DNA of 63,608 nucleotides, the filler included. It is 4 parts of 4 records of this genome, joined end to end, with 100 filler letters (N's around TTAATTAATTAA, not from the genome) between each part and the next. Parts side by side here need not be neighbours in the genome. Positions count along the whole stretch, not along the records: positions 1 to 21,259 come from SRR31156797_15796; 3 more parts are not named here. One strand, written 5' to 3'. Shown here in pieces: positions 1 to 63,608 of this stretch (within the stretch, counting starts at the first letter, position 1; every line of letters starts with the position of its first letter). The notes below the pieces were generated by a model, which was given only the letters and a program-made list of their open reading frames with translations, was not told the origin of the DNA and did no database searches. Made by a program: the position numbers and the translations under genes.

Positions 1-468
1 CGTACGGATATAGAGAAGTTCATGAAAGGACCGGCGAACCGATGCCATCACCGATTTGACGGTCCTGTCCAGCTTTATATGCGCAATCCGCGCCTCGGTT
101 TCCACCACTTTCCCCGCCTGGGTCAATTTTCCGGGGAAGGGAATCTTCTGATTCAAGCCGGCGACCCAGTCCTGAGGCCCTAAACGGGTTTCGATGGGTT
201 CGGGGAAATAGGTGAATTTTATCTCGGGATCAGGGTAGCCCGTGGTAATGCGGTACTGTTCAACGGTTTCCCGCCATGCTTCACGGACTTCCCGGATGGA
301 GGGGTTGTTCTGGTATGCGTAGGCGATGAGATTTTGAACCGTGACACGGCCCATAAGCGCGGGATCCGCACCCTCCGAGAGGCCGGGCGTGGTCAGACCC
401 ATCGATAGAACAATTGCCAGAACTGCGGAAATCATCCCTTTCATCGTCTGTTTCCTTTGCTTTTGCAT
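1..468 (-). CDS. TolC-family outer membrane efflux protein (heavy-metal CusC/CzcC-like), 5' part only, runs off the window edge
   Basis: Manual translation of the minus strand, not in the ORF track: MQKQRKQTMKGMISAVLAIVLSMG (signal-like)...LIAYAYQNNPSI...GYPDPEIKFTYFPEPIETRLGPQ...LNQKIPFPGKL. The 'ETRxGPQ' and 'QxIPFPGKL' motifs are typical of this TolC subgroup. Alternative start at 444. Confidence 0.8.
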   Translation of the reverse strand, partial: MQKQRKQTMKGMISAVLAIVLSMGLTTPGLSEGADPALMGRVTVQNLIAYAYQNNPSIREVREAWRETVEQYRITTGYPDPEIKFTYFPEPIETRLGPQDWVAGLNQKIPFPGKLTQAGKVVETEARIAHIKLDRTVKSVMASVRRSFHELLYIRT

Positions 469-855
469 CGGTTTATCAGATCGATCTTTCACCCAAGCAC
501 ATCTCGAACGGTTTCGGCCAGCCTTTTCATGGACAGGGGCTTCATGGCAAAGGCGGCGATTCCCATTGATCCGACCTTATTCTCCGAGAGGAGGGATTTT
601 CCCATGGCCTCTTCCTGTTATCAGCCTCCATGATGTAAGGCTTCAACTATCTCATTCCTTTTAATAAATCTTCTACGGAGTTTATCATGGGGTAAACGGA
701 AGCACAATTTTTATCAGTGTTTTTTTGGGAAGATGCCGCTTTATGGGAGATGGATGAAAAAGATTTGCCGGGAAAAATAATTCCCCACCCAACCGACTTA
801 TATAAAAGTTGATTTCTCCGAATCGGGTCATCTGGAAAAAATATTCGTTACAATT

Positions 856-902
856 GGATACTTTATATCCAGACAATGTATCCATCCGGATAGTAACTAT
901 CC
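856..902. promoter_or_regulatory. Pair of GGATA-N5-TATCC inverted repeats, putative transcription-factor sites
   Basis: GGATACTTTATATCC (856-870) and GGATAGTAACTATCC (888-902), 32 bp apart, in the divergent intergenic region. Confidence 0.5.
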
Positions 903-1095
903 ACCTCCCCGGGTGGTTCCGAATTGATTGATTTTCCATGCATCCCCGAAAATCGGTGTGTATGGAATTCATATGAATTTTAAGAACAATCGTGTCAAAG
1001 GGATGAAAATGCCCATTTATAGCGTGACAGTCCGCCTTGCTTCATGCATAAAATACTTGAATCATTCAGCGTGATGGAACCTGCAAAAAGACATG

Positions 1096-1111
1096 CGGCA
1101 TGGCGTTTGCT
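1096..1111 (+). promoter_or_regulatory. Putative sigma54 (-24/-12) promoter
   Basis: CGGCATGGCGTTTGCT: GG at 1097-1098 and GC at 1109-1110 match the TGGCACG-N4-TTGCW spacing, about 70 bp upstream of the ATG at 1179. Confidence 0.6.
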
Positions 1112-1178
1112 GAGCAATCAAGACGACAAGGGAAATTTCAAAAACCGAAATGGATCGCAGATTGGAAGGAGGCATATC

Positions 1179-2951
1179 ATGATAAGAGAAAACCGTTCCC
1201 GTCCCGGTAGCATCTTTGCAGCATGGGTGACCCTTATCTGTTTGACGGTGCTGTCCGTATGCGCCGGACCGCTCCCCGTGATGGCCGGAGACTATCTCAA
1301 GGTCGCCATCCTGAAAGAACCCAAGAACCTGAATCCGTTCCGGACCAGCGACGCATGGACAAAAAAAGTCATTCGCCTCATTTACCAACCCCTTTATCTG
1401 GTGGATCCCGATACCCAGACCTTGACCCCCTGGCTGGCCGAAGACCAACCGGTCTATGACGCCGACAACAAAACGGTCACGTTTCACCTGAGGGAGATGA
1501 AATGGGATGATGGTTCGGAATTCAGCGCCGAAGATGTGGTTTTTACCGGAGAAATATTTCAGAAATTTCGAATTCCAAGGTACTATGCTTATTGGGAATT
1601 TATTGAAAAAATTGTAGCTCTTGATAAACGAACCGTAAGGATAACGCTCAAAAGACCGATGGCCGTTTTTCCCAGACGCACTTTGAGCACCTGGATCGTG
1701 CAGAGAAAGAAATGGGAACCATTGCTCAAAAAGGCTGAAAAGAGCCTGGGAGAAGGAAAAGGCGGTAAACGTTCAGCCTTTTCCGAGGGCTTGAGAATAA
1801 TTCAAACCCACAAGGTCAGTGATCCCACAGGGCTCGGACCGTTCAAGTTCTCTTCCTGGAAAAAAGGAAAATATATCCTGTTGGTAAAAAACGACCATTT
1901 TTTTGGCCGGGGGAAGACCATTTCAGGGCATACGCTGGGCCCCTTTATCGACGGCGTCATGTTCAAAATCTTTGAGAGCCTTGCCTCGGCAACACTGGCA
2001 CTGGAGGAAGGTAGAATCGATTTTCTCTGGAAAGGGATCAGCCAGGCCTTTGTAAAGGATCTCGTGCCCAATCCGCATGTCAGTGTTCCCATGACATTGG
2101 ACCAGGGATACCGGTATCTTGGTTTCAACCTTCGAAAACCCCCCATGTCCGATTTGGCTTTTCGCCAGGCCGTGGCCTACCTCATCAACAAGAATTTCAT
2201 TGTCAAGCGGATACTTCACGACCACGGCCAACGGCTGGATGCCTTTGTGCCGCCTTCCAACACCTTCTACTACGATTCGGACACACCCGCCTATGGCGAA
2301 GGGATGGATCGAGAGAGGCGAACCCGGGAAGCCTATGGCATTCTAGCTGCCGCCGGGTATGGATGGGAGGTTCCGCCCCTGGATGCGAAAGGATCTCTGC
2401 AGAAAGGAAAGGGCCTCACAGGGCCTGGTGGCAGGGCTGTTTCCCATTTAACACTTATTACCACCACTGCTCACTATGACACGGAAATAGCGGCAACGGG
2501 AAAAATCATTGCGAGGTGGCTGGATAAATTCGGCATTCCCGTCTCCCGGAACACCATGTCATTTAACAGTCTTCTAACCCGGGTAAAAGTTAAAAGGGAT
2601 TTCGATATGTTTATTATGGGTTGGAGAGGGCTGTCTCTGGACCCGGATTATTTGAGACGTTTTTTTCATTCCGATTATGATGCGCCGAACCAGTGGGATT
2701 ATACCGGCTATAAAAATGCCCAATTCAACAAACTTGCCGATCTCCAAGCGGAAACGATTGACCTGAAGAAAAGGCGGCGGATCGTTTTGCGGCTTCAAAA
2801 CATTCTCTCCGTGGACCTTCCCATTATCCCACTGTATATTCCTCACCGAATGGAAGGGGTTCGGAACGATCGGTTTGCAGGTTGGATCAAGCAGGCGGGA
2901 GGGGTTGGTAACATTTGGACATTCTGCATGCTGAGACCTGTTCATCAGTGA
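1179..2951 (+). CDS. ABC transporter substrate-binding protein, family 5 (peptide/nickel type)
   Basis: Motifs 'EPKNLNPF', 'IYQPLYLVDP..TLTPWLAE', 'TFHLREMKWDDGSEFSAEDVVFT', 'GLGPFKF', 'GFNLRKPPMSDLAFRQAVAY'. Start moved to ATG 1179, which follows GGAAGGAGG; the ORF track starts at 1044. Confidence 0.9.
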   Translation: MIRENRSRPGSIFAAWVTLICLTVLSVCAGPLPVMAGDYLKVAILKEPKNLNPFRTSDAWTKKVIRLIYQPLYLVDPDTQTLTPWLAEDQPVYDADNKTVTFHLREMKWDDGSEFSAEDVVFTGEIFQKFRIPRYYAYWEFIEKIVALDKRTVRITLKRPMAVFPRRTLSTWIVQRKKWEPLLKKAEKSLGEGKGGKRSAFSEGLRIIQTHKVSDPTGLGPFKFSSWKKGKYILLVKNDHFFGRGKTISGHTLGPFIDGVMFKIFESLASATLALEEGRIDFLWKGISQAFVKDLVPNPHVSVPMTLDQGYRYLGFNLRKPPMSDLAFRQAVAYLINKNFIVKRILHDHGQRLDAFVPPSNTFYYDSDTPAYGEGMDRERRTREAYGILAAAGYGWEVPPLDAKGSLQKGKGLTGPGGRAVSHLTLITTTAHYDTEIAATGKIIARWLDKFGIPVSRNTMSFNSLLTRVKVKRDFDMFIMGWRGLSLDPDYLRRFFHSDYDAPNQWDYTGYKNAQFNKLADLQAETIDLKKRRRIVLRLQNILSVDLPIIPLYIPHRMEGVRNDRFAGWIKQAGGVGNIWTFCMLRPVHQ

Positions 2952-3056
2952 TGCAAAGAAAATCCCTTAGGGGGTTGGTAAATGCAAAAAGGAATGAGGG
3001 ATCGGCCCTGTCTCTTGAAAAATTGTCTGCCCCGACCGGGAGAGACAGTGTTTTTA

Positions 3057-3524
3057 TTATGTGGTTGTCATGAGAATATTGATCTGCTGATCGGTCATTT
3101 CCAGTCCGTGTTTAAAAATGTCCAGGGTCCGGTAAAAAACCCGGCGATTAATCCCTTGGGCCAGCACATTGTAGGTAAACAGGATCTGCCGTTTGTGGCC
3201 CCTGATCAGACGCCCCACCTTTAGTTTTTTATTGAGTAATGCCAGATCATCATCGTCCAGGAACTGGGCGCCGAATCGTCCCAGAGCGTAGGCTTGAAGG
3301 CTGAAACAGTCAATGGGGCCCATGGACAAAGGGATTCGGTAGAAAAATGCTGCCGCAAAAGAGAGGCCCATCTGGAAAACAAGAGATTCATCCCGATCCC
3401 GGATAATATATTCCCGCTCCTCCATCCAGGATTTGATCTTTTGTTTCAGTATGGGCGAGGGGGGTTCTTCCGGGAGGAAATTGATAAAGGCCCCGTTTTC
3501 CGATTCAGGGGGAAGAAATTCCAT
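3057..3524 (-). CDS. Hypothetical protein, possibly YbjN-like fold
   Basis: 155-aa ORF with a GAGGT RBS-like site that fills the gap between two real genes. The fold guess is weak. Confidence 0.5.
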   Translation of the reverse strand: MEFLPPESENGAFINFLPEEPPSPILKQKIKSWMEEREYIIRDRDESLVFQMGLSFAAAFFYRIPLSMGPIDCFSLQAYALGRFGAQFLDDDDLALLNKKLKVGRLIRGHKRQILFTYNVLAQGINRRVFYRTLDIFKHGLEMTDQQINILMTTT

Positions 3525-3641
3525 TCAATGAGACCTCGAATCGCCATGCAGATAATAGGCGTGTGTTGTTTTCCATGCCTCCATCAATTTCATATTCATT
3601 TCTCCCGCTATCTATGGTTATGGTTTCCATGGACTGTGCCG

Positions 3642-3670
3642 TTGACGTCAAAACACGGAAAGTATACACT
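3642..3670 (+). promoter_or_regulatory. Putative sigma70 promoter
   Basis: TTGACG-17 bp-TACACT upstream of the TIGR02757 gene. Confidence 0.55.
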
Positions 3671-3746
3671 TTCGGTGCGGTGTGAGTCCATATGGAAATC
3701 AGAAAATTAAGGTTCGTGAAAATTGCCCCTTTCCGATTGTCAATCA

Positions 3747-4526
3747 ATGTCCGTAAGCAAAGAGAAGCTGGACCAGCTCTTTTCCATGTACCAGAGTCGT
3801 CAATGGGTTCATCCGGATCCCCTTGAATTTCTGTATCTTTATGGTGAAGACAGGGACCGGGAAATTGTGGGGTTCATCGCTTCTTCTCTGGCTTACGGCC
3901 GTGTGGCCCAGATTCTCAAAAGTGTATCCGCCGTGCTTGAAAAAATGGGATCTTCCCCCCGGGACTTTGTCCTTTCCTCCACTGATAGAAAACTTGAAAA
4001 AGCTTTTGCGGGGTTTAAACACCGTTTTACCACATCAAAAGACCTTATCAATCTTCTGCGTGGCGCCAGATCGGTATGTAAACACTTTGGTTCCCTTCAC
4101 AACTGTTTTATGGAAGCCCACCGGGAACACCAGGACACGGTTTATGAGGCACTCTCTTTTCTGGTGGACGAACTGGGAAAGGCAAACGGCCGAACCTCCA
4201 ATAGCCTTTTACCGTTGCCGGAAAGGGGGAGTGCCTGCAAGAGGTTGCATCTTTTTCTGCGATGGATGGTTCGGAAAGATGACGTGGATCCGGGCGGCTG
4301 GGATGATGTAAGCCCCAGCAAGCTCATTGTGCCGCTGGATATCCACATGCACCGTACCTGTTCGCTGCTGGGTATGACCGCCAGAAAACAGGGGGATTTG
4401 AAAACGGCCATGGAAATTACACGTGCCTTCAGACAACTGGCGCCGGAAGATCCCGTCAAATACGATTTCGTACTTACCCGGCTCGGCATCCGTAAGGATT
4501 GTGATCCGGGGGAACTGTTTGGATGA
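3747..4526 (+). CDS. TIGR02757 / DUF2400 family protein
   Basis: Motifs 'DPLEF', 'DREIVGFIASSLAYGRV', 'SACKRLHLFLRWMVRKDDVDPGGW', 'LIVPLDIH', 'DPVKYDF'. Confidence 0.9.
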   Translation: MSVSKEKLDQLFSMYQSRQWVHPDPLEFLYLYGEDRDREIVGFIASSLAYGRVAQILKSVSAVLEKMGSSPRDFVLSSTDRKLEKAFAGFKHRFTTSKDLINLLRGARSVCKHFGSLHNCFMEAHREHQDTVYEALSFLVDELGKANGRTSNSLLPLPERGSACKRLHLFLRWMVRKDDVDPGGWDDVSPSKLIVPLDIHMHRTCSLLGMTARKQGDLKTAMEITRAFRQLAPEDPVKYDFVLTRLGIRKDCDPGELFG

Positions 4527-4554
4527 AAATCCGTACGGCTTTCAATTCCAAATT

Positions 4555-4594
4555 AAAAAAACAGAGAAGATGTTGACGGTTCGAACCGTCAACA
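4555..4594 (-). terminator. Probable intrinsic terminator of the minus-strand transcript
   Basis: Perfect 24-bp palindrome TGTTGACGGTTCGAACCGTCAACA (4571-4594), followed on the minus strand by TCTTCTCTGTTTTTTT, between convergent genes. Confidence 0.65.
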
Positions 4595-4676
4595 GGTGGT
4601 CAATAACGGTTAGCGAAAGTTCATGCGCCGGTCTATCCTCCTTACCAGGCGGCGGTTCACCCCGTAGCGTCTCCTT

Positions 4677-5567
4677 TTAAAGGGCCCTGGACCACTCCGG
4701 TCGAAGATCAATGTTTCCCGCCAGGGCGTTGTCGATCTGGGCCAGGGCCTCCTCCTTGCCCCGGGGCAACCGGGCCTTGATGGGCAGGTAATTGGAAGCG
4801 TGATTGGAAAAAAACATGCCCCTTGAAAGATTGGTGTGGGCGATCATCTCACGCAGTTCAACCAGGGTTTCCCGTTCGTTGAGCAGATGAAACTCGCCCC
4901 TTTTGTATTCATCATGAAGCGGTGTCCCCGGAATCAACATGACGGTGAGGGCCCCCACATAATTGGGATCCATGGCGCTCAAAACTTCGCCGGTGGCCCT
5001 GGCATGTTGAAGGGAAAGTTTCGGATCATTTCCCGCAATACCCAGGAGCACCGTAACGGAGAGCTTGATACCCGCTTCCCGAACCTTCCGGCCCATGTTG
5101 ATGAGATTTTGGGCCGTTGATCCCTTTCGAATCTTTTTGAGCAGGGGGTCATCGCCCGTTTCCACACCCAGATAGAGAATCCCCAGCCCGTTTTCCCGAA
5201 GGGCCTTCAATTCATCCGGACTTTTCATCTTGATCCCCTTGGCGTTTGCGTAGGCTCCCACCCGTTTCACCCAGGGGAGGTGTTCGCGGATCCGGTCCAG
5301 TATCCACATGAGCCGTTTCTGGGGAATGATCAGGGCATCCCCGTCCATGAGGAACACCCGGTCCTGCCGTTTCATGACCTTCGACGCAAATAAAATATCC
5401 GACAGGATGATTTTATCGTCCTTGATGGTAAATCGTTTATCGTTGTAGGTCCCGCAAAAGGTGCACTTGTTATGGGAACATCCCAAGGTCACCTGGAGCA
5501 GGATGCTGTAGGCTTCGCTGGGAGGCCTGATGCAGTTGCCGTCGTAATGCATCCCGTCACTTTCCAT
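4677..5567 (-). CDS. Radical SAM protein, uncharacterised 'RPPSEA' family
   Basis: CxxxCxxC motif 'GCSHNKCTFC' after 'IRPPSEAYSILLQVT'; also 'VFLMDGDAL' and 'FFSNHASNYL'. Start is probably 5567 or 5552. Confidence 0.9.
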   Translation of the reverse strand: MESDGMHYDGNCIRPPSEAYSILLQVTLGCSHNKCTFCGTYNDKRFTIKDDKIILSDILFASKVMKRQDRVFLMDGDALIIPQKRLMWILDRIREHLPWVKRVGAYANAKGIKMKSPDELKALRENGLGILYLGVETGDDPLLKKIRKGSTAQNLINMGRKVREAGIKLSVTVLLGIAGNDPKLSLQHARATGEVLSAMDPNYVGALTVMLIPGTPLHDEYKRGEFHLLNERETLVELREMIAHTNLSRGMFFSNHASNYLPIKARLPRGKEEALAQIDNALAGNIDLRPEWSRAL

Positions 5568-5587
5568 TTTTCCTTTTCTCCTGTATC

Positions 5588-5654
5588 GGGCAGGCACGGG
5601 GGCCTGCCCCTATGTTTTACTTGATGGCGCGCGGACACACCGGTCCGCACCTAT
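5588..5654 (-). repeat. Two REP-like palindromic elements
   Basis: Minus strand reads ATAGGTGCGGACCGGTGTGTCCGC and ATAGGGGCAGGCCCCCGTGCCTGCCC. Each is a GTAG-like head plus a GC-rich hairpin, resembling GTAG-class REPs. Confidence 0.55.
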
Positions 5655-6661
5655 CGGCGGCGCCAATGTACCTTCATGGCTTTTAGGGGATTTTTTGCCG
5701 AATCCATGACCGCCGTCGGTTCGAACCCGCTGTGGAGCATGCAGTGGGTACAGCGGGGATCACGACCCACGCCGTATTTTGACCAGTCCGTTTTTTTCAT
5801 CAACTCCCGATAGGTGGGTTCATAGCCGTCATCAATGAGATAGCAGGGCGTCTGCCAGCCAAAAATGTTCCGCGTGGGATTCCCCCAGGGGGTACAGGCG
5901 TAATCCTGCTTCCCTTCCAGAAAATCGAGATAGAGGCTGCTGTGATTAAACCGCCAGCTTTTATCTTTTCCCATGAGGAAGATGGATTGGAACAGCTCGA
6001 CGGCCTCATTCCGATTGAAAAAATGTTCCTGGTCCGGGGCGTTTTCATAGTTGAAAGCTGACGCAACGGTCATGGCTTCCACATCAAGAGACGTGAGCAG
6101 GTCAAACAATTCTCCCGCGCTTTTGGCGGTTTCCCCCTTGAAGAGGGTCGTATTGGTGGTGACCCGAAACCCCTGGGAAACCAGGAGCCGAATGGCGTTT
6201 ACCGCATTTTCAAATACGCCTTTACGGCCCACCCTTGCGTCATGACGCCCGTTGAGGGCATCCAGATGCACATTGAATGTGAGGTAAGGGCTGGGTTCAA
6301 ATTCATGAATTCGCTTTTGAAGCAGAAGCGCGTTGGTGCACAGGTAAACAAATTTTTTCCGGGACACAAAGCCCTTTACAATCTCGTCAATTTGCGAATG
6401 CAGGAGGGGCTCCCCTCCCGCGATGGAGACCACGGGGGCGCCGCATTCTTCCACTGCGGCCAAGCATTCCCCAGGGCTCATCCGTTGTTTAAGAATTTCC
6501 TCCGGGTAAGAGATCTTTCCACACCCTTTACAACGCAGGTTACAGTGAAAAAGAGGCTCCAGCATCAGTACCAGGGGAAACCGTCCGTTGCCGTTTGAAC
6601 TGAATCGTTTTCTGCCAACATAAGCGCCGATACGCGCCTTTTGAATTAGTGGTATTCCCAA
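5651..6661 (-). CDS. hpnH: Adenosyl-hopene transferase HpnH (hopanoid radical SAM enzyme)
   Basis: 'RFPLVLMLEPLFHCNLRCKGCGKI', 'ECGAPVVSIAGGEPLLH', 'CTPWGNPTRNIFGWQTPCY', 'DPRCTHCMLHSGFEPTAV'. TTG start with an AAGGAG RBS. Confidence 0.93.
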   Translation of the reverse strand: MGIPLIQKARIGAYVGRKRFSSNGNGRFPLVLMLEPLFHCNLRCKGCGKISYPEEILKQRMSPGECLAAVEECGAPVVSIAGGEPLLHSQIDEIVKGFVSRKKFVYLCTNALLLQKRIHEFEPSPYLTFNVHLDALNGRHDARVGRKGVFENAVNAIRLLVSQGFRVTTNTTLFKGETAKSAGELFDLLTSLDVEAMTVASAFNYENAPDQEHFFNRNEAVELFQSIFLMGKDKSWRFNHSSLYLDFLEGKQDYACTPWGNPTRNIFGWQTPCYLIDDGYEPTYRELMKKTDWSKYGVGRDPRCTHCMLHSGFEPTAVMDSAKNPLKAMKVHWRRR

Positions 6662-6717
6662 TACAACTCCTTGAGAGCTTTAGAACATATTCTATTATTA
6701 AAGGTTTCATTTTAAAT

Positions 6718-7470
6718 TTAATTATTTTGTGTTTCCATTTCACACATCCGTTTCATTAGATCCAGGGCCTGTTTCCACGGCTTTTCCCACTCATTACAAG
6801 GGGGTATGCGGATCAAAATCTGTCGTAACTGGTCACAGGCCGATCCCTGTTCTTCGTCTTCCAGGTAAGCCTCCGCGAGCCCCAGGCGATTTTCAACAAA
6901 ATCGGGGTCCTGTAAAACAGCCCGCCGGTAATGGACAATGGCCTTTTCCAGGTCCCCGATGCTCACGGGGGGGTCGGGAGCCCGCAGATAGAGTTCTCCC
7001 AGCATTCGGTCAGGGCCCCCATGATCCAGTTCAGGTTTTAAACGGGATGCCTCAATTGCACCGTGTTGGATGACCGGTACCAGGCTCAATCCTTTCAGGG
7101 GTCGGTTTTCAGCTTCCAGCCCGGCCAGGTAAGCGGCCAGGTAGTGGGCCGTACCGTTTTTCGGATCACGGATAATGGCTGCTTCGGCAATTTTTCGCCC
7201 ATTTACGGCATCTTCCAGCCGTAGTGATTTATCTTTTCCTCTCCGGGCCAGAACCGCATAACAGCGGACAGCCTGTAATGCCGCTCCCGGGTCCTGTCCG
7301 CTTTGCCGTTCCCACAAAAGCGCTTGGTTTCGGGTACAGGGTGACCACAAAGAAGACTCTTCCGTGGCCCCGGTTATTCCGTCCACAACCGTCCCATGCC
7401 GACCCTCCAGCGGGGCGCAGGCTATCAGGAACAGGAGGATAAGCCACAGACTATGGCATATAACACGCAT
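6718..7470 (-). CDS. TPR-containing lipoprotein, TRAP T-component / BstC-like
   Basis: Signal and lipobox MRVICHSLWLILLFLIAC; helical TPR-like motifs 'AHYLAAYLAG', 'PELDHGGPDRMLGELYLRAP..PVSIGDLEKA..HYRRAV..DPDFVENRLGLAEAY'. The start overlaps the upstream gene's stop. Confidence 0.7.
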   Translation of the reverse strand: MRVICHSLWLILLFLIACAPLEGRHGTVVDGITGATEESSLWSPCTRNQALLWERQSGQDPGAALQAVRCYAVLARRGKDKSLRLEDAVNGRKIAEAAIIRDPKNGTAHYLAAYLAGLEAENRPLKGLSLVPVIQHGAIEASRLKPELDHGGPDRMLGELYLRAPDPPVSIGDLEKAIVHYRRAVLQDPDFVENRLGLAEAYLEDEEQGSACDQLRQILIRIPPCNEWEKPWKQALDLMKRMCEMETQNN

Positions 7471-8290
7471 TATTATTTTCGCCCAGCCGGAATTGCAACA
7501 GATCCGGATCGGTGTCTCCAAAACCGTCGGTCTGCAGAAGGGCCAGGAGTTTTGAGGCATTTTCATCGTCTTTCATTCCCTGAAGCACACCGGCCAGTTT
7601 CTTCATGGTTTCATTGGGTGTTCCAAACCAGACCACCGGACTGGTGGGCAGATTCCGGGAAGTGTGTATGACCTTGATCTTCTTGCCGACAGACATGGTT
7701 CTAACGGTTTCATACTGGACCCGATCCAGCACGACCCCCGTGATTTTTCCTTTGACCAAAGAGCGTAAGGACCGCAGGGGACGAAAGGTCCCCTCAAGTG
7801 TGAAGGGGAGCCGGTCCGGAAGAAGTTCAAACAGCAGGCAGGAAACCGCTTTTTTTTCAAAGAGCATGTTTCCGAGAATTTCTCCCTTCAGGGATTGCCA
7901 GTCTGAAACCGCATTTTTGGGGCCCATCAGCCGCCACACGTCTTTTTTAAATCCCCCGGGCCTGGTGGCGGCCATGGGTATCATCCGGAAACCGGTGGCG
8001 TGTTGGGCGTAAACCCCCAGCTGCACAATGCCCCATGCCGGAGGCGAGGCTTCCAGGAAAGCCAGAGCCGGTTCCAGCTTATTGAAATACCGGCCTTTAA
8101 TCGTTACGTCAGCACCTATCTTCTGCTGAATATAATGGGCCAGGGCATCCATTACGGGAAGGGCTTCCGCGTCCGTTCCCGGCTGGCCCGGCTGGATCAC
8201 AACGAAATCCAGATTGCCTGCCTCAGCTTGCCCGGTTACAGCCCGGAGAAGCATGGCAAAAAGGAAAAGCATTGTTCCATATTTTTTCAT
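7451..8290 (-). CDS. Periplasmic substrate-binding protein, PhnD/phosphonate-binding-like (BstB-like)
   Basis: Signal peptide MKKYGTMLFLFAMLLRAVTGQAEA; 'DFVVIQPGQPGTDAEALPVMDALAHYI', 'LRSLVKGKITGVVLD', 'VIHTSRNLPTSPVVWF' fit a type-2 periplasmic binding fold. The family call is by eye. Confidence 0.65.
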   Translation of the reverse strand: MKKYGTMLFLFAMLLRAVTGQAEAGNLDFVVIQPGQPGTDAEALPVMDALAHYIQQKIGADVTIKGRYFNKLEPALAFLEASPPAWGIVQLGVYAQHATGFRMIPMAATRPGGFKKDVWRLMGPKNAVSDWQSLKGEILGNMLFEKKAVSCLLFELLPDRLPFTLEGTFRPLRSLRSLVKGKITGVVLDRVQYETVRTMSVGKKIKVIHTSRNLPTSPVVWFGTPNETMKKLAGVLQGMKDDENASKLLALLQTDGFGDTDPDLLQFRLGENNNACYMP

Positions 8291-8304
8291 GGCAACCCTT
8301 ATTA

Positions 8305-8339
8305 GCTCATAGCTCATGGCTCATGGCTCATGGCTCTTG
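8305..8339. repeat. Heptamer tandem repeat, (GCTCATG)x5, imperfect
   Basis: GCTCATA GCTCATG GCTCATG GCTCATG GCTCTTG, between hpnN and the binding-protein gene. Confidence 0.9.
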
Positions 8340-8374
8340 GTCAAAAAGAACCGTACAATTGCATGTTTCCGGCG

Positions 8375-11116
8375 TCAATCCTTTCCGTTCTTGGTAAAGC
8401 GGCCCATCAGCTTCAGGATGGGCGGCAACGCAAGCAGACACGCCAGCATGCCCATCAGAGACCCCAGCACCATGATGGCGCCCAAGCTGGCCATGCCCCG
8501 GTGGTGTGCAAATAAAAGCCCGCCGAAACCGATCATGGTTGTGGTAAAACTGAGCGCCACGGCGGTGGGGGTTCCCGTATAAAAGAGCCCGCCAACCCCC
8601 GACTGGGCGGGGCGATCCGCGAGAATGGGCTCGATTTCCCGCCATCTGGCCAGGAAATGCACCCCCCCGTCCACTCCGATGGCGATGAGGATGGGGATGG
8701 CAAAAAAATTGGCCAGATTAAAATGAAGTCCCAGCCATCCCATCAACTCCAGCAGCCATAACATACTTATGCCCAAAGGTAAAATGGTAAGCATCACATA
8801 TCGGAATGAACGGGCATAAACCCATAATATCACCGATACCAGCAGAATGGTCAGTGCCGCTGCATGGAGAAAGGTGCGGTGCATCAACCTCGCCGATTCA
8901 TACACCCCCACGGGCACCCCGCTCACATGGGGATCCACTTTTCGCAAATCGGTCAGGAAATGCCCCAGTGCATCGAAATCCCATATATCTCCCTTGGGAC
9001 TGACTTTTATCTGGTAGCTCCCATCCTTGCCCACATAGAGATCCTTGAGGCCGGGGGGAAGATTCTTGGGTGTTACCGATTTGGCCCCGAGCCATCGTTT
9101 CAATTGTTCGAGGGATGTGATGATATCCCGACCCAGTGCCGACTCCAGACCCTTGAGGCGGCTGATCCGACCCGGATATTGCTCAAGTTGCATAATGGCG
9201 GAATCCACGGCTTCCATATTTTTTTCCACCAGGGAAAGTTCTTCTTTCGCCCCGGCGACAAACAGCTTTTCCGCCAGGTTTTCCAGGGATTCGGACACAT
9301 GTAGAAGCGCTGCAATAAATTGTTTGTTGTTGAGGGGATGCTTTCGGGGAAAGTGGTCCGGGATATTGAGGAGGGCCCTGGCCGCCTTTCGGTATTCTGC
9401 TGATTTTTGTTCCTGTTGGTCCGGGATAAAATCGAGGACACTTTCCACCCGGCCTACGGAGGGGATGGCCATGAGCTTCTTCGTCAACCCTTTGACCTGT
9501 TCCAGGGTCGCGGCCGAAATGATGGCATACCAGGTGGATTCGTCGGCGGTTTCAACCATAATCCTTTCATATTCCACGGATTCCAGCCCTCGGGCCTGAA
9601 GTTCCAGCAGATTGTAGTTGAAGCGTACCTTGAAAAGCCCGGGGAGGGCCAGAAGGGTGATGGCCAGCAGAAAACCCAGCACCGCTTTCGGGTGTTTAAA
9701 AAACCTCTCCAGCAACGGCATGGCCGTGATCCTGGGCATTGAAGAAGGGAAAAGTTTCTTTTTTCCCGCTTGCAGCAGCATGGCGGGAAGCACAACCATC
9801 ATGGATATCAGGCAAAAAAGTACGCCGGTACCGCCGATGAGCCCCAGTTGCGCCAGCCCGATGAAATCGGACCCCAAGACCGAATAGAAGGCACAGACCG
9901 ATGTAACGGCGCCCAGGATTACACCGGGGCCGGTTCTAAGCAAAGCGACCCGAACGCTGTCCTCCACCCCAAGCCCTTTACCGTGTGCTTCCACATAGCG
10001 CATGACCACGTGAATGCCGAAATCCACACCGATACCCACCAGCACCAGGGCAAAAATCACGGACAGCAGATTCAATTCCCCCACGGTGATGGTGGCAAAC
10101 CCGAAACTCCAGGCCATGGCCATGGCCAGTGAAAGGAGCACCAGGAAGGGCCTTAGCCATCCATGAAGGACAATCATGAATAATATTCCCACAAACAGCA
10201 CCGCGATGATTGCCGCCCGCGTCATGTCCCGGTCCGTGGTCTCCATCTCGTCCGCCTGAAGGGCGGGCCTTCCGGTGAGCCCCACCGCCAGTCCGGGAAA
10301 TTCCGCGCGGGTGGTTTCAAGGGCCTGGCGCACCGCCGCCAGCGGTTTGCCGACCACGTCCAAGGCGCTGAAATCCTTGATGGGGAGGATACGCATGACC
10401 AGCAGTCGGCCGGAAGCGGTGAAAAAATACTCGCCGCGACCCTGATTGAGATCAAACAGAGTATAATCGCTCTCCTTTCCCGACAACGCGTCATTCACGT
10501 TATCCAGGAGGTTTCCAAGGAGTCCGAGGGCCTGCACCAGCATCGCCGGGTCCATATCAACGGCCGACCCCTGCCCTCGGTTCTCCGTCCCCTCTCCTCC
10601 GAGGAACCCGGCCACCATCTCAAAAAAACCGGCCAGGGGTCCGCCGTCCCGAACCCATCGGTCAATGAAAGGCGCCAGGAAAAAGAGGGTTCCGGAGAGG
10701 ATTTTTGCTTCTTCAGGGGAGGCGAAAAGCAACGCGCCGTCCCCCAGATCCCGTGGGGAAATACGGTAGTAGACCGCTTGAATAAGGTCCGTGTGGTCAG
10801 CAAGACGGACATTGAGGCTTTCGGCGAACTCAGTGGCCCTTTTTTTTTCCTCCTCGGTCCCGTTTGTCTGAATGACCACAAAGAGATATTCCTGGTCTCC
10901 AAAATTTTCCAGGTGTTCCAGATATCTTTTTTGAAAGGGGACTGATGGCGACACCAGGGAGTCCTGGTTGCTGTTCAGGTGCAGAAAAAAGACGGAAACC
11001 AGGGTGGAAATAAGTGCCAGTGCCAGTCCTGAAACAATGAGTCCGCCGGGATGATGGCGGACCAGGCGCCAAAGCGCGTTCAGAACATACTCCCGTTTTT
11101 TGGAGGGGTGCTTCAT
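8375..11116 (-). CDS. hpnN: MMPL/RND-family hopanoid transporter HpnN
   Basis: Two MMPL transmembrane repeats ('VGLTGRPALQADE', 'GELNLLSVIFALVLVGIGVDFGIH', 'FNLANFFAIPILIAIGVDGGVHF') and 'RFNYNLLELQARGLESV'. The ATG at 11116 overlaps the hpnO stop (ATGA). Flanked by hpnO and hpnH. Confidence 0.85.
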   Translation of the reverse strand: MKHPSKKREYVLNALWRLVRHHPGGLIVSGLALALISTLVSVFFLHLNSNQDSLVSPSVPFQKRYLEHLENFGDQEYLFVVIQTNGTEEEKKRATEFAESLNVRLADHTDLIQAVYYRISPRDLGDGALLFASPEEAKILSGTLFFLAPFIDRWVRDGGPLAGFFEMVAGFLGGEGTENRGQGSAVDMDPAMLVQALGLLGNLLDNVNDALSGKESDYTLFDLNQGRGEYFFTASGRLLVMRILPIKDFSALDVVGKPLAAVRQALETTRAEFPGLAVGLTGRPALQADEMETTDRDMTRAAIIAVLFVGILFMIVLHGWLRPFLVLLSLAMAMAWSFGFATITVGELNLLSVIFALVLVGIGVDFGIHVVMRYVEAHGKGLGVEDSVRVALLRTGPGVILGAVTSVCAFYSVLGSDFIGLAQLGLIGGTGVLFCLISMMVVLPAMLLQAGKKKLFPSSMPRITAMPLLERFFKHPKAVLGFLLAITLLALPGLFKVRFNYNLLELQARGLESVEYERIMVETADESTWYAIISAATLEQVKGLTKKLMAIPSVGRVESVLDFIPDQQEQKSAEYRKAARALLNIPDHFPRKHPLNNKQFIAALLHVSESLENLAEKLFVAGAKEELSLVEKNMEAVDSAIMQLEQYPGRISRLKGLESALGRDIITSLEQLKRWLGAKSVTPKNLPPGLKDLYVGKDGSYQIKVSPKGDIWDFDALGHFLTDLRKVDPHVSGVPVGVYESARLMHRTFLHAAALTILLVSVILWVYARSFRYVMLTILPLGISMLWLLELMGWLGLHFNLANFFAIPILIAIGVDGGVHFLARWREIEPILADRPAQSGVGGLFYTGTPTAVALSFTTTMIGFGGLLFAHHRGMASLGAIMVLGSLMGMLACLLALPPILKLMGRFTKNGKD

Positions 11117-12489
11117 GCTGTTCTGGCCGTTCTCAGTCCCAGGTTTTTGACCGTTGTCCATGCGGATCCGGGAAATTTGTGCGCATCCTTCAAAACGTCA
11201 TCCAGGGCTTTCAGGAAATGATCTGCCTCGGACTGGTCCATCACCAGAGGCGGAAGAATTTTCACCGTATCCAGACCATGCCCGGCTACCTGGGTCAGGA
11301 TGTGGTGCTTCTCCAACAGGGGCATGGTAATCATCTGGCAAAACAGATCCACGTTCATTTTGTGAAGCAGCTTCCATCCCGTCTTCAGGGACAGGGAGGC
11401 CGGCTTTCCGAATTGAATGCCGATCATGAGCCCTTTTGCGCGAATGGTATGAATTAATTCATACCTTTCAGCCAGTTCACGGAGCCCTTTTTCAAGATAG
11501 GCGCCCATACGGGCTGACTGTTGAACCAGGTTTTCCTGTTCAATGACGTGCAACGCGGCAAGGCCCGCTGCCATGGCCAGATCATTCTGGCCAAAGGTAT
11601 TGGAATGGGCAAAACACCGTTCCATGCTGTCAAAAACTCTTCCATGGATGTTACGCCGCGTGATGACGGCACCCACGGGGACGTATCCGCCGGAAAGGGA
11701 TTTGGAGATAACCAGCAGATCGGGAACCACATCCCAGTGGTTCACGGCGAACATGCGGCCCGTTCGACCCAGGCCCGTTTGAACCTCGTCCGCGATCAGC
11801 AATGCGCCATACCGGTCGCAAAGTCTTCTTGCGCCCGGAAGGTATTCCGGATCCGGTATAAACACCCCTTTCCCCTGAATGGGCTCCACGATAAAAGCAG
11901 CCGCATCCCCCTTGGAAAGGGCCATCGCGAGGGCATCCAGATCATTAAAGGGAACGGGTATACAGTTGGGCAGAAGCGGTTCATTGCGTCCCCGGAATTC
12001 CTCGTTTCCGTTTACCGAAAGGGCGCCCAGGGTCAGTCCGTGAAAGGCCCGGTCACAGTAGATGATTTTGGTTTTTCCGGTGGCCTGACGTGCCATCTTG
12101 AGGGCCCCTTCCACCCCTTCGGTTCCCGAATTGGTGAAAAAGACCGCCTCCAGATCCCCCGGTGCCAGATCGGCCAGTGCCTCGGCCAGAAGGCCGGCGA
12201 GAATCCCCACATCCATCTGAACCATACTGGCCGGGGCCATATCGATGACATCTTTTAAGACCCGGGCAACCAGAGGATGATTTCGTCCGATGTTGAAAAC
12301 ACCGAATCCGGCCAGGAAGTCAAGCACCTCCCGGCCCTGCTCATCCATGAGGCGGCTTCCGCCGGCCCGGGTATAATTTCGATTGTAACCGATCACCTCC
12401 AGCACCCGTACCAACTGGGGGTTCACATGGCGGCGATGCAGCGTATACGTCTCACTGAGACGATTTTTTATAAGGGATGCAATATCCAT
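11113..12489 (-). CDS. hpnO: Class-III PLP aminotransferase HpnO (aminobacteriohopanetriol synthase)
   Basis: 'HVNPQLVRVL..IGY', 'DFLAGFGVFNIGRNHP', 'AAFIVEPIQGKGV', 'ADEVQTGLGRTG', 'SKSLSGGYVPVGAV', 'LFCQMIT.PL..KH.IL.QVAGH'; hopanoid context. Confidence 0.88.
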   Translation of the reverse strand: MDIASLIKNRLSETYTLHRRHVNPQLVRVLEVIGYNRNYTRAGGSRLMDEQGREVLDFLAGFGVFNIGRNHPLVARVLKDVIDMAPASMVQMDVGILAGLLAEALADLAPGDLEAVFFTNSGTEGVEGALKMARQATGKTKIIYCDRAFHGLTLGALSVNGNEEFRGRNEPLLPNCIPVPFNDLDALAMALSKGDAAAFIVEPIQGKGVFIPDPEYLPGARRLCDRYGALLIADEVQTGLGRTGRMFAVNHWDVVPDLLVISKSLSGGYVPVGAVITRRNIHGRVFDSMERCFAHSNTFGQNDLAMAAGLAALHVIEQENLVQQSARMGAYLEKGLRELAERYELIHTIRAKGLMIGIQFGKPASLSLKTGWKLLHKMNVDLFCQMITMPLLEKHHILTQVAGHGLDTVKILPPLVMDQSEADHFLKALDDVLKDAHKFPGSAWTTVKNLGLRTARTA

Positions 12490-12565
12490 CAAGTTAACAG
12501 ATCCGCACGGCGAAATCCTAAAGGAAAACCCCGGCGGTAAAGTTCCTCTCTATTTTTTTGGGGAA

Positions 12566-12594
12566 AGTGTAGGAAAAGCAGCTGTCCGTGTCAA
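12566..12594 (-). promoter_or_regulatory. Putative sigma70 promoter of the hpnO operon
   Basis: Minus strand TTGACA-17 bp-TACACT, about 75 bp upstream of hpnO. Confidence 0.7.
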
Positions 12595-12662
12595 GTCCAT
12601 CCCCCCGTTTCAGGCATATTGAAAAAAGAATAAATGGGTCAACGTGGTTGCTTGAACGAGTC

Positions 12663-15044
12663 CTAAGGGTTCGGCGGAAGATTATGGAGACCTTCCGCGG
12701 ACCGGATATGCAGGTCCAGCTGTGGAAAGGATATTTCAATATTGTTTTCCCTGAAAATGCGATCGATGTGGTAACGTACCTCTGAATCGGCGTACCGGTC
12801 GGCCCAGCCCTTTATCCATACCCTCAAGGAAAAAACCAGGGTGCTGTCCCCGAAGTCAAGGAATCTGACTCTCGGCGGGGGACGGTCCAGCACCTTGCCA
12901 CTCTCTTTGGCGGCGGTAAGGAGCAATTCCGTCACCTTTTCCACATCGGATCCGTAGGCCACGCCGATTTTAATTTCCTGGCGATAGCGCCGGTCCGCGT
13001 GGCTCCAGTTGATCATTTTCTGGGATATGAGGAGGGAGTTGGGGACAAAAATAGTGGCCCCTGAAAACGCTTTTACCAGGGTATTGCGAATGGTCACTTT
13101 TCGAACATGCCCCCTGATGTTGTCGATCTCCACCAGGTCACCCGGCTGGATGCTTCTGCCGAACAGGAGGATCAATCCTCCGATGAAATTGTTTACGATG
13201 TTTTGCAATCCGAACCCAAGCCCCACGGAAAGGCCCCCGGCGATGACGGCCAGGTTTCTGAAGGAGAGGCCCAGAAGACCCAAGGTGGTCAGGGCGAACA
13301 GGGACCAGAGCACGTAGGTAACAATGGTATCCAGGGATTGCACCGAACCCGAGTCCAGATCCCGGTGGCGTTCCGGCAGTTTGGCCAGGGACGAACGTGC
13401 CAGGGCGATGCCGGCGCGGACCGCGAACATGAGCGAAAAAATGCAGAAGACGCGATAGATACTGAATGTGAATTGATCCCAACCCACACGGTAGCGGATG
13501 ACTTCCATGAAAAGCGATCCACCCCCCACAAAGATGAAAATCCAGGCAAAACTGGACAAGAGCAGGGTGAGAAAAATGAGTGGAAACCCCAGAGCCCCTG
13601 CCGGTTCGGCGGCATGAGAATCCGAAGCCTTTCTTCTGCGTTGCCAGCGGGATCCGATCCGTCCCAGTCCGGCGCTGAAAACCCTTGCCAGGCGAATATT
13701 CAATGATAACAGCAGCACCAGCATCCCCAGAAGAACCGACAGATAACCCCAGCCCAGAAGCGCCAGAAGCGCCAGCAGGGGCATGGCGCCAATCAGAAAG
13801 CCCCTGGATAGTTTGGCCCAACCTTGTTTTACGGTTTTGTCCCGGACATACCCCCCCAACAGGATCAGAAGCCAGAACGACCATACGGGAATGAAGGTTT
13901 CTTCAGGGATATGAAGGGATTCCAGCAAGATACAGGTGGATACGGCGGCCCACAACAGGACCAGGCGGTGGGGTTGGGAAACCGGGTCGGCGAAAAAATG
14001 ATGCCGTAGATTCCGGGAAAGGGAGATCAGGCCATAGACCAGAATGACCGTCACAACCGTTGAAAAAAATGCCGAGGGGAACAGCCCGGTGGAAGAAACC
14101 CCCAGTAGAATTCCTGTGCTGACGGCGAAACACAGAAGGAACGGAAATAACCGAATACGGTTCAGGCTTTCGAACCGCGCTCCCATCCGTTTCCTTAAAA
14201 ACAGGGACAGACCCAGGAATAGGAGGGAAAAGAGTGCCATTTTGGATATGAACACGGCCCATCCCATCCCCTTCAGACTGATGGGTTCCAGTAGATAAAT
14301 ACCGAAACGGGATGCCCATTTTCGAGCGGCATCCACTCCCGATAACCAGGCCCGGGCCGAAAAGAAACCGAGGGTTCGCCTCAATAAATGGGCTTTAAGG
14401 ACTTGATTGGATTCGTGCTCAATTTGAGCCTGGTCTTTTTTCAGAAGGAGAATGAAGGCGTCAGCGGCATCCATGCCTTTGGTCAGCTTGAGACTGAGGG
14501 GTTGAAGTTTGGCTTGGAGGGAGTTCAGATCCTTTAAATAGGCCTTTACCTTTAGCTGCATTTGAGATCCCAGTTCTTGAATGGGATTCCCTTCCTGCTT
14601 GAATTTGTGTGACAGGTCCGTCAAGTTCTCCATCTGTCTGGCGATGGCGGCTTTTTCCTGTTTAAAGGGTAGAATGAGCCGGTCGGTTTCACGTTCAAAC
14701 CAACCCAGGACACCCAAAATATCCCGCAACACAAGGGGGTTTCCGGATCGAAGGTTGAAGTAGAGCATGAGCTTTTCAAATCTGGATCTCAACAGGTAGA
14801 GGTGTTTCTGAAGGTTTGACAATCGATCCGGCAGCTTTGAAATGAGTTGGTCAACGGATTTGGAGGTTTCAACCAGTTCCTGGTGTTGCCGTTTCAGCAA
14901 CTCACCCCAACTGTCGGGTTCACCGGCCGCGGGACCACAGGCGCAAAGAGAAATCACCATCAGAATCGATATGATGAAACAAAAATATGCATACGCTTGA
15001 TTTAGAAGGATTTTTGGGACCGGTCCGGGTTTACGAAAAATCAT
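12663..15044 (-). CDS. Large MscS/MscK-family mechanosensitive channel
   Basis: C-terminal MscS core 'IAGGLSVGLGFGLQNIVNNFIGGLILLFGRSIQPGD', 'IFVPNS', 'IGVAYGSD', 'IEISFPQLDLH'; N-terminal coiled coil and several TM helices. Start uncertain. Confidence 0.9.
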   Translation of the reverse strand: MIFRKPGPVPKILLNQAYAYFCFIISILMVISLCACGPAAGEPDSWGELLKRQHQELVETSKSVDQLISKLPDRLSNLQKHLYLLRSRFEKLMLYFNLRSGNPLVLRDILGVLGWFERETDRLILPFKQEKAAIARQMENLTDLSHKFKQEGNPIQELGSQMQLKVKAYLKDLNSLQAKLQPLSLKLTKGMDAADAFILLLKKDQAQIEHESNQVLKAHLLRRTLGFFSARAWLSGVDAARKWASRFGIYLLEPISLKGMGWAVFISKMALFSLLFLGLSLFLRKRMGARFESLNRIRLFPFLLCFAVSTGILLGVSSTGLFPSAFFSTVVTVILVYGLISLSRNLRHHFFADPVSQPHRLVLLWAAVSTCILLESLHIPEETFIPVWSFWLLILLGGYVRDKTVKQGWAKLSRGFLIGAMPLLALLALLGWGYLSVLLGMLVLLLSLNIRLARVFSAGLGRIGSRWQRRRKASDSHAAEPAGALGFPLIFLTLLLSSFAWIFIFVGGGSLFMEVIRYRVGWDQFTFSIYRVFCIFSLMFAVRAGIALARSSLAKLPERHRDLDSGSVQSLDTIVTYVLWSLFALTTLGLLGLSFRNLAVIAGGLSVGLGFGLQNIVNNFIGGLILLFGRSIQPGDLVEIDNIRGHVRKVTIRNTLVKAFSGATIFVPNSLLISQKMINWSHADRRYRQEIKIGVAYGSDVEKVTELLLTAAKESGKVLDRPPPRVRFLDFGDSTLVFSLRVWIKGWADRYADSEVRYHIDRIFRENNIEISFPQLDLHIRSAEGLHNLPPNP

Positions 15045-15354
15045 GGAGATTCTCCCGTGGCCATTTTTTCCGTTCCGGTTTCTTTGTTTGCGCGCAGCAT
15101 ATGCAGGCCCTGATTTTCATCGCAATTTCATCTTACGATCCATACTATCCATCATCAAGACTTTTGGTCAATTCATTTTTCCAACGGGAGTGCCTCCTTT
15201 GAACCGTTATACGTTTTGGTTTTTTCAGGCAACCGTCGCCGTTTTTTTAGGGCTTTGGACCCCGGCCACAGCTGCTAAGACCGATCAGACACATCTGAGC
15301 AAAATCGTCAAAACCAAACCAAACAATCTGCTCTTGGTGGGTAAAATCAATTAA

Positions 15355-15432
15355 AGTGGACAAGGAGTGGACAAAAACACCCCCAAACAAAAAAAGCACT
15401 CACAGCGTTTAGCTGTAAGTGCTTGATTTTGC
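15355..15432. mobile_element. Putative integration-site remnant next to the tRNA-Lys 3' end
   Basis: Direct repeats AGTGGACAA (15355-15363, 15366-15374), inverted repeat AAGCACTCACAGC..GCTGTAAGTGCTT, and an IHF consensus AATCAAGCACTTA (minus strand, 15416-15428). No integrase in this contig. Confidence 0.45.
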
Positions 15433-15508
15433 TGGTGGGCCTGGAAGGGCTCGAACCTTCGGCCAATTGATTAAGAGTCAACTGCTCTGCCAGCTGAGCT
15501 ACAGGCCC
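15433..15508 (-). tRNA. tRNA-Lys (CTT)
   Basis: GGGCCTGTAGCTCAGCTGGCAGAGCAGTTGACTCTTAATCAATTGGCCGAAGGTTCGAGCCCTTCCAGGCCCACCA; 76 nt, CCA end. Confidence 0.97.
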
Positions 15509-15525
15509 ATATCTTAATTCTTTCC

Positions 15526-15602
<77 letters not shown>

Positions 15603-15667
15603 CAAAAGAAAGACATTGTCTATCAGGAATTCCAAACCATGTCAACAAATTTATTTCGAAAAATACC

Positions 15668-15696
15668 TTGACATATATGGTAAGTTGACCTAAAAG
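15668..15696 (+). promoter_or_regulatory. Putative sigma70 promoter of rplM-rpsI
   Basis: TTGACA-17 bp-TAAAAG upstream of rplM. Confidence 0.5.
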
Positions 15697-15731
15697 GATC
15701 TTTTCGTATTTTGTTGAACAGGATAAATGAA

Positions 15732-16160
15732 ATGAAAACATTTGTTGCCAAAGAACGGGAAGTCGATAGGAAATGGTACCTGGTTGATGCTGAAGACAAA
15801 ATCCTGGGGAGACTTGCCACGCAGATCGCCATGAGATTGAGGGGGAAACATAAGCCCATCTTTACGCCCCATGCAGATACCGGAGACTTTATTGTCGTCG
15901 TCAATGCTGAAAAGGTTGCCCTTTCCGGCAAGAAATGGGACAAGAAGATCTATTATCGACACAGTGGTTATATTGGTGGTTTAAAAGAGATTTCCGCACG
16001 GAAATTGCTGGAGAAGAAGCCGGAGGATGTTTTGCGGTTAGCGGTTAGAGGCATGCTCCCTAAAAACAGCCTGGGAAGACGTCAGCTGAAAAAATTGAAA
16101 ATCTATGTCGGCCCTGAAAATCCACATGCGGCACAACAATTGGAGGCTTTGGAGATATAA
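15732..16160 (+). CDS. rplM: 50S ribosomal protein L13
   Basis: '[50 protein letters not shown]'. Confidence 0.99.
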
Positions 16161-16553
16161 ATGGCAGAGGGACTATTTCACGCCACTGGGAAAAGAAAGA
16201 CGGCTGTTGCGCGGGTCTGGATGAAATCCGGCACCGGTGAGATAACCATAAACAAGCGGCCCATGAAGATGTATCTGTGCAGGGACGCGGATCGAAACGC
16301 CGTCCTGGAGCCCCTTGAACTGGTCAGCCAGGGAGATAAATTTGATTTTTACATTAATGTCAGGGGTGGTGGAATCGCGGGTCAGGCCGGGGCCATTCGG
16401 CATGGTATCAGTCGGGCGCTTGTGGATCTTGATCCTGCATTAAGGGACCCTCTCAAGAAGGCCGGGTTTTTGACCAGGGATTCCAGAATGAAAGAACGGA
16501 AAAAATACGGACAACCGGGTGCAAGGGCGCGGTTCCAGTATTCAAAGCGTTAA
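16161..16553 (+). CDS. rpsI: 30S ribosomal protein S9
   Basis: '[12 protein letters not shown]', '[19 protein letters not shown]', '[20 protein letters not shown]'. Confidence 0.99.
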
Positions 16554-16577
16554 TATCAAGTCCGTATTCAGTTTGTC

Positions 16578-16612
16578 AAAAAAAGGAATCTGTCTCAGGT
16601 TCCTTTTTTTTT
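16578..16612 (+). terminator. Intrinsic terminator, possibly bidirectional
   Basis: AAAAAAAGGAATCTG-TCT-CAGGTTCCTTTTTTTTT hairpin with A and T tracts after rpsI. Confidence 0.75.
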
Positions 16613-16620
16613 GAGAAAAA

Positions 16621-17364
16621 ATGGTGTTGAGAAATATCAGGCTTGTGGTTGCCTACGACGGTACCCGATATCATGGCTGGCAGCGGCAGAAAAACGGGTT
16701 GACCGTTCAGGCGGTGATCGAGCAAAGCCTGCAGGTTATGACGGAAATGCCCGTCAAGCTTCTGGCCTCGGGGAGAACGGATGCAGGTGTTCATGCGGTA
16801 AACCAGGTCTGTAATTTCGAGACCCGTTCCCAAATCCCCAGTGATGCCCTGAAACGGGGACTCAATGCCCTCCTTCCCCCCGATATCCTGGTTAAGGATG
16901 CAACTGATGTTTCTTTGAAATTTCACTCCAGGTACAGGGCTAAAAGCAAAACCTATGAATACCGGATTCTGAACAGGCAAGATCCGGATATCTTCCGCCG
17001 CAGTGCCTTGTGGCATATCAGGTTCCCTCTTGATGTGGAAAAAATATCTGAGTGTCTCTCCTTTCTCAAAGGAACCCATGACTTTTCCGCCTTTAAGTCT
17101 TCGGGAAGCGCCAATACCGATCCGGTAAGAACCATCCTGTCCGCCTGTATTGAGGGGGACGAAGATGGGGTTTTGCGCATTGTCATGGAGGGGAATGGCT
17201 TTTTGCGGCACATGGTTCGAAACATTGTGGGGACTCTGGTGGAGGTGGGGCGGGGTCGAATGGACATAAAAGATTTTGCGGACGTCCTGAAATCGGGGGA
17301 TCGACGGTTGGCCGGCCGGAAAGCGCCGCCCCAAGGGTTATTCCTCATGGCAGTGACGTATTAG
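16621..17364 (+). CDS. truA: tRNA pseudouridine(38-40) synthase
   Basis: 'AYDGTRYHGWQRQ', 'SGRTDAGVHA', 'GTHDFSAF', 'GNGFLRHMVRNIVGTL', 'APPQGLFL'. Confidence 0.97.
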   Translation: MVLRNIRLVVAYDGTRYHGWQRQKNGLTVQAVIEQSLQVMTEMPVKLLASGRTDAGVHAVNQVCNFETRSQIPSDALKRGLNALLPPDILVKDATDVSLKFHSRYRAKSKTYEYRILNRQDPDIFRRSALWHIRFPLDVEKISECLSFLKGTHDFSAFKSSGSANTDPVRTILSACIEGDEDGVLRIVMEGNGFLRHMVRNIVGTLVEVGRGRMDIKDFADVLKSGDRRLAGRKAPPQGLFLMAVTY

Positions 17365-17522
17365 CCTTCTGTATTTTTCACCTCTTTCATTGAATGGCTG
17401 ACGGTTTCGTGAATATCTCGCCAGACTTCCTGAAAGGAACTCACGCTCAGCCGTCCCGCCTCAATAAATTTGACCACGATTTCTTTGGTTACCTTGATCG
17501 CCAGTTCGTTTTCTTTTTTCAT
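17361..17522 (-). CDS. Small hypothetical protein (53 aa)
   Basis: MKKENELAIKVTKEIVVKFIEAGRLSVSSFQEVWRDIHETV. GGAG RBS upstream. 'KEIVVKFIE.GR' resembles a small protein I recall from anaerobes. Confidence 0.7.
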   Translation of the reverse strand: MKKENELAIKVTKEIVVKFIEAGRLSVSSFQEVWRDIHETVSHSMKEVKNTEG

Positions 17523-17713
17523 GTAGGTTCTCCGGTTCCAGGCCCTCAATAAACCTGTCTTGGTGGTAACTATTCTGACAAAGGGGTGTTTTTTGGAGCC
17601 CCGCTGAACAGAAGAAGGCCATCAATATGATTCAGCGGGGATCCCGGTGAAAAAAGAACCCATAAAGCCCTTCTCGACACCAGGTACTTGTTTAGCACCA
17701 GACGACGGAAAAA

Positions 17714-18727
17714 TCAAACACTCCAGCGCCCGGGTATTTTTTTTCCGCAAACGGCGCACCGATTGTCCTTGATTCTGTTTTCGCTTACGAAAAATCCCGT
17801 TCGGTTGATCAACGGTACCTTGCAGGAATGACAAAAGGTGTTTTCACCTTCGTCCCCATGTATATTGCCGGTATATACATATTGCAGGCCGGCCTCATAG
17901 CCCAGATCCCTGGCCCGCTGAAGGGTCGAAGCGGGGGTTGCACGGATGTGCATGAGGCGATAGGTGGGGTGAAAACGGCTGATGTGCCACGGGATGCCGG
18001 GGTCCAGATCCACCAGGAATCGCGCAAGATCCCGCAGTTCTTCCGGTTTATCATTCAGTCCCGGGATCAGAAGGGTTGTCACTTCGATCCAGATCCCCAT
18101 GGATTTCAGGGTTTCCAGGGTTTTCAGGACGGGTTCCAGTTTTGCGCCGCACTGTTCCCGGTAAAATTTATGGTTGAACGCTTTGAGGTCCACGTTGGCG
18201 GCATGGAGATTTTTGCCCATTTTTTGGAGCGCTTCCGGGGTCATATACCCATTGGAGACAAAAACGTTTTTCAGCCCTTTCTCCGTTGCAATCCGTGCCG
18301 TTTCCAGTGCCGTTTCCAGATAGATGGTGGGCTCGGTGTAGGTGTAGGAAATGGAGGTCGCCCCCTGATTGATGGCAGCCTGCACAATGTCTTCGGGTGC
18401 CGTATCCTCTCCCATGATACGGTTCCGGTCCAGGGGCATCTGGCTGATGTCGGCGTTCTGGCAGAAAAGACAACGAAAATTGCATCCAACCGTGGCAATG
18501 GAATAAGACCGGCTCCCCGGAAGAAAGTGAAACAAGGGTTTTTTTTCAATGGGATCGCAGTGCTCGGCAATCACTTTTCCATACACCAGACTCAGAAGGG
18601 TCCCGGACCGGTTTTCCCTTACACCGCACAGGCCCCTGTCTCCCTCTTTAATCACACAGAAATGATTGCAGAGCCGGCATTGTACTTTATTGTTGCTCAG
18701 TTTTTCATATAGACAAGCTTCTTTCAT
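17714..18727 (-). CDS. amrS: AmmeMemoRadiSam system radical SAM enzyme
   Basis: 'VQCRLCNHFC....G.CGVREN', 'DPIEKKPLFHFLPG', 'GCNFRCLFCQNADISQ', 'SYTYTEPT', 'PWHISRFHP', 'YVYTGN'. Confidence 0.93.
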   Translation of the reverse strand: MKEACLYEKLSNNKVQCRLCNHFCVIKEGDRGLCGVRENRSGTLLSLVYGKVIAEHCDPIEKKPLFHFLPGSRSYSIATVGCNFRCLFCQNADISQMPLDRNRIMGEDTAPEDIVQAAINQGATSISYTYTEPTIYLETALETARIATEKGLKNVFVSNGYMTPEALQKMGKNLHAANVDLKAFNHKFYREQCGAKLEPVLKTLETLKSMGIWIEVTTLLIPGLNDKPEELRDLARFLVDLDPGIPWHISRFHPTYRLMHIRATPASTLQRARDLGYEAGLQYVYTGNIHGDEGENTFCHSCKVPLINRTGFFVSENRIKDNRCAVCGKKIPGRWSV

Positions 18728-18749
18728 GGTGGTTTCCTCGGCTCGACTC

Positions 18750-19577
18750 TCACGCCCTCTTAAATTCTTGTGGATCCGTTTCCTGAAGGGTTTTGATCCT
18801 CATGAGCGAATGACCTGCTGTTTTCAGCCTGACTTTCAGGGGGAGATTGTCGGTTTCAAAACGGTATACAAGGGTTGCCGACAGGCCCAGAAAAAATCCG
18901 AAAGGGGAGTGTTTGAAGCTTTTCGAACCCCTGTTTAATGAAAAGGTGTCCTCAATAAAGGACGGCATGATCCGTATGCAATGCCACGAAATGGGAACCG
19001 TCCCATAGGCCAGTTTGAGAAGGGATTTGAGTTGCCAGAGGTTGTAGAGCTTGGCCTGTCCGAAAAGGGGATCCCCGAAATAGCCCTGGATGGTCTTTAG
19101 AAATCCGTTCCAGGAAAAGCTGTTGAATACGCCGATAAAAATCTTCTTTTTGGCCACGCGACCGGCTTCCCGCAAGGCAGACAGGGGGTTGTCCATGAAT
19201 TCCAGCGTGTTGATCAAAACCGCCAGGTCAAACTCGTTATCGTCAAAGGGCAGATCCTCCGCCATACCGATTTTGAAGTTGGATTTATGTCCCAGCCGGG
19301 CTTTTGCTTTTTCCAGCATTTGTGAGGAGGCATCAACGCCGCTCACGTCCAGCCCCATTTTGCTGAACATGATCAGGTGATTTCCGGTACCGCAACCGAT
19401 ATCCAGAACCCTTTCTCCCGGCTGAGGGTCCAGAAGCGATACCACAAGGGATTCCATGGCCCTGTCGATGGTTCGGATTTGATGGCTTTGCCGCCAGGAA
19501 TCATAAAAACCGAGTGTGTTTTGATCGAATATGAGACCCATGATCCGGCCCTTTGCTTTTTGACTAGCCTTAAACAA
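18750..19577 (-). CDS. Class I SAM-dependent methyltransferase
   Basis: 'ERVLDIGCGTG', 'GVDASSQML', 'AEDLPFDDNEFD', 'ALREAGRV'. Start may be the downstream Met (MGLIFD). Confidence 0.9.
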   Translation of the reverse strand: MFKASQKAKGRIMGLIFDQNTLGFYDSWRQSHQIRTIDRAMESLVVSLLDPQPGERVLDIGCGTGNHLIMFSKMGLDVSGVDASSQMLEKAKARLGHKSNFKIGMAEDLPFDDNEFDLAVLINTLEFMDNPLSALREAGRVAKKKIFIGVFNSFSWNGFLKTIQGYFGDPLFGQAKLYNLWQLKSLLKLAYGTVPISWHCIRIMPSFIEDTFSLNRGSKSFKHSPFGFFLGLSATLVYRFETDNLPLKVRLKTAGHSLMRIKTLQETDPQEFKRA

Positions 19578-19632
19578 GTTGGTTCTGATAAATTATGAAA
19601 AACCCAGCCGGGATTCAAGGAGAAAATTATCC

Positions 19633-21015
19633 ATGCCGGAAATGATCACCGACCCCGAAATTCTTGGGGCCTACAATGAGGATGCACTGGGCATTAAGGG
19701 AAGGTTTAAAGGCCTCTTCCGCCCCAATTCGGAAGCGGAAGTGGTTGACATTGTGCGGGCCTGTGCTTCAGGAAAATTATCCCTGACGGCCCAGGGGCTT
19801 CGTTCGTCCCTCACGGGGGCCGCCATTTGTGAAAAAGGTGCGGCCCTTTCCCTGGAACGGATGAACCGACTGATCCATATTGATGTGGAAAGAAAATCAG
19901 CGGTTATTGAGCCGGGGATTATTTTGTCCCATTTCAAGAAATCAGTGGAAGAAGCAGGGCTCATGTATGCGCCGGATCCCACAAGCGCGGACGAGTGTAC
20001 CCTGGGGGGGAATGTGGCCACCAATGCATCAGGTTCCCGTTCCCTTAAATATGGTGCCACCATCAACTGGGTACGGGGGTTGCGCATCGTTGATGGAAGG
20101 GGCAGGGTACTTGAAGTGAAAAACCGTACTTCCGATAAAATATGCGCCGGTTACGGCGCCATGTACCGGCCGACCCGGCTATTTGTGGGATCAGAAGGTA
20201 CCCTGGGCATTGTGACCCGGATTGAAGTGTCGTTAACTGAGCTTCCCGCCAATGTATTTGTGGGCATTGTTTTTTTCAGGGATCTCAAAAGTGCTATCGA
20301 TTTTACCATGGAAGCCACCCATGAATCCGCCTACAAGCCGGCCAGCATGGAGTTTCTGGACCGAGCCTGTCTGGAAATTATCCGTCCCAGGGCAAAAGGG
20401 ATTGCCATACCTTCCGGCGCTCGGGCAATGATCTATTTTGAACAGGAATATAACGATGACTCGGAAAAAGATCAGTGGTTGAATCTGTGGTTCCCCCTCA
20501 TGGAAAAACATACGCCCTTTTCCGATGATACCCAGATTGCCGATAGTCCAAAAGAAAAAAAGCATCTTTATGATTTGCGACATCACGTCCCCTCAAAAAC
20601 CAATGAGGAGAGCATCAAGGCGGTCAAAACTGGGGGGTGTAAAATTTCCACCGACTGGGCCGTCCCCCCTGACCGTTTGCACGATCTGTTTAAGTACTTT
20701 GACGAAATCAGATCTCCCTTGGGAGATATGACGGTTGTCCGGTTCGGGCATTTGGGAAGCGGACACCCTCATTTTAATTTTATTGCAAGAACCCGGGAAG
20801 AAAAGATCATTGCATCTAATATCGATGACCTTATGGCCAAAAAGGCGGTCGCCCTGGGGGGGTGTGTGGCGGGCGAACACGGCATCGGAAAAATGAAACG
20901 TCGTCATTTGGCATTTCAGTATCCGCAGCCCATCATCGGTGCCATGAAAGCCCTCAAGGGAGAGTTGGACCCAGGCGGGATCATGGCACCTGGGAATATT
21001 TTTGGGAGGGAATAA
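19633..21015 (+). CDS. FAD-binding oxidoreductase (GlcD / D-lactate dehydrogenase family)
   Basis: 'YAPDPTS...CTLGGNVATNASG.RSLKYG', 'LFVGSEGTLGIVT', 'FGHLGSGHPH', 'GEHGIGK', 'LDPGGIMAPG'. Confidence 0.9.
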   Translation: MPEMITDPEILGAYNEDALGIKGRFKGLFRPNSEAEVVDIVRACASGKLSLTAQGLRSSLTGAAICEKGAALSLERMNRLIHIDVERKSAVIEPGIILSHFKKSVEEAGLMYAPDPTSADECTLGGNVATNASGSRSLKYGATINWVRGLRIVDGRGRVLEVKNRTSDKICAGYGAMYRPTRLFVGSEGTLGIVTRIEVSLTELPANVFVGIVFFRDLKSAIDFTMEATHESAYKPASMEFLDRACLEIIRPRAKGIAIPSGARAMIYFEQEYNDDSEKDQWLNLWFPLMEKHTPFSDDTQIADSPKEKKHLYDLRHHVPSKTNEESIKAVKTGGCKISTDWAVPPDRLHDLFKYFDEIRSPLGDMTVVRFGHLGSGHPHFNFIARTREEKIIASNIDDLMAKKAVALGGCVAGEHGIGKMKRRHLAFQYPQPIIGAMKALKGELDPGGIMAPGNIFGRE

Positions 21016-21067
21016 GCGATTAGGTTTTCGGCAAAAAACAGCCTGCTTTTAAACCTAACAGCTATCA

Positions 21068-21259
21068 CTACCGATACTGATGATACCGTTCAACTTCTAC
21101 TTTGAGCCAGTCGGGCCAATACATTTCATCAATGGGATAACTGGCATCAAGCGCCTGAAAAGAACCGTCGCCGGCCACTTCTTTAATCCCTTCAATGGTA
21201 TTGTAACGAACTTCATCAACGCCGATTAATCGTGCCACGGCGCCATTGATTTCATCCAG
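21068..21259 (-). CDS. 3' fragment, probably amidophosphoribosyltransferase (PurF), truncated by contig end
   Basis: Manual translation LDEINGAVARLIGVDEVRYNTIEGIKEVAGDGSFQALDASYPIDEMYW... resembles the PurF C-terminus (IGaD.l.Y...egl....YP). Confidence 0.5.
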   Translation of the reverse strand: MDEINGAVARLIGVDEVRYNTIEGIKEVAGDGSFQALDASYPIDEMYWPDWLKVEVERYHQYR

Positions 21260-21359
21260 NNNNNNNNNNNNNNNNNNNNNNNNNNNNNNNNNNNNNNNNN
21301 NNNTTAATTAATTAANNNNNNNNNNNNNNNNNNNNNNNNNNNNNNNNNNNNNNNNNNNN
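21260..21359. other. Artificial contig linker
   Basis: 44 N + TTAATTAATTAA (stops in all six frames) + 44 N. Confidence 0.99.
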
Positions 21360-21389
21360 ATCGAGCATATCGAGCATATCGAGCATATC
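21360..21389. repeat. 9-bp tandem repeat (ATCGAGCAT)x3+ at contig start
   Basis: ATCGAGCAT ATCGAGCAT ATCGAGCAT ATC. Confidence 0.85.
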
Positions 21390-21590
21390 AAGATTAACTA
21401 ATTTGACAAATTCTGGCCAAGAATAACTCAGAAGGCCATATAATAAGTCACAGACATAGACTTTCCTACCAGATAACCTCTCTTCTCATTTCCTATAAAG
21501 AATTATTGCAAACCAAGTAAGTTCATCTGTATCAATGAACGTTTCCCCCTAAGGATTAAATTTTAAGCACAAGCCCATGAATGGACGGGA

Positions 21591-22886
21591 CTAGTAAAGA
21601 CTCAGCAACACATAGGCAACAGGCAGCAGATAGAGCAAGAACAAAACGAGTCGAGATGAAGCAAGCTGTTTAAAATAGACTAAGATAAAAAGTCCTGCAA
21701 AGACAGAAGTTCCCCTCAACCCCATGGACATGTAGCTCCACTTAAGAATAGTTGAATCAAGACCTGTAAACACCAACAATGATGCCAAAGCTAAAACGGC
21801 TACCGTACTCAACCGCACCAAATAAATAGGTTGCAGTATTCTCCCCCTAGAGCGTCTCTGGCTTAAGAAGTCGTTATAAATGTTTGTTGTTACCCCAAGC
21901 ACAAGGCCCGCACCTGTTCCGAGGACGATGAGCAAGATTCCGGCAGAAAAAAATGCGGCAAGCACCGGCGGAAAAGCATATCGAAGAAAATAAGGCAGCG
22001 CCTGGGCCGGACTAGCCGCAACTTCTGGATGATTAGCACGTAAATACAAACCCACTATAATACCGAGAATGCCGATAGGTGGAATTATGGCAGCGCTTAG
22101 AAAAGCACCGTTTCGAGCCTCACGCACATCTTTTGCAGAAAAAATTGCCTGCAGATAGATCTGGGTTGAGAGAACCCCAACAAGCATTGAAACCATGTCG
22201 ACAGCAGCAGTTCTCATTCCATAATGGCTAAACCCAAGCATGTCCAGTTCTTGCGGCAAACCAGAAATGATCAATTCCAAACCACCTCCTAGGTACAATG
22301 CCATCGCAGCACTTGTGAGCATAATAAAATAAAGCATGAAAAATTTAATTTTACCGATCAATCCCGCACCGGTAACACCGCCAGTTATCACAAACACGCC
22401 AATAAGAACAGTCGTAATTATAATTGAGGATATATCTCTAAAAGCAAAAATAGCCTGCAAGATGGCGATGGCGGCGAGAAACTGGCCGACAACGTGGATG
22501 AACATGCCAAGCGAGTTTATTACGCTGCAATAATGCCTGAATCTTTGCCCAAAATACTTCCCTAAATATTCTGACACGGTCACCACATTTCCCTCTCTCA
22601 GCGCACGTGCAAAAAAGCACCCAAGAAGGAAACAGGATAGCCCGCTGCCAAATGTAAAAATCCCTGCTGAAATGCCATGAGTATAAGCTGTTTGCACCGT
22701 ACCTATAGTAGATACACCGCCAACCAATGTGCCTATAATAATCCAGGATACACCGGAACTTGAAAGTGAGCGGTTCGCCACCGAAAAATCGTCGACAGAC
22801 CTGACCTTTGCCGAACGGCGGATAGCGACAACACTGATGCAGATGAAGGTGAGTAAAAAGGTGACTTGATAGATATAAGTATCCAT
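21591..22886 (-). CDS. Sodium:solute symporter family protein
   Basis: 'DDFSVANRSL', 'IIGTLVGGVSTIGT', 'VTVSEYLGKYFG', 'QIYLQAIFSAKD'; many TM helices. Start moved to MDTYIY. Confidence 0.88.
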   Translation of the reverse strand: MDTYIYQVTFLLTFICISVVAIRRSAKVRSVDDFSVANRSLSSSGVSWIIIGTLVGGVSTIGTVQTAYTHGISAGIFTFGSGLSCFLLGCFFARALREGNVVTVSEYLGKYFGQRFRHYCSVINSLGMFIHVVGQFLAAIAILQAIFAFRDISSIIITTVLIGVFVITGGVTGAGLIGKIKFFMLYFIMLTSAAMALYLGGGLELIISGLPQELDMLGFSHYGMRTAAVDMVSMLVGVLSTQIYLQAIFSAKDVREARNGAFLSAAIIPPIGILGIIVGLYLRANHPEVAASPAQALPYFLRYAFPPVLAAFFSAGILLIVLGTGAGLVLGVTTNIYNDFLSQRRSRGRILQPIYLVRLSTVAVLALASLLVFTGLDSTILKWSYMSMGLRGTSVFAGLFILVYFKQLASSRLVLFLLYLLPVAYVLLSLY

Positions 22887-23095
22887 GGTTATTAAATTGC
22901 ACTCTTGTAATATCGAACAGCATGCAGCAACGCATGTGTCAACATTTGGCACATCTCTCTTAATATAGTGAGTTAAAGTGAATTGGAGGGTATATCACAA
23001 CCCTCCAAATTTTTTCATCTGAAAGTAATCCGAAGAGGAAAAGCGGGATTTTAGATATGTGTAAAACGAATTTTATGAGAAAAAGGGTGACCGTA

Positions 23096-24514
23096 TCATT
23101 CTTGGCCCTCAATACGTTTTTTCACTCTTTTATGCAAAGCTTGTCTTGAAATACCAAGTAAACGTGAAGCTTTGCTCTGGTTGTTGCCGGTAGAGGCCAA
23201 TGCCATTTCCACAGCGTAATCACTCAACTCACTAAGGGTTGGGAAATAGCCGAAAATTGATACCAACGAAGTCGGTTCTTTTGATTCATCTTTGGAAAGC
23301 GTTACCGCTCCCTCCAAGCGACTGAAGATAACCTCATCATTGATTTCATCCCTCTCACTCAGGGCAACAGCATCATAGATGTAGGCCTTTAATTCCCTAA
23401 TATTGCCAAAGAATGGATATTTACCAAGAACCTCAACGGCATAATCGCTGATGCTTGGAACGTTTTTATTCATCACTTCAGCTGCCTGTTCCAACAGATG
23501 CTGTATAAGCAGAGGTAAATCTTCCCGCCGTTCTCTCAATGGCGGCACTTTTATGAGGTGGGTACTGAGGCGATAGTAGAGGTCCATCCTGAACTCCCCG
23601 TCCTCGCCTGCAAGTTTACTTAAATTTTTATTGGTTGCAGTAACAATTCGCGCCTGGCATTGCTGTGGTTCATCCGACCCAAGAGGATAATAAATATTTT
23701 CTTGCAGCAATCGTAGAAGTTTCACCTGTGAAGATTCTACCAGGTCACCGATTTCGTCCAGAAAGATTGTCCCATTTTTCGCCTTTTCGATCATTCCTGG
23801 CCGATCGGTTTCGGCTCCTGTATATGCGCCCCTCCGGTGTCCGAACAAGGTGTCTGAAAAAAGGTTGTCATCAAGCCCTGAAACATCAACGGCAACAAAC
23901 TCACCGGGTAAACGACTCACCTCATGGATGGACCTTGCCAGCAGCTCCTTTCCTGATCCGGTCTCGCCTAAGATAAGAGTGGGAAGACCACTGGGGCCCG
24001 TCGCATCTATATACTTGAATATGGAGAGCATACTAGCATTACGAGTAACGATATCTGCAAAAGCCATATTTGCTTTGGGCCGGTCATCAAAACTTATACC
24101 TTTAAGGGATAAAACTTCATTACGCAGTAAACCTATTTCAAGGGCATTACGCAGGGCGGAGCTGAATGTTTTAAGGTCAATAGGTTTAACAAGGTAATCG
24201 TGAGCACCCTGCTTAAGGCATTCTACTGCGGTTTCTACCTCGGAGTTAGCGGTTATGATGACAACAGGGAGATGAGGTTGCTTTTTCCTGAGTTCCTTAA
24301 GCACTTCCATACCGCTCATTTTCGGCATATTAAGATCAAGAAAAACGATCGAAGCCTGCATCGTATCTAAAGTGTTGAGTACCTTACGGCTGTCATTTTC
24401 AGTAACAACATTTTCTACACCCATTGAGTTAAGGAGAAGAGTGTATGCATCCAACTCAGGCTGCTCATCATCAACAAGAAGGACCTGACAGCTTTTCATT
24501 TCAGTAGTGATCAT
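23096..24514 (-). CDS. Sigma54-dependent response regulator (NtrC family)
   Basis: REC domain ('VLLVDDE', 'FLDLNMP'), Walker A 'GETGSGKE', 'GAYTGA', 'FLDEIG', C-terminal Fis-type HTH 'NQSKASRLLGISRQAL'. Confidence 0.95.
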   Translation of the reverse strand: MITTEMKSCQVLLVDDEQPELDAYTLLLNSMGVENVVTENDSRKVLNTLDTMQASIVFLDLNMPKMSGMEVLKELRKKQPHLPVVIITANSEVETAVECLKQGAHDYLVKPIDLKTFSSALRNALEIGLLRNEVLSLKGISFDDRPKANMAFADIVTRNASMLSIFKYIDATGPSGLPTLILGETGSGKELLARSIHEVSRLPGEFVAVDVSGLDDNLFSDTLFGHRRGAYTGAETDRPGMIEKAKNGTIFLDEIGDLVESSQVKLLRLLQENIYYPLGSDEPQQCQARIVTATNKNLSKLAGEDGEFRMDLYYRLSTHLIKVPPLRERREDLPLLIQHLLEQAAEVMNKNVPSISDYAVEVLGKYPFFGNIRELKAYIYDAVALSERDEINDEVIFSRLEGAVTLSKDESKEPTSLVSIFGYFPTLSELSDYAVEMALASTGNNQSKASRLLGISRQALHKRVKKRIEGQE

Positions 24515-26649
24515 GCGGCTGTCTCCTCATAGATCCTTTTAAGTTTTATTGAAAATTTGGTGGATTCAGGATTGCTGGTTACGGTCAACGTTCCCCCCAT
24601 TTCTTTTTCGACTATCATCTTCGCCATATACAACCCTACTCCGGTACCTGATTGGGATGATTTTGTAGTGTAATAAGGATTAAAGATAAGGGGCAGTGAA
24701 TGCTCCGAAATGCCCAGCCCATTATCCACGATATCGACATAGACAAAGGCATTATCTCCATTGACGGCAATCTCAATTTTCTTTTTAAATGGACCTTCCA
24801 CGGAAAAGGCTTTATCTAGCAAAGCATCCCTTGCGTTGGATATAATGTTTATCAGAACATGGACAAATTCACTCTTGTAACCACAAATGGTGAGTGACTT
24901 TGTTCCAGATAAATTTGCAACAGAGAGATTAATATCCGCATTTTTTATCTGAGCTTCCACTAACTTTACAGAGCTAAAAACAACTTCAAATACATTAAAA
25001 TTTTTCTTTTGTTTGGACGGCTTGACAAAATTACGGAAATTATCAATCGTTTTTGACATAAACTTAATTTGGTCACCAGCTCCGGTAACAATTTTATCAA
25101 CAAATACCCTGTTAAGTACATTGTTTAACTGAGCTGCCTGCAGGCTGGAAATATATGTAGAAAGCGTATTGAGAGGTTGACGCCATTGGTGGGCAATCAT
25201 ACCAAGCATCTCGCCGACAGCCGCCATTTTTTGAGCCTGCATCAGGTGTGCCTCTGCATCCACTCGTTTTGATATATCCCTGATGCTGGAAAGTAACAAT
25301 TTCTCATCGTTGAGCTTTAACAATTTGATATTAACCGAGGCCGGCAGCGGTGATCCGTCTTTTTTCATAAATGACCACCTGAAATAGTAATGCTGGCCTT
25401 TTCTCGTATTTTCGTATACCTCGTCGAGCATTTCAGTGCTAAGCATGCCGTCAGGTTGATACTGAGGCGATAATTCCAACAGCGTTGTACCCAGGAGCTC
25501 CCCCCTGGACATTCCGAACATTTCTTCCGTCTTCTTATTGCACTCGGAAAGTTTATAATCCTTACTTATGACGATAGCATCATTTGCGACATCAAAGAGG
25601 GTCTTATAGTAGGTTTCCACCTCCTTCCTTTTTACGATATTCCACTTCAAATCCTTTGTAATTCCGGTTATTTCCTCTTTATGCTCCTGCAGACTGGAAC
25701 TGTATCGCTGGTTGAGCATAAGTATCATCACCCCACTCCCCCCTACACTGAGCAAGACGATCAAGGCCAGGATACCCAAAGCCCTCAAAGTAAGCTCTAT
25801 AGCAAAAATCATAGTATTTTGCCGGGCCTGTTGTTTGGCTTTCTCATAAGGTGCGATAACGCATAAAAACCAGTCAGAGTCGGATATTTTTTTAAAAGAA
25901 AGGATAGAATCCTGATCAGCATGGGACAAAAAGCGAATACTTTGGGGACTTGCACCCTCAAAATGATCCATTTTTTCCTTAAGCCCTTTTTCCTGGTCAA
26001 ATACATTTACCTTCATCACGTATTCACGATTGGGGTGAACCAGGATGGTCCCTTTTTTCTCAACAATGAAGGCAAAACTATTTTTACTCACCCGCTGTTT
26101 TAAGACATTGATTTCCAGCGTATCCAAAACAGTATCAGCACCCACTACGCCAACAAGCTCGTTATTCACCCTAAAGGGGTACACAAGGGCTATAACCAGT
26201 GCGTTCGTAACAAGATCGATGTAAGGAGTAGTGAAGCTCATTTCACCGCTTTCAAAGCCATGTGTATACCATGGTCGATAACGTGGATCATACCAGGGGG
26301 CTGGAGTCCATCCCGCACCATCAACTAAAAGACCGTTCTCTTCAAGTCCAATATAGACGTCACTGAAATGCCCTGCCCTCATAGCCATCTTTAACGGCAC
26401 CAGGGTCGGCTGATTTTTTCCGATATTGTCGAGCGACATGGAATCCACAGTGGCTTTCAATATTTTTTTCTGTTGAGCCATCCAAATCTCAACAATATCC
26501 GCCGTTTTTTCTGCAGCCTCCTCCTGGTGCTTAAAAATCGTCCGCTCTATAACGTCGCGCGATATCCGATAATTCAAGCCTACGGCAATCAGGACAACGA
26601 TCGAAATGACCACCATGATCAGCATGCTTTTTTTGCTTTGAAAGCTCAT
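24511..26649 (-). CDS. Sensor histidine kinase with dCache and PAS domains
   Basis: Cache motif 'YDPRYRPWY...FTTPYIDLVT', PAS 'LSPQYQPDG', H-box 'IAHQWRQPLN', 'NARDA', 'DNGLGI', 'GTGVGLY'. Overlaps the regulator start. Confidence 0.95.
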   Translation of the reverse strand: MSFQSKKSMLIMVVISIVVLIAVGLNYRISRDVIERTIFKHQEEAAEKTADIVEIWMAQQKKILKATVDSMSLDNIGKNQPTLVPLKMAMRAGHFSDVYIGLEENGLLVDGAGWTPAPWYDPRYRPWYTHGFESGEMSFTTPYIDLVTNALVIALVYPFRVNNELVGVVGADTVLDTLEINVLKQRVSKNSFAFIVEKKGTILVHPNREYVMKVNVFDQEKGLKEKMDHFEGASPQSIRFLSHADQDSILSFKKISDSDWFLCVIAPYEKAKQQARQNTMIFAIELTLRALGILALIVLLSVGGSGVMILMLNQRYSSSLQEHKEEITGITKDLKWNIVKRKEVETYYKTLFDVANDAIVISKDYKLSECNKKTEEMFGMSRGELLGTTLLELSPQYQPDGMLSTEMLDEVYENTRKGQHYYFRWSFMKKDGSPLPASVNIKLLKLNDEKLLLSSIRDISKRVDAEAHLMQAQKMAAVGEMLGMIAHQWRQPLNTLSTYISSLQAAQLNNVLNRVFVDKIVTGAGDQIKFMSKTIDNFRNFVKPSKQKKNFNVFEVVFSSVKLVEAQIKNADINLSVANLSGTKSLTICGYKSEFVHVLINIISNARDALLDKAFSVEGPFKKKIEIAVNGDNAFVYVDIVDNGLGISEHSLPLIFNPYYTTKSSQSGTGVGLYMAKMIVEKEMGGTLTVTSNPESTKFSIKLKRIYEETAA

Positions 26650-26886
26650 GACCTTTCTACAATGTTTTGGGTAACATCAAGTGGAAAACGCTCCGCGTGT
26701 TAGCCATACGATTTCCTCCGCCATTCAACATACGTTAAGTAAACAATGGGCTGCAACTATCAAGCCAAAAGATATGTTTGAACTGGTTGACAAAGAGTAT
26801 GGCTGCCTACCGGTTTAGTCTTACATTAATCGACTATCCTCCTTGCTCTTCTAGAGCAACACCCCCCTTTTTTCCATACCGCAAGA

Positions 26887-26933
26887 GTCAACCTATCTTG
26901 ACAACGTCAACCAAGGTTGACGAACTGGTTGAC
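26887..26933. promoter_or_regulatory. Tandem GTCAA-N6-TTGAC palindromes, putative enhancer for the adjacent activator
   Basis: GTCAACCTATCTTGAC (26887-26902), GTCAACCAAGGTTGAC (26906-26921) and a half-site GGTTGAC ending at 26933; about 100 bp upstream of a sigma54 promoter. Confidence 0.7.
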
Positions 26934-27016
26934 ACCTGCCAATCATCGACTTTTCTCACATAGCTCTCTCCCCCCGTTTCCAGCGGATTTTACCGTAAAA
27001 CAGTCGAGAATCTTTT

Positions 27017-27033
27017 TTGGCACATTAGTTGCT
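27017..27033 (+). promoter_or_regulatory. Sigma54 (-24/-12) promoter of the TRAP-gab operon
   Basis: TTGGCACATTAGTTGCT, near consensus. Confidence 0.85.
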
Positions 27034-27114
27034 CAAGTCAATAGAAACAATTATGGGCAGATCGCTCAATGAGCAGTCCTGCCCACTCTAGTTAACCCCA
27101 AAAAGGAGAGTAAT

Positions 27115-28134
27115 ATGCTGAAGAAAATAATGCATGCGAAGATGAAATTCATTGCTGCGGCCTTGGTCATCGGAGCGAGTTTCGGCATGGTCGTCAATGA
27201 CGCTGCCGCGGCTAAACATAACTGGCGGTTTGCCAATTTGTACGGTCGAGGTACAGCCTTTGGAGCACTCTATGAAGAGCTGGGCCAAAATATCACCAAG
27301 CTCTCAAACGGTGAAATTAAGGTGCAGGTTTTATATTCAGGAGAAGGTGTTGGAACGTCCGGACTACTGGGCGCGGCGAAGTCTGGCATGATTACCATGG
27401 TTGCACCATTTCAATCCATGCATGCCGGGGAATTCCCTGCAGGTATTGTTGAAATTGGTTTACCAGGCGACACTTCCAATCCAGAAGAACTGTATTCTCT
27501 TTTTCATGACAAAGGTTGGGCCCCGATTCTCACCGAAGCATACGGTGCATACGGGTTGGTATGGTTAGAACCATATATACAGCCAGCAGTCTATGTGCTG
27601 ACCAAAAAGCCCATTGAAACCATTGAAGACTTTAAGGGACTCAAAATACGTGCACCCGGAGCATACGGAAAGTTTCTCAGAAATCTGGGCGCATCTCCGG
27701 TTTCTTTGGCTTGGGGAGAAATTTATACAAGCCTGGCTACAGGTGTCATAGATGGCTCAATCGGTAGCAACATGATTGATCATCGAGATGGTAATCATGT
27801 TGAAGTTGCAAAATATATGTATCGCCTGCCGCTTGCAAGCGCCCAGGTTCTCCCCATACTTGTAAACAAGAAGGCCTGGGAAAAGCTCTCAGATGAGCTT
27901 AAAGCAGCAGTAATCGAAGCAACAGAATTACATGCAAAAGCCCAGCTTGAGCAATCAAGGAAATGGGAAGCAGAAGCAGTGGCTGAAATGGAAAGCAAAG
28001 GCTTGAAGTGGAGTCCCGCCCCTAGCGATGCAGATAAGGCTGCCTGGTCACAAGCTGCTGAAACACTTTGGCAGGAATATGCCGCTAGTGATAAATACAG
28101 CAAGCAACTCGTAGACATCCTGATGAAAAAATAG
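27115..28134 (+). CDS. dctP: TRAP transporter substrate-binding protein DctP
   Basis: Signal peptide; 'LSNGEIKVQV', 'EDFKGLKIRAPG', 'GASPVSLAWGEIYTSLATGVIDG', 'VNKKAWEKL'. AAGGAG RBS. Confidence 0.93.
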   Translation: MLKKIMHAKMKFIAAALVIGASFGMVVNDAAAAKHNWRFANLYGRGTAFGALYEELGQNITKLSNGEIKVQVLYSGEGVGTSGLLGAAKSGMITMVAPFQSMHAGEFPAGIVEIGLPGDTSNPEELYSLFHDKGWAPILTEAYGAYGLVWLEPYIQPAVYVLTKKPIETIEDFKGLKIRAPGAYGKFLRNLGASPVSLAWGEIYTSLATGVIDGSIGSNMIDHRDGNHVEVAKYMYRLPLASAQVLPILVNKKAWEKLSDELKAAVIEATELHAKAQLEQSRKWEAEAVAEMESKGLKWSPAPSDADKAAWSQAAETLWQEYAASDKYSKQLVDILMKK

Positions 28135-28170
28135 ACGCACCCTCCCTTTCAAATGATGCTGTCCAGGCAC

Positions 28171-28205
28171 GGCGAGGGAGGTCATATCCCATGGCCCCCC
28201 TCGTT
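28171..28205 (+). other. Intergenic stem-loop after dctP (mRNA stabiliser or partial terminator)
   Basis: GGCGAGGGAGGTCAT-ATCCC-ATGGCCCCCCTCGTT. Confidence 0.55.
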
Positions 28206-28227
28206 AATCCACTGTGTAGGTGTATTC

Positions 28228-28800
28228 ATGTTCGTTTCCATATTGCGCTGGTTTTGTCGAAAAGTCGACTTTATATCTAAATTAGCCGGTTACATCGCTT
28301 CTGCTCTTATGCCCATTCTGGCATTTATTGTTACATTTGAAGTTTTCTGCCGCTATTTCCTTAATCGGCCGTCTATCTGGGCATTTGATGTTTCCCTTTT
28401 TCTTTTCGGCTATGTAGCTATTTTGGGTGGCGCTTACGCCCAACAGAGAAGAGCGCATATCTCTGTTGATATCCTTTATAAAAAAGTCTCGCGAAATACT
28501 CGGTGTATATTTGACATACTTTCCTTCTCCGTAGCTATTTTCTTCCTTGTTTTGATGCTTTACCTCAGCCTGGATAAGCTCCAGGATGCCCTCCAGTTTC
28601 ATACTCGCAGACAAAGCGAATGGGCCCCCCCCATGCATCACTTCTGGATTATGACAATCATTGCCAGTGGTCTCTTTATCCTCCAGCTTGGAAAAGACAT
28701 TGTTACAAACCTCTATTACCTGGTTACCGGTAATGAGCTGACCCCAAAGCAAATAACTCAACAAAGCCATTCGAAAGTGGAGAAAAAAAATGGGAATTGA
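28228..28800 (+). CDS. dctQ: TRAP transporter small permease DctQ
   Basis: 'FEVFCRYFLNRPSIWAFD', 'LGGAYAQQRRAHISVDILY'. Confidence 0.92.
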   Translation: MFVSILRWFCRKVDFISKLAGYIASALMPILAFIVTFEVFCRYFLNRPSIWAFDVSLFLFGYVAILGGAYAQQRRAHISVDILYKKVSRNTRCIFDILSFSVAIFFLVLMLYLSLDKLQDALQFHTRRQSEWAPPMHHFWIMTIIASGLFILQLGKDIVTNLYYLVTGNELTPKQITQQSHSKVEKKNGN

Positions 28801-30112
28801 AGCTCTGACCGGGATACTGCTTTTTTGTATATTCATTTTCTTCGCGCTGGGGGCTCCGGTAGGCTTGGCCTTAGGCGGCATTGCAATGGGGGTTGGCTAT
28901 TTCACCTGGGGTGAGGCAGTTTTCAATGTCATCCCCACAACCATTGAATCAACGTATTTCAGTTTCATCCTCCTTGCGATTCCTCTCTATATTTACATGG
29001 GCCAGTTTTTCACCAAATCCGGCATTGGGGATGCGATGTTTGATGCAAGCCAGATGGTCATAGGCCGGATTAAAGGCTCATTGGCGATCAGTGTTATTCT
29101 TGTCTGCTCAATGATCGGTGCCATGGTGGGGATTATCGGTGCTGGAATAATGACATCCGGAAGCATTGCACTTCGACCGATGCTGGATAGAGGGTATGAT
29201 GAACGTCTTGCCCTTGGGGTTATCATGGCTGGTGGGGCTTTGGGTATTCTCATCCCTCCGAGCATTCCAATGATCATGTTTGCAGCAGCAACACATAACT
29301 CCATTGGCAAGATGTTTATCGGCGCACTTACGCCAGCTCTTTTAACAGTCACGCTCCTGATCACGTATGTGATTATCAGTTGTAAGCTAGATCCCAAGAA
29401 AGCGCCTGTCACCGAAGCCGATTCCAAAAATCAAAAACGGCCTCTGACCGAAAAGCTCTCAATTGCCAGAGACGGTTTTCTCACCATGCTCCTCATTGTT
29501 GCCGTGCTGGGTAGTATCATTACCGGAATAGCCACGCCGACCGAATCTGGAGCTATTGGTGTTGCTGGCGCGGTCATTTTGTCAATTATCTTTAAGCGCT
29601 TCAAGGTAAAGATGTTTGTCAGTGTAGGCCTGCAAACATCCATTCTTGTGAGTGTAGCAATGTGGATTATTTTCGGTGCTTCGGTTTTTAGCAACTTTCA
29701 TCTGCTTATGGGCGTACAGTCTATGGTTTCCAACTTTGCCCTCAATCTCGATCTACCGCCCATAATGATCATTATGATGTTCCAGGTTATCATGTTGCTG
29801 CTTGGTTTCATCATAGATGAATTTATCATCGTTCTCATGTGTGCGCCACTTTTCACACCAGTTGCAGTGTCCCTCGGCTACGACCCCATATGGTTTGGAG
29901 TGCTGATGATTCTCAACATCCTCATCGCTGTACAAACCCCACCCTATGGTTTTGCCCTGTTTTACCTTAAGGGAATTGCACCGCTCAATGTCGGGATGGC
30001 TACGATCTATCGATCTGTCATCCCCTTTATAATGGTTAACCTGGTCGTTTTGATCACCTGCATGATATTTCCACAGATTGTACTGTGGCTGCCAAATAAG
30101 GTCTTAGGATAG
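28790..30112 (+). CDS. dctM: TRAP transporter large permease DctM
   Basis: 'LLAIPLYIYMG', 'GGALGILIPPSI', 'GIATPTESGAIG', 'GYDPIWFGVL', 'TPPYGFALFYLKG'. Confidence 0.95.
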   Translation: MGIEALTGILLFCIFIFFALGAPVGLALGGIAMGVGYFTWGEAVFNVIPTTIESTYFSFILLAIPLYIYMGQFFTKSGIGDAMFDASQMVIGRIKGSLAISVILVCSMIGAMVGIIGAGIMTSGSIALRPMLDRGYDERLALGVIMAGGALGILIPPSIPMIMFAAATHNSIGKMFIGALTPALLTVTLLITYVIISCKLDPKKAPVTEADSKNQKRPLTEKLSIARDGFLTMLLIVAVLGSIITGIATPTESGAIGVAGAVILSIIFKRFKVKMFVSVGLQTSILVSVAMWIIFGASVFSNFHLLMGVQSMVSNFALNLDLPPIMIIMMFQVIMLLLGFIIDEFIIVLMCAPLFTPVAVSLGYDPIWFGVLMILNILIAVQTPPYGFALFYLKGIAPLNVGMATIYRSVIPFIMVNLVVLITCMIFPQIVLWLPNKVLG

Positions 30113-30145
30113 CCCAAACAGAGAATAGAACACTAAGGAATAAAA

Positions 30146-31456
30146 ATGAACTCAGCAAATAACAACGCCGAACTTCAAAAAATAAGAGACAAAGTTATTG
30201 CAAAAGGCAATGTCAGCGGTACCGCCTCCTACGTTTCCCATGCAAAGGGAGCTCTTATCACTGATATTGAAGGGCAGGAATATATTGACTTCGCCGGAGG
30301 TATTGCGGTGATGAATGTCGGCCATTCACATCCTAAGGTAGTCAAGGCCATCCAGGACCAGGCGGAAAAATTTACTCATACCTGTTTTATGGTCTCGCCA
30401 TATGAATCGCCTGTGCGGCTTGCGCAAAAACTATGTGACGCTGTTCCAGGGGATTCCCCCAAATCTGCTATGTTTGCGAACAGCGGCGCAGAGGCCGTTG
30501 AGAATGCAGTCAAAATTGCAAGGTACTACACCAAAAAACAGGGGATTATAGCTTTTGACAGCGCCTTCCACGGTCGAACGTTGATGTGCATGTCTCTTAC
30601 TTCCAAAATTAAGCCATATAAATTTGGTCTTGGGCCGTTTGCACCCGAAACATATCGAATGCCCTATGCAAACTGTTACCGTTGTCAGTTCAATAAAGAA
30701 TACCCTAGCTGCAACCTTGAATGCGCTGATCACCTGGAGCATGTTTTCATAAATACCGTATCGGCAGAAGAAACAGCCGCTATTATAGTAGAGCCTGTTC
30801 AAGGTGAAGGCGGTTTTATAGCCCCCCCCAAGGAATACTTTAAAAGACTCAAGAGCATTTGCGAAAAAAACAACGTGCTCTTCATCGCGGATGAAATCCA
30901 GACAGGCATAGGCCGAACAGGTCACATGTTCGCCATGGAGCATTATGGTGTTGAACCCGATATCACAACAACGGCAAAAAGCCTTGCAGCCGGTATGCCT
31001 TTAAGTGCTGTAGTTGGTAAAAAAGAAATTATGGATGCAGTACATCCGTCAGGCATTGGCGGCACATATGGAGGCAACCCCCTCTGCTGTGAAGCCGCCC
31101 TGGCAGTATTTGATATTTTTGAAACCGAGCACCTCCTAGATAAAGCGGTGAAGTTGGGGCAGACCCTGGAAAGCAGATTCGCAATACTGCAAAAACAATA
31201 CGACATAATCGGGGATGTGCGAGGCATCGGGCCGATGATCGCCCTTGAGTTAGTTAAGGATAAGGATGAAAAAACCCCAGCCCCTGATGAAACAAAAGCG
31301 TTGGTCAAGTATTGTTTCGACCATGGGTTACTCATCCTTGCATGCGGGACATACGGAAACATCATCAGATTCCTCATGCCTCTTGTCATTACGGACGAAC
31401 AACTCGATGCGGGTCTAAACATCCTTGAACAAGGATTTGCGGCTGTTTGTAAATAG
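30146..31456 (+). CDS. gabT: 4-aminobutyrate (or 5-aminovalerate) aminotransferase
   Basis: 'YIDFAGGIAVMNVGHSHP', 'FTHTCFMV.PYE', 'NSGAEAVENAVKIAR', 'FHGRT...LTSK..PYK.G.GPF', 'AKSLAAGMPLS', 'GGTYGGNP'. Confidence 0.93.
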   Translation: MNSANNNAELQKIRDKVIAKGNVSGTASYVSHAKGALITDIEGQEYIDFAGGIAVMNVGHSHPKVVKAIQDQAEKFTHTCFMVSPYESPVRLAQKLCDAVPGDSPKSAMFANSGAEAVENAVKIARYYTKKQGIIAFDSAFHGRTLMCMSLTSKIKPYKFGLGPFAPETYRMPYANCYRCQFNKEYPSCNLECADHLEHVFINTVSAEETAAIIVEPVQGEGGFIAPPKEYFKRLKSICEKNNVLFIADEIQTGIGRTGHMFAMEHYGVEPDITTTAKSLAAGMPLSAVVGKKEIMDAVHPSGIGGTYGGNPLCCEAALAVFDIFETEHLLDKAVKLGQTLESRFAILQKQYDIIGDVRGIGPMIALELVKDKDEKTPAPDETKALVKYCFDHGLLILACGTYGNIIRFLMPLVITDEQLDAGLNILEQGFAAVCK

Positions 31457-31778
31457 TACGCATTGTTTCTTCCCATAACGGCATGACCAGTTCCGGCTGT
31501 TTCAGCAGGCTGCCGGCACAGATCATGCTTTCATTTATGCGTCTTATTATTTTCATATTTTCGTTCAAGGATTGAGACAGCGCCTTAAAAAAGTTTGGAG
31601 ATGACAGAGACATGAAGCCCGATTAGGCACCATCAATGACTAGTGAAAAAGTTTCAATAAAAGCGCAGTCGAAGCTGTTGACTGAATACAGCTATGCATT
31701 ATCCAGGCATTGTGACAATTTCCTTTCTGCAATTTTTTATTTTTGTTTTTCCAATCAACGGTTTTCGAGGAGTTTGAA

Positions 31779-33242
31779 ATGTTGAATATAGACGACACAG
31801 GTCTGCTGAAAGGGCAGGCTTTTATAAATGGAGAGTGGGTTGATGCCGACAGTGGCGAAACCCTTGAAGTACATAACCCTGCGACAGGTGAACTGGTCGC
31901 AACCGTCGCTCAGGCAGGCACTGTTGAGACACGACGTGCAATTGAGGCTGCCCAAGAAGCCATGATTGGCTGGCGTGCAAAATCTGCAAAAGAACGCTCC
32001 AACTTGCTTCGCTGTTGGTTCAACCTGATGATGGAGCACCAAGAAGATTTGGCCATAATCCTTACGGCAGAAATGGGAAAACCCCTCGCTGAAGCAAGGG
32101 GTGAGATTGTTTATGGTGCAAACTATATCGAGTGGTTTGCAGAAGAGGCAAAGCGCGTCTATGGTGATACTATTCCAGGCCCGGATAGCAGCAAGCGACT
32201 GGTGTGTATTAAACAGCCAGTGGGTGTTGTCGCCTGTATTACCCCCTGGAACTTCCCCAACGCTATGCTGACACGTAAGGTTGCCCCGGCCCTTGCAGCC
32301 GGATGCACGGTTGTCTGTAAACCAGCAAGTGCGACACCACTATCTGCATTAGCAATCGCTGAATTGGCGAGCCGTGCTGGAATTCCCGCCGGAGTAATAA
32401 ATATTGTTACCGGCATAACCCGCGAGATTGGTGCAGAGCTCACCTCTAATCCTATTATCCGCAAATTGACTTTTACAGGCTCGACCCAGGTAGGCAAAAA
32501 GCTGATGGCAGAGTGCGCAGCTACAGTAAAAAAGACATCCATGGAACTGGGGGGAAATGCCCCGTTTATTGTTTTCAATGATGCTGACCTTGACGCTGCT
32601 GTACAAGGAGCCATGGTATCTAAATTTCGCAACGCAGGGCAGACATGTGTATGCAGTAATCGTATTCTAGTACAGAAAGATGTGTACGATGAATTTGCGC
32701 AAAAACTTGCTGCAGCAATGCAATCCAGCCTGGTTATCGGTAACGGCATGGACGAAGGTGTGACTACCGGCCCACTGATTGATCAAAAAGCAGCCAATGA
32801 TGTATTGGCCATGATAGATGAAGCCAGAGAAAAAGGCGCCGAAGTCCTGCTTGGTGGAGGGCAGCCCTCCCTTGGAGGATCATTTGTTCAGCCGACAATT
32901 CTCACTCAGGTCACTGATACCATGCGGGTGTGCAAGGAAGAAATATTCGGCCCAGTGGCACCACTCGTATCATTTGAGACAGAAGAGGAGGCCATTACTA
33001 TCAGCAACGATACCGAATGCGGTCTCGCAGCCTACTTTTACTCCCGTGACATTGGACGTGCTTGGCGGGTTAGCGAAGCTTTGGAATACGGCATCGTGGG
33101 TGTCAACGAAGGTGTGATTTCCAATGAAATGGCGCCGTTTGGTGGTATCAAGGAATCTGGAAACGGACGTGAAGGTTCCAAATATGGAATGGACGATTAT
33201 CTTGAGATCAAATATTTGTGTATGGGGGGTATTGATCGGTAA
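31779..33242 (+). CDS. gabD: Succinate-semialdehyde dehydrogenase (NAD(P)+)
   Basis: 'ITPWNFPNAMLTRK', 'FTGSTQVG', 'MELGGNAPF', 'KFRNAGQTCVC', 'EEIFGP', 'PFGGIKESG.GREGS'. GAGGAG RBS before ATG 31779. Confidence 0.94.
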   Translation: MLNIDDTGLLKGQAFINGEWVDADSGETLEVHNPATGELVATVAQAGTVETRRAIEAAQEAMIGWRAKSAKERSNLLRCWFNLMMEHQEDLAIILTAEMGKPLAEARGEIVYGANYIEWFAEEAKRVYGDTIPGPDSSKRLVCIKQPVGVVACITPWNFPNAMLTRKVAPALAAGCTVVCKPASATPLSALAIAELASRAGIPAGVINIVTGITREIGAELTSNPIIRKLTFTGSTQVGKKLMAECAATVKKTSMELGGNAPFIVFNDADLDAAVQGAMVSKFRNAGQTCVCSNRILVQKDVYDEFAQKLAAAMQSSLVIGNGMDEGVTTGPLIDQKAANDVLAMIDEAREKGAEVLLGGGQPSLGGSFVQPTILTQVTDTMRVCKEEIFGPVAPLVSFETEEEAITISNDTECGLAAYFYSRDIGRAWRVSEALEYGIVGVNEGVISNEMAPFGGIKESGNGREGSKYGMDDYLEIKYLCMGGIDR

Positions 33243-33248
33243 GATATA

Positions 33249-33296
33249 AACGACAGTGCGCTTTGACTAATTATTTCCTCCAGGCGCACTGTCGTT
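33249..33296 (+). terminator. Hairpin after gabD, putative terminator
   Basis: 13-bp perfect stem AACGACAGTGCGC / GCGCACTGTCGTT with a 22-nt loop; weak U tract. Confidence 0.5.
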
Positions 33297-33496
33297 CTAT
33301 GATCTTGCAACAAAAAAACGTTTTTCCAAGCAAGCCTTGGCTGATGTAACCTCTACAGGAAGACCAACTCCCTTTCTCCAAAGTGGACAGGAGTAAAGTA
33401 AACTTTATAAATAGCATAAATCAAAATACTGCTAATTCAAATATGAACCTACCTGTTGATTAATAGGAAAATCCTTAAAGGGATATATCAAGATAA

Positions 33497-35683
33497 CTAG
33501 ACATCTAAAATACGACTTATTTTGGTAGATAGCTCTGTCAGGTTATATGGTTTCTGAATAAAGTCATTGCAGCCTTTTTTGAGGATTGCTTCTGCCCACC
33601 CATCTATGGAATAACCGCTAGATAAAATAACTGGCAAATCAGGCGACAAACCTTTTATTTTGTCATAAGTCTTACTACCGTCCATCTGAGGCATGATCAT
33701 ATCGAGAATAACAAGATCAATTTGATCCATGTTATTCATTATACATGTGACGGCCTCCCTTCCTCCCTTGGCTACAATTACTTCAAACCCTAGCGCCTCT
33801 AATAATGCTTGCCCAACTTCGATGACCAGGTCCTCGTCGTCAACTAGTAACACCTTTCCTGATCCGTGAATAATTCGATCTTTACTTTCATCTATTGAAT
33901 CAGTTTCTTTTTTCGATAGCGGCAGAAATATTGTAAACACAGACCCCTTGCCTATTTCACTATACACTGCAATAAATCCTCCGTGATTCCTTATTATGCC
34001 GTATGCCGAAGCTAATCCAAGGCCAGTTCCTCGTTCTTTTTCTTTGGTCGTGAAGAATGGGTCAAAAACCTTTTGCTGGGTCTCCTCATCCATTCCATTT
34101 CCTGAATCGGTGATTGATATTTTAGCATACTGCCCTGGCTTTGCTTGATACGGTTCACAATCAACTACTTCTAGCGTTACAGGCGCAACTAGCAACTGTA
34201 GCTTTCCTCCGCCTGGCATTGCTTGCCAGGCATTTACATACATATTCAGCAAAACCTGTTCAATTTGTTTCTCGTCGACCTCTGCGATGACAGGAAAACC
34301 AGGGGTATTACAGCTAGTTTCAATTTCTTTTTTTGCTCTTCCAAGCATGGATAAAGTATTGTTGACTAAAATATTTAAATCAACCGGTTTTGGGTTGTAT
34401 TTTCCTCCTCGTGCTACACCAAGTAATTGAGAAGTAAGAGTTGTAGCACTCTGCACATAATTCTCTATTGCTTCAAGGTGTTCGATATTTTTATCAGAAG
34501 GTTGTGCGTTAGCGAGCATCAAGGATGTGCGCCCTGAAACTCCCATCATCAAGTTATTGAAATCATGAGCTATACCTGCCGCAAGCGTACCGATTGCCTC
34601 TAGTTTCTGATGCTCTCCAGCCCTGCGAATAAATTCCTCTTTTTCCTTTTCTGATTTTTTTTCTTGTTCAATATCAGAGAGAACTCCACGAACACCAATT
34701 AGGGTCTCCCCTTTCATGACAGGACGACTTGAAGATCTTACCCAATGAGGATTATTATCAGAGTCAAAAACCCTATAATCTAAGGGTTTTAAGATTCCAG
34801 AGGTAACACTATCATATGCTTCTAAGACTAGACCTAAATCATCTGGCCACACAAGTTGTGTAAATTTTTTACCAATCAGATTGTGGGGTTGATGACCTAA
34901 TATTGCAGTGGCTACCGGGCTGACGTAAGTAATTACCCCCTGAGAATCAAGCTCGAAAATCACATCGTTTATTTCTTCTATCAACTGCCGATAATTTTCC
35001 CGTGATTTATTCAATTCATTTGTTCGGTTCTCAACGAGTACCTCTAACTGCTCTTTGTGGGCAGAAAGCTCTTCAGAATATTTTTTAAGTTGCCTTCTAG
35101 ATTTTCTAATTTCTTTGTGTGACAAACTGATTCTACGTGCAAGTAGGTGTATAGCAGCAATATAGATAATCCCCATAACCCCTGAATAAATTATCGTTTT
35201 TTCCGGATCTAAGAGCAAAGCGAGGACAAGGGGTAATGAACTAGGAAGGGTAAAACATGAAAAAGCTGCTAAAGATGGCGCTAAAGTGAGAATGGAACCA
35301 CCAGTCATACCGCAGGTAATGGCAATTAAGTAAAACTTGTGTAAGTCTATAGATACACTACAAAGATAGAAGGAGGCAAATCCCCAAGACAACCCTTGAA
35401 GGGTTACCAAAAAAAGAATAACTCTGTAAATGACTAGATAGTTATCAAAAGAATAGGTATTTTTTTTATGCCAAATATATAGAAAAAAACGTAAAATCGA
35501 GCTTGCTACAATAAGCCAAAACCATGTGTGACTTTTTGATGGAATTGAGAAGTAGGTCAATAGAGAGATAATAAAATTTACTATTGCAGCCGTTCCAGAA
35601 CTCTCTAACAACAATAATGCCTGTTCCTTTATGTCTACCACATTCTCAGGCTGAACACTCTCCACTGATTCCGAATCAGGCAT
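33497..35683 (-). CDS. Hybrid sensor histidine kinase (TM, PAS, HisKA, HATPase, REC)
   Basis: 'KLEAIGTLAAGIAHDFNN', 'QVLLNMYVNAWQAMP', 'FDPFFTTK..GTGLGL', C-terminal REC 'VLLVDDE..LDMIMP'. Confidence 0.95.
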   Translation of the reverse strand: MPDSESVESVQPENVVDIKEQALLLLESSGTAAIVNFIISLLTYFSIPSKSHTWFWLIVASSILRFFLYIWHKKNTYSFDNYLVIYRVILFLVTLQGLSWGFASFYLCSVSIDLHKFYLIAITCGMTGGSILTLAPSLAAFSCFTLPSSLPLVLALLLDPEKTIIYSGVMGIIYIAAIHLLARRISLSHKEIRKSRRQLKKYSEELSAHKEQLEVLVENRTNELNKSRENYRQLIEEINDVIFELDSQGVITYVSPVATAILGHQPHNLIGKKFTQLVWPDDLGLVLEAYDSVTSGILKPLDYRVFDSDNNPHWVRSSSRPVMKGETLIGVRGVLSDIEQEKKSEKEKEEFIRRAGEHQKLEAIGTLAAGIAHDFNNLMMGVSGRTSLMLANAQPSDKNIEHLEAIENYVQSATTLTSQLLGVARGGKYNPKPVDLNILVNNTLSMLGRAKKEIETSCNTPGFPVIAEVDEKQIEQVLLNMYVNAWQAMPGGGKLQLLVAPVTLEVVDCEPYQAKPGQYAKISITDSGNGMDEETQQKVFDPFFTTKEKERGTGLGLASAYGIIRNHGGFIAVYSEIGKGSVFTIFLPLSKKETDSIDESKDRIIHGSGKVLLVDDEDLVIEVGQALLEALGFEVIVAKGGREAVTCIMNNMDQIDLVILDMIMPQMDGSKTYDKIKGLSPDLPVILSSGYSIDGWAEAILKKGCNDFIQKPYNLTELSTKISRILDV

Positions 35684-35911
35684 TTTCCATCCTTCTCTTA
35701 TAATAGAAAAAATTTCATCATTGGTATTTAGGGCAGTCTAGACAGCAATATTCAGGAATGAATATCGTATGTACCTGCTGAATAACGCTAAATTGACATG
35801 CTGCAACATCGTTAGGAAATAATATCACTGGGTTTGTACCTGCTCAACAATACTGTTGAGTTTTCCATACGACTTCCCCCTCTTAAAAGGGGGAAACCCT
35901 ACTTTCCAAAG

Positions 35912-37561
35912 TTAAACCCCATCCTGGTTATGAGACATAATTTTTCGATAGGAGAGTAAATCATCATGCATTTTTTTAAAAACACGGTGCTTTTGCAAAT
36001 GATACTCTTTCACATCCCCGCCTGAAGGGTAAACTACTTTTCCTGATCGCGTCATAGCGGCCATTGCTTCAAATATATTTGGATAGAGATCAGCTGCTAC
36101 AGACCCCAAAACTGCGGAACCAAGAAGAACAGCTTCACTCTGTTCAGCTAACACGATTGGACACCCAAGGATATCGGCATGTTCACGAAGAAACACACTG
36201 TTTTTGGTGTCGCCTCCACAAGCAAGAACTGTATTGAGTTTATACCCTTGAGCATTCATATTATCAACAATGTGCTTGGTTCCATGGGCAATAGCCTGAA
36301 TTGCTGCCAAATACGTTTTAGCAAGGTCATCGACTGAAGAGGTAAGAGAGAGTCCTGCAATTATCCCACGTAAGGAAGGGTCGGCCCGAGGAGACCGATT
36401 GCCATGAAAGTAAGGTAAAACATGACGATCCGAGGTAATGGCTGCCGGAAACGGTTCCTTTTCAGCCAGTTTATCGAGATGCTGATTTAGGACATCATAG
36501 ACCGTGACACCTTGTGTTTGAGCCACCTCTTTCACTTTTGCTCCTAAAGAGTGTGTATCAATGACATGATCTATCAAGGCCCCTGTTGCTGACTGTCCCC
36601 CCTCGTTTAACCACAGGTCAGGAATCATAGCTGAAAAATATGGACCCCAAATCCCTGGAATAAATCTAGCGTCTTTCGAAACAGCCATATGACAGCTGGA
36701 GGTTCCACAGATAAGAGCCAACCTTGATTCCAAACCTAGCCTGGTTGGAGCTACTCCGTCTACAGATGAGCCAATAATACCAATCGCTCCGGCGTGGGCA
36801 TCGATAATTGACGCAGCAACAAGAGTTCCTGGAACTAAGCCTAACTCCTTTGCCGCTCTATCACTGAGCCCTTGACGAAGAGGCTCCCCTATATCATTTA
36901 CCTGGTGACCAATTCTTACAAAATTTTCAGCAACAAGATCTTCCAAGCCGATCAGATCAAAAAATGATTCATCCCATTTTCCTTTATGTCCAAGATAGGT
37001 CCATTTACATACAGTTGAGCAAAGAGATCGGGAAAACGAGCCTGTAGCACGCCAGGTAAGGAAGTCTGGAAGGTCAAAAAAATGGGCCGCACGCTTCCAT
37101 GTAGCCGGCATATTTTCTTTTAACCAAAGAAGCTTTGGTGTTTCCATCTCGGGCGAGATTGTATCGCCAACATAACTTAAAACCTCATGCTTAGTTGCAT
37201 TGATTCTATTAGCTTGTTCTTTGGCCCTATGATCCATCCATACAATGACATTTCGCTCACTGTTTGCACTAGGGCTCACGGTAAGAGGCTGTTCTTTTTC
37301 ATCAAGCACCACTAAGGAACATGTTGCATCAAAACCCAATCCTTTTACTGTATCAGCGGTAACACCTGCTTCTGCCATTGCGTGTCTCACTGCATGGCAT
37401 ACCGCCTTCCATATATCCTCAGAGGACTGTTCAACAATATCTGTCTCTTCCCGCCAGATCCTGATCTGCCGGGTTGCTGTTCCCAGCATATTCCCGTTGA
37501 TGTCAAAAATACCTGCCCGTGCACTCCCGGTTCCGACATCAATGCCAATTACTGTATCCAT
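35912..37561 (-). CDS. FGGY-family pentulose kinase (D-ribulokinase-like)
   Basis: '[13 protein letters not shown]', 'GFDATCSLV', 'WMDHRA', '[13 protein letters not shown]', 'SLCSTVCKW', 'IDAHAG', 'ICGTSSCHM', '[10 protein letters not shown]'. Start moved to MDTVIG. Confidence 0.92.
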
Positions 37562-37780
37562 AGCAGCATGCACCTTGTTATTTTTTATATAAAATAAGTA
37601 CCTTAAGCGCTTTTCCCTCCAAGAGTTGTCATTGGTAACCAACTCCTTTCCTTAAGTAAACTTAAAGCCTAATTTCAATTATTAATTTGTTCAAGCTAAA
37701 GCGAGCTACCATTTAACACCTCGCAAATATCACTTGAAAAAACTTGACGGGAAAAACGATTCATGTTCCCTTGCACATAA

Positions 37781-37818
37781 TGTTAATATTGTCACATAAT
37801 GGTGTTAAGTTTGTCACA
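37781..37818. promoter_or_regulatory. Two DeoR-like 16-bp operator sites
   Basis: TGTTAATATTGTCACA (37781-37796) and TGTTAAGTTTGTCACA (37803-37818), 22 bp apart. Both resemble the E. coli DeoR operator TGTTAGAATTCTAACA. Confidence 0.65.
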
Positions 37819-38584
37819 AAAAAAGGAAAAACGGAAACAAGCGATGGTTGAGCTGCTGCAGGAAAAGGAGGTTGTCCCACTTCCGACCCTTGCAGCGGTG
37901 CTCGAAGTATCAGAAATGACAGCAAGACGTTACGTCAACGAACTTGAACCAATCGTGCATATAGCTGGGTCGCACGTATTTTTACGTAAAATAGATGATA
38001 CCGAAGACCTTGATGTCTATAAATTGGATGTTGAAACAATTCGAAATATTGACAAAAAAAAAGCAACAGGAAAAGCAGCGGCCGCACTCATTGAAGAAAA
38101 TGACGTTATCTTTATCGACTGCGGTACCACAACGCCATTCATAGCTCACCACATATCCAGAAAACTTAAGTTTAAAGCTATCTGTTGTTCCCTTAACATT
38201 TTCAACATTCTCAAAGGATATGATCATTGCCAGATACTGCTAACAGGCGGTACCTATCACGATCAGACCCAGGTTTTTTCCAGCAAACAAGCTTTAGATA
38301 TGATCCGGGATATCCGTATTACAAAAGCTTTTATTTCTGCTGCAGGAGTCGACAGGAAGCTTGGTTTAACATGTTTCAACCAATACGAAACAGATCTAAA
38401 AAGGGAAGTGATGAAATTTTCTCAACATGTCTACCTGGTTGTCGACAGCAGCAAAATCAACGATGTTAAGATTGCCTATTTTGGTGACATTACTCAAGCA
38501 CACACAGTTGTCACAAACACAGATATTAGTACTGCTGACGAACAATGGATAAGGGAATTAGGGCTTGATTTAGTAAAGAGTTAA
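37799..38584 (+). CDS. deoR: DeoR-family transcriptional repressor
   Basis: HTH 'VSEMTARR', 'IFIDCGTTT', 'KAFISAAGV', 'LVVDSSK'; adjacent to deoC. Start may be the TTG at 37811. Confidence 0.88.
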   Translation: MVLSLSQKKEKRKQAMVELLQEKEVVPLPTLAAVLEVSEMTARRYVNELEPIVHIAGSHVFLRKIDDTEDLDVYKLDVETIRNIDKKKATGKAAAALIEENDVIFIDCGTTTPFIAHHISRKLKFKAICCSLNIFNILKGYDHCQILLTGGTYHDQTQVFSSKQALDMIRDIRITKAFISAAGVDRKLGLTCFNQYETDLKREVMKFSQHVYLVVDSSKINDVKIAYFGDITQAHTVVTNTDISTADEQWIRELGLDLVKS

Positions 38585-38666
38585 CTAGCCCCCCAGTATA
38601 ATTTTGACATTTAAATTGTTATCTTCTTGTCAGCAATTTTAATACTTTTTCAAATTAAGGATAAAT

Positions 38667-39350
38667 ATGGATACGACCATCAGTACTCAAGACCTCCCTT
38701 CCTACATCGATCATACAGTTTTAAAGCCAGATGCAACGCCGCAAGACATAGAAAAGCTCTGTGTAGAGGCACTGCAATATTCATTTCGAACAGTCTGCGT
38801 CAACTCTGTACATGTTCCCTTTTGTGTTCACAGATTGGCTGGCAGCTCTGTTGGGGTATGTTCGGTCATTGGATTTCCGCTCGGAGCCATGGCTACTCAA
38901 GCCAAGGCAGCTGAAGCAGCATGGGCGGTAGAAAATGGTGCATCAGAAATAGATATGGTCATAGCCGTTGGCTTTCTTAAAGCTGGTGAGATCGATTTTG
39001 TAAAAAATGACATAGAGGAAGTGTACAAAAGTTGTGGCACTGCAAAGCTTAAAGTAATCCTGGAGACCGGACTTTTAGACGATAAGGAAATTACAGATGC
39101 ATGTGTTGTCTGCAGAGATATTGGGGTCGCATTTGTAAAGACATCTACCGGATTTGGTCACGGTGGTGCAACGGTTGAAGACGTTGCATTAATGAAATCA
39201 ATAGTTGGAGATGCTGTTGAAGTTAAAGCTTCTGGTGGTGTAAAAAACTTTAATGACGCGGTAAAGATGATAAATGCCGGCGCAACACGCCTTGGAACAA
39301 GCTCTGGGGTAGAGCTTGTTAAAGGCCAAGGAGTAAATGCTGGTTATTAA
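38667..39350 (+). CDS. deoC: Deoxyribose-phosphate aldolase
   Basis: 'YIDHTVLKP', 'VIGFPLG', 'GASEIDMV', 'LKVILETG', 'FVKTSTGF', 'VKASGG', 'RLGTSSG'. Confidence 0.97.
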   Translation: MDTTISTQDLPSYIDHTVLKPDATPQDIEKLCVEALQYSFRTVCVNSVHVPFCVHRLAGSSVGVCSVIGFPLGAMATQAKAAEAAWAVENGASEIDMVIAVGFLKAGEIDFVKNDIEEVYKSCGTAKLKVILETGLLDDKEITDACVVCRDIGVAFVKTSTGFGHGGATVEDVALMKSIVGDAVEVKASGGVKNFNDAVKMINAGATRLGTSSGVELVKGQGVNAGY

Positions 39351-39446
39351 AAGTTGATTAGTAAAGCGACGGTTTGTGGTTGAGTGGAATTGTCCTCTCT
39401 ATCCTGTAAACGGATCGTCTTATCACTCTCAAAGCAGGAGGAGCAA

Positions 39447-40487
39447 ATGAGGAAATTAATTGCCTGTCTAATCATGTTGTGTTTTGCCTCAGTGGCATAC
39501 GCTGAGCCGCCGGTAAACACCACTGATGTTATCAAAGGGATCAATAAAAGCGATACAAAGAAAGAGTTTGCAATTGCTACTGTAGTAAAAGTTGACGGCA
39601 TCGCATGGTTTGACAGGATGCGTGACGGCGTTAAACAATTTAAAAAAGAAACAAAACACGACACCTGGATGTTGGGGCCAAGCCAAGCTGATGCAGCCGC
39701 CCAGGTACAAATTATTGAAAACCTTATTGCCCAAGGCGTAGATGCAATATGTGTTGTTCCCTTTTCTGTTGAAGCCCTTGAGCCTGTACTCAAAAAAGCT
39801 AGAGACAGAGGTATCGTTGTTATAGCTCATGAAGCATCTAACATCAAAAATGCTGACTATGTCATAGAGGCATTTGACAACTTTGCTTACGGTGAAGAAT
39901 TGATGCGTCATCTTGGAGAATTCATGGGTGGTGAAGGAAGCTACACTGCTACAGTTGGCAGCCTTACCTCGAAGTCGCAAAATGAGTGGATTGATGGAGC
40001 AGTTGCATACCAAAAAGCAAATTTCCCTAAAATGAAGCTTGTTACCAAGCGTCTTGAAACATACGACGATGCCAACACAGACTACAACAAGCTTAAAGAA
40101 GCATTGTTAACCTATCCAGACTTGAAAGGGATCGTCGGTGGTCCTATGCCTACTTCTGCTGGAGCAGGTAAACTCATTATGGAAAAAGGTCTCAAGGACA
40201 AGCTCTTTTTTGCAGGCACCGGACTGGTCTCCGTTGCAGGCGAATACATCAAAGAAGGCGCAATTCAGTACATTCAATTCTGGGATCCGGCTGTTGCGGG
40301 GTACGCTATGAACACACTCGCTGTCATGGCACTTTCCGGCAAAAAAGATCAGATCAAAGCCGGGCTGAATCTCGGTATAGATGGCTACACAGATCTTCTT
40401 GTTCCTGATCAGAAAAAACCTAACCTGCTTTATGGTGCAGGATGGGTTGGCGTAACATCTGAAAATATGGATAAGTACAACTTCTAA
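39447..40487 (+). CDS. Sugar/nucleoside ABC transporter substrate-binding protein (LsrB-like type I fold)
   Basis: Signal peptide; 'IATVVKVDGIAWFDRM', 'DAAAQVQIIENLIAQGVDAI', 'FWDPAVAG'. AGGAGG RBS. Confidence 0.9.
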   Translation: MRKLIACLIMLCFASVAYAEPPVNTTDVIKGINKSDTKKEFAIATVVKVDGIAWFDRMRDGVKQFKKETKHDTWMLGPSQADAAAQVQIIENLIAQGVDAICVVPFSVEALEPVLKKARDRGIVVIAHEASNIKNADYVIEAFDNFAYGEELMRHLGEFMGGEGSYTATVGSLTSKSQNEWIDGAVAYQKANFPKMKLVTKRLETYDDANTDYNKLKEALLTYPDLKGIVGGPMPTSAGAGKLIMEKGLKDKLFFAGTGLVSVAGEYIKEGAIQYIQFWDPAVAGYAMNTLAVMALSGKKDQIKAGLNLGIDGYTDLLVPDQKKPNLLYGAGWVGVTSENMDKYNF

Positions 40488-40510
40488 AGTAATCATTACC
40501 GACCGGTAGC

Positions 40511-42010
40511 ATGAAGACCACACAAAATTTCCTTTCGCTAACAGGCGTTCATAAATATTTTTCGGGTGTACATGCCCTCAATGATCTCTCACTTTCCTTA
40601 GGAAAAGGGGAGATTCATTGTCTGGCAGGGGAAAACGGCTCAGGTAAATCCACTTTGATAAAAGTGATTTCAGGGATCTATACGCCTGAAGAAGGTGAGA
40701 TAGTTATAGACGGACAAAGCATGGACCGCCTGACTCCAAAACAGGCAATTGAGCTGGGGATTCAAGTAATATACCAGGATTTCTCTCTTTTCGGGAACCT
40801 TACTGTAGCCGAAAATCTTGCTTTGAATACTAACCTGGCTCAAAAGAAAAAGTTTGTTAACTGGAAGAAAGTAAAACAACTGGCCCAGGAGGCTTTGAAC
40901 AGGCTGGAAGTAGATATTGATCTGAATGCTGAAGTGGGAACGCTACCGGTCGCTCAAAAGCAGCTTATAGCTATTGCAAGAGCATTAATGTTTAACGCGC
41001 GGTTGATCATAATGGACGAACCTACAACAGCGCTTACCAGCCGAGAAGTGCAAGTTCTGTTCGGCATCGTTCGTCAAATACAACAACAGGGTATTTCTGT
41101 TCTTTTCGTAAGCCATAAGATGCGTGAAATGCTCGAAATTAGCGAAAAAATAACCGTTATCCGCAATGGCAGCAAAGTAGCAGGGGGAAACACTGCAGAG
41201 TTTTCCGAAAAATTGCTGACATATCACATGACAGGTCAAGAACTTGTAGATAAAAAATACAGCATTGAGCTTTCACCATCAACTTCACCCCGGTTGGAAT
41301 TAAAGGGGTATAGCGGAACAGGATTTAACGATTTAAGCTTATCCGTTTATCCCCAGGAGATCATAGGAATAACGGGGCTCCTTGGCTCAGGAAGAACGCA
41401 TATTGCTCAAGCCTTATTTGGGATGCAGCACAAAACAAGCGGACAAATTTTTATCGATGGGACAGAGGTAAATTTACATTCAATCAATGATGCAATTGCA
41501 AACGGAATAGCTTACGTCCCTGAAGACCGATTAAGTGAAGGACTTTTTCTAACCCAATCAATTAAAAAAAATATCCTTGCAGCCACACTCGATGCCGCAA
41601 GCAAGGGAATGATTTTCAACCAGAAAAAAGCCGATGAGAATGCGGCAAAAATGATCGATGAGTTGGCCATCAACACCGTCGATTTTGAAAACCATGTCAA
41701 TACATTATCTGGCGGTAACCAGCAACGGGTAGTTCTGGGAAAATGGATGCTCACAGATGCTAAAATCCTTATCCTTAACGGCCCCACCGTGGGGGTTGAT
41801 GTTGGCTCCAAGTCGGAAATCCATCAAAAGATACGTATGATTGCACAAAATGAAGGATTGAGTGTCATCATGATTTCCGACGATATCCATGAGCTCGTGC
41901 ATAACTGCAATCGTATTATCATCATGCACAAAGGCAAATTCATAGACGAGATATCGGCAGAACAAGCTGAAGAAAATGATATTAATAACCGACTGAAGGA
42001 GCTTGTGTAA
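40511..42010 (+). CDS. Sugar ABC transporter ATP-binding protein (CUT2, two domains)
   Basis: 'GENGSGKSTL', 'IMDEPT', 'YVPEDR', 'LSGGNQQRVVLGKW'. Confidence 0.95.
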   Translation: MKTTQNFLSLTGVHKYFSGVHALNDLSLSLGKGEIHCLAGENGSGKSTLIKVISGIYTPEEGEIVIDGQSMDRLTPKQAIELGIQVIYQDFSLFGNLTVAENLALNTNLAQKKKFVNWKKVKQLAQEALNRLEVDIDLNAEVGTLPVAQKQLIAIARALMFNARLIIMDEPTTALTSREVQVLFGIVRQIQQQGISVLFVSHKMREMLEISEKITVIRNGSKVAGGNTAEFSEKLLTYHMTGQELVDKKYSIELSPSTSPRLELKGYSGTGFNDLSLSVYPQEIIGITGLLGSGRTHIAQALFGMQHKTSGQIFIDGTEVNLHSINDAIANGIAYVPEDRLSEGLFLTQSIKKNILAATLDAASKGMIFNQKKADENAAKMIDELAINTVDFENHVNTLSGGNQQRVVLGKWMLTDAKILILNGPTVGVDVGSKSEIHQKIRMIAQNEGLSVIMISDDIHELVHNCNRIIIMHKGKFIDEISAEQAEENDINNRLKELV

Positions 42011-42017
42011 AAGCGCA

Positions 42018-42995
42018 ATGAAGATTTACCTCCGCTCAGAATTTATTATTGGATCAGTGCTATTGTTAGCAATGCTAATTATCGGCACCATTAACCCTGC
42101 CTTCTGGCACCTAGACAACCTTTTCAGTCTGCTTCGCAATAATATAGTCATTGGGATCATGGCACTTGGTGTCTTGCTGGTACTTATCTCTGGCGGGATT
42201 GATGTTTCCTTCCCCGCCTTTGCGGTTGCAAGTGCATACATTTCAGTAAAGCTTGTCCTTTACTGGCAACTGCAGGGGGTCTTTCTCCCAATCGTTATGG
42301 CTGTGCTTCTCGGTGCTGGATTCGGAGCCATAAACGCATTTTTTGTGGCAAAGTTTAAAATGATCCCCTTGATCGTTACCCTGGGGACAGGAGGGATGGT
42401 AAGAGGTTTCCTGCTTGGGCTCATAGGCACCAGTATGATTAATATCAATAAAATGCCAAAGCCTCTCATTGAACTCTCTAAAGTCAATTTGTATAGCGGG
42501 GTTAACCCAGACGGCACTCACTATGGGTTGACGATACTCATTCTTTTTTACGTTGTTGCTGCAATTGCTGTTCATTGGTTGTTGAAATACACCATGCTTG
42601 GCAGAAGCATCTACGCCATAGGCGGAGACCCGATATCAGCAGAACGATCAGGGTTCAACATTCCTGCTGTCCAGACGTTTGTATATTGCCTTGCAGGTGC
42701 ACTGGCAGGCTTTGCAGGAATTCTTCATAGTTCACTTATCTGGCTTGCAAATCCAAGGGATATGATGGGGTTTGAACTTGACGTAATAGCAGCCGTCGTT
42801 TTGGGGGGAGCAAGTATTTTTGGCGGTCGCGGAAGCGTACTTGGAACCATGCTTGGTGTGTTCATGCTGGTCATGGTTAAAAACAGCCTGATCATCATGA
42901 GAGTTGATACAACCTGGCAACGCGTTGTTGTCGGAATCATTATTATTGCAGCTACCGCCATAACAGCTTTTAGAGATAGGAAATCCAATGATTAA
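42018..42995 (+). CDS. Sugar ABC transporter permease
   Basis: 'LISGGIDVS', 'GRSIYAIGG', 'FELDVIAAVVLGGASIFGGRGS'. Confidence 0.93.
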   Translation: MKIYLRSEFIIGSVLLLAMLIIGTINPAFWHLDNLFSLLRNNIVIGIMALGVLLVLISGGIDVSFPAFAVASAYISVKLVLYWQLQGVFLPIVMAVLLGAGFGAINAFFVAKFKMIPLIVTLGTGGMVRGFLLGLIGTSMININKMPKPLIELSKVNLYSGVNPDGTHYGLTILILFYVVAAIAVHWLLKYTMLGRSIYAIGGDPISAERSGFNIPAVQTFVYCLAGALAGFAGILHSSLIWLANPRDMMGFELDVIAAVVLGGASIFGGRGSVLGTMLGVFMLVMVKNSLIIMRVDTTWQRVVVGIIIIAATAITAFRDRKSND

Positions 42996-44001
42996 GGACA
43001 ATCATCTTAACATCAGGGATTTTTTCGGTAAGAATAACAACTTATTTCAGTTATTATTCATCACGGCACTCATCTTTATTACCATGAGTGTATTGAACCC
43101 CGAAAAATTCCTTCGATACTACAACTTCGATTCGATCGCCTTTTCTTTCCCAGAACTAGGTCTTTTGTCTGTTGCGATGATGGTTGCAATGCTCACAGGC
43201 GGTATCGACCTCTCCGTTGTTGGAATTGCCAACTTTGCCGCTGTCATGGCAGGAAAGCTTTTTCAAACCATGATCAGCGGCCAGAATCTACCGGACTCAA
43301 CACTCTTTTTGTATGTCCTGTTAGGTATCGCAATTTCACTGATAATTGGGCTTTTAGCGGGCATGCTCAACGGCTTTTTGATTACCAAAGTTGGAATTAC
43401 CCCCATACTGGCAACTATGGGAACAGGGCAACTTTTTACAGGGATTGCTCTGGTCATTACTGGTGGACCGGCAATAGTCGGTTTCCCAGAAATGTGGTCG
43501 ATGATTGGTAATGAAAAGGTACTAGGAATAGCTGCCCCGTGTTGGATATTTTTTGTAGTGGCAGTTTCAATTGCCTTTGTTTTGAATAAAACGAGCTTTG
43601 GCATAAAGCTCATGCTTATCGGGACGAATGCCAAAGCCGCAGTATTTTCAGGTATACAGAAAAATAAAATTATCTTTCAAAGCTATATGCTGACCGGCCT
43701 GCTCGCCGCAGTTACAGGTATAATAATGTCAGGAAGAACAAATGCGGCCAAATCGGATTATGGCTCATCATATGTATTACAGGCTGTCCTTGTAGCAGTG
43801 CTTGCGGGCACCAACCCTGCTGGAGGATACGGCTCAGTACTAGGCGTTTTTATTGCTGTCATCGGCTTGATGTTTTTATCAAGTGGCTTTCAAATAATGC
43901 GATTTAGCAACTTTCTTGTAGATTTTATATGGGGTGCCTTCCTCTTACTGATCATGATTGTCAATTACTATAACAACAAAAGACAAGCTCAACGAAGATA
44001 A
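42988..44001 (+). CDS. Sugar ABC transporter permease
   Basis: 'LTGGIDLS', 'ITPILAT', 'VLQAVLVAVLAG..P.GG.GS'. Confidence 0.93.
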   Translation: MIKDNHLNIRDFFGKNNNLFQLLFITALIFITMSVLNPEKFLRYYNFDSIAFSFPELGLLSVAMMVAMLTGGIDLSVVGIANFAAVMAGKLFQTMISGQNLPDSTLFLYVLLGIAISLIIGLLAGMLNGFLITKVGITPILATMGTGQLFTGIALVITGGPAIVGFPEMWSMIGNEKVLGIAAPCWIFFVVAVSIAFVLNKTSFGIKLMLIGTNAKAAVFSGIQKNKIIFQSYMLTGLLAAVTGIIMSGRTNAAKSDYGSSYVLQAVLVAVLAGTNPAGGYGSVLGVFIAVIGLMFLSSGFQIMRFSNFLVDFIWGAFLLLIMIVNYYNNKRQAQRR

Positions 44002-44017
44002 GAGAATTGGAGGAGTT

Positions 44018-45100
44018 GTGAACGGAAAAATTTTACTCAACAAAAAATTATTTTCAGAAAATCGATACCGCATCTTCGAATCTAATGATTTTTTTGTAGA
44101 AACCTGGCGTTACCCCAGTGGGATAGAAGCCTTAACCTTAGGTAATAGCCGAGGTTGCCTGACCGTACTCCCTTATATGGGCCAAATGGTGTGGGATGCA
44201 GTTTTTGACGGTCATGATTTAACCATGAAAAATATGTTTCGTCAGCCCCTGCCGGCATCAACAATTGTCGGTACCTATGGGTGCTATTTGTACCATAGCG
44301 GCCTCTTAAGAAACGGCTGCCCAGGAGAAGGGGATGATCATCCTCTCCACGGCGAAATGCCTTGTGCGCCAATGGATAGCGCGACTCTTGTTTTTGGTGT
44401 TGATGCAACAGGACCGTACCTTCGGCTAGAGGGAGAATATGAATATGTGATGGGATTTGGGGATCACTACCTTGCGTCTCCATCCATTCAAATTCGACCC
44501 GAAACAGGTCTTTTTGATGTCCGCATGGAAGTGGTAAACCTGGGGGGTGAAGACATGGAGCTAATGTACATGTGCCACATGAACCAGGTATTCGAAAAAG
44601 GAGCAGAAGTCATTCAACCAATGGCATACACACCTGATAATGTTGTCACAAGAACGTCTGTTCCCAGTCATGTTAAGCCAACACCAGAGTGGCTTCATTT
44701 TTTGAATAAAGTCGCCAATACGCCTGAAAAGATGGCATTTTTCAATGATGAAGAAAAATATAATCCTGAATTTGTGTTCTTTCTCCGAAACATGGCTGTA
44801 GACCATAATAATGACACCCATTTTTTGATGAAATTTGTTGATGGCAGCGGGTGCTACTGTCGTTACAGCCCCCTTGAATTTGACCATGCTGTTCGGTGGG
44901 TTTTGTCCAATGCAGACCAAAAAGTAGCTGCATTTGCATTGCCTGCTACCTGTGAACCAGAAGGGTATACAGCGGAAAAAGAAAAGGGGAATATTAAAAT
45001 ACTCCACCCTGGTCAAAACAGGATTTTTAATGTTCGAACAGGGTTTCTATCCGAAGAAGAATGTCAGGCTGCAGAAAAAATAATCCGCTCATTACAATAG
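44018..45100 (+). CDS. DUF4432 / aldose-epimerase family protein (DeoM deoxyribose mutarotase-like)
   Basis: 'NSRG.LTVLPYMGQMVWDAVFDG.DLTM', 'TYGC..YHSGLL.NGCP...D.HPLHGEMPCA', 'YMCHMN', 'AFALPATCEPEGY'. GTG start after GGAGGAG. Confidence 0.82.
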   Translation: MNGKILLNKKLFSENRYRIFESNDFFVETWRYPSGIEALTLGNSRGCLTVLPYMGQMVWDAVFDGHDLTMKNMFRQPLPASTIVGTYGCYLYHSGLLRNGCPGEGDDHPLHGEMPCAPMDSATLVFGVDATGPYLRLEGEYEYVMGFGDHYLASPSIQIRPETGLFDVRMEVVNLGGEDMELMYMCHMNQVFEKGAEVIQPMAYTPDNVVTRTSVPSHVKPTPEWLHFLNKVANTPEKMAFFNDEEKYNPEFVFFLRNMAVDHNNDTHFLMKFVDGSGCYCRYSPLEFDHAVRWVLSNADQKVAAFALPATCEPEGYTAEKEKGNIKILHPGQNRIFNVRTGFLSEEECQAAEKIIRSLQ

Positions 45101-45117
45101 CGCACTAAAGGTAGAAT

Positions 45118-46038
45118 ATGAAAAAGATAGCAGTTATCGGCAGCAACATGGTTGACCTCGTAACCTATACAGACAGAATGCCAAAGGCTGGTGAAACTTT
45201 AGAGGCACCTACTTTTGACATGGGTTTTGGCGGTAAAGGCGCTAATCAAGCAGTAGCTGCGGCTAAACTTGGGGCTGAAGTACTTATGGTGTCTAAGGTT
45301 GGAGATGATGTATTTGGACCTAATACCAAGGAAAATTTCGTTAATCTTGGAATAGATGCCAGGTATGTCGAATCCGTACCTGGAGTCTCTAGCGGGGTAG
45401 CTCCCATCTTTGTAGAGCCTTCTGGACAAAACAGCATTCTTATTATCAAGGGAGCCAATGGACACCTTCTCCCAGCAGACGTTGACGCGGCTCTTGAAGA
45501 TATACGACAGTGCGAGTTGATTGTTATGCAGCTTGAGATTCCACTTGAAACTGTTTACCATGTGATAGAGCTTGGTGTTCGAGAGAATATACCAGTATTG
45601 CTCAATCCAGCTCCAGCTGTGGCTGATCTGGATATGGATAAAATTTCTCAATTGAGCATGTTTGTACCTAACGAGACTGAACTGGAGATTTTAACAAAAC
45701 AACCTGTTGGAACAATCGAAGAAATTGAAGCGGCGGCTGCTTCTCTAGTAGAAAAGGGTGTGGGGACAGTTATTGTTACAATGGGCGAGAAGGGCGCGCT
45801 TTTGGTAAATAATGATGAAAAAACCCATATCCCCTGCCCGAAAGTAGACGCTAAAGATACGACGGGAGCTGGGGATGCCTTTATAGGGTGCTTCACAAGA
45901 TATTACGTGGAAACAAAGCACGTTCTTCAATCGATAGAAAAAGCCGTGGCTTATGCATCTCTTTCAACTCTGAAGGCAGGGACTCAAAAATCATTTGCTG
46001 ATATCGCTGATTTTGAGCACTTCTGGAAACAGCTTTAG
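45118..46038 (+). CDS. PfkB ribokinase, probably deoxyribokinase (DeoK-like)
   Basis: 'IAVIGSNMVDL.TY...MPK.GETLEAP', 'GGKGANQAVAAAKLG', 'PNETEL', 'DTTGAGDAFIG'; deo context. Confidence 0.88.
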   Translation: MKKIAVIGSNMVDLVTYTDRMPKAGETLEAPTFDMGFGGKGANQAVAAAKLGAEVLMVSKVGDDVFGPNTKENFVNLGIDARYVESVPGVSSGVAPIFVEPSGQNSILIIKGANGHLLPADVDAALEDIRQCELIVMQLEIPLETVYHVIELGVRENIPVLLNPAPAVADLDMDKISQLSMFVPNETELEILTKQPVGTIEEIEAAAASLVEKGVGTVIVTMGEKGALLVNNDEKTHIPCPKVDAKDTTGAGDAFIGCFTRYYVETKHVLQSIEKAVAYASLSTLKAGTQKSFADIADFEHFWKQL

Positions 46039-46418
46039 CATGATTTATTTGTTCTCTTTTTTGCACCCCTTATACATTGCGAGTGTCACGTCAATGATTT
46101 AATGACCCAATATTGCGCCGTAATCGCTTGTACCTGTGTTTTCCGTTCATGGGGGCATAGTTGATGACTACGCGACTCATGATCCGGCAACACAGGTTCG
46201 AAAATGGACAGGTAAGGTGCGACAGATCAGCGTTGAAGGGACACTAAGCAGCAAAAATGGTGTGTATTTGGCAGGTATAGGTAGTATCTGCTAAATACAC
46301 TCCTCACACCAAACCCCACCCGCAGAAATGCAGCATGAAGTCATCTCAGTGTACCCACACTGTTTCCCCACAATGGAAACATTGACCACCTCGAAGAAGT
46401 CTCTATAACACATATCCC

Positions 46419-47048
46419 ATGGCCCCAATAATTGAGTTCCCCAGCCTCGCTCTCTTTATCCCGACTTTCTTTTTTGTTTCTGCTACCCCAGGCATGTGCA
46501 TGACCCTTTCTATGACATTGGGGATGACTGTTGGCGTGAAGCGAACGCTGTGGATGATGTGGGGAGAACTCTTAGGGGTCGGACTGGTATCCATTGCTGC
46601 AGTCGTTGGAGTTGCCTCAATCATGCTCCATCACCCCTCTCTCTTTATCCTGCTAAAATATATTGGTGGCGCATATCTCTTTTATCTTGGAGTCCAGATG
46701 TGGTGTTGCAAGGGTAAGATGGCGATACATTCAGACTCAACCAATCAGCACCATGCTGACCGCCTGGGCCTTACTCTTCAGGGTTTTATCACTGCCATAG
46801 CCAATCCTAAAGGCTGGGCATTTATGATTTCTCTGCTGCCTCCTTTTATCAATCCAAACTATTCGCTGGCCCCGCAGATGATGACTCTGCTCACAATTAT
46901 TCTTACCATTGAGTTCTTTTGCCTGATTGTTTACGCAAGCGGGGGGAAGACACTCCGCTGTTTCCTCAGCAAAAAAGGCAACGTCCGACTGCTCAATAGA
47001 GTTGCTGGAACCCTGATGTGTGGGGTGGGTATCTGGCTGGCCTTTTGA
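46419..47048 (+). CDS. LysE/RhtB-family translocator
   Basis: 'FFVSATPG', 'LKYIGGAYL.YLG', 'QGFITAIANPKGW'. Confidence 0.9.
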   Translation: MAPIIEFPSLALFIPTFFFVSATPGMCMTLSMTLGMTVGVKRTLWMMWGELLGVGLVSIAAVVGVASIMLHHPSLFILLKYIGGAYLFYLGVQMWCCKGKMAIHSDSTNQHHADRLGLTLQGFITAIANPKGWAFMISLLPPFINPNYSLAPQMMTLLTIILTIEFFCLIVYASGGKTLRCFLSKKGNVRLLNRVAGTLMCGVGIWLAF

Positions 47049-47515
47049 TAACACCCCCTTTGAGATCAACAGGCAACGCCGCATAGTGATCTCCACCAAG
47101 TAGTGCTGCAATATCCTCTAGCATCTTATTTGACGGTGGAACGCATAACTTACAGATCTCACCGCAGCAGGCTTTCGTCCCCTTCAAAGGCCGCCTTACA
47201 ACAATGCCCCGGGCCAAACGACTCAAATCCGAATTTCTCAACTGGCCCTATGATTCATTGGGGTAACGTTCACTGCCGATACAATTTTTTCTAGATTATC
47301 TGTTCTATGATTGAGTATATTAAAAGTAGAGTTAAGTGATCGTTCTTGAAACATCTCATTGTCACCTGGGTGCTTTATGACTACCAGTACTGATGCACGT
47401 ACAGGTAAATGCGGCTCCAGCCCCTTTGCACAGCAAAGGATTAAGCCGACCCTTACGATGCCTGTGCCCGCTTTTTCATCTACGGCGCCCCCTGGCATAA
47501 ACGGACAGGAAGCAG

Positions 47516-48673
47516 ATGCAATCCACTCAATCACAACAGGCCAAAATACATAGGCTGCCCAACCAAAGCGAAGGCAACACAGTTAGGCTCAAAAGCTCGG
47601 GCGACTGGACCATAGATACGCTCCACGATGCTGCCCTGATTCTGGATGGGATTACCAAAACTTGTCATAATCTTCCTATCCAGTGGGATGTCTCAGGCAC
47701 AGGGCGCATTGATTCCGCGGGTATGCTGCTGTTTATCCGTACCTATGATGCGCTCAAGGCAAACCAATGCTCCATTGTTGTTTTAGGGGCAACCACTGAA
47801 CACAAAAAAATATATCAACTGCTGCGCAGGTATGCTCCCGGGCAACCGGACGTTAAACCTGCTTTTTTCTCTCGCCTATTGATGCCTTTAAACAGGGTAG
47901 GCAGAAGATTCGTTGCATTTCTCGCTGACTTGAAGGACTTTCTCGCCTTTACCGGGGAAAACTTTATCAACCTGCTGCTGGCAATAGTGAACCCACGTAC
48001 CATCCGCTTTGGCGCTATTGTGAAAAATATAGAAGAAGCCGGTGTAAGAGCAATGCCCATCGTGGCTCTGACCAGTTTTCTCATAGGGGTGGTCATAGCT
48101 TACCAGGGAGCAGTACAGCTGGAAAAATTTGGTGCCAATATCTTCATTGTGGACATGATAGCTCTATCAGTCACCAGGGAACTGTCCCCCCTGATAACAG
48201 CCATAGTCGTGGCAGGCCGAACCGGCTCTTCCTATACGGCTCAACTGGGGGTGATGAAGATAACGGAAGAGATAGATGCCATGCGCACTATGGGGTTTGA
48301 TCCTCACCGTTTTCTCGTTCTTCCCCGGATTTTTGCCCTGATCATTGCCCTGCCGCTGCTGATTTTTTTTGCAGATATAATTGGAATTGCGGCCGGTATG
48401 TTTATCTCACATGTACATCTCAACCTTTCCTATCCCGAGTTTATACATCGTCTACAGAAAGTGTTGTCGGTAAAACATGTGTGGGTAGGTATAGGTAAAG
48501 GACCGGTTTTCGCATGGCTAATTGCTACGGTGGGATGTTTTCGCGGGTTTCAAGTTTCTAAAAACACCGAAAGCATAGGACGCTACACCACCATCAGCGT
48601 GGTCAATGCAATTTTCCTAGTGATAGCCTGTGACGCATTTTTTTCCGTAATCTTTACGGAGCTTGGCATTTGA
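47516..48673 (+). CDS. mlaE: MlaE-family ABC permease with N-terminal STAS domain
   Basis: STAS 'IDSAG'; 'GVVIAYQG', 'RELSPLITAIVVAGRTGSS.TAQLG.MKITEEIDA'. Confidence 0.9.
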   Translation: MQSTQSQQAKIHRLPNQSEGNTVRLKSSGDWTIDTLHDAALILDGITKTCHNLPIQWDVSGTGRIDSAGMLLFIRTYDALKANQCSIVVLGATTEHKKIYQLLRRYAPGQPDVKPAFFSRLLMPLNRVGRRFVAFLADLKDFLAFTGENFINLLLAIVNPRTIRFGAIVKNIEEAGVRAMPIVALTSFLIGVVIAYQGAVQLEKFGANIFIVDMIALSVTRELSPLITAIVVAGRTGSSYTAQLGVMKITEEIDAMRTMGFDPHRFLVLPRIFALIIALPLLIFFADIIGIAAGMFISHVHLNLSYPEFIHRLQKVLSVKHVWVGIGKGPVFAWLIATVGCFRGFQVSKNTESIGRYTTISVVNAIFLVIACDAFFSVIFTELGI

Positions 48674-49437
48674 ACAACAATATTATCACAGTATCAGATA
48701 TCGTTACCCGATTCGGAACAAATGTGATCCATGAAGGCATCAGCCTGCGCGTGAATCGGGGTGAAATTTACGGCCTGTTGGGCGGCAGCGGTTCGGGAAA
48801 ATCGACCCTGCTCAAACAAATGATAATGCTTCTGCGCCCTGAGTCCGGAAAAATTACCCTTCTCGGGCACGATCTTATGACCATCAGCCGTAACGACGCG
48901 GCCTCCTTACGCCACTATTGGGGAGTACTTTTCCAGGGCGGTGCCCTCTACTCTTCACTCACCGTTGCAGAAAATGTGGCCATTAAGCTGCGGGAGTATA
49001 CAAATCTTCCTGAAGATATGATTAGAGATCTGGTGCAGATGAAGATAAAAATGGTTGGTCTTCCTCCAAATGCTGCCGTGCTCTATCCCGCTGAACTGAG
49101 CGGCGGCATGGTAAAACGTGCTGCGCTTGCGCGAGCACTGGTCATGGACCCCCAGCTGCTGTTTCTTGATGAACCCACGTCTGGCCTGGACCCAATCGGT
49201 GCCGAAGCATTTGACAATCTGATTATTGAACTGCGGGACATTCTGGATTTGACGGTGGTGATGGTCACCCACGATCTGGACACCATCTGGACCATTGTTG
49301 ATCGTTTTGCTGTATTGGGCGAAAAAAAAGTTATCGCAGAGGGCACTCTAAACGAAGTTGTGCAGGTCCCCCACCCTATTGTAAAACAATTCTTTGGTGG
49401 GCCCCGGGGGCAAATACGGAGCAGGGATGGAGAGTAA
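48670..49437 (+). CDS. mlaF: MlaF-family ABC ATP-binding protein
   Basis: 'GGSGSGKS', 'GVLFQGGAL', 'PAELSGGM.KRAALARAL', 'DEPTSGLDP'. Confidence 0.92.
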   Translation: MNNNIITVSDIVTRFGTNVIHEGISLRVNRGEIYGLLGGSGSGKSTLLKQMIMLLRPESGKITLLGHDLMTISRNDAASLRHYWGVLFQGGALYSSLTVAENVAIKLREYTNLPEDMIRDLVQMKIKMVGLPPNAAVLYPAELSGGMVKRAALARALVMDPQLLFLDEPTSGLDPIGAEAFDNLIIELRDILDLTVVMVTHDLDTIWTIVDRFAVLGEKKVIAEGTLNEVVQVPHPIVKQFFGGPRGQIRSRDGE

Positions 49438-50323
49438 AGTAAATTATACACTTGTCGGTTTATTTGTTGTCCTCATGTCAGCGGGACTGATAACCTTTGC
49501 CTACTGGCTAGGAAAACATGGGGGCAAACAGGAATATGACCTCTACCTTGTATATATGTCCGAATCTGTAGCAGGGTTAAGTACTGACGCTTCTGTTAAA
49601 TACAAGGGTGTTAATGTGGGCACAGTCGAACAGGTGGGTATAAATCCTCATAACTCTGAAGAGGTGGAACTCCGCTTACAAATTCTTCAGAACACCCCTA
49701 TTAAGACCGATACCACCGCACAATTAAAGTCTTTTGGCATCACAGGTCTGGCCTTTATAGAGCTCTCGGGCGGCAGCAATGATGCCCCGCTCCTAAAAAA
49801 CTCAGGCATTCCGGTCCCAACCATCCCGACAACCCCCTCCACCTTTACAAAGATGTATAGCTCCCTGGAACAACTTGTAGAGCAATCGACGCTGGCAATG
49901 GCCAAATTTGACAGAATACTCAGTGAAAACAACCTGGATAATATTACTGTCATACTTACCGAAACGAAATTACTTGTCAAAGATGTCAGGAGCCAGCTAC
50001 CTGGATTGCAAACTTTTATCGATAATGGGACAGCCGTAGAAAAACAGGTAACCAAGGCCTTTGAAAAAATGGCAAACGCCTCTGAAAGTGTACAAAAAAT
50101 GGCAGAAAGCCTCGAGCAAAACTATGCTGATCTTGGTCAAAACATGCGACAAGACGCCCAGCAGAGTCTTGAACTCCTCAATCAACTGCTGTACGACCTG
50201 GATATTCTTGCCAGAGACCTGCAGCACGCAACTCAAGCCATACAGGACAGCCCAAGCGACCTGCTGTTTAAACGCAGCCAGCAAAAACCTGGACCAGGGG
50301 AAAGGGAATATCATGAAAATTAA
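49427..50323 (+). CDS. mlaD: MlaD/MCE-domain protein with long helical tail
   Basis: 'MESKVNYTLVGLFV', 'ESVAGLS..ASVKYKGVNVG', 'GITGLAFIEL.GG'. Confidence 0.9.
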   Translation: MESKVNYTLVGLFVVLMSAGLITFAYWLGKHGGKQEYDLYLVYMSESVAGLSTDASVKYKGVNVGTVEQVGINPHNSEEVELRLQILQNTPIKTDTTAQLKSFGITGLAFIELSGGSNDAPLLKNSGIPVPTIPTTPSTFTKMYSSLEQLVEQSTLAMAKFDRILSENNLDNITVILTETKLLVKDVRSQLPGLQTFIDNGTAVEKQVTKAFEKMANASESVQKMAESLEQNYADLGQNMRQDAQQSLELLNQLLYDLDILARDLQHATQAIQDSPSDLLFKRSQQKPGPGEREYHEN

Positions 50324-50921
50324 CAGCATTCTACTCGCAATCCTGTTTTGCATACTTGCCAGCTGCAGCTTCCAGAAGATCCCTCCAAAAGATATCTATA
50401 CCATATCGCCTAATTTGGAGAAAAACAGCAGCTTCAGCACCGTGAAAAACAAGAACCGCCCCATAGTCAAACTGGCCCCGATTCGTGCGTCGCGGGCGTT
50501 TACCTCCACCAAGATTGTATACTCTACAACCAAGAATCAGCAAAACAGCTATGCCTACAGCCGTTGGAGTGATGCTCCGGTCAGATTGCTGCCCCTTCTC
50601 TTTCAAACAGCCCTTGAAGCAACCGGAAGTTTTGGAGCTGTAGTTGGCTCTCCATCCACGGCAAAAGCTGACTTTCTGCTCGAAAGTACCCTCACTGACT
50701 TTAGCCATCATATTCATGACAATAACACCTCAGAAGGAGTTATCGGTATACGTTTTCACTTAATAAACACTGGAACAAAAACAATAACAGCCGCCAAGGA
50801 GGTTCGCTCTCAAGTTCCTTCCTCCACACCCAATGCCGGAGATGGGGTTGCCGCGCTCAACCAGGCTGCGGATACTGTTGCTCATGAACTTGCCGCATGG
50901 CTTGGGGGGATGCAGCTCTAA
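50313..50921 (+). CDS. ABC-type transport auxiliary lipoprotein (PqiC-like)
   Basis: Lipobox 'ILASC'; 'YAYSRWSDAP', 'LESTLTDF'; follows mlaD. Confidence 0.82.
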   Translation: MKINSILLAILFCILASCSFQKIPPKDIYTISPNLEKNSSFSTVKNKNRPIVKLAPIRASRAFTSTKIVYSTTKNQQNSYAYSRWSDAPVRLLPLLFQTALEATGSFGAVVGSPSTAKADFLLESTLTDFSHHIHDNNTSEGVIGIRFHLINTGTKTITAAKEVRSQVPSSTPNAGDGVAALNQAADTVAHELAAWLGGMQL

Positions 50922-51027
50922 TCAGGCGGCAGCGAAGCTTCTTTCTTCTCAATATCGATACCTTGCCTGCAAAAAAAAAGAGCTAACGAAAAAGGATAGA
51001 TTGTGGATCGCTGCGCTCTCACAATCT

Positions 51028-51127
51028 NNNNNNNNNNNNNNNNNNNNNNNNNNNNNNNNNNNNNNNNNNNNTTAATTAATTAANNNNNNNNNNNNNNNNN
51101 NNNNNNNNNNNNNNNNNNNNNNNNNNN
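51028..51127. other. Artificial contig linker
   Basis: 44 N + TTAATTAATTAA + 44 N. Confidence 0.99.
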
Positions 51128-51541
51128 CTCGACAAATATTATAAAGGAGAAACTTCGTTAGAAGATGAAAATAACCTTAAAACTCAGATTTTAACTGAGG
51201 GAAACAGTTCTTCGGAAAAAGATATTTTTAATTATTTCGAAAATGAAAGTTACATTCCCGATGATTTGGAAGACCAAATATTTGCTGCTGTAAAGAAAAA
51301 CGAAAAAAAACAAAAATCGATAAAAACAAACATTTTCCGGTGGTCGTCGGCAGCAGCTGTAATTCTTATTCTTTTAAGCATTTATATCGATTTCAGAAGT
51401 TCAGAAAACAGAAGACTGGAAAATGAATTTTTTGTGATGGAACAAGCTTTATTTCAGGTTTCAGAAAGTATTCAACCACAGGAACAGGAAGAAATGCTGG
51501 TACTTTGGGTAGATGATAATGTTGAAATAATTATAAACTAA
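51128..51541 (+). CDS. Bacteroidota anti-sigma-factor-like single-pass membrane protein, 5' truncated
   Basis: Frame is open from the contig start: LDKYYKGETSLEDE (the 'KY..GETS.EEE' N-terminal motif), TM 'WSSAAAVILILL'; lies upstream of DUF4252. Confidence 0.65.
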   Translation, partial: LDKYYKGETSLEDENNLKTQILTEGNSSSEKDIFNYFENESYIPDDLEDQIFAAVKKNEKKQKSIKTNIFRWSSAAAVILILLSIYIDFRSSENRRLENEFFVMEQALFQVSESIQPQEQEEMLVLWVDDNVEIIIN

Positions 51542-51553
51542 AAAACAGATACA

Positions 51554-52516
51554 ATGAAAAAGTTAATAACACTCCTGTTGGTTATCGTTTTATCGTGGCC
51601 TGCCTTGGCGCAAATGGCTACAAATTCCAATTCCTTTTTTGAGCAGCTCACTAATAAATATGCCGACAAAGAGGGGTTTAGTGCCAGCATGATTACAAAA
51701 GACATGTTTGATCTTTACCTCAAAAAGAAAAATGTCGACAGTGAATCTTCAGTTTTTAACGCGATAAATAACCTCGATAAAATTCTAATTGTTTCTCAAA
51801 GTAATATGAATGCGGAAACTATTGGAACCTGGAGTCCGGCGAAGGATATTGAAACTGATAAAGTTGAAAAAACATCAAACGAATTATATGAAAGTATTGT
51901 AACCCATTACAAAGGCGGAGAACACACTTTGCTTAAAACTGAAAAAAGAATGGGCGAAGAAGTCAAAGTTTATCTCAGAAAAAATCAGGAAAAAGTAGAA
52001 TCGCTTGCCTTAATTACTAATTCATCGGCATCAACAAATCTTATTGAACTCCAGGGTGATATAAATTTAACCGCAGTTGCTGAATTAAACAAAGCATTAA
52101 ATTTACGCGGGCTCGAGAACTTATATAAAATTAATAATTCAGAAAATGCTTATTTCGGCAGAACAGTATACTCGCAGGAAAGATTAGAAGAAATGGTTGC
52201 CCGTCAGCGCGAATTAGCTGAAAAACAACGTTTCCTTTCCGATGAACAGAGAGCAAAAATTGAAGAACAAGCCCAGATTCAGGTACAGAAACAAATGGAA
52301 ATGGCAGAAAAATACCGGGAAATGGCAGAAAAATACCGTCGCCAACCCATATTTTTAAATTATCCCGGAGATACAAATACTGTTTACTATATAAATAATA
52401 AAAAAGTTAGTGCCGATAAAATAAAAGAACTCGAAAATGAAGAAATAAAAAGCATTGAGGTAAAGAAAGCAGAAAAAGAGAATGACAAAACAACCATAAA
52501 AATTAAAACAAAATAA
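51554..52516 (+). CDS. DUF4252-domain exported protein with C-terminal extension
   Basis: Signal peptide; 'KYADKEGFSA..ITKDMF', 'LIELQGDINL..VAEL...LNL.GL'. Confidence 0.75.
   Translation: MKKLITLLLVIVLSWPALAQMATNSNSFFEQLTNKYADKEGFSASMITKDMFDLYLKKKNVDSESSVFNAINNLDKILIVSQSNMNAETIGTWSPAKDIETDKVEKTSNELYESIVTHYKGGEHTLLKTEKRMGEEVKVYLRKNQEKVESLALITNSSASTNLIELQGDINLTAVAELNKALNLRGLENLYKINNSENAYFGRTVYSQERLEEMVARQRELAEKQRFLSDEQRAKIEEQAQIQVQKQMEMAEKYREMAEKYRRQPIFLNYPGDTNTVYYINNKKVSADKIKELENEEIKSIEVKKAEKENDKTTIKIKTK
52297..52338 (+). repeat. Exact 21-bp tandem duplication (EMAEKYR x2)
   Basis: GGAAATGGCAGAAAAATACCG occurs twice, in frame. Confidence 0.95.
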
Positions 52517-52536
52517 AGAGGTTTATTTAAATCTCT

Positions 52537-55500
52537 TTATTTTTTATCCATCCAGTATTTAATTTTGTTATTTAAAACCTTTTTTAAAATGGGTTTCGAA
52601 ATATAATCATTACATCCGGCAGCCGTAGCTTTTTCACGGTCGCCGGAAAGTGCATAAGCCGTTTGTGCAACAATTATAACATCGTCGTCAAATTCCCTGA
52701 TTTTTCTTGTTACCTCATACCCATCCATTCCGGGCATTTTTATATCCATTAGAATTAAATCAATGTCAGGATTTTGTTTACATAAAGATATCGCCTGTAA
52801 TCCATCTTTTGCATGAAGAATATTATTTGAAAATTCTCTTAATAGGATAGTAAGGTGTAAATCGCTGGGTTCGTCATCTTCAACTATTAGTATTTTCATT
52901 TTTTGTTCCTGAGACTCCGGATTTATAACTTTGCTATTTTTATATTCTTCTTCTTGTTCAGGTTTCACAATTTTTACCGGAATATTAAAAAAGAATGTTG
53001 CTCCCCCATTAACTATAGAATTTACCCAGATTTTTCCACCCAGCATATTAACATAGGCTTTTACAATTGATAGTCCTATTCCGGTACCCTGCATGGCTTT
53101 TCGATCTTCGATGTCAGCTTGTTCAAAACGATTAAATATTGCCTTTTGCCGGTTAATTGGAATTCCAATTCCTGTATCTTTAACGTAAAACTCAAACGTG
53201 TTTTCATTTCCTTTTTCAAGGTATTGATAGCCCACTTCAATTTTACCCTTTTCGGTATATTTAATAGAATTTCTGATAAGGTGTTTCAATATTGTTTCAA
53301 ATTTTGAACTATCAGTTTTTATTTTCTTTTCTTCTGAATCTGAGTTTGCAAATATCAGGTTTAAGCCTTTATTTTCTGCCTCCGGCTTTAACGACTCGCA
53401 TATTACCCTGACTTTCTCATTAACATTTATCTCATTTATAACTACATCTACCTGCCCGGTTTCAATTCTGGAAATTTGAATTAAATCGGTCACCGTATTT
53501 ATCATTCGCGTACCACTTTTTTGAATTATATCAATATATTTTTTTTGTTCTTCTCCTGTTAATCCAGGAGTACTCAGTAAACCGGTAAAGCCAAGAATCC
53601 CGTTCATAGGCGTTCTTATCTCATGACTAAGATTCAATAAAAATGCCGATTTTAACCGATCGCTTTCTTCCGCTTTACTTTTTGCTTTTTTTAATTCATT
53701 TACAACACCAATTAATTCATTTTTCCTTCGGTTCAACTTTATTGTTCGCCAGCGTATAGAAAGATAAACCAGTAGTATTACAATGAATATATAAGTCACT
53801 TTTGCCAGCGTGGTATTCCACCAGGGAGGCAGCACAACAAAAGTATATTCTATTGGTTCACTCCATATATGTGCTTCTCCAATTGCTCTGATTTTTAGCG
53901 TATTTGTTCCATTGGGAAGATTTCTGTAATCTGCTTTCCCTTCAGTTGTAGGAATACTCCAGGATTCATTTAATCCCTCAATAAAATAACTGTATCTAAT
54001 ATTATGAGAAGCAGATCCATCTTTTGCAGAGAAATAAAAAGTAAAATGATTCAATTCATAAGAAACTTTTAAGCCTTGCGGATAATTATAAAATGGATGA
54101 ACAGTGTCAAATTGTATTTCTTGTCTTTTACTATCTGTCAATTGCCTGAAATCAATAAACTCTTCGTTAATTTCAATACTGTTTAACTGAACTTCTGGCG
54201 CACGATCGGCAAAATTAAAATTATCTAATTCTAACATTGCCAGGCTCTTCCCTGTTCCCATCCAAATCCGGTTTTTACCATCAACCAAAATGCTGTTTTG
54301 GATAAAATCATTTGCCTTTAAACCATCTAAGGTTTTAAACTGATGTACATTAAAGTTCTCAACTAAAGCGTTGTTTTTGCCTTCATAAAATTCTAAAAGA
54401 TTTAATCCATTCTCGGTACCAATCCACAAATTACCTGTTTTATCTTCTTCGATAGATCGAATTATATTAGAACTCAATCCTTCGTTTTCGGAAATATACA
54501 AAAATGAATTTCCGTCAAACCGGTTTAATCCCCCACCATTGGTTCCCAGCCAAATGTTTCCCTGGCTATCTTCCAATACCGATATAATTTTATTACTGCT
54601 AAGTCCTTCCTTTTCCGTATAAAAAATAAACGATTCTCCATCATATTTTGCTACTCCGCCGCCATTGGTTGCAATCCAAATATTTTCATTTTTATCGTTT
54701 ATAATATCAGTAATTTCGTCGTATATAAAACCTTCGCTAGCACCATATCTAACAAAGTTATTCCCGTCGAAACTGAATAAACCTTTTCTTTCTGTTCCTA
54801 TCCAAATCGTTCCTGTTCTATCTTCAGCAAGTGCATTTATGTAATTATTTAAATCCTCAAGTGCACTGTAATGTGTAAAAATATTTTTATCAAATTTTAT
54901 TATCCCCCCTAATTCTGTTCCTATCCAAATACTTTTCTGGCTATCTTCCAATAATGCATAACCGTATTCATGAGGAAATCCATTATTTTGTGAATAGTTT
55001 ATAATCTCTCTGCCATTATAAGAACTAAATCCTTCCCAGGTTCCAAACCAAATATTAGTCTCCTCATCTTCTATAACTGATAGCACATGTGCAATTTTCA
55101 GGCCTCTATTTTCTATAAAATGAATAAATCCTTTCTCATTAAATATATTTAATCCACCGCCCCAGGTTCCAAGCCATAAAACACCGGCATCGTCGATATA
55201 TATCGATTTTACATCGTTATTACTTAATCCGCTTTCAGTGGTATAATTGGTAAATGAATGTCCGTCATATTTACTTAAACCTTCCCAGGTACCTATCCAG
55301 ATATTACCCTTCTTATCTTCAGCCAATGCATTTATGCTATTATGGCACAGACCTTCATTTTCGGTTAAATGAGTAAAGTTCGCGCCATCGAAAACAGAAA
55401 CTCCTCCTCCCCAGGTACCAAACCATAAATTTCCATTACTGTCTTCAAGTATTGGCATAACGCTACTGTTACTTAATCCATTCTCTTCAGTAATTTGAGT

Positions 55501-56541
55501 AATGGTTGTACCATCATATTTAAATACTCCTTCAGTGTACGAACTAAACCAAATATTTCCACTTCTATCTTCTGTAATACCCCTTATAATATTGCTTAAT
55601 CCATCGTTTTTGGTGAAAATAGTTATGTTATTCCCATCGTATTTTACAGCACCTCCATTGTTGGTGCCAAACCATATATTCCCTCTGCTATCCTCAAAAA
55701 TTGATAAAATATTGTTATTTGGAAATCCTTCATTTTCTGTAAAATGAATAAAAGAGTTACCATCATATTTACAAGCGCCACCACCGTATGTACCAAACCA
55801 AATATTTCCATTTCGATCTTCCAGCATTGCCCTAATGTCATTGCTAATTAGGCCATTTAAATTGGTAAAATGAGTTAACGATTCTCCATTGTATTTACAC
55901 ACTCCTCCGTCTATTGTCCCAAGCCACAAATTGCCTCTCTTATCTTCAAGAACCGATAATACATAAGATGAATTTAACCCCTGCTCAACATCGATATACT
56001 TAACATCGATATTTGCAATATCTTTTTTTGAAGGCATTTGAGCCGATACAGAAATTGGGTAACTACAAGGTTCTTCCCTGCCCGCAACCTGAATTGGAAT
56101 TCCTGTTTTAACAGTATCGCCGGTAGAATTTAAAAAGACTCCCAGAGGTTCATCAATGCCAGGTTTATGTGTATTTAAAGTACTTTTCTTCAACCCGACA
56201 ATAGACAGATTCTCTGGAATAGAATGAATATTTGTAACTGCTTCTACTTTATTTGGTATAACAGCTTTATGAATAATGGTACTTTCCGGGTTGTCGACAT
56301 CAATTATTCTACCAGTTAACTCAACTTGTTTCCCGGTTTTTATTGTATCGCCCAAACTGTTAATTATTGGCTGAACTGTATCTCCCGAAAATAAATTAAT
56401 ACGGTGACCTTCTTCTAAATCTAATTCAACTAACTTAGTTTTGATTTGAATTTTTCCCCTTTCGGGTATCTCAGTTCGTTGCGGATTTATACATGAAACT
56501 ACAATTGAAAAGATTAAAAATATGAAGTATTCTGGTTTCAT
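52537..56541 (-). CDS. Hybrid histidine kinase with beta-propeller (Reg_prop) and Y_Y_Y sensor, HisKA, HATPase, REC
   Basis: Many 'EDxxGNxWxGT' repeats, 'YRNLPNG', 'PPWW' plus TM, 'KSAFL.NLSHEIRTPMN', 'DTGIGI', 'LMDIKMP'. No AraC domain. Confidence 0.95.
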   Translation of the reverse strand: MKPEYFIFLIFSIVVSCINPQRTEIPERGKIQIKTKLVELDLEEGHRINLFSGDTVQPIINSLGDTIKTGKQVELTGRIIDVDNPESTIIHKAVIPNKVEAVTNIHSIPENLSIVGLKKSTLNTHKPGIDEPLGVFLNSTGDTVKTGIPIQVAGREEPCSYPISVSAQMPSKKDIANIDVKYIDVEQGLNSSYVLSVLEDKRGNLWLGTIDGGVCKYNGESLTHFTNLNGLISNDIRAMLEDRNGNIWFGTYGGGACKYDGNSFIHFTENEGFPNNNILSIFEDSRGNIWFGTNNGGAVKYDGNNITIFTKNDGLSNIIRGITEDRSGNIWFSSYTEGVFKYDGTTITQITEENGLSNSSVMPILEDSNGNLWFGTWGGGVSVFDGANFTHLTENEGLCHNSINALAEDKKGNIWIGTWEGLSKYDGHSFTNYTTESGLSNNDVKSIYIDDAGVLWLGTWGGGLNIFNEKGFIHFIENRGLKIAHVLSVIEDEETNIWFGTWEGFSSYNGREIINYSQNNGFPHEYGYALLEDSQKSIWIGTELGGIIKFDKNIFTHYSALEDLNNYINALAEDRTGTIWIGTERKGLFSFDGNNFVRYGASEGFIYDEITDIINDKNENIWIATNGGGVAKYDGESFIFYTEKEGLSSNKIISVLEDSQGNIWLGTNGGGLNRFDGNSFLYISENEGLSSNIIRSIEEDKTGNLWIGTENGLNLLEFYEGKNNALVENFNVHQFKTLDGLKANDFIQNSILVDGKNRIWMGTGKSLAMLELDNFNFADRAPEVQLNSIEINEEFIDFRQLTDSKRQEIQFDTVHPFYNYPQGLKVSYELNHFTFYFSAKDGSASHNIRYSYFIEGLNESWSIPTTEGKADYRNLPNGTNTLKIRAIGEAHIWSEPIEYTFVVLPPWWNTTLAKVTYIFIVILLVYLSIRWRTIKLNRRKNELIGVVNELKKAKSKAEESDRLKSAFLLNLSHEIRTPMNGILGFTGLLSTPGLTGEEQKKYIDIIQKSGTRMINTVTDLIQISRIETGQVDVVINEINVNEKVRVICESLKPEAENKGLNLIFANSDSEEKKIKTDSSKFETILKHLIRNSIKYTEKGKIEVGYQYLEKGNENTFEFYVKDTGIGIPINRQKAIFNRFEQADIEDRKAMQGTGIGLSIVKAYVNMLGGKIWVNSIVNGGATFFFNIPVKIVKPEQEEEYKNSKVINPESQEQKMKILIVEDDEPSDLHLTILLREFSNNILHAKDGLQAISLCKQNPDIDLILMDIKMPGMDGYEVTRKIREFDDDVIIVAQTAYALSGDREKATAAGCNDYISKPILKKVLNNKIKYWMDKK

Positions 56542-56779
56542 GGTTAATTAATTCTGGTCTTATAACAAATATATTAAATATAATATCACGAATAAAAATA
56601 TATACGAAAAACATTTTACCCGAACCACTTCGGAATAAAACACTGATTTTCAACTGGTTGAAAAGACTGGAATTAATAAGACACTATATTAATAAATAAA
56701 AACCCGCCATTTATATAAAAATCTACGTTCAACAAAAATCCGTATGCATTGTTGAATTATAAACTTTTTCTAAAAAAAC

Positions 56780-57469
56780 ATGACTGAACTTATCGAGTAT
56801 CTTCCCCTTATAACAACACTTTTCTCTATTTACTTTATCAAAGAAATCTGGGGGCATTACCAAAAAAGAAAAACACAATACCTTCTTTGGTGGACCATTG
56901 GTGTTGCCACATTCGGACTGGGAACTCTTGCCGAAAGCATAAACGTACTTTTTGGATGGAACCTTATAAATGTAAAATACTGGTACATTGTTGGAGCTTT
57001 ACTTGGCGGTTTCCCGCTGGCACAAGGTTCGGTATATTTATTAATGAACCGGCGATTTGCCAATATCACTTCGGTTATTTTTATTACACTCATTGTAACT
57101 GCATCGGTTTGTATAATTTTAACTCCTGTTACTATTCCCGAAGGTTTTGATTATAAACTTACCGGCTCGGTTTTTACCTGGAAGTGGGTGCGTTATTTTT
57201 CACCGTTTATAAATCTCTATTCGTTTGTTTTTTTAGTTGGCGGCTCAGTTTATTCAGCCATAAAATATTACAAAATGATTGATAAACAGGCCCGTTTTAA
57301 AGGAAATGTATTTATTGCAATTGGTGGTTTACTTCCCGGAATTGGCGGAACAATGACCCGAATGGGACATGTAAATGTATTGTTTGTTACCGAACTCATC
57401 GGGCTGGTATTAATTTATATTGGTTACCGAATTATCAAACTCGATAAACACGGTAAAACAAATGGATAA
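56780..57469 (+). CDS. Hypothetical multi-pass membrane protein
   Basis: 229-aa ORF with about 6-7 hydrophobic helices; 'YLLWWTIG', 'LAQGSVYLL'. Confidence 0.75.
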   Translation: MTELIEYLPLITTLFSIYFIKEIWGHYQKRKTQYLLWWTIGVATFGLGTLAESINVLFGWNLINVKYWYIVGALLGGFPLAQGSVYLLMNRRFANITSVIFITLIVTASVCIILTPVTIPEGFDYKLTGSVFTWKWVRYFSPFINLYSFVFLVGGSVYSAIKYYKMIDKQARFKGNVFIAIGGLLPGIGGTMTRMGHVNVLFVTELIGLVLIYIGYRIIKLDKHGKTNG

Positions 57470-57516
57470 CATCATTTTTATTTGACATTTTATTTGAAAG
57501 CAACCTTTTCAGTTAA

Positions 57517-57975
57517 ATGATCATCTTAAAAAAAATGCAAATGAAATCCATAAAATCATTCAGTTTTATTCTAGCTGTTTTTAGTTTATTAATTCTATTC
57601 ACATTGCCTTTTCAAAGTTGCCAACCCGACAATGAAGAGAACGAAAACGACGGTACTTGCGACAGTTGTGCTATTGTTTACAAACCAAACATTTATATTT
57701 ATCCGGAAGAGGAAATGGAGTTAACCGTTACTTTGAATTTTCCAAAAGGTGGTAATGTAATTACTTCAATTCCTGAATATAATAACGGATGGAATGTATC
57801 TGTTGAAACAAATGGCTGGATTAACGACAGTTTTTACTATTTATTTTACGAAAGCCAACAGCCTGATATTTGGCAAGAAACCGAAGGATGGTTAGTTGAA
57901 AAAAACCAGTTGGAATCTTTCTTTACAGAAAATTTAACGGCATATGGTTTTGCCGGAAGAGAAATTCAGGATTTT
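57517..57975 (+). CDS. Hypothetical lipoprotein ('KPNIYIYP' family), 3' truncated
   Basis: Lipobox-like 'FQSC'; 'KPNIYIYP', 'SIPEYNNGWNV', 'YLFYE'. The start may be a downstream Met. Confidence 0.7.
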
Positions 57976-58075
57976 NNNNNNNNNNNNNNNNNNNNNNNNN
58001 NNNNNNNNNNNNNNNNNNNTTAATTAATTAANNNNNNNNNNNNNNNNNNNNNNNNNNNNNNNNNNNNNNNNNNNN
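57976..58075. other. Artificial contig linker
   Basis: 44 N + TTAATTAATTAA + 44 N. Confidence 0.99.
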
Positions 58076-58076
58076 A

Positions 58077-58346
58077 GAGATTGAGGGGCTTCAACCCGAT
58101 ATCACAAACTTCGAGCCCAGGATGGCACTCGATGGAAGTGGCGATGGACTTGCCTGTCTGAACCGGATCATTTCGTCGGGGTGTCATCACCTTGCTCCCG
58201 GAGGCGTTCTTGCCCTGGAAATGGGGTGGGATCAGGCAAAAGACGTCACCGCTATCGCTTCAGCTGTCGGACGTTACAATCCCGTCAAGATTCTGAAAGA
58301 CTATAGCGGGCGCGATCGGATAGCGGTTTTATCCATTCGGTCCTAG
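58077..58346 (+). CDS. prmC: Release factor glutamine methyltransferase, 3' fragment
   Basis: In-frame EIEGLQPDITNFEPRMALDGSGDGL...LAPGGVLALEMGWDQ...KDYSGRDR. Confidence 0.85.
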   Translation, partial: EIEGLQPDITNFEPRMALDGSGDGLACLNRIISSGCHHLAPGGVLALEMGWDQAKDVTAIASAVGRYNPVKILKDYSGRDRIAVLSIRS

Positions 58347-58417
58347 CGGATTGGCCTGATTTTTTTTCATAAAATCCTTGCACCGCCCCAAAAATTTTGT
58401 TAAGCAAACTCGTTTCT

Positions 58418-58500
58418 AAACCGCACGTCCGTGGACCTGATCCCGGTGCTTTCCTTGGAGAGTCGGATTCGGGAGTGAAGCGGACGGAGGAAAAAAACCA
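58418..58500 (+). ncRNA. rpsB leader RNA (t44-like S2 autoregulatory element)
   Basis: CCGCACGTCCG...CCCGGTGCTTTCC-TT-GGAGAGTCGG...GGGA...CGGACGGAGGAAAAAAACC directly upstream of rpsB, matching the architecture of the rpsB leader. Confidence 0.7.
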
Positions 58501-58517
58501 ACGAAAAGGAGAATGAA

Positions 58518-59429
58518 ATGGCTTACGTTACAATGAAGGAAATGCTGGAAGCCGGTGTTCATTTCGGGCACCAGACCAAACGCTGGAATCCCAAAATGAA
58601 ACCATACATTTTTGGGGCCAGAAACGGCATCTACATCATCGATCTTCAAAAGACGGTGAGAATGTTCCGGGATGCATACGATTTTATTGCCGACACGGTG
58701 GCGTCTGGAAAATCGGTCCTCTTCGTGGGGACGAAAAAGCAGGCGCGTGAATCCCTTTATGAAGAGGCCAACCGTGCAGAGCAGTTTTACGTTCACAATC
58801 GGTGGTTGGGAGGTATGCTGACCAATTTTCAAACCATCAAGAAAAGCATCGACCGGCTCAACTATCTCAATACGATTGAAAACGACGGATCCATCAACCT
58901 TTTTCCCAAAAAAGAGCGTCTGAAACTGGGCAAAGAGAGGGCGAAACTGGACAGTACGCTCGGTGGTATCCGGTCCATGACCAAACTGCCCGGTGCCATA
59001 TTTATCGTTGATCCGAAAAATGAGGCCATTGCCGTTCGTGAAGGTCGTCGACTCGGGATTCCCATTGTGGCTATCGTAGACACCAATTGTGATCCCGATG
59101 AAATCGATCATGCGATTCCTGGAAATGACGATGCCATTCGTGCCATTCGATTGATCGCTTCGAAAATGGCAGATGCCTGTGTCGAAGGGAAGGACAGATA
59201 CAAAGAACGCCAGCAGGCTGAAGCGGACAAGGGCGAAGAGGAGACGGAGCTGGAGCAGGCCTCTGCCGAACTCAAACCCGGTGAAAGGAAAGTCATTTCA
59301 GACGGCACCGACGGACCCGTGGTCGAGATCATCCGGAAAGGTGCTGCTGCAGCAGAAAATACAGAATCTACAGAAGAAGTGGTTGCTACGGAAGAATCTA
59401 CACCGGCAGCAGACCCCGCGGGAGAATAA
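58518..59429 (+). CDS. rpsB: 30S ribosomal protein S2
   Basis: '[23 protein letters not shown]', '[10 protein letters not shown]', 'DTNCDPD', '[10 protein letters not shown]'; acidic C-terminal tail. Confidence 0.99.
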
Positions 59430-59434
59430 ATCAC

Positions 59435-60034
59435 ATGGCAGAGATTACTGCAAAAATGGTCAAAGAGCTCCGGGATAAATCCGGTGCCGGTATGATGGAT
59501 TGTAAAAAAGCCTTGGGTGAATGTGGCGGCGACCTTGAAAAGGCCGTCGACTTTTTGCGAAAGAAAGGGATCGCCACTGCCGCCAAACGTGCTGGCCGCG
59601 CCACATCCGAAGGTACGGTACAGTCCTATATTCACATGGGTGGCAAGATAGGTGTTCTCGTAGAGGTGAACTGTGAAACCGATTTTGTAGCGAAAACGGA
59701 TGACTTTCACGAGTTTGCCAAAAACATCGCCATGCACGTCGCTGCTACGAACCCGGTGGGTGTCGCCCAGGAAGATGTCCCCCAAGAGATGATTGACCGG
59801 GAGATGGCCGTCTACAAGGCGCAGGTTCTTGAAATGGGCAAACCTGAAAATATGGTCGAGAAAATTGCAGCTGGCAAATTGAACAAGTTCTTCAAGGAGA
59901 ACTGCCTGATGAACCAGCAATATGTGAAAGAACCGGACAAGACCATCGCTGACTATCTGAATGAGGTCATTGCAAGAACCGGTGAAAAGATTACCATCAA
60001 GCGATTTGCCAGATTCCAGATTGGAGCGGAATAA
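59435..60034 (+). CDS. tsf: Elongation factor Ts (short, 199 aa)
   Basis: '[19 protein letters not shown]', '[11 protein letters not shown]'. Confidence 0.98.
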
Positions 60035-60036
60035 AC

Positions 60037-60750
60037 GTGGCGGCGAAGTATAAGCGGATCCTTCTCAAATTGAGTGGAGAAGCCCTGATGGGTGATCAGG
60101 GCTTCGGTATCTGCCCAAACATGCTCAGGTATGTGGCCGATGAGGTCATTTCCATTGTGGAAATGGACGTTCAACTCGCCATTGTGGTTGGCGGGGGAAA
60201 CATTTTTCGCGGTGTGGCCGCCAGCTCTTTCGGCATGGAGCGAACCTCGGCCGATCACATGGGCATGCTGGCTACCGTGTTAAATAGCCTTGCTTTACAG
60301 GGAGCCTTGGAAAAAAAAGGAGTTCAGACCCGCGTTCAGACAGCCATCTCCATGGATCAGGTTGCAGAGCCCTACATCCTTCGCCGCGCGCTTCGGCATT
60401 TGGAAAAAGGCCGTGTCGTCATCTTCGCAGCCGGATCGGGAAATCCTTATTTTACAACGGATACGGCAGCTGTGTTACGGGCAAAGGAAATTCATGCCGA
60501 GATCCTTCTCAAAGCCACAAAGGTCAACGGACTGTATGACTCCGATCCGGAGACCAATCCCGATGCCAGATTCATTGAAACCATTGGTTACATGCAGGTG
60601 CTGGAACGTCAGTTAAAAGTGATGGACATGACCGCGATCTCTTTGGCCATGGACAACGAACTGCCTCTGATGGTTTTCAATCTTAAAGAAGAGGGGAGCA
60701 TACAAAAGGTGGTTAGGGGGGAGACCGTGGGAACCACCATCGGCGGTTAG
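60037..60750 (+). CDS. pyrH: UMP kinase
   Basis: '[11 protein letters not shown]', 'VGGGNIFRG', '[11 protein letters not shown]', 'LKVMDMTA'. Confidence 0.98.
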
Positions 60751-60815
60751 TCCCCGTACCCGTATCTTGTCCGCCGCGTCGACACCATCAATTCGTGCTT
60801 ACGAGGTGAACTACC

Positions 60816-61373
60816 ATGATCGAAGAGACACTGGAAGAAACCAAAGATCGCATGGGGAAAACCATTTCCGATCTTGAAAACGAACTCAAACGGGTCAGAA
60901 CCGGTCGGGCCTCCTTGTCCCTTCTGGATGGTATCCGTGTTGATTATTATGGTACGCAGACCCCATTGAACCAGATGGCATCGCTTTCTGTTCCCGAAAG
61001 TCGCTTGATTGTCATCCAGCCCTGGGACGTTTCCGCCATCAAGGAGATCGAAAAAGCCATCTTAAAATCGGATCTAGGATTGACACCGTCCAGCGACGGA
61101 AAACTGATTCGTATCTCCATACCTCCGCTGACCGAAGAAAGGCGCAAGGAACTGGTGAAAGTGGTCAGCAAAATGTGCGAGGAGCACAAGATCTCTGCGC
61201 GAAATATCCGTCGGGACTCCAACGAACTGCTCAAGGGCTTCAAAAAAGACGGTGACATCGCCGAAGATGACGCCTTTAAGGCCCAGGATAGCGTTCAAAA
61301 AATTACCGACACGTTTATTGCCAAAATCGACGAGATCTACAAAGAAAAAGAGAAAGAGATCCTTGAATTCTAG
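60816..61373 (+). CDS. frr: Ribosome recycling factor
   Basis: 'RTGRAS', 'VDYYG..TPLNQ', '[12 protein letters not shown]', 'RNIRR'. Confidence 0.98.
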
Positions 61374-62109
61374 CTCATCCTCGAAAAATGGGATAGAACT
61401 CGATCCCGCGAGGACACCTCAACACGTTGCCATCATTATGGATGGCAACGGTCGCTGGGCGAAAAAACGTCTCCTTAACCGTATCAACGGACACGAAAAA
61501 GGAACCGATGTCGTACGGACGGTTGTGCAAACCGCACGTAACCTCAATATTCCCACGCTTACACTCTTTGCTTTTTCCACTGAAAACTGGCAACGGCCCA
61601 AAACGGAAGTTTCGGGGTTGATGCTACTGCTTCGACGGTTTTTGGCGTCGGAACGGCGGACCATGGTCGAAAACGGAATTCGCCTGAACACGATCGGCCA
61701 GTTCGATCGACTGCCCGATTCAGTGCGTGAACTGTTACAATCGGTCATGGATGAAACAGCCGGCAACGCGGACATGGTGTTGAATCTGGCTCTCAGTTAC
61801 GGGGCTCGTGCAGAGATCACCGAGATGACAAAAAAGCTGGCCACAGCCGCCAAAGAGGGCGCAATCGACCCCGCGGACATTACGAATGAGACGATTGCCG
61901 ATTATTTGTACACCAAAGGCATGCCGGACGTTGACCTCTTGATCAGAACCAGTGGGGAACTGCGGATCAGTAATTTCCTATTGTGGCAGATCGCTTACGC
62001 AGAATTATTCTTTACCGAGACCCTCTGGCCTGATTTCGGTGAAGAGGAGTTCTTAGCCATCATCAGGGAGTATCAGAATCGGGACCGTCGGTTTGGTGCT
62101 CTCCGTTAA
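61363..62109 (+). CDS. uppS: Undecaprenyl diphosphate synthase
   Basis: '[15 protein letters not shown]', '[10 protein letters not shown]', '[17 protein letters not shown]'. Start estimated at TTG 61363. Confidence 0.96.
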
Positions 62110-62157
62110 CTGTCTCGGCCCTGCAGTCAAAGATTCCATTTATAGCCAAGGAGCCTC

Positions 62158-62964
62158 ATGCATCGACAACGCTGGATTACCGGAATAATTGCCGTACCCA
62201 TCGTTTCCCTGCTGATTGCGGCGGGGGGGATCATTTTTTTCCTGTTGATTGCAGTTGCCAGTGTCCTGACCTTGTATGAATATTACAGGGCGGTTTTTCC
62301 CCAGGGCGAAGAGAACTCCCCGCGGGTGATCCCCGGCTTGGGGCTTCTTCTCTCGCCGTTGATTGTGTGGTCGGTCTACAGTGGGCAAACCATCTACGCC
62401 TGGTTGTTCGTCTCTGTCGATCTGATCCTTGTGGCTGGCCTGACCCTGCCGATTTTCAAAACGGATTCAACCGCGCCCCACCTGGTCGGCAAGCAGGTTC
62501 TCGGTCTGATTTATATTCCCGTTTCGCTATCGTTTCTGGTCCTTGTTCGGCTGGAGCCGCAAGGGGTTCAATGGATCTTCTGGATCCTCTGTATTGTTGC
62601 TGCCGGCGATATTGGCGCTTATTATACGGGATCCTATTTTGGGCGGCATAAGCTTTGCCCGTGGGTCAGTCCTAAAAAAACCATTGAGGGAAGTCTTGGG
62701 GGCCTTGCATCCAATGTTCTCATTGCGATCTTGTTTAAAGTATTCTTCTTGCCGGCCCTGTCGACGCTTCCCTGCATTGCTTTCGCCCTGGTGATCGGAG
62801 TGGCGGGGCAGGTCGGGGATCTTTTCGCCTCGGAGTTCAAAAGATCAGTGGGGATTAAGGACTCCGGAACATTGCTGCCCGGCCATGGCGGATTCCTCGA
62901 CCGGCTGGACGCGCTTCTTTTTGCTTCACCACTTGCCTATCTGCTAAAAGGTTCTATATTCTAA
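62158..62964 (+). CDS. cdsA: Phosphatidate cytidylyltransferase
   Basis: 'DIGAYY.G..FGRHKL.P.VSPKKTIEG', 'KDSG.LLPGHGG.LDRLD'. Confidence 0.97.
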   Translation: MHRQRWITGIIAVPIVSLLIAAGGIIFFLLIAVASVLTLYEYYRAVFPQGEENSPRVIPGLGLLLSPLIVWSVYSGQTIYAWLFVSVDLILVAGLTLPIFKTDSTAPHLVGKQVLGLIYIPVSLSFLVLVRLEPQGVQWIFWILCIVAAGDIGAYYTGSYFGRHKLCPWVSPKKTIEGSLGGLASNVLIAILFKVFFLPALSTLPCIAFALVIGVAGQVGDLFASEFKRSVGIKDSGTLLPGHGGFLDRLDALLFASPLAYLLKGSIF

Positions 62965-63000
62965 TTCGGTTGTTGTCGCTGATCAAACAAGCATATACTT

Positions 63001-63608
63001 ATGAAATCACTGACCATTTTAGGGTCGACCGGCTCCATCGGTTCCAATGCCCTTTCCATCGTTACCTCCTTTCCGGAACGGTTTACGATCAATGCCCTGA
63101 CGGCTTTTACCAATGTTGAAGCCCTCGCGCAGCAGGTCGTCACCTTCCATCCCAGGCTGGCAGCCGTTGCCGATGCCGCTCATGCCCAGCAGCTCAAGGC
63201 ACTGTTGCCTACCGGATTCAAGGTGAAAATTGTTTTCGGGGAGGAGGGGTTTGTCGAAGCCGCCACACTGGAAGGGACCGATTTGGTGCTGGGTGCCATG
63301 GTGGGTGCTGCAGGCTTGGTACCGACCCTCGCGGCAATCGATGCCGGCAAGGAGATCGCACTTGCCAACAAGGAGACATTGGTGATGGCCGGTGCCCTTG
63401 TCATGGAACGGGTCAGAAAGCGGGGGGTGAAACTCATGCCTGTCGATAGCGAGCACAGCGCTATTTTTCAGAGCATGGAAGGGAATTCCCACAACAAAAT
63501 CCATGAGATTCTGCTGACCGCATCCGGGGGCCCTTTTCGAAAGAGGCCGGCAGCAAGCTTTGACGGCATCACCCCCGAAGATGCACTGAATCACCCCAAT
63601 TGGTCCAT
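63001..63608 (+). CDS. dxr: 1-deoxy-D-xylulose-5-phosphate reductoisomerase, 3' truncated by window edge
   Basis: Manual translation: [14 protein letters not shown]...ALANKETLV...[11 protein letters not shown]...LTASGGPF...HPNW. Confidence 0.97.

Follow-up and report, generated by a model that had tools for sequence, protein, structure and literature searches.

An HpnN-like RND pump, a BstB-like binding protein and a BstC-like TPR lipoprotein, encoded next to one another in a hopanoid operon, probably form a Bst-type inner membrane-periplasm-outer membrane relay carrying (amino)hopanoids, with lipid binding and transport being what we infer. The three proteins are homologous to known lipid transport components and are encoded in a conserved gene order beside hopanoid genes; the two smaller ones also resemble such components in predicted fold and carry targeting signals. 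The operon lies in a 63,608-nt window (the whole stretch of DNA that was analysed) from a sulfate-reducer-type bacterium. Such a relay had been proposed in a first-pass annotation of this DNA, and fold searches, gene order and hopanoid neighbours all support that interpretation.

Gene order and flanking signals of the locus

Five co-oriented genes, all on the minus strand, encode in succession a class-III aminotransferase, the RND pump, the binding protein, the TPR lipoprotein and HpnH (Table 1), at the positions given in the first-pass annotation. The two overlapping junctions that it had listed were also found: the aminotransferase gene stops and the RND gene starts within one ATGA (11113-11116), and the TPR start (7470) falls 20 bases within the binding-protein gene, whose end is at 7451. 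HpnH initiates the synthesis of the C35 hopanoid side chain, and the pump is encoded together with it in one gene string. As for the aminotransferase, its best NCBIfam models were PigE and putrescine aminotransferase, both under cut-off, and no HpnO-specific model was retrieved in Pfam and NCBIfam scans of this protein. The arrangement is not due to chance and is recurrent in related genomes.

The sigma70-like promoter proposed upstream of these genes stood only as a consensus match. TTGACA and TACACT, separated by a 17-base spacer, do precede the aminotransferase gene, but promoter-like sites are no commoner in the region than in shuffles (11 found versus 7.1 +/- 2.5 expected), which renders the promoter evidence weak. 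Terminator consensus matches did not exceed the shuffles in the region either.

Table 1. Features of the hopanoid locus; positions are those of the window.
Feature	Position	Strand	Evidence
Class-III aminotransferase, hpnO-like first gene of the module	11113..12492	-	Pfam Aminotran_3, E 4e-94
HpnN-like RND (MMPL) inner-membrane transporter, 913 aa	8375..11116	-	NCBIfam HpnN TIGR03480, 538 bits
BstB-like periplasmic substrate-binding protein, cleavable signal peptide, 279 aa	7451..8290	-	NCBIfam BstB, 76 bits
BstC-like TPR lipoprotein, 250 aa	6718..7470	-	NCBIfam BstC, 80 bits
HpnH, adenosyl-hopene transferase	5651..6661	-	TIGR03470, 515 bits vs cut-off 225
Radical SAM protein downstream of HpnH	4677..5597	-	Radical_SAM; HpnJ core match weak, 51 bits
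Sigma-70-like promoter match, 5' of the aminotransferase gene	12566..12594	-	10/12 consensus matches
Terminator-like hairpin past the last co-oriented gene	4571..4594	-	10-pair stem; consensus match only
Tandem repeat of a 7-base unit, 5.1 copies, between the RND and binding-protein genes	8305..8340		Repeat scan

Relationship of the three proteins to BstABC and HpnN

To our knowledge, BstABC is the only known bacterial sterol transport system. It is the sterol transporter of Methylococcus capsulatus, in which the SdmB gene shares an operon with bstABC (Zhai et al., eLife 2024, PMC10942540; structures 7T1M and 7T1S). As in BstABC, adjacent and co-oriented genes encode here, in identical order, an RND/MMPL pump, a binding protein of PhnD fold and a TPR lipoprotein, within an operon for polycyclic triterpenoid synthesis, and among solved folds BstB and BstC come nearest. 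The BstABC-like three-part transporter that the first-pass annotation had placed in a hopanoid operon is thereby upheld, with BstB and BstC as top matches and a conserved gene order. Unlike BstABC, however, which occurs in aerobic methanotrophs, the trio is hosted by anaerobe-type Desulfobacterota and has hopanoid genes as neighbours rather than osc, smo or sdmA, and its proteins scored only 270, 76 and 80 bits with the BstA (NF045600), BstB (NF045601) and BstC (NF045602) models, whose cut-offs are 1400, 350 and 350. By these scores, the three proteins are distant relatives of BstA/B/C and HpnN and not their orthologues; function is not transferable by orthology, because the scores lie far under the curated BstA/B/C and HpnN cut-offs.

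The BstB model was the sole NCBIfam match of the binding protein (2.4e-21), and 7T1M (BstB) its sole sequence match among solved structures (E 4.7e-14). In agreement with the likeness to BstB proposed at first pass, a fold search with the predicted model (pLDDT 93.7) returned 7T1M at rank 1 (E 2.2e-20, TM 0.74/0.80). The signal peptide that had been annotated is likewise evident in an N-terminus that is basic, continues into a hydrophobic stretch and ends in A-E-A. When the cavity residues of BstB and BstC were mapped by hand, at 22-26% identity, 7 of the 19 residues lining the BstB sterol-tail cavity were identical in the binding protein and 13/19 were apolar. Tyr120 of BstB aligns with a Trp that is present in 12/14 aligned sequences. 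The family of this protein falls into 332 clusters at 50% identity. Of 150 representatives, 49 matched BstB at E ≤ 1e-30, with no other NCBIfam model matched at that threshold, and a single one (P0477, 408 bits) passed the BstB cut-off. A FastTree phylogeny of 142 binding proteins grouped the hopanoid-linked members into a clade of their own (28 rows, support 99), far from the 4-row clade that contains the one true BstB representative. Look-alikes in the ESM Atlas, which we take as leads only, had 'BstB family' clusters and RMD1-3/TatT-type TPR clusters as the nearest named ones, from Acidobacteriota and Myxococcota.

Similarly, BstC was the best NCBIfam match of the TPR protein (2.5e-22), which also matched the solved structure 7T1S (BstC) by sequence (E 7e-15). 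The same structure ranked first in the fold search with the predicted model (pLDDT 85.2; E 8e-8, TM 0.60/0.63), so that the likeness to BstC proposed at first pass holds, as does the lipobox, which reads L-I-A-C and is followed in the model by a low-confidence linker (residues 16-36). At least 90% of 59 aligned TPR sequences retain the lipobox Cys18, and a lipoprotein signal was recognised in 46/56 TPR homologues from the related loci. According to the E. coli rule, Asp at position +2 retains a lipoprotein in the inner membrane; none of the 46 recognised signals has Asp there. The motif GGPxRxLGxLYLxAP is common to the TPR protein and BstC, and its positions are invariant in the 59 aligned sequences. 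Five of the 15 BstC cavity residues are identical in the TPR protein, and the sterol-binding Glu86 of BstC aligns with an Arg. An all-helical TPR fold is further shared with the T-component lipoproteins TatT/TPAT (3U64, 8G52, 8G53) and with the eukaryotic PTPIP51 TPR lipid-transfer domain (7CC7), which matched at ranks 3-5 and 14 with E-values of 1e-5 to 3e-3, that is, more weakly than BstC.

The pump was placed by its NCBIfam scores with the HpnN and BstA models, and HpnN is by sequence its nearest characterised relative. Its best NCBIfam model was TIGR03480 HpnN (cut-off 752), and a second HpnN model, NF052374, gave 375 bits (cut-off 1100). Homologues from ten loci scored within narrow ranges of 527-551 and 341-373 bits with these two models and of 266-332 bits with the BstA model. 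HpnN is known as a hopanoid RND transporter from Rhodopseudomonas palustris and Burkholderia multivorans and has been solved in structures 5KHN, 5KHS and 6WU0; of these, 6WU0 and 5KHN were the best solved structures for the RND protein in a sequence search (E 1e-64). As in HpnN, the pump is encoded among hopanoid genes and keeps identical residues at the positions aligned with D344 and T818. In B. multivorans HpnN these are an Asp and a Thr within the membrane that serve in proton relay. The sub-cut-off HpnN scores agree with Lawrence et al. (bioRxiv 2025-26, PMC12324291), whose first version described Desulfobacterota HpnN as a clade apart.

The partners of the pump set it apart from the HpnN system, since they are BstB-like and BstC-like instead of HpnM and HpnS. 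HpnM/HpnS and HpnT have been put forward as candidate shuttles for hopanoids in Pseudomonadota, with reports confined to Alpha- and Gammaproteobacteria (Lawrence et al., PMC12324291). Like HpnM/S/T, the two partners of the pump are proposed, from gene neighbourhood, as a periplasmic carrier and an outer-membrane lipoprotein that work with an HpnN-type pump; the MlaC-like, MlaA-like and lipocalin-like folds of HpnM/S/T are, however, unrelated to the PhnD and TPR folds found here. Bst and tetratricopeptide occur as words in neither version of PMC12324291. Its first version also lacks phosphonate and TPR, and its latest lacks substrate-binding and sterol transport. Full-text literature searches retrieved no paper with such an arrangement, in keeping with the earlier remark that this hopanoid trafficking route is apparently undescribed.

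Hopanoid context of the trio in related genomes

We then surveyed 62 related genome loci, almost all from Desulfobacterota, that were collected with one binding-protein peptide pattern drawn from a 14-sequence alignment; a 44-sequence alignment held no stretch conserved enough for a locus search. The survey therefore describes the surroundings of this binding-protein clade rather than all Desulfobacterota HpnN-like pumps, and Methylococcus-type bst loci were left out. Desulfatiglandales-like, Syntrophobacteraceae, Desulfuromonadales and Desulfovibrionaceae genomes are covered. In 57/61 testable loci the binding-protein gene is immediately preceded by the RND gene, and in 56/57 it is immediately followed by the TPR gene, which substantiates the co-occurrence with an HpnN-like RND gene that had been anticipated. 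An aminotransferase homologue directly precedes the RND gene in 35 of the 47 loci testable for it, and a radical SAM homologue (71-94% identity) follows HpnH in 19/62. HpnH was detected at ≤6 kb in 38/47 testable loci and was not near in the other nine, mainly of Syntrophobacteraceae.

Other hopanoid genes accompany the trio in these genomes. Squalene-hopene cyclase (SHC, TIGR01507), of which there is none in the window, passed its cut-off of 431 bits in two loci (655 bits in L019 and 792 bits in L033), while the oxidosqualene cyclase model reached 242 bits against a cut-off of 851, identifying the cyclases found as SHC. HpnA, HpnB and HpnG-like genes are present as well; the HpnA gene comes after the TPR gene in four loci, and HpnA scores ~232 bits with the model for the sterol demethylase SdmB. 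In the window and in ORFs of 13 loci, of which 132 were scanned at E ≤ 1e-50 and 81 at E ≤ 1e-15, no sterol genes (osc, smo, sdmA/B) were found, and no HpnM or VacJ/MlaA-type family turned up in the window or the 13 scanned loci. The comparison of hpn with osc/smo neighbourhoods suggested at first pass thus came out on the hopanoid side, with HpnH, SHC, HpnA, HpnB and HpnG-like genes present and no oxidosqualene cyclase seen.

The proposed relay and competing readings

We favour the explanation that a hopanoid operon acquired, or retained, a Bst-type lipid relay spanning the envelope. The HpnN-like RND pump, driven by protons, would take hopanoids out of the inner membrane, the soluble BstB-like protein would ferry the lipid through the periplasm in a largely apolar pocket, and the BstC-like TPR lipoprotein, lipid-anchored to the outer membrane, would accept it. 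Cargo, direction of transport, and contacts and hand-over between the proteins are inferred here, as is any order of descent between sterol and hopanoid transport: the cargo would probably be C35 bacteriohopanepolyols, including amino forms made with the co-transcribed aminotransferase and HpnH. HpnN is the only tested component of the hopanoid periplasm crossing, and the locus offers testable hopanoid-shuttle candidates for Desulfobacterota, which matter for interpreting the hopanoid biomarkers of anoxic sediments.

Rather than being sterol-specific inventions of methanotrophs, the folds of BstB and BstC belong as branches to larger families, of which one branch at least is wired to hopanoid synthesis. 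This gives a first link at the genome level between the bacterial transport of sterols and that of hopanoids, enlarges the range of proteins worth screening as lipid carriers and makes possible a side-by-side structural comparison of sterol- and hopanoid-preferring pockets. More tentatively, the trio may be an old general machine that moves polycyclic triterpenoids to the outer membrane, with the present systems as branches of one ancestral operon, a scenario to which we give somewhat less than even weight. If it is true, the Desulfobacterota hopanoid and methanotroph sterol versions would be the two surviving branches of that operon, which may also have held an HpnA/SdmB-type gene; the many uncharacterised proteins of the binding-protein family would handle additional lipids elsewhere among the phyla, and in Desulfobacterota it would be the trio rather than HpnM/S/T that supplies the missing periplasmic step of hopanoid export, tuned to amino-bacteriohopanepolyols in view of the tightly linked aminotransferase.

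The cargo could instead be another amphiphile made with the aminotransferase, such as an amino lipid or a polyamine-linked lipid, with hpnH as a mere operon neighbour. Indeed, the core of aminotransferase, RND, binding-protein and TPR genes is kept in Syntrophobacteraceae loci without HpnH within 6 kb, and the aminotransferase is nearest to the PigE and putrescine aminotransferase models, its InterPro entry being noted as non-specific. We nevertheless regard this as improbable, given that HpnH, SHC, HpnA, HpnB or HpnG-like genes lie beside the core in several orders, that the RND protein is nearest to HpnN, and that the closest relatives of both helper proteins bind a polycyclic triterpenoid. 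Much less credible still is an ordinary phosphonate/phosphite-type binding protein that, together with a general TPR scaffold, has no functional relation to the pump. Pfam does place the binding protein in Phosphonate-bd, its homologues are entered in public records as 'phosphate/phosphite/phosphonate ABC transporter substrate-binding protein', and ArrX, AioX, PtxB and PhnD rank behind BstB among the fold matches. The Pfam match, however, spans residues 182-272 only (35 bits) instead of the full length, no PhnD-type NCBIfam model was matched, and no ABC permease or ATPase gene adjoins the binding-protein gene, which is linked to RND and TPR genes in nearly all testable loci; BstB also stood alone among NCBIfam models matched at E ≤ 1e-30 in the 150 representatives. 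We rejected this reading on the partial Pfam match, the lack of adjacent ABC genes and the RND/TPR linkage.

Nothing in the trio sequences fixes the direction of transport, and the trio might move hopanoids or another envelope lipid from the outer to the inner membrane, or serve turnover, rather than export. The solved TPR relatives TatT and TPAT belong to import systems, and TatT homologues bind long-chain fatty acids, according to a review. Yet HpnN and BstA are described or proposed in papers as exporters towards the outer membrane, and no DctQ/M-type import permease lies beside the TPR gene, so that inward transport or turnover seems quite improbable to us. TatT works with a DctP/Q/M importer, none of which adjoins the TPR gene here; a TRAP-T (TatT) import system was rejected because no DctQ/M gene is next to the TPR gene. 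As a separate observation, the TRAP genes of the window are located at 27.1-30.1 kb.

Gene string and family assignment of its products

Seven co-oriented genes occupy the minus strand from position 15044 to 4677 (see table). The two overlapping junctions described for this string in the first-pass annotation are indeed present: an ATGA serves both as stop of the aminotransferase gene and as start of the RND gene, and the TPR gene starts 20 bases within the 3' end of the binding-protein gene. The proposed upstream promoter held only in part, as a promoter-like site does lie 5' of the aminotransferase gene, but such matches, like the hairpin 3' of the radical SAM gene, are no commoner in the region than in shuffles. 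Neither squalene-hopene or oxidosqualene cyclase genes nor MlaC-/MlaA-type genes were found in the rest of the window. The genes of the pump and the binding protein are 84 bases apart, and a 7-base tandem repeat (5.1 copies) takes up a large share of this spacer.

Features of the gene string and of other regions of the window
Feature	Position	Strand	Assignment
MscK-like channel	12663-15044	-	family matches (Pfam, NCBIfam)
Class-III aminotransferase	11113-12492	-	Aminotran_3, E 4e-94
MMPL/RND transporter (pump)	8375-11116	-	HpnN TIGR03480, 538 bits
Tandem repeat	8305-8340		
Binding protein, 279 aa	7451-8290	-	BstB, only NCBIfam match, 76 bits
TPR protein, 250 aa	6718-7470	-	BstC, top NCBIfam match, 80 bits
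HpnH	5651-6661	-	TIGR03470, 515 bits (cut-off 225)
Radical SAM protein	4677-5597	-	weak HpnJ-core match, 51 bits
TIGR02757/DUF2400 gene	3723-4526	+	
ORF, 155 aa	3057-3524	-	no family match
MlaE-MlaF-MlaD-type lipid ABC transporter and ABC_trans_aux lipoprotein gene	47516-50921	+	
Low-G+C stretch	50000-58000		
Hybrid histidine kinase, 1334 aa	52537-56541	-	

The pump was matched best by the HpnN models TIGR03480 (cut-off 752 bits) and NF052374 (375 bits; cut-off 1100), followed by BstA (270 bits; cut-off 1400), its scores staying under all three curated cut-offs. In the pump-HpnN alignment, identical residues lie opposite HpnN D344 and T818, which we take to be the proton-relay residues. Its closest solved structures are those of HpnN (6WU0 and 5KHN, E 1e-64). 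Pumps of 10 related loci likewise stayed under every cut-off (527-551 and 341-373 bits on the HpnN models, 266-332 bits on BstA), which fits the separate Desulfobacterota HpnN clade in the searchable text of the first version of a hopanoid-transport preprint (Lawrence et al., PMC12324291).

The partners of the pump resemble the sterol transporter components BstB and BstC, whose models nonetheless have cut-offs (350 bits each) that neither protein reaches. A sequence search of solved structures with the binding protein returned BstB (7T1M, E 4.7e-14) as the sole match, and the nearest solved relative of the TPR protein was BstC (7T1S, E 7e-15). Structure models of the binding protein and the TPR protein were built from alignments of 70 and 59 sequences, with mean pLDDT of 93.7 and 85.2, respectively. 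In Foldseek searches against the PDB, these predicted folds retrieved 7T1M (E 2.2e-20, TM 0.74/0.80) and 7T1S (E 8e-8, TM 0.60/0.63) in first place, in line with the BstB- and BstC-like folds anticipated earlier. Matches after 7T1S were the PTPIP51 TPR lipid-transfer domain and two TPAT proteins, with TatT lower; precomputed Pfam annotation of TPR homologues often includes PF21033, named RMD1-3 according to the Atlas. BstC and the TPR protein also have a common GGPxRxLGxLYLxAP run, the named positions of which are invariant in the 59-sequence alignment.

A library search with the binding protein yielded 332 clusters (50% identity, E <= 1e-3). Among the best 150 of the 332 representatives, 49 matched the BstB model at E <= 1e-30, a level reached by no other NCBIfam model, and P0477 alone passed the BstB cut-off. 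A FastTree phylogeny was computed from 142 rows, comprising the window protein, proteins of 14 loci and those 127 of the 150 representatives that fall within 240-335 aa; the other 23 were left out. The 15 hopanoid-linked binding proteins fell in one 28-row clade (support 99) and true BstB in a 4-row clade (support 98) within another group of 94 rows, in a tree whose root is arbitrary and whose supports are less reliable than those of a full likelihood search. Because this clade of 28 stands apart from the group of 94 that contains BstB, the hopanoid-linked proteins are not BstB sisters but branch separately within a BstB-like family that is large and for the most part unannotated.

Recurrence of the trio among hopanoid genes

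Scanning genomes, a single one for each species, with an alignment of 14 binding-protein sequences uncovered 62 loci, nearly all from Desulfobacterota (including Desulfatiglandales-like bacteria, strain NaphS2, Syntrophobacteraceae, Desulfuromonadales/Pelobacter and Maridesulfovibrio/Desulfovibrio). As the scan relied on a single peptide pattern, these loci sample this binding-protein clade only. Neighbouring genes were counted by tblastn with the window proteins, taking testable loci as denominator. In 57/61 loci the binding-protein gene is preceded, on the same strand and at a distance of at most 500 bases, by an RND gene, and in 56/57 the TPR gene lies directly downstream; the association of both helper genes with the pump recurs in related genomes. 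The four exceptions for the RND gene are L012, L049, L011, whose sequence contains a scaffold gap, and L062, which is fragmented; L018 is the only exception for the TPR gene. HpnH was found within 6 kb in 38 of 47 loci (the nine misses are mostly Syntrophobacteraceae) and in 31/47 it is co-oriented and no more than 2 kb away. The aminotransferase directly precedes the pump in 35/47.

Outside Desulfobacterota, the scan returned two MAGs, one of Methylophilaceae and the other bearing a Pedobacter label. The former (L047), a proteobacterial MAG, carries the full aminotransferase-pump-binding protein-TPR-HpnH string, perhaps through gene transfer or because of a binning error, and no other tested pump scores as high on BstA as its own (332 bits). 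The latter (L031, titled Pedobacter sp.) agrees almost completely in gene order and coordinates with Pelobacter loci L032 and L034, and its label or binning looks doubtful.

The expectation that hpn genes, and not osc, surround the trio was borne out in two NCBIfam scans, one of 132 ORFs from 12 loci (E <= 1e-50) and another, at E <= 1e-15, of 75 of the 79 ORFs without an earlier match plus 6 ORFs of L033. Squalene-hopene cyclases of L019 and L033 scored 655 and 792 bits (cut-off 431) and at most 242 bits on the oxidosqualene cyclase model (cut-off 851). HpnA was identified in L014 and L033, HpnB in L010 and L026, IspH in several loci, and HpnG-like genes in L019, L037 and L051 (147-163 bits, under the cut-off of 187). 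The ORFs scanned revealed no oxidosqualene cyclase, sdmA or families named HpnM or MlaA. Across loci, tblastn detected SHC-like genes in 4, HpnA-like in 8 and HpnB-like in 9, with HpnA directly 3' of the TPR gene in L011, L013, L014 and L016. The HpnA proteins of L014 and L033 score 493-505 bits on TIGR03466 and ~232 bits on the model of the sterol demethylase SdmB. According to the consulted text of PMC10942540, the SdmB gene shares one operon with bstABC in Methylococcus; HpnA/SdmB beside the trio is a second parallel between the hopanoid operons and that sterol operon.

A candidate hopanoid relay and its alternatives

Both partners of the pump carry export signals. The binding protein has a typical signal peptide ending in A-E-A, and the TPR protein an L-I-A-C lipobox, whose Cys18 is conserved in at least 90% of the 59 aligned proteins, along with several further invariant cysteines; in its model, a low-confidence linker (residues 16-36) separates the lipobox from the helical domain. 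A search for start codon, basic residue, hydrophobic run and lipobox recognised lipoprotein signals in 46/56 TPR locus homologues, none of the 46 with Asp at +2. In E. coli, lipoproteins without Asp at +2 go to the outer membrane. If this rule extends to these phyla, the absence of Asp at +2 points to a probable outer-membrane location of the TPR lipoproteins.

What is documented for the trio is its homology, its predicted folds, its targeting signals and the order of its genes. On balance we favour its function as a Bst-type hopanoid relay, with its cargo, direction and hand-over being what we infer. The proton-driven HpnN-like pump would extract hopanoids from the inner membrane, the soluble BstB-like protein would carry them across the periplasm, and the BstC-like lipoprotein, anchored in the outer membrane, would receive them. 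As cargo, bacteriohopanepolyols of the C35 type, possibly amino forms, are suggested by the fixed place that HpnH and a class-III aminotransferase have in the string. Less probably, the components would operate in the reverse direction, or their cargo would be a non-hopanoid amphiphile.

We mapped by hand the sterol-tail cavity residues listed in the consulted text of PMC10942540 (19 in BstB, 15 in BstC), through pairwise alignments and our own numbering offsets, which leaves positions uncertain at 22-26% identity. In this mapping, the binding protein retains 7 of the 19 BstB residues and is apolar at 13/19, and the TPR protein has 5 identities and 6 conservative changes at the 15 BstC positions. 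BstB Tyr120 lies opposite Trp119 (Trp in 12/14 sequences of the 14-sequence alignment), and BstC Glu86 opposite Arg76. This mapping is compatible with an apolar pocket of different head-group environment. In the least likely reading, the binding protein would be an unrelated phosphonate binder. It has a Pfam Phosphonate-bd match, confined to residues 182-272, and Foldseek places ArrX, AioX, PtxB and PhnD next, all ranking after 7T1M.

Literature context and adjoining features

In the accessible text of PMC10942540 and PMC11713862, the BstABC trio is described solely beside sterol genes in methanotrophs, and a passing remark includes Deltaproteobacteria in a BstC similarity cluster of 13 sequences. 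Lawrence et al. (PMC12324291), as far as the text is available, propose HpnM, HpnS and HpnT for hopanoid transport in Alpha- and Gammaproteobacteria, by a neighbourhood method that discarded domains in < 5% of neighbouring genes. The terms Bst and tetratricopeptide occur in the text of neither version of this preprint (first, March 2026), phosphonate and TPR are absent from that of the first, and substrate-binding and sterol transport from that of the latest. Among searchable full texts, HpnN combined with BstB, and hopanoid with BstC or bacterial sterol transporter, retrieved only the BstABC papers, and HpnN with hopanoid in Desulfovibrio no report. Since these searches gave only the BstABC papers and the available preprint text lacks Bst, a Bst-like trio in a hopanoid operon is undescribed in the searchable literature, subscription journals being outside its scope.

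The radical SAM match covers positions 201-392 of the 472 in the HpnJ model. A homologue follows HpnH in 19/62 loci, with 91-94% identity in the nearest loci, versus 83-87% for HpnH; one possibility is that this protein acts on the hopanoid side chain as an enzyme so far unrecognised. The adjoining TIGR02757/DUF2400 gene and 155-aa ORF keep their position in the nearest Desulfatiglandales-like loci. Elsewhere in the window, no MlaC or MlaA gene was found near the MlaE-MlaF-MlaD-type transporter. The low-G+C stretch (33-39% vs 41-56% elsewhere) is possibly an acquired island; besides the hybrid histidine kinase, it holds ORFs that match no family.
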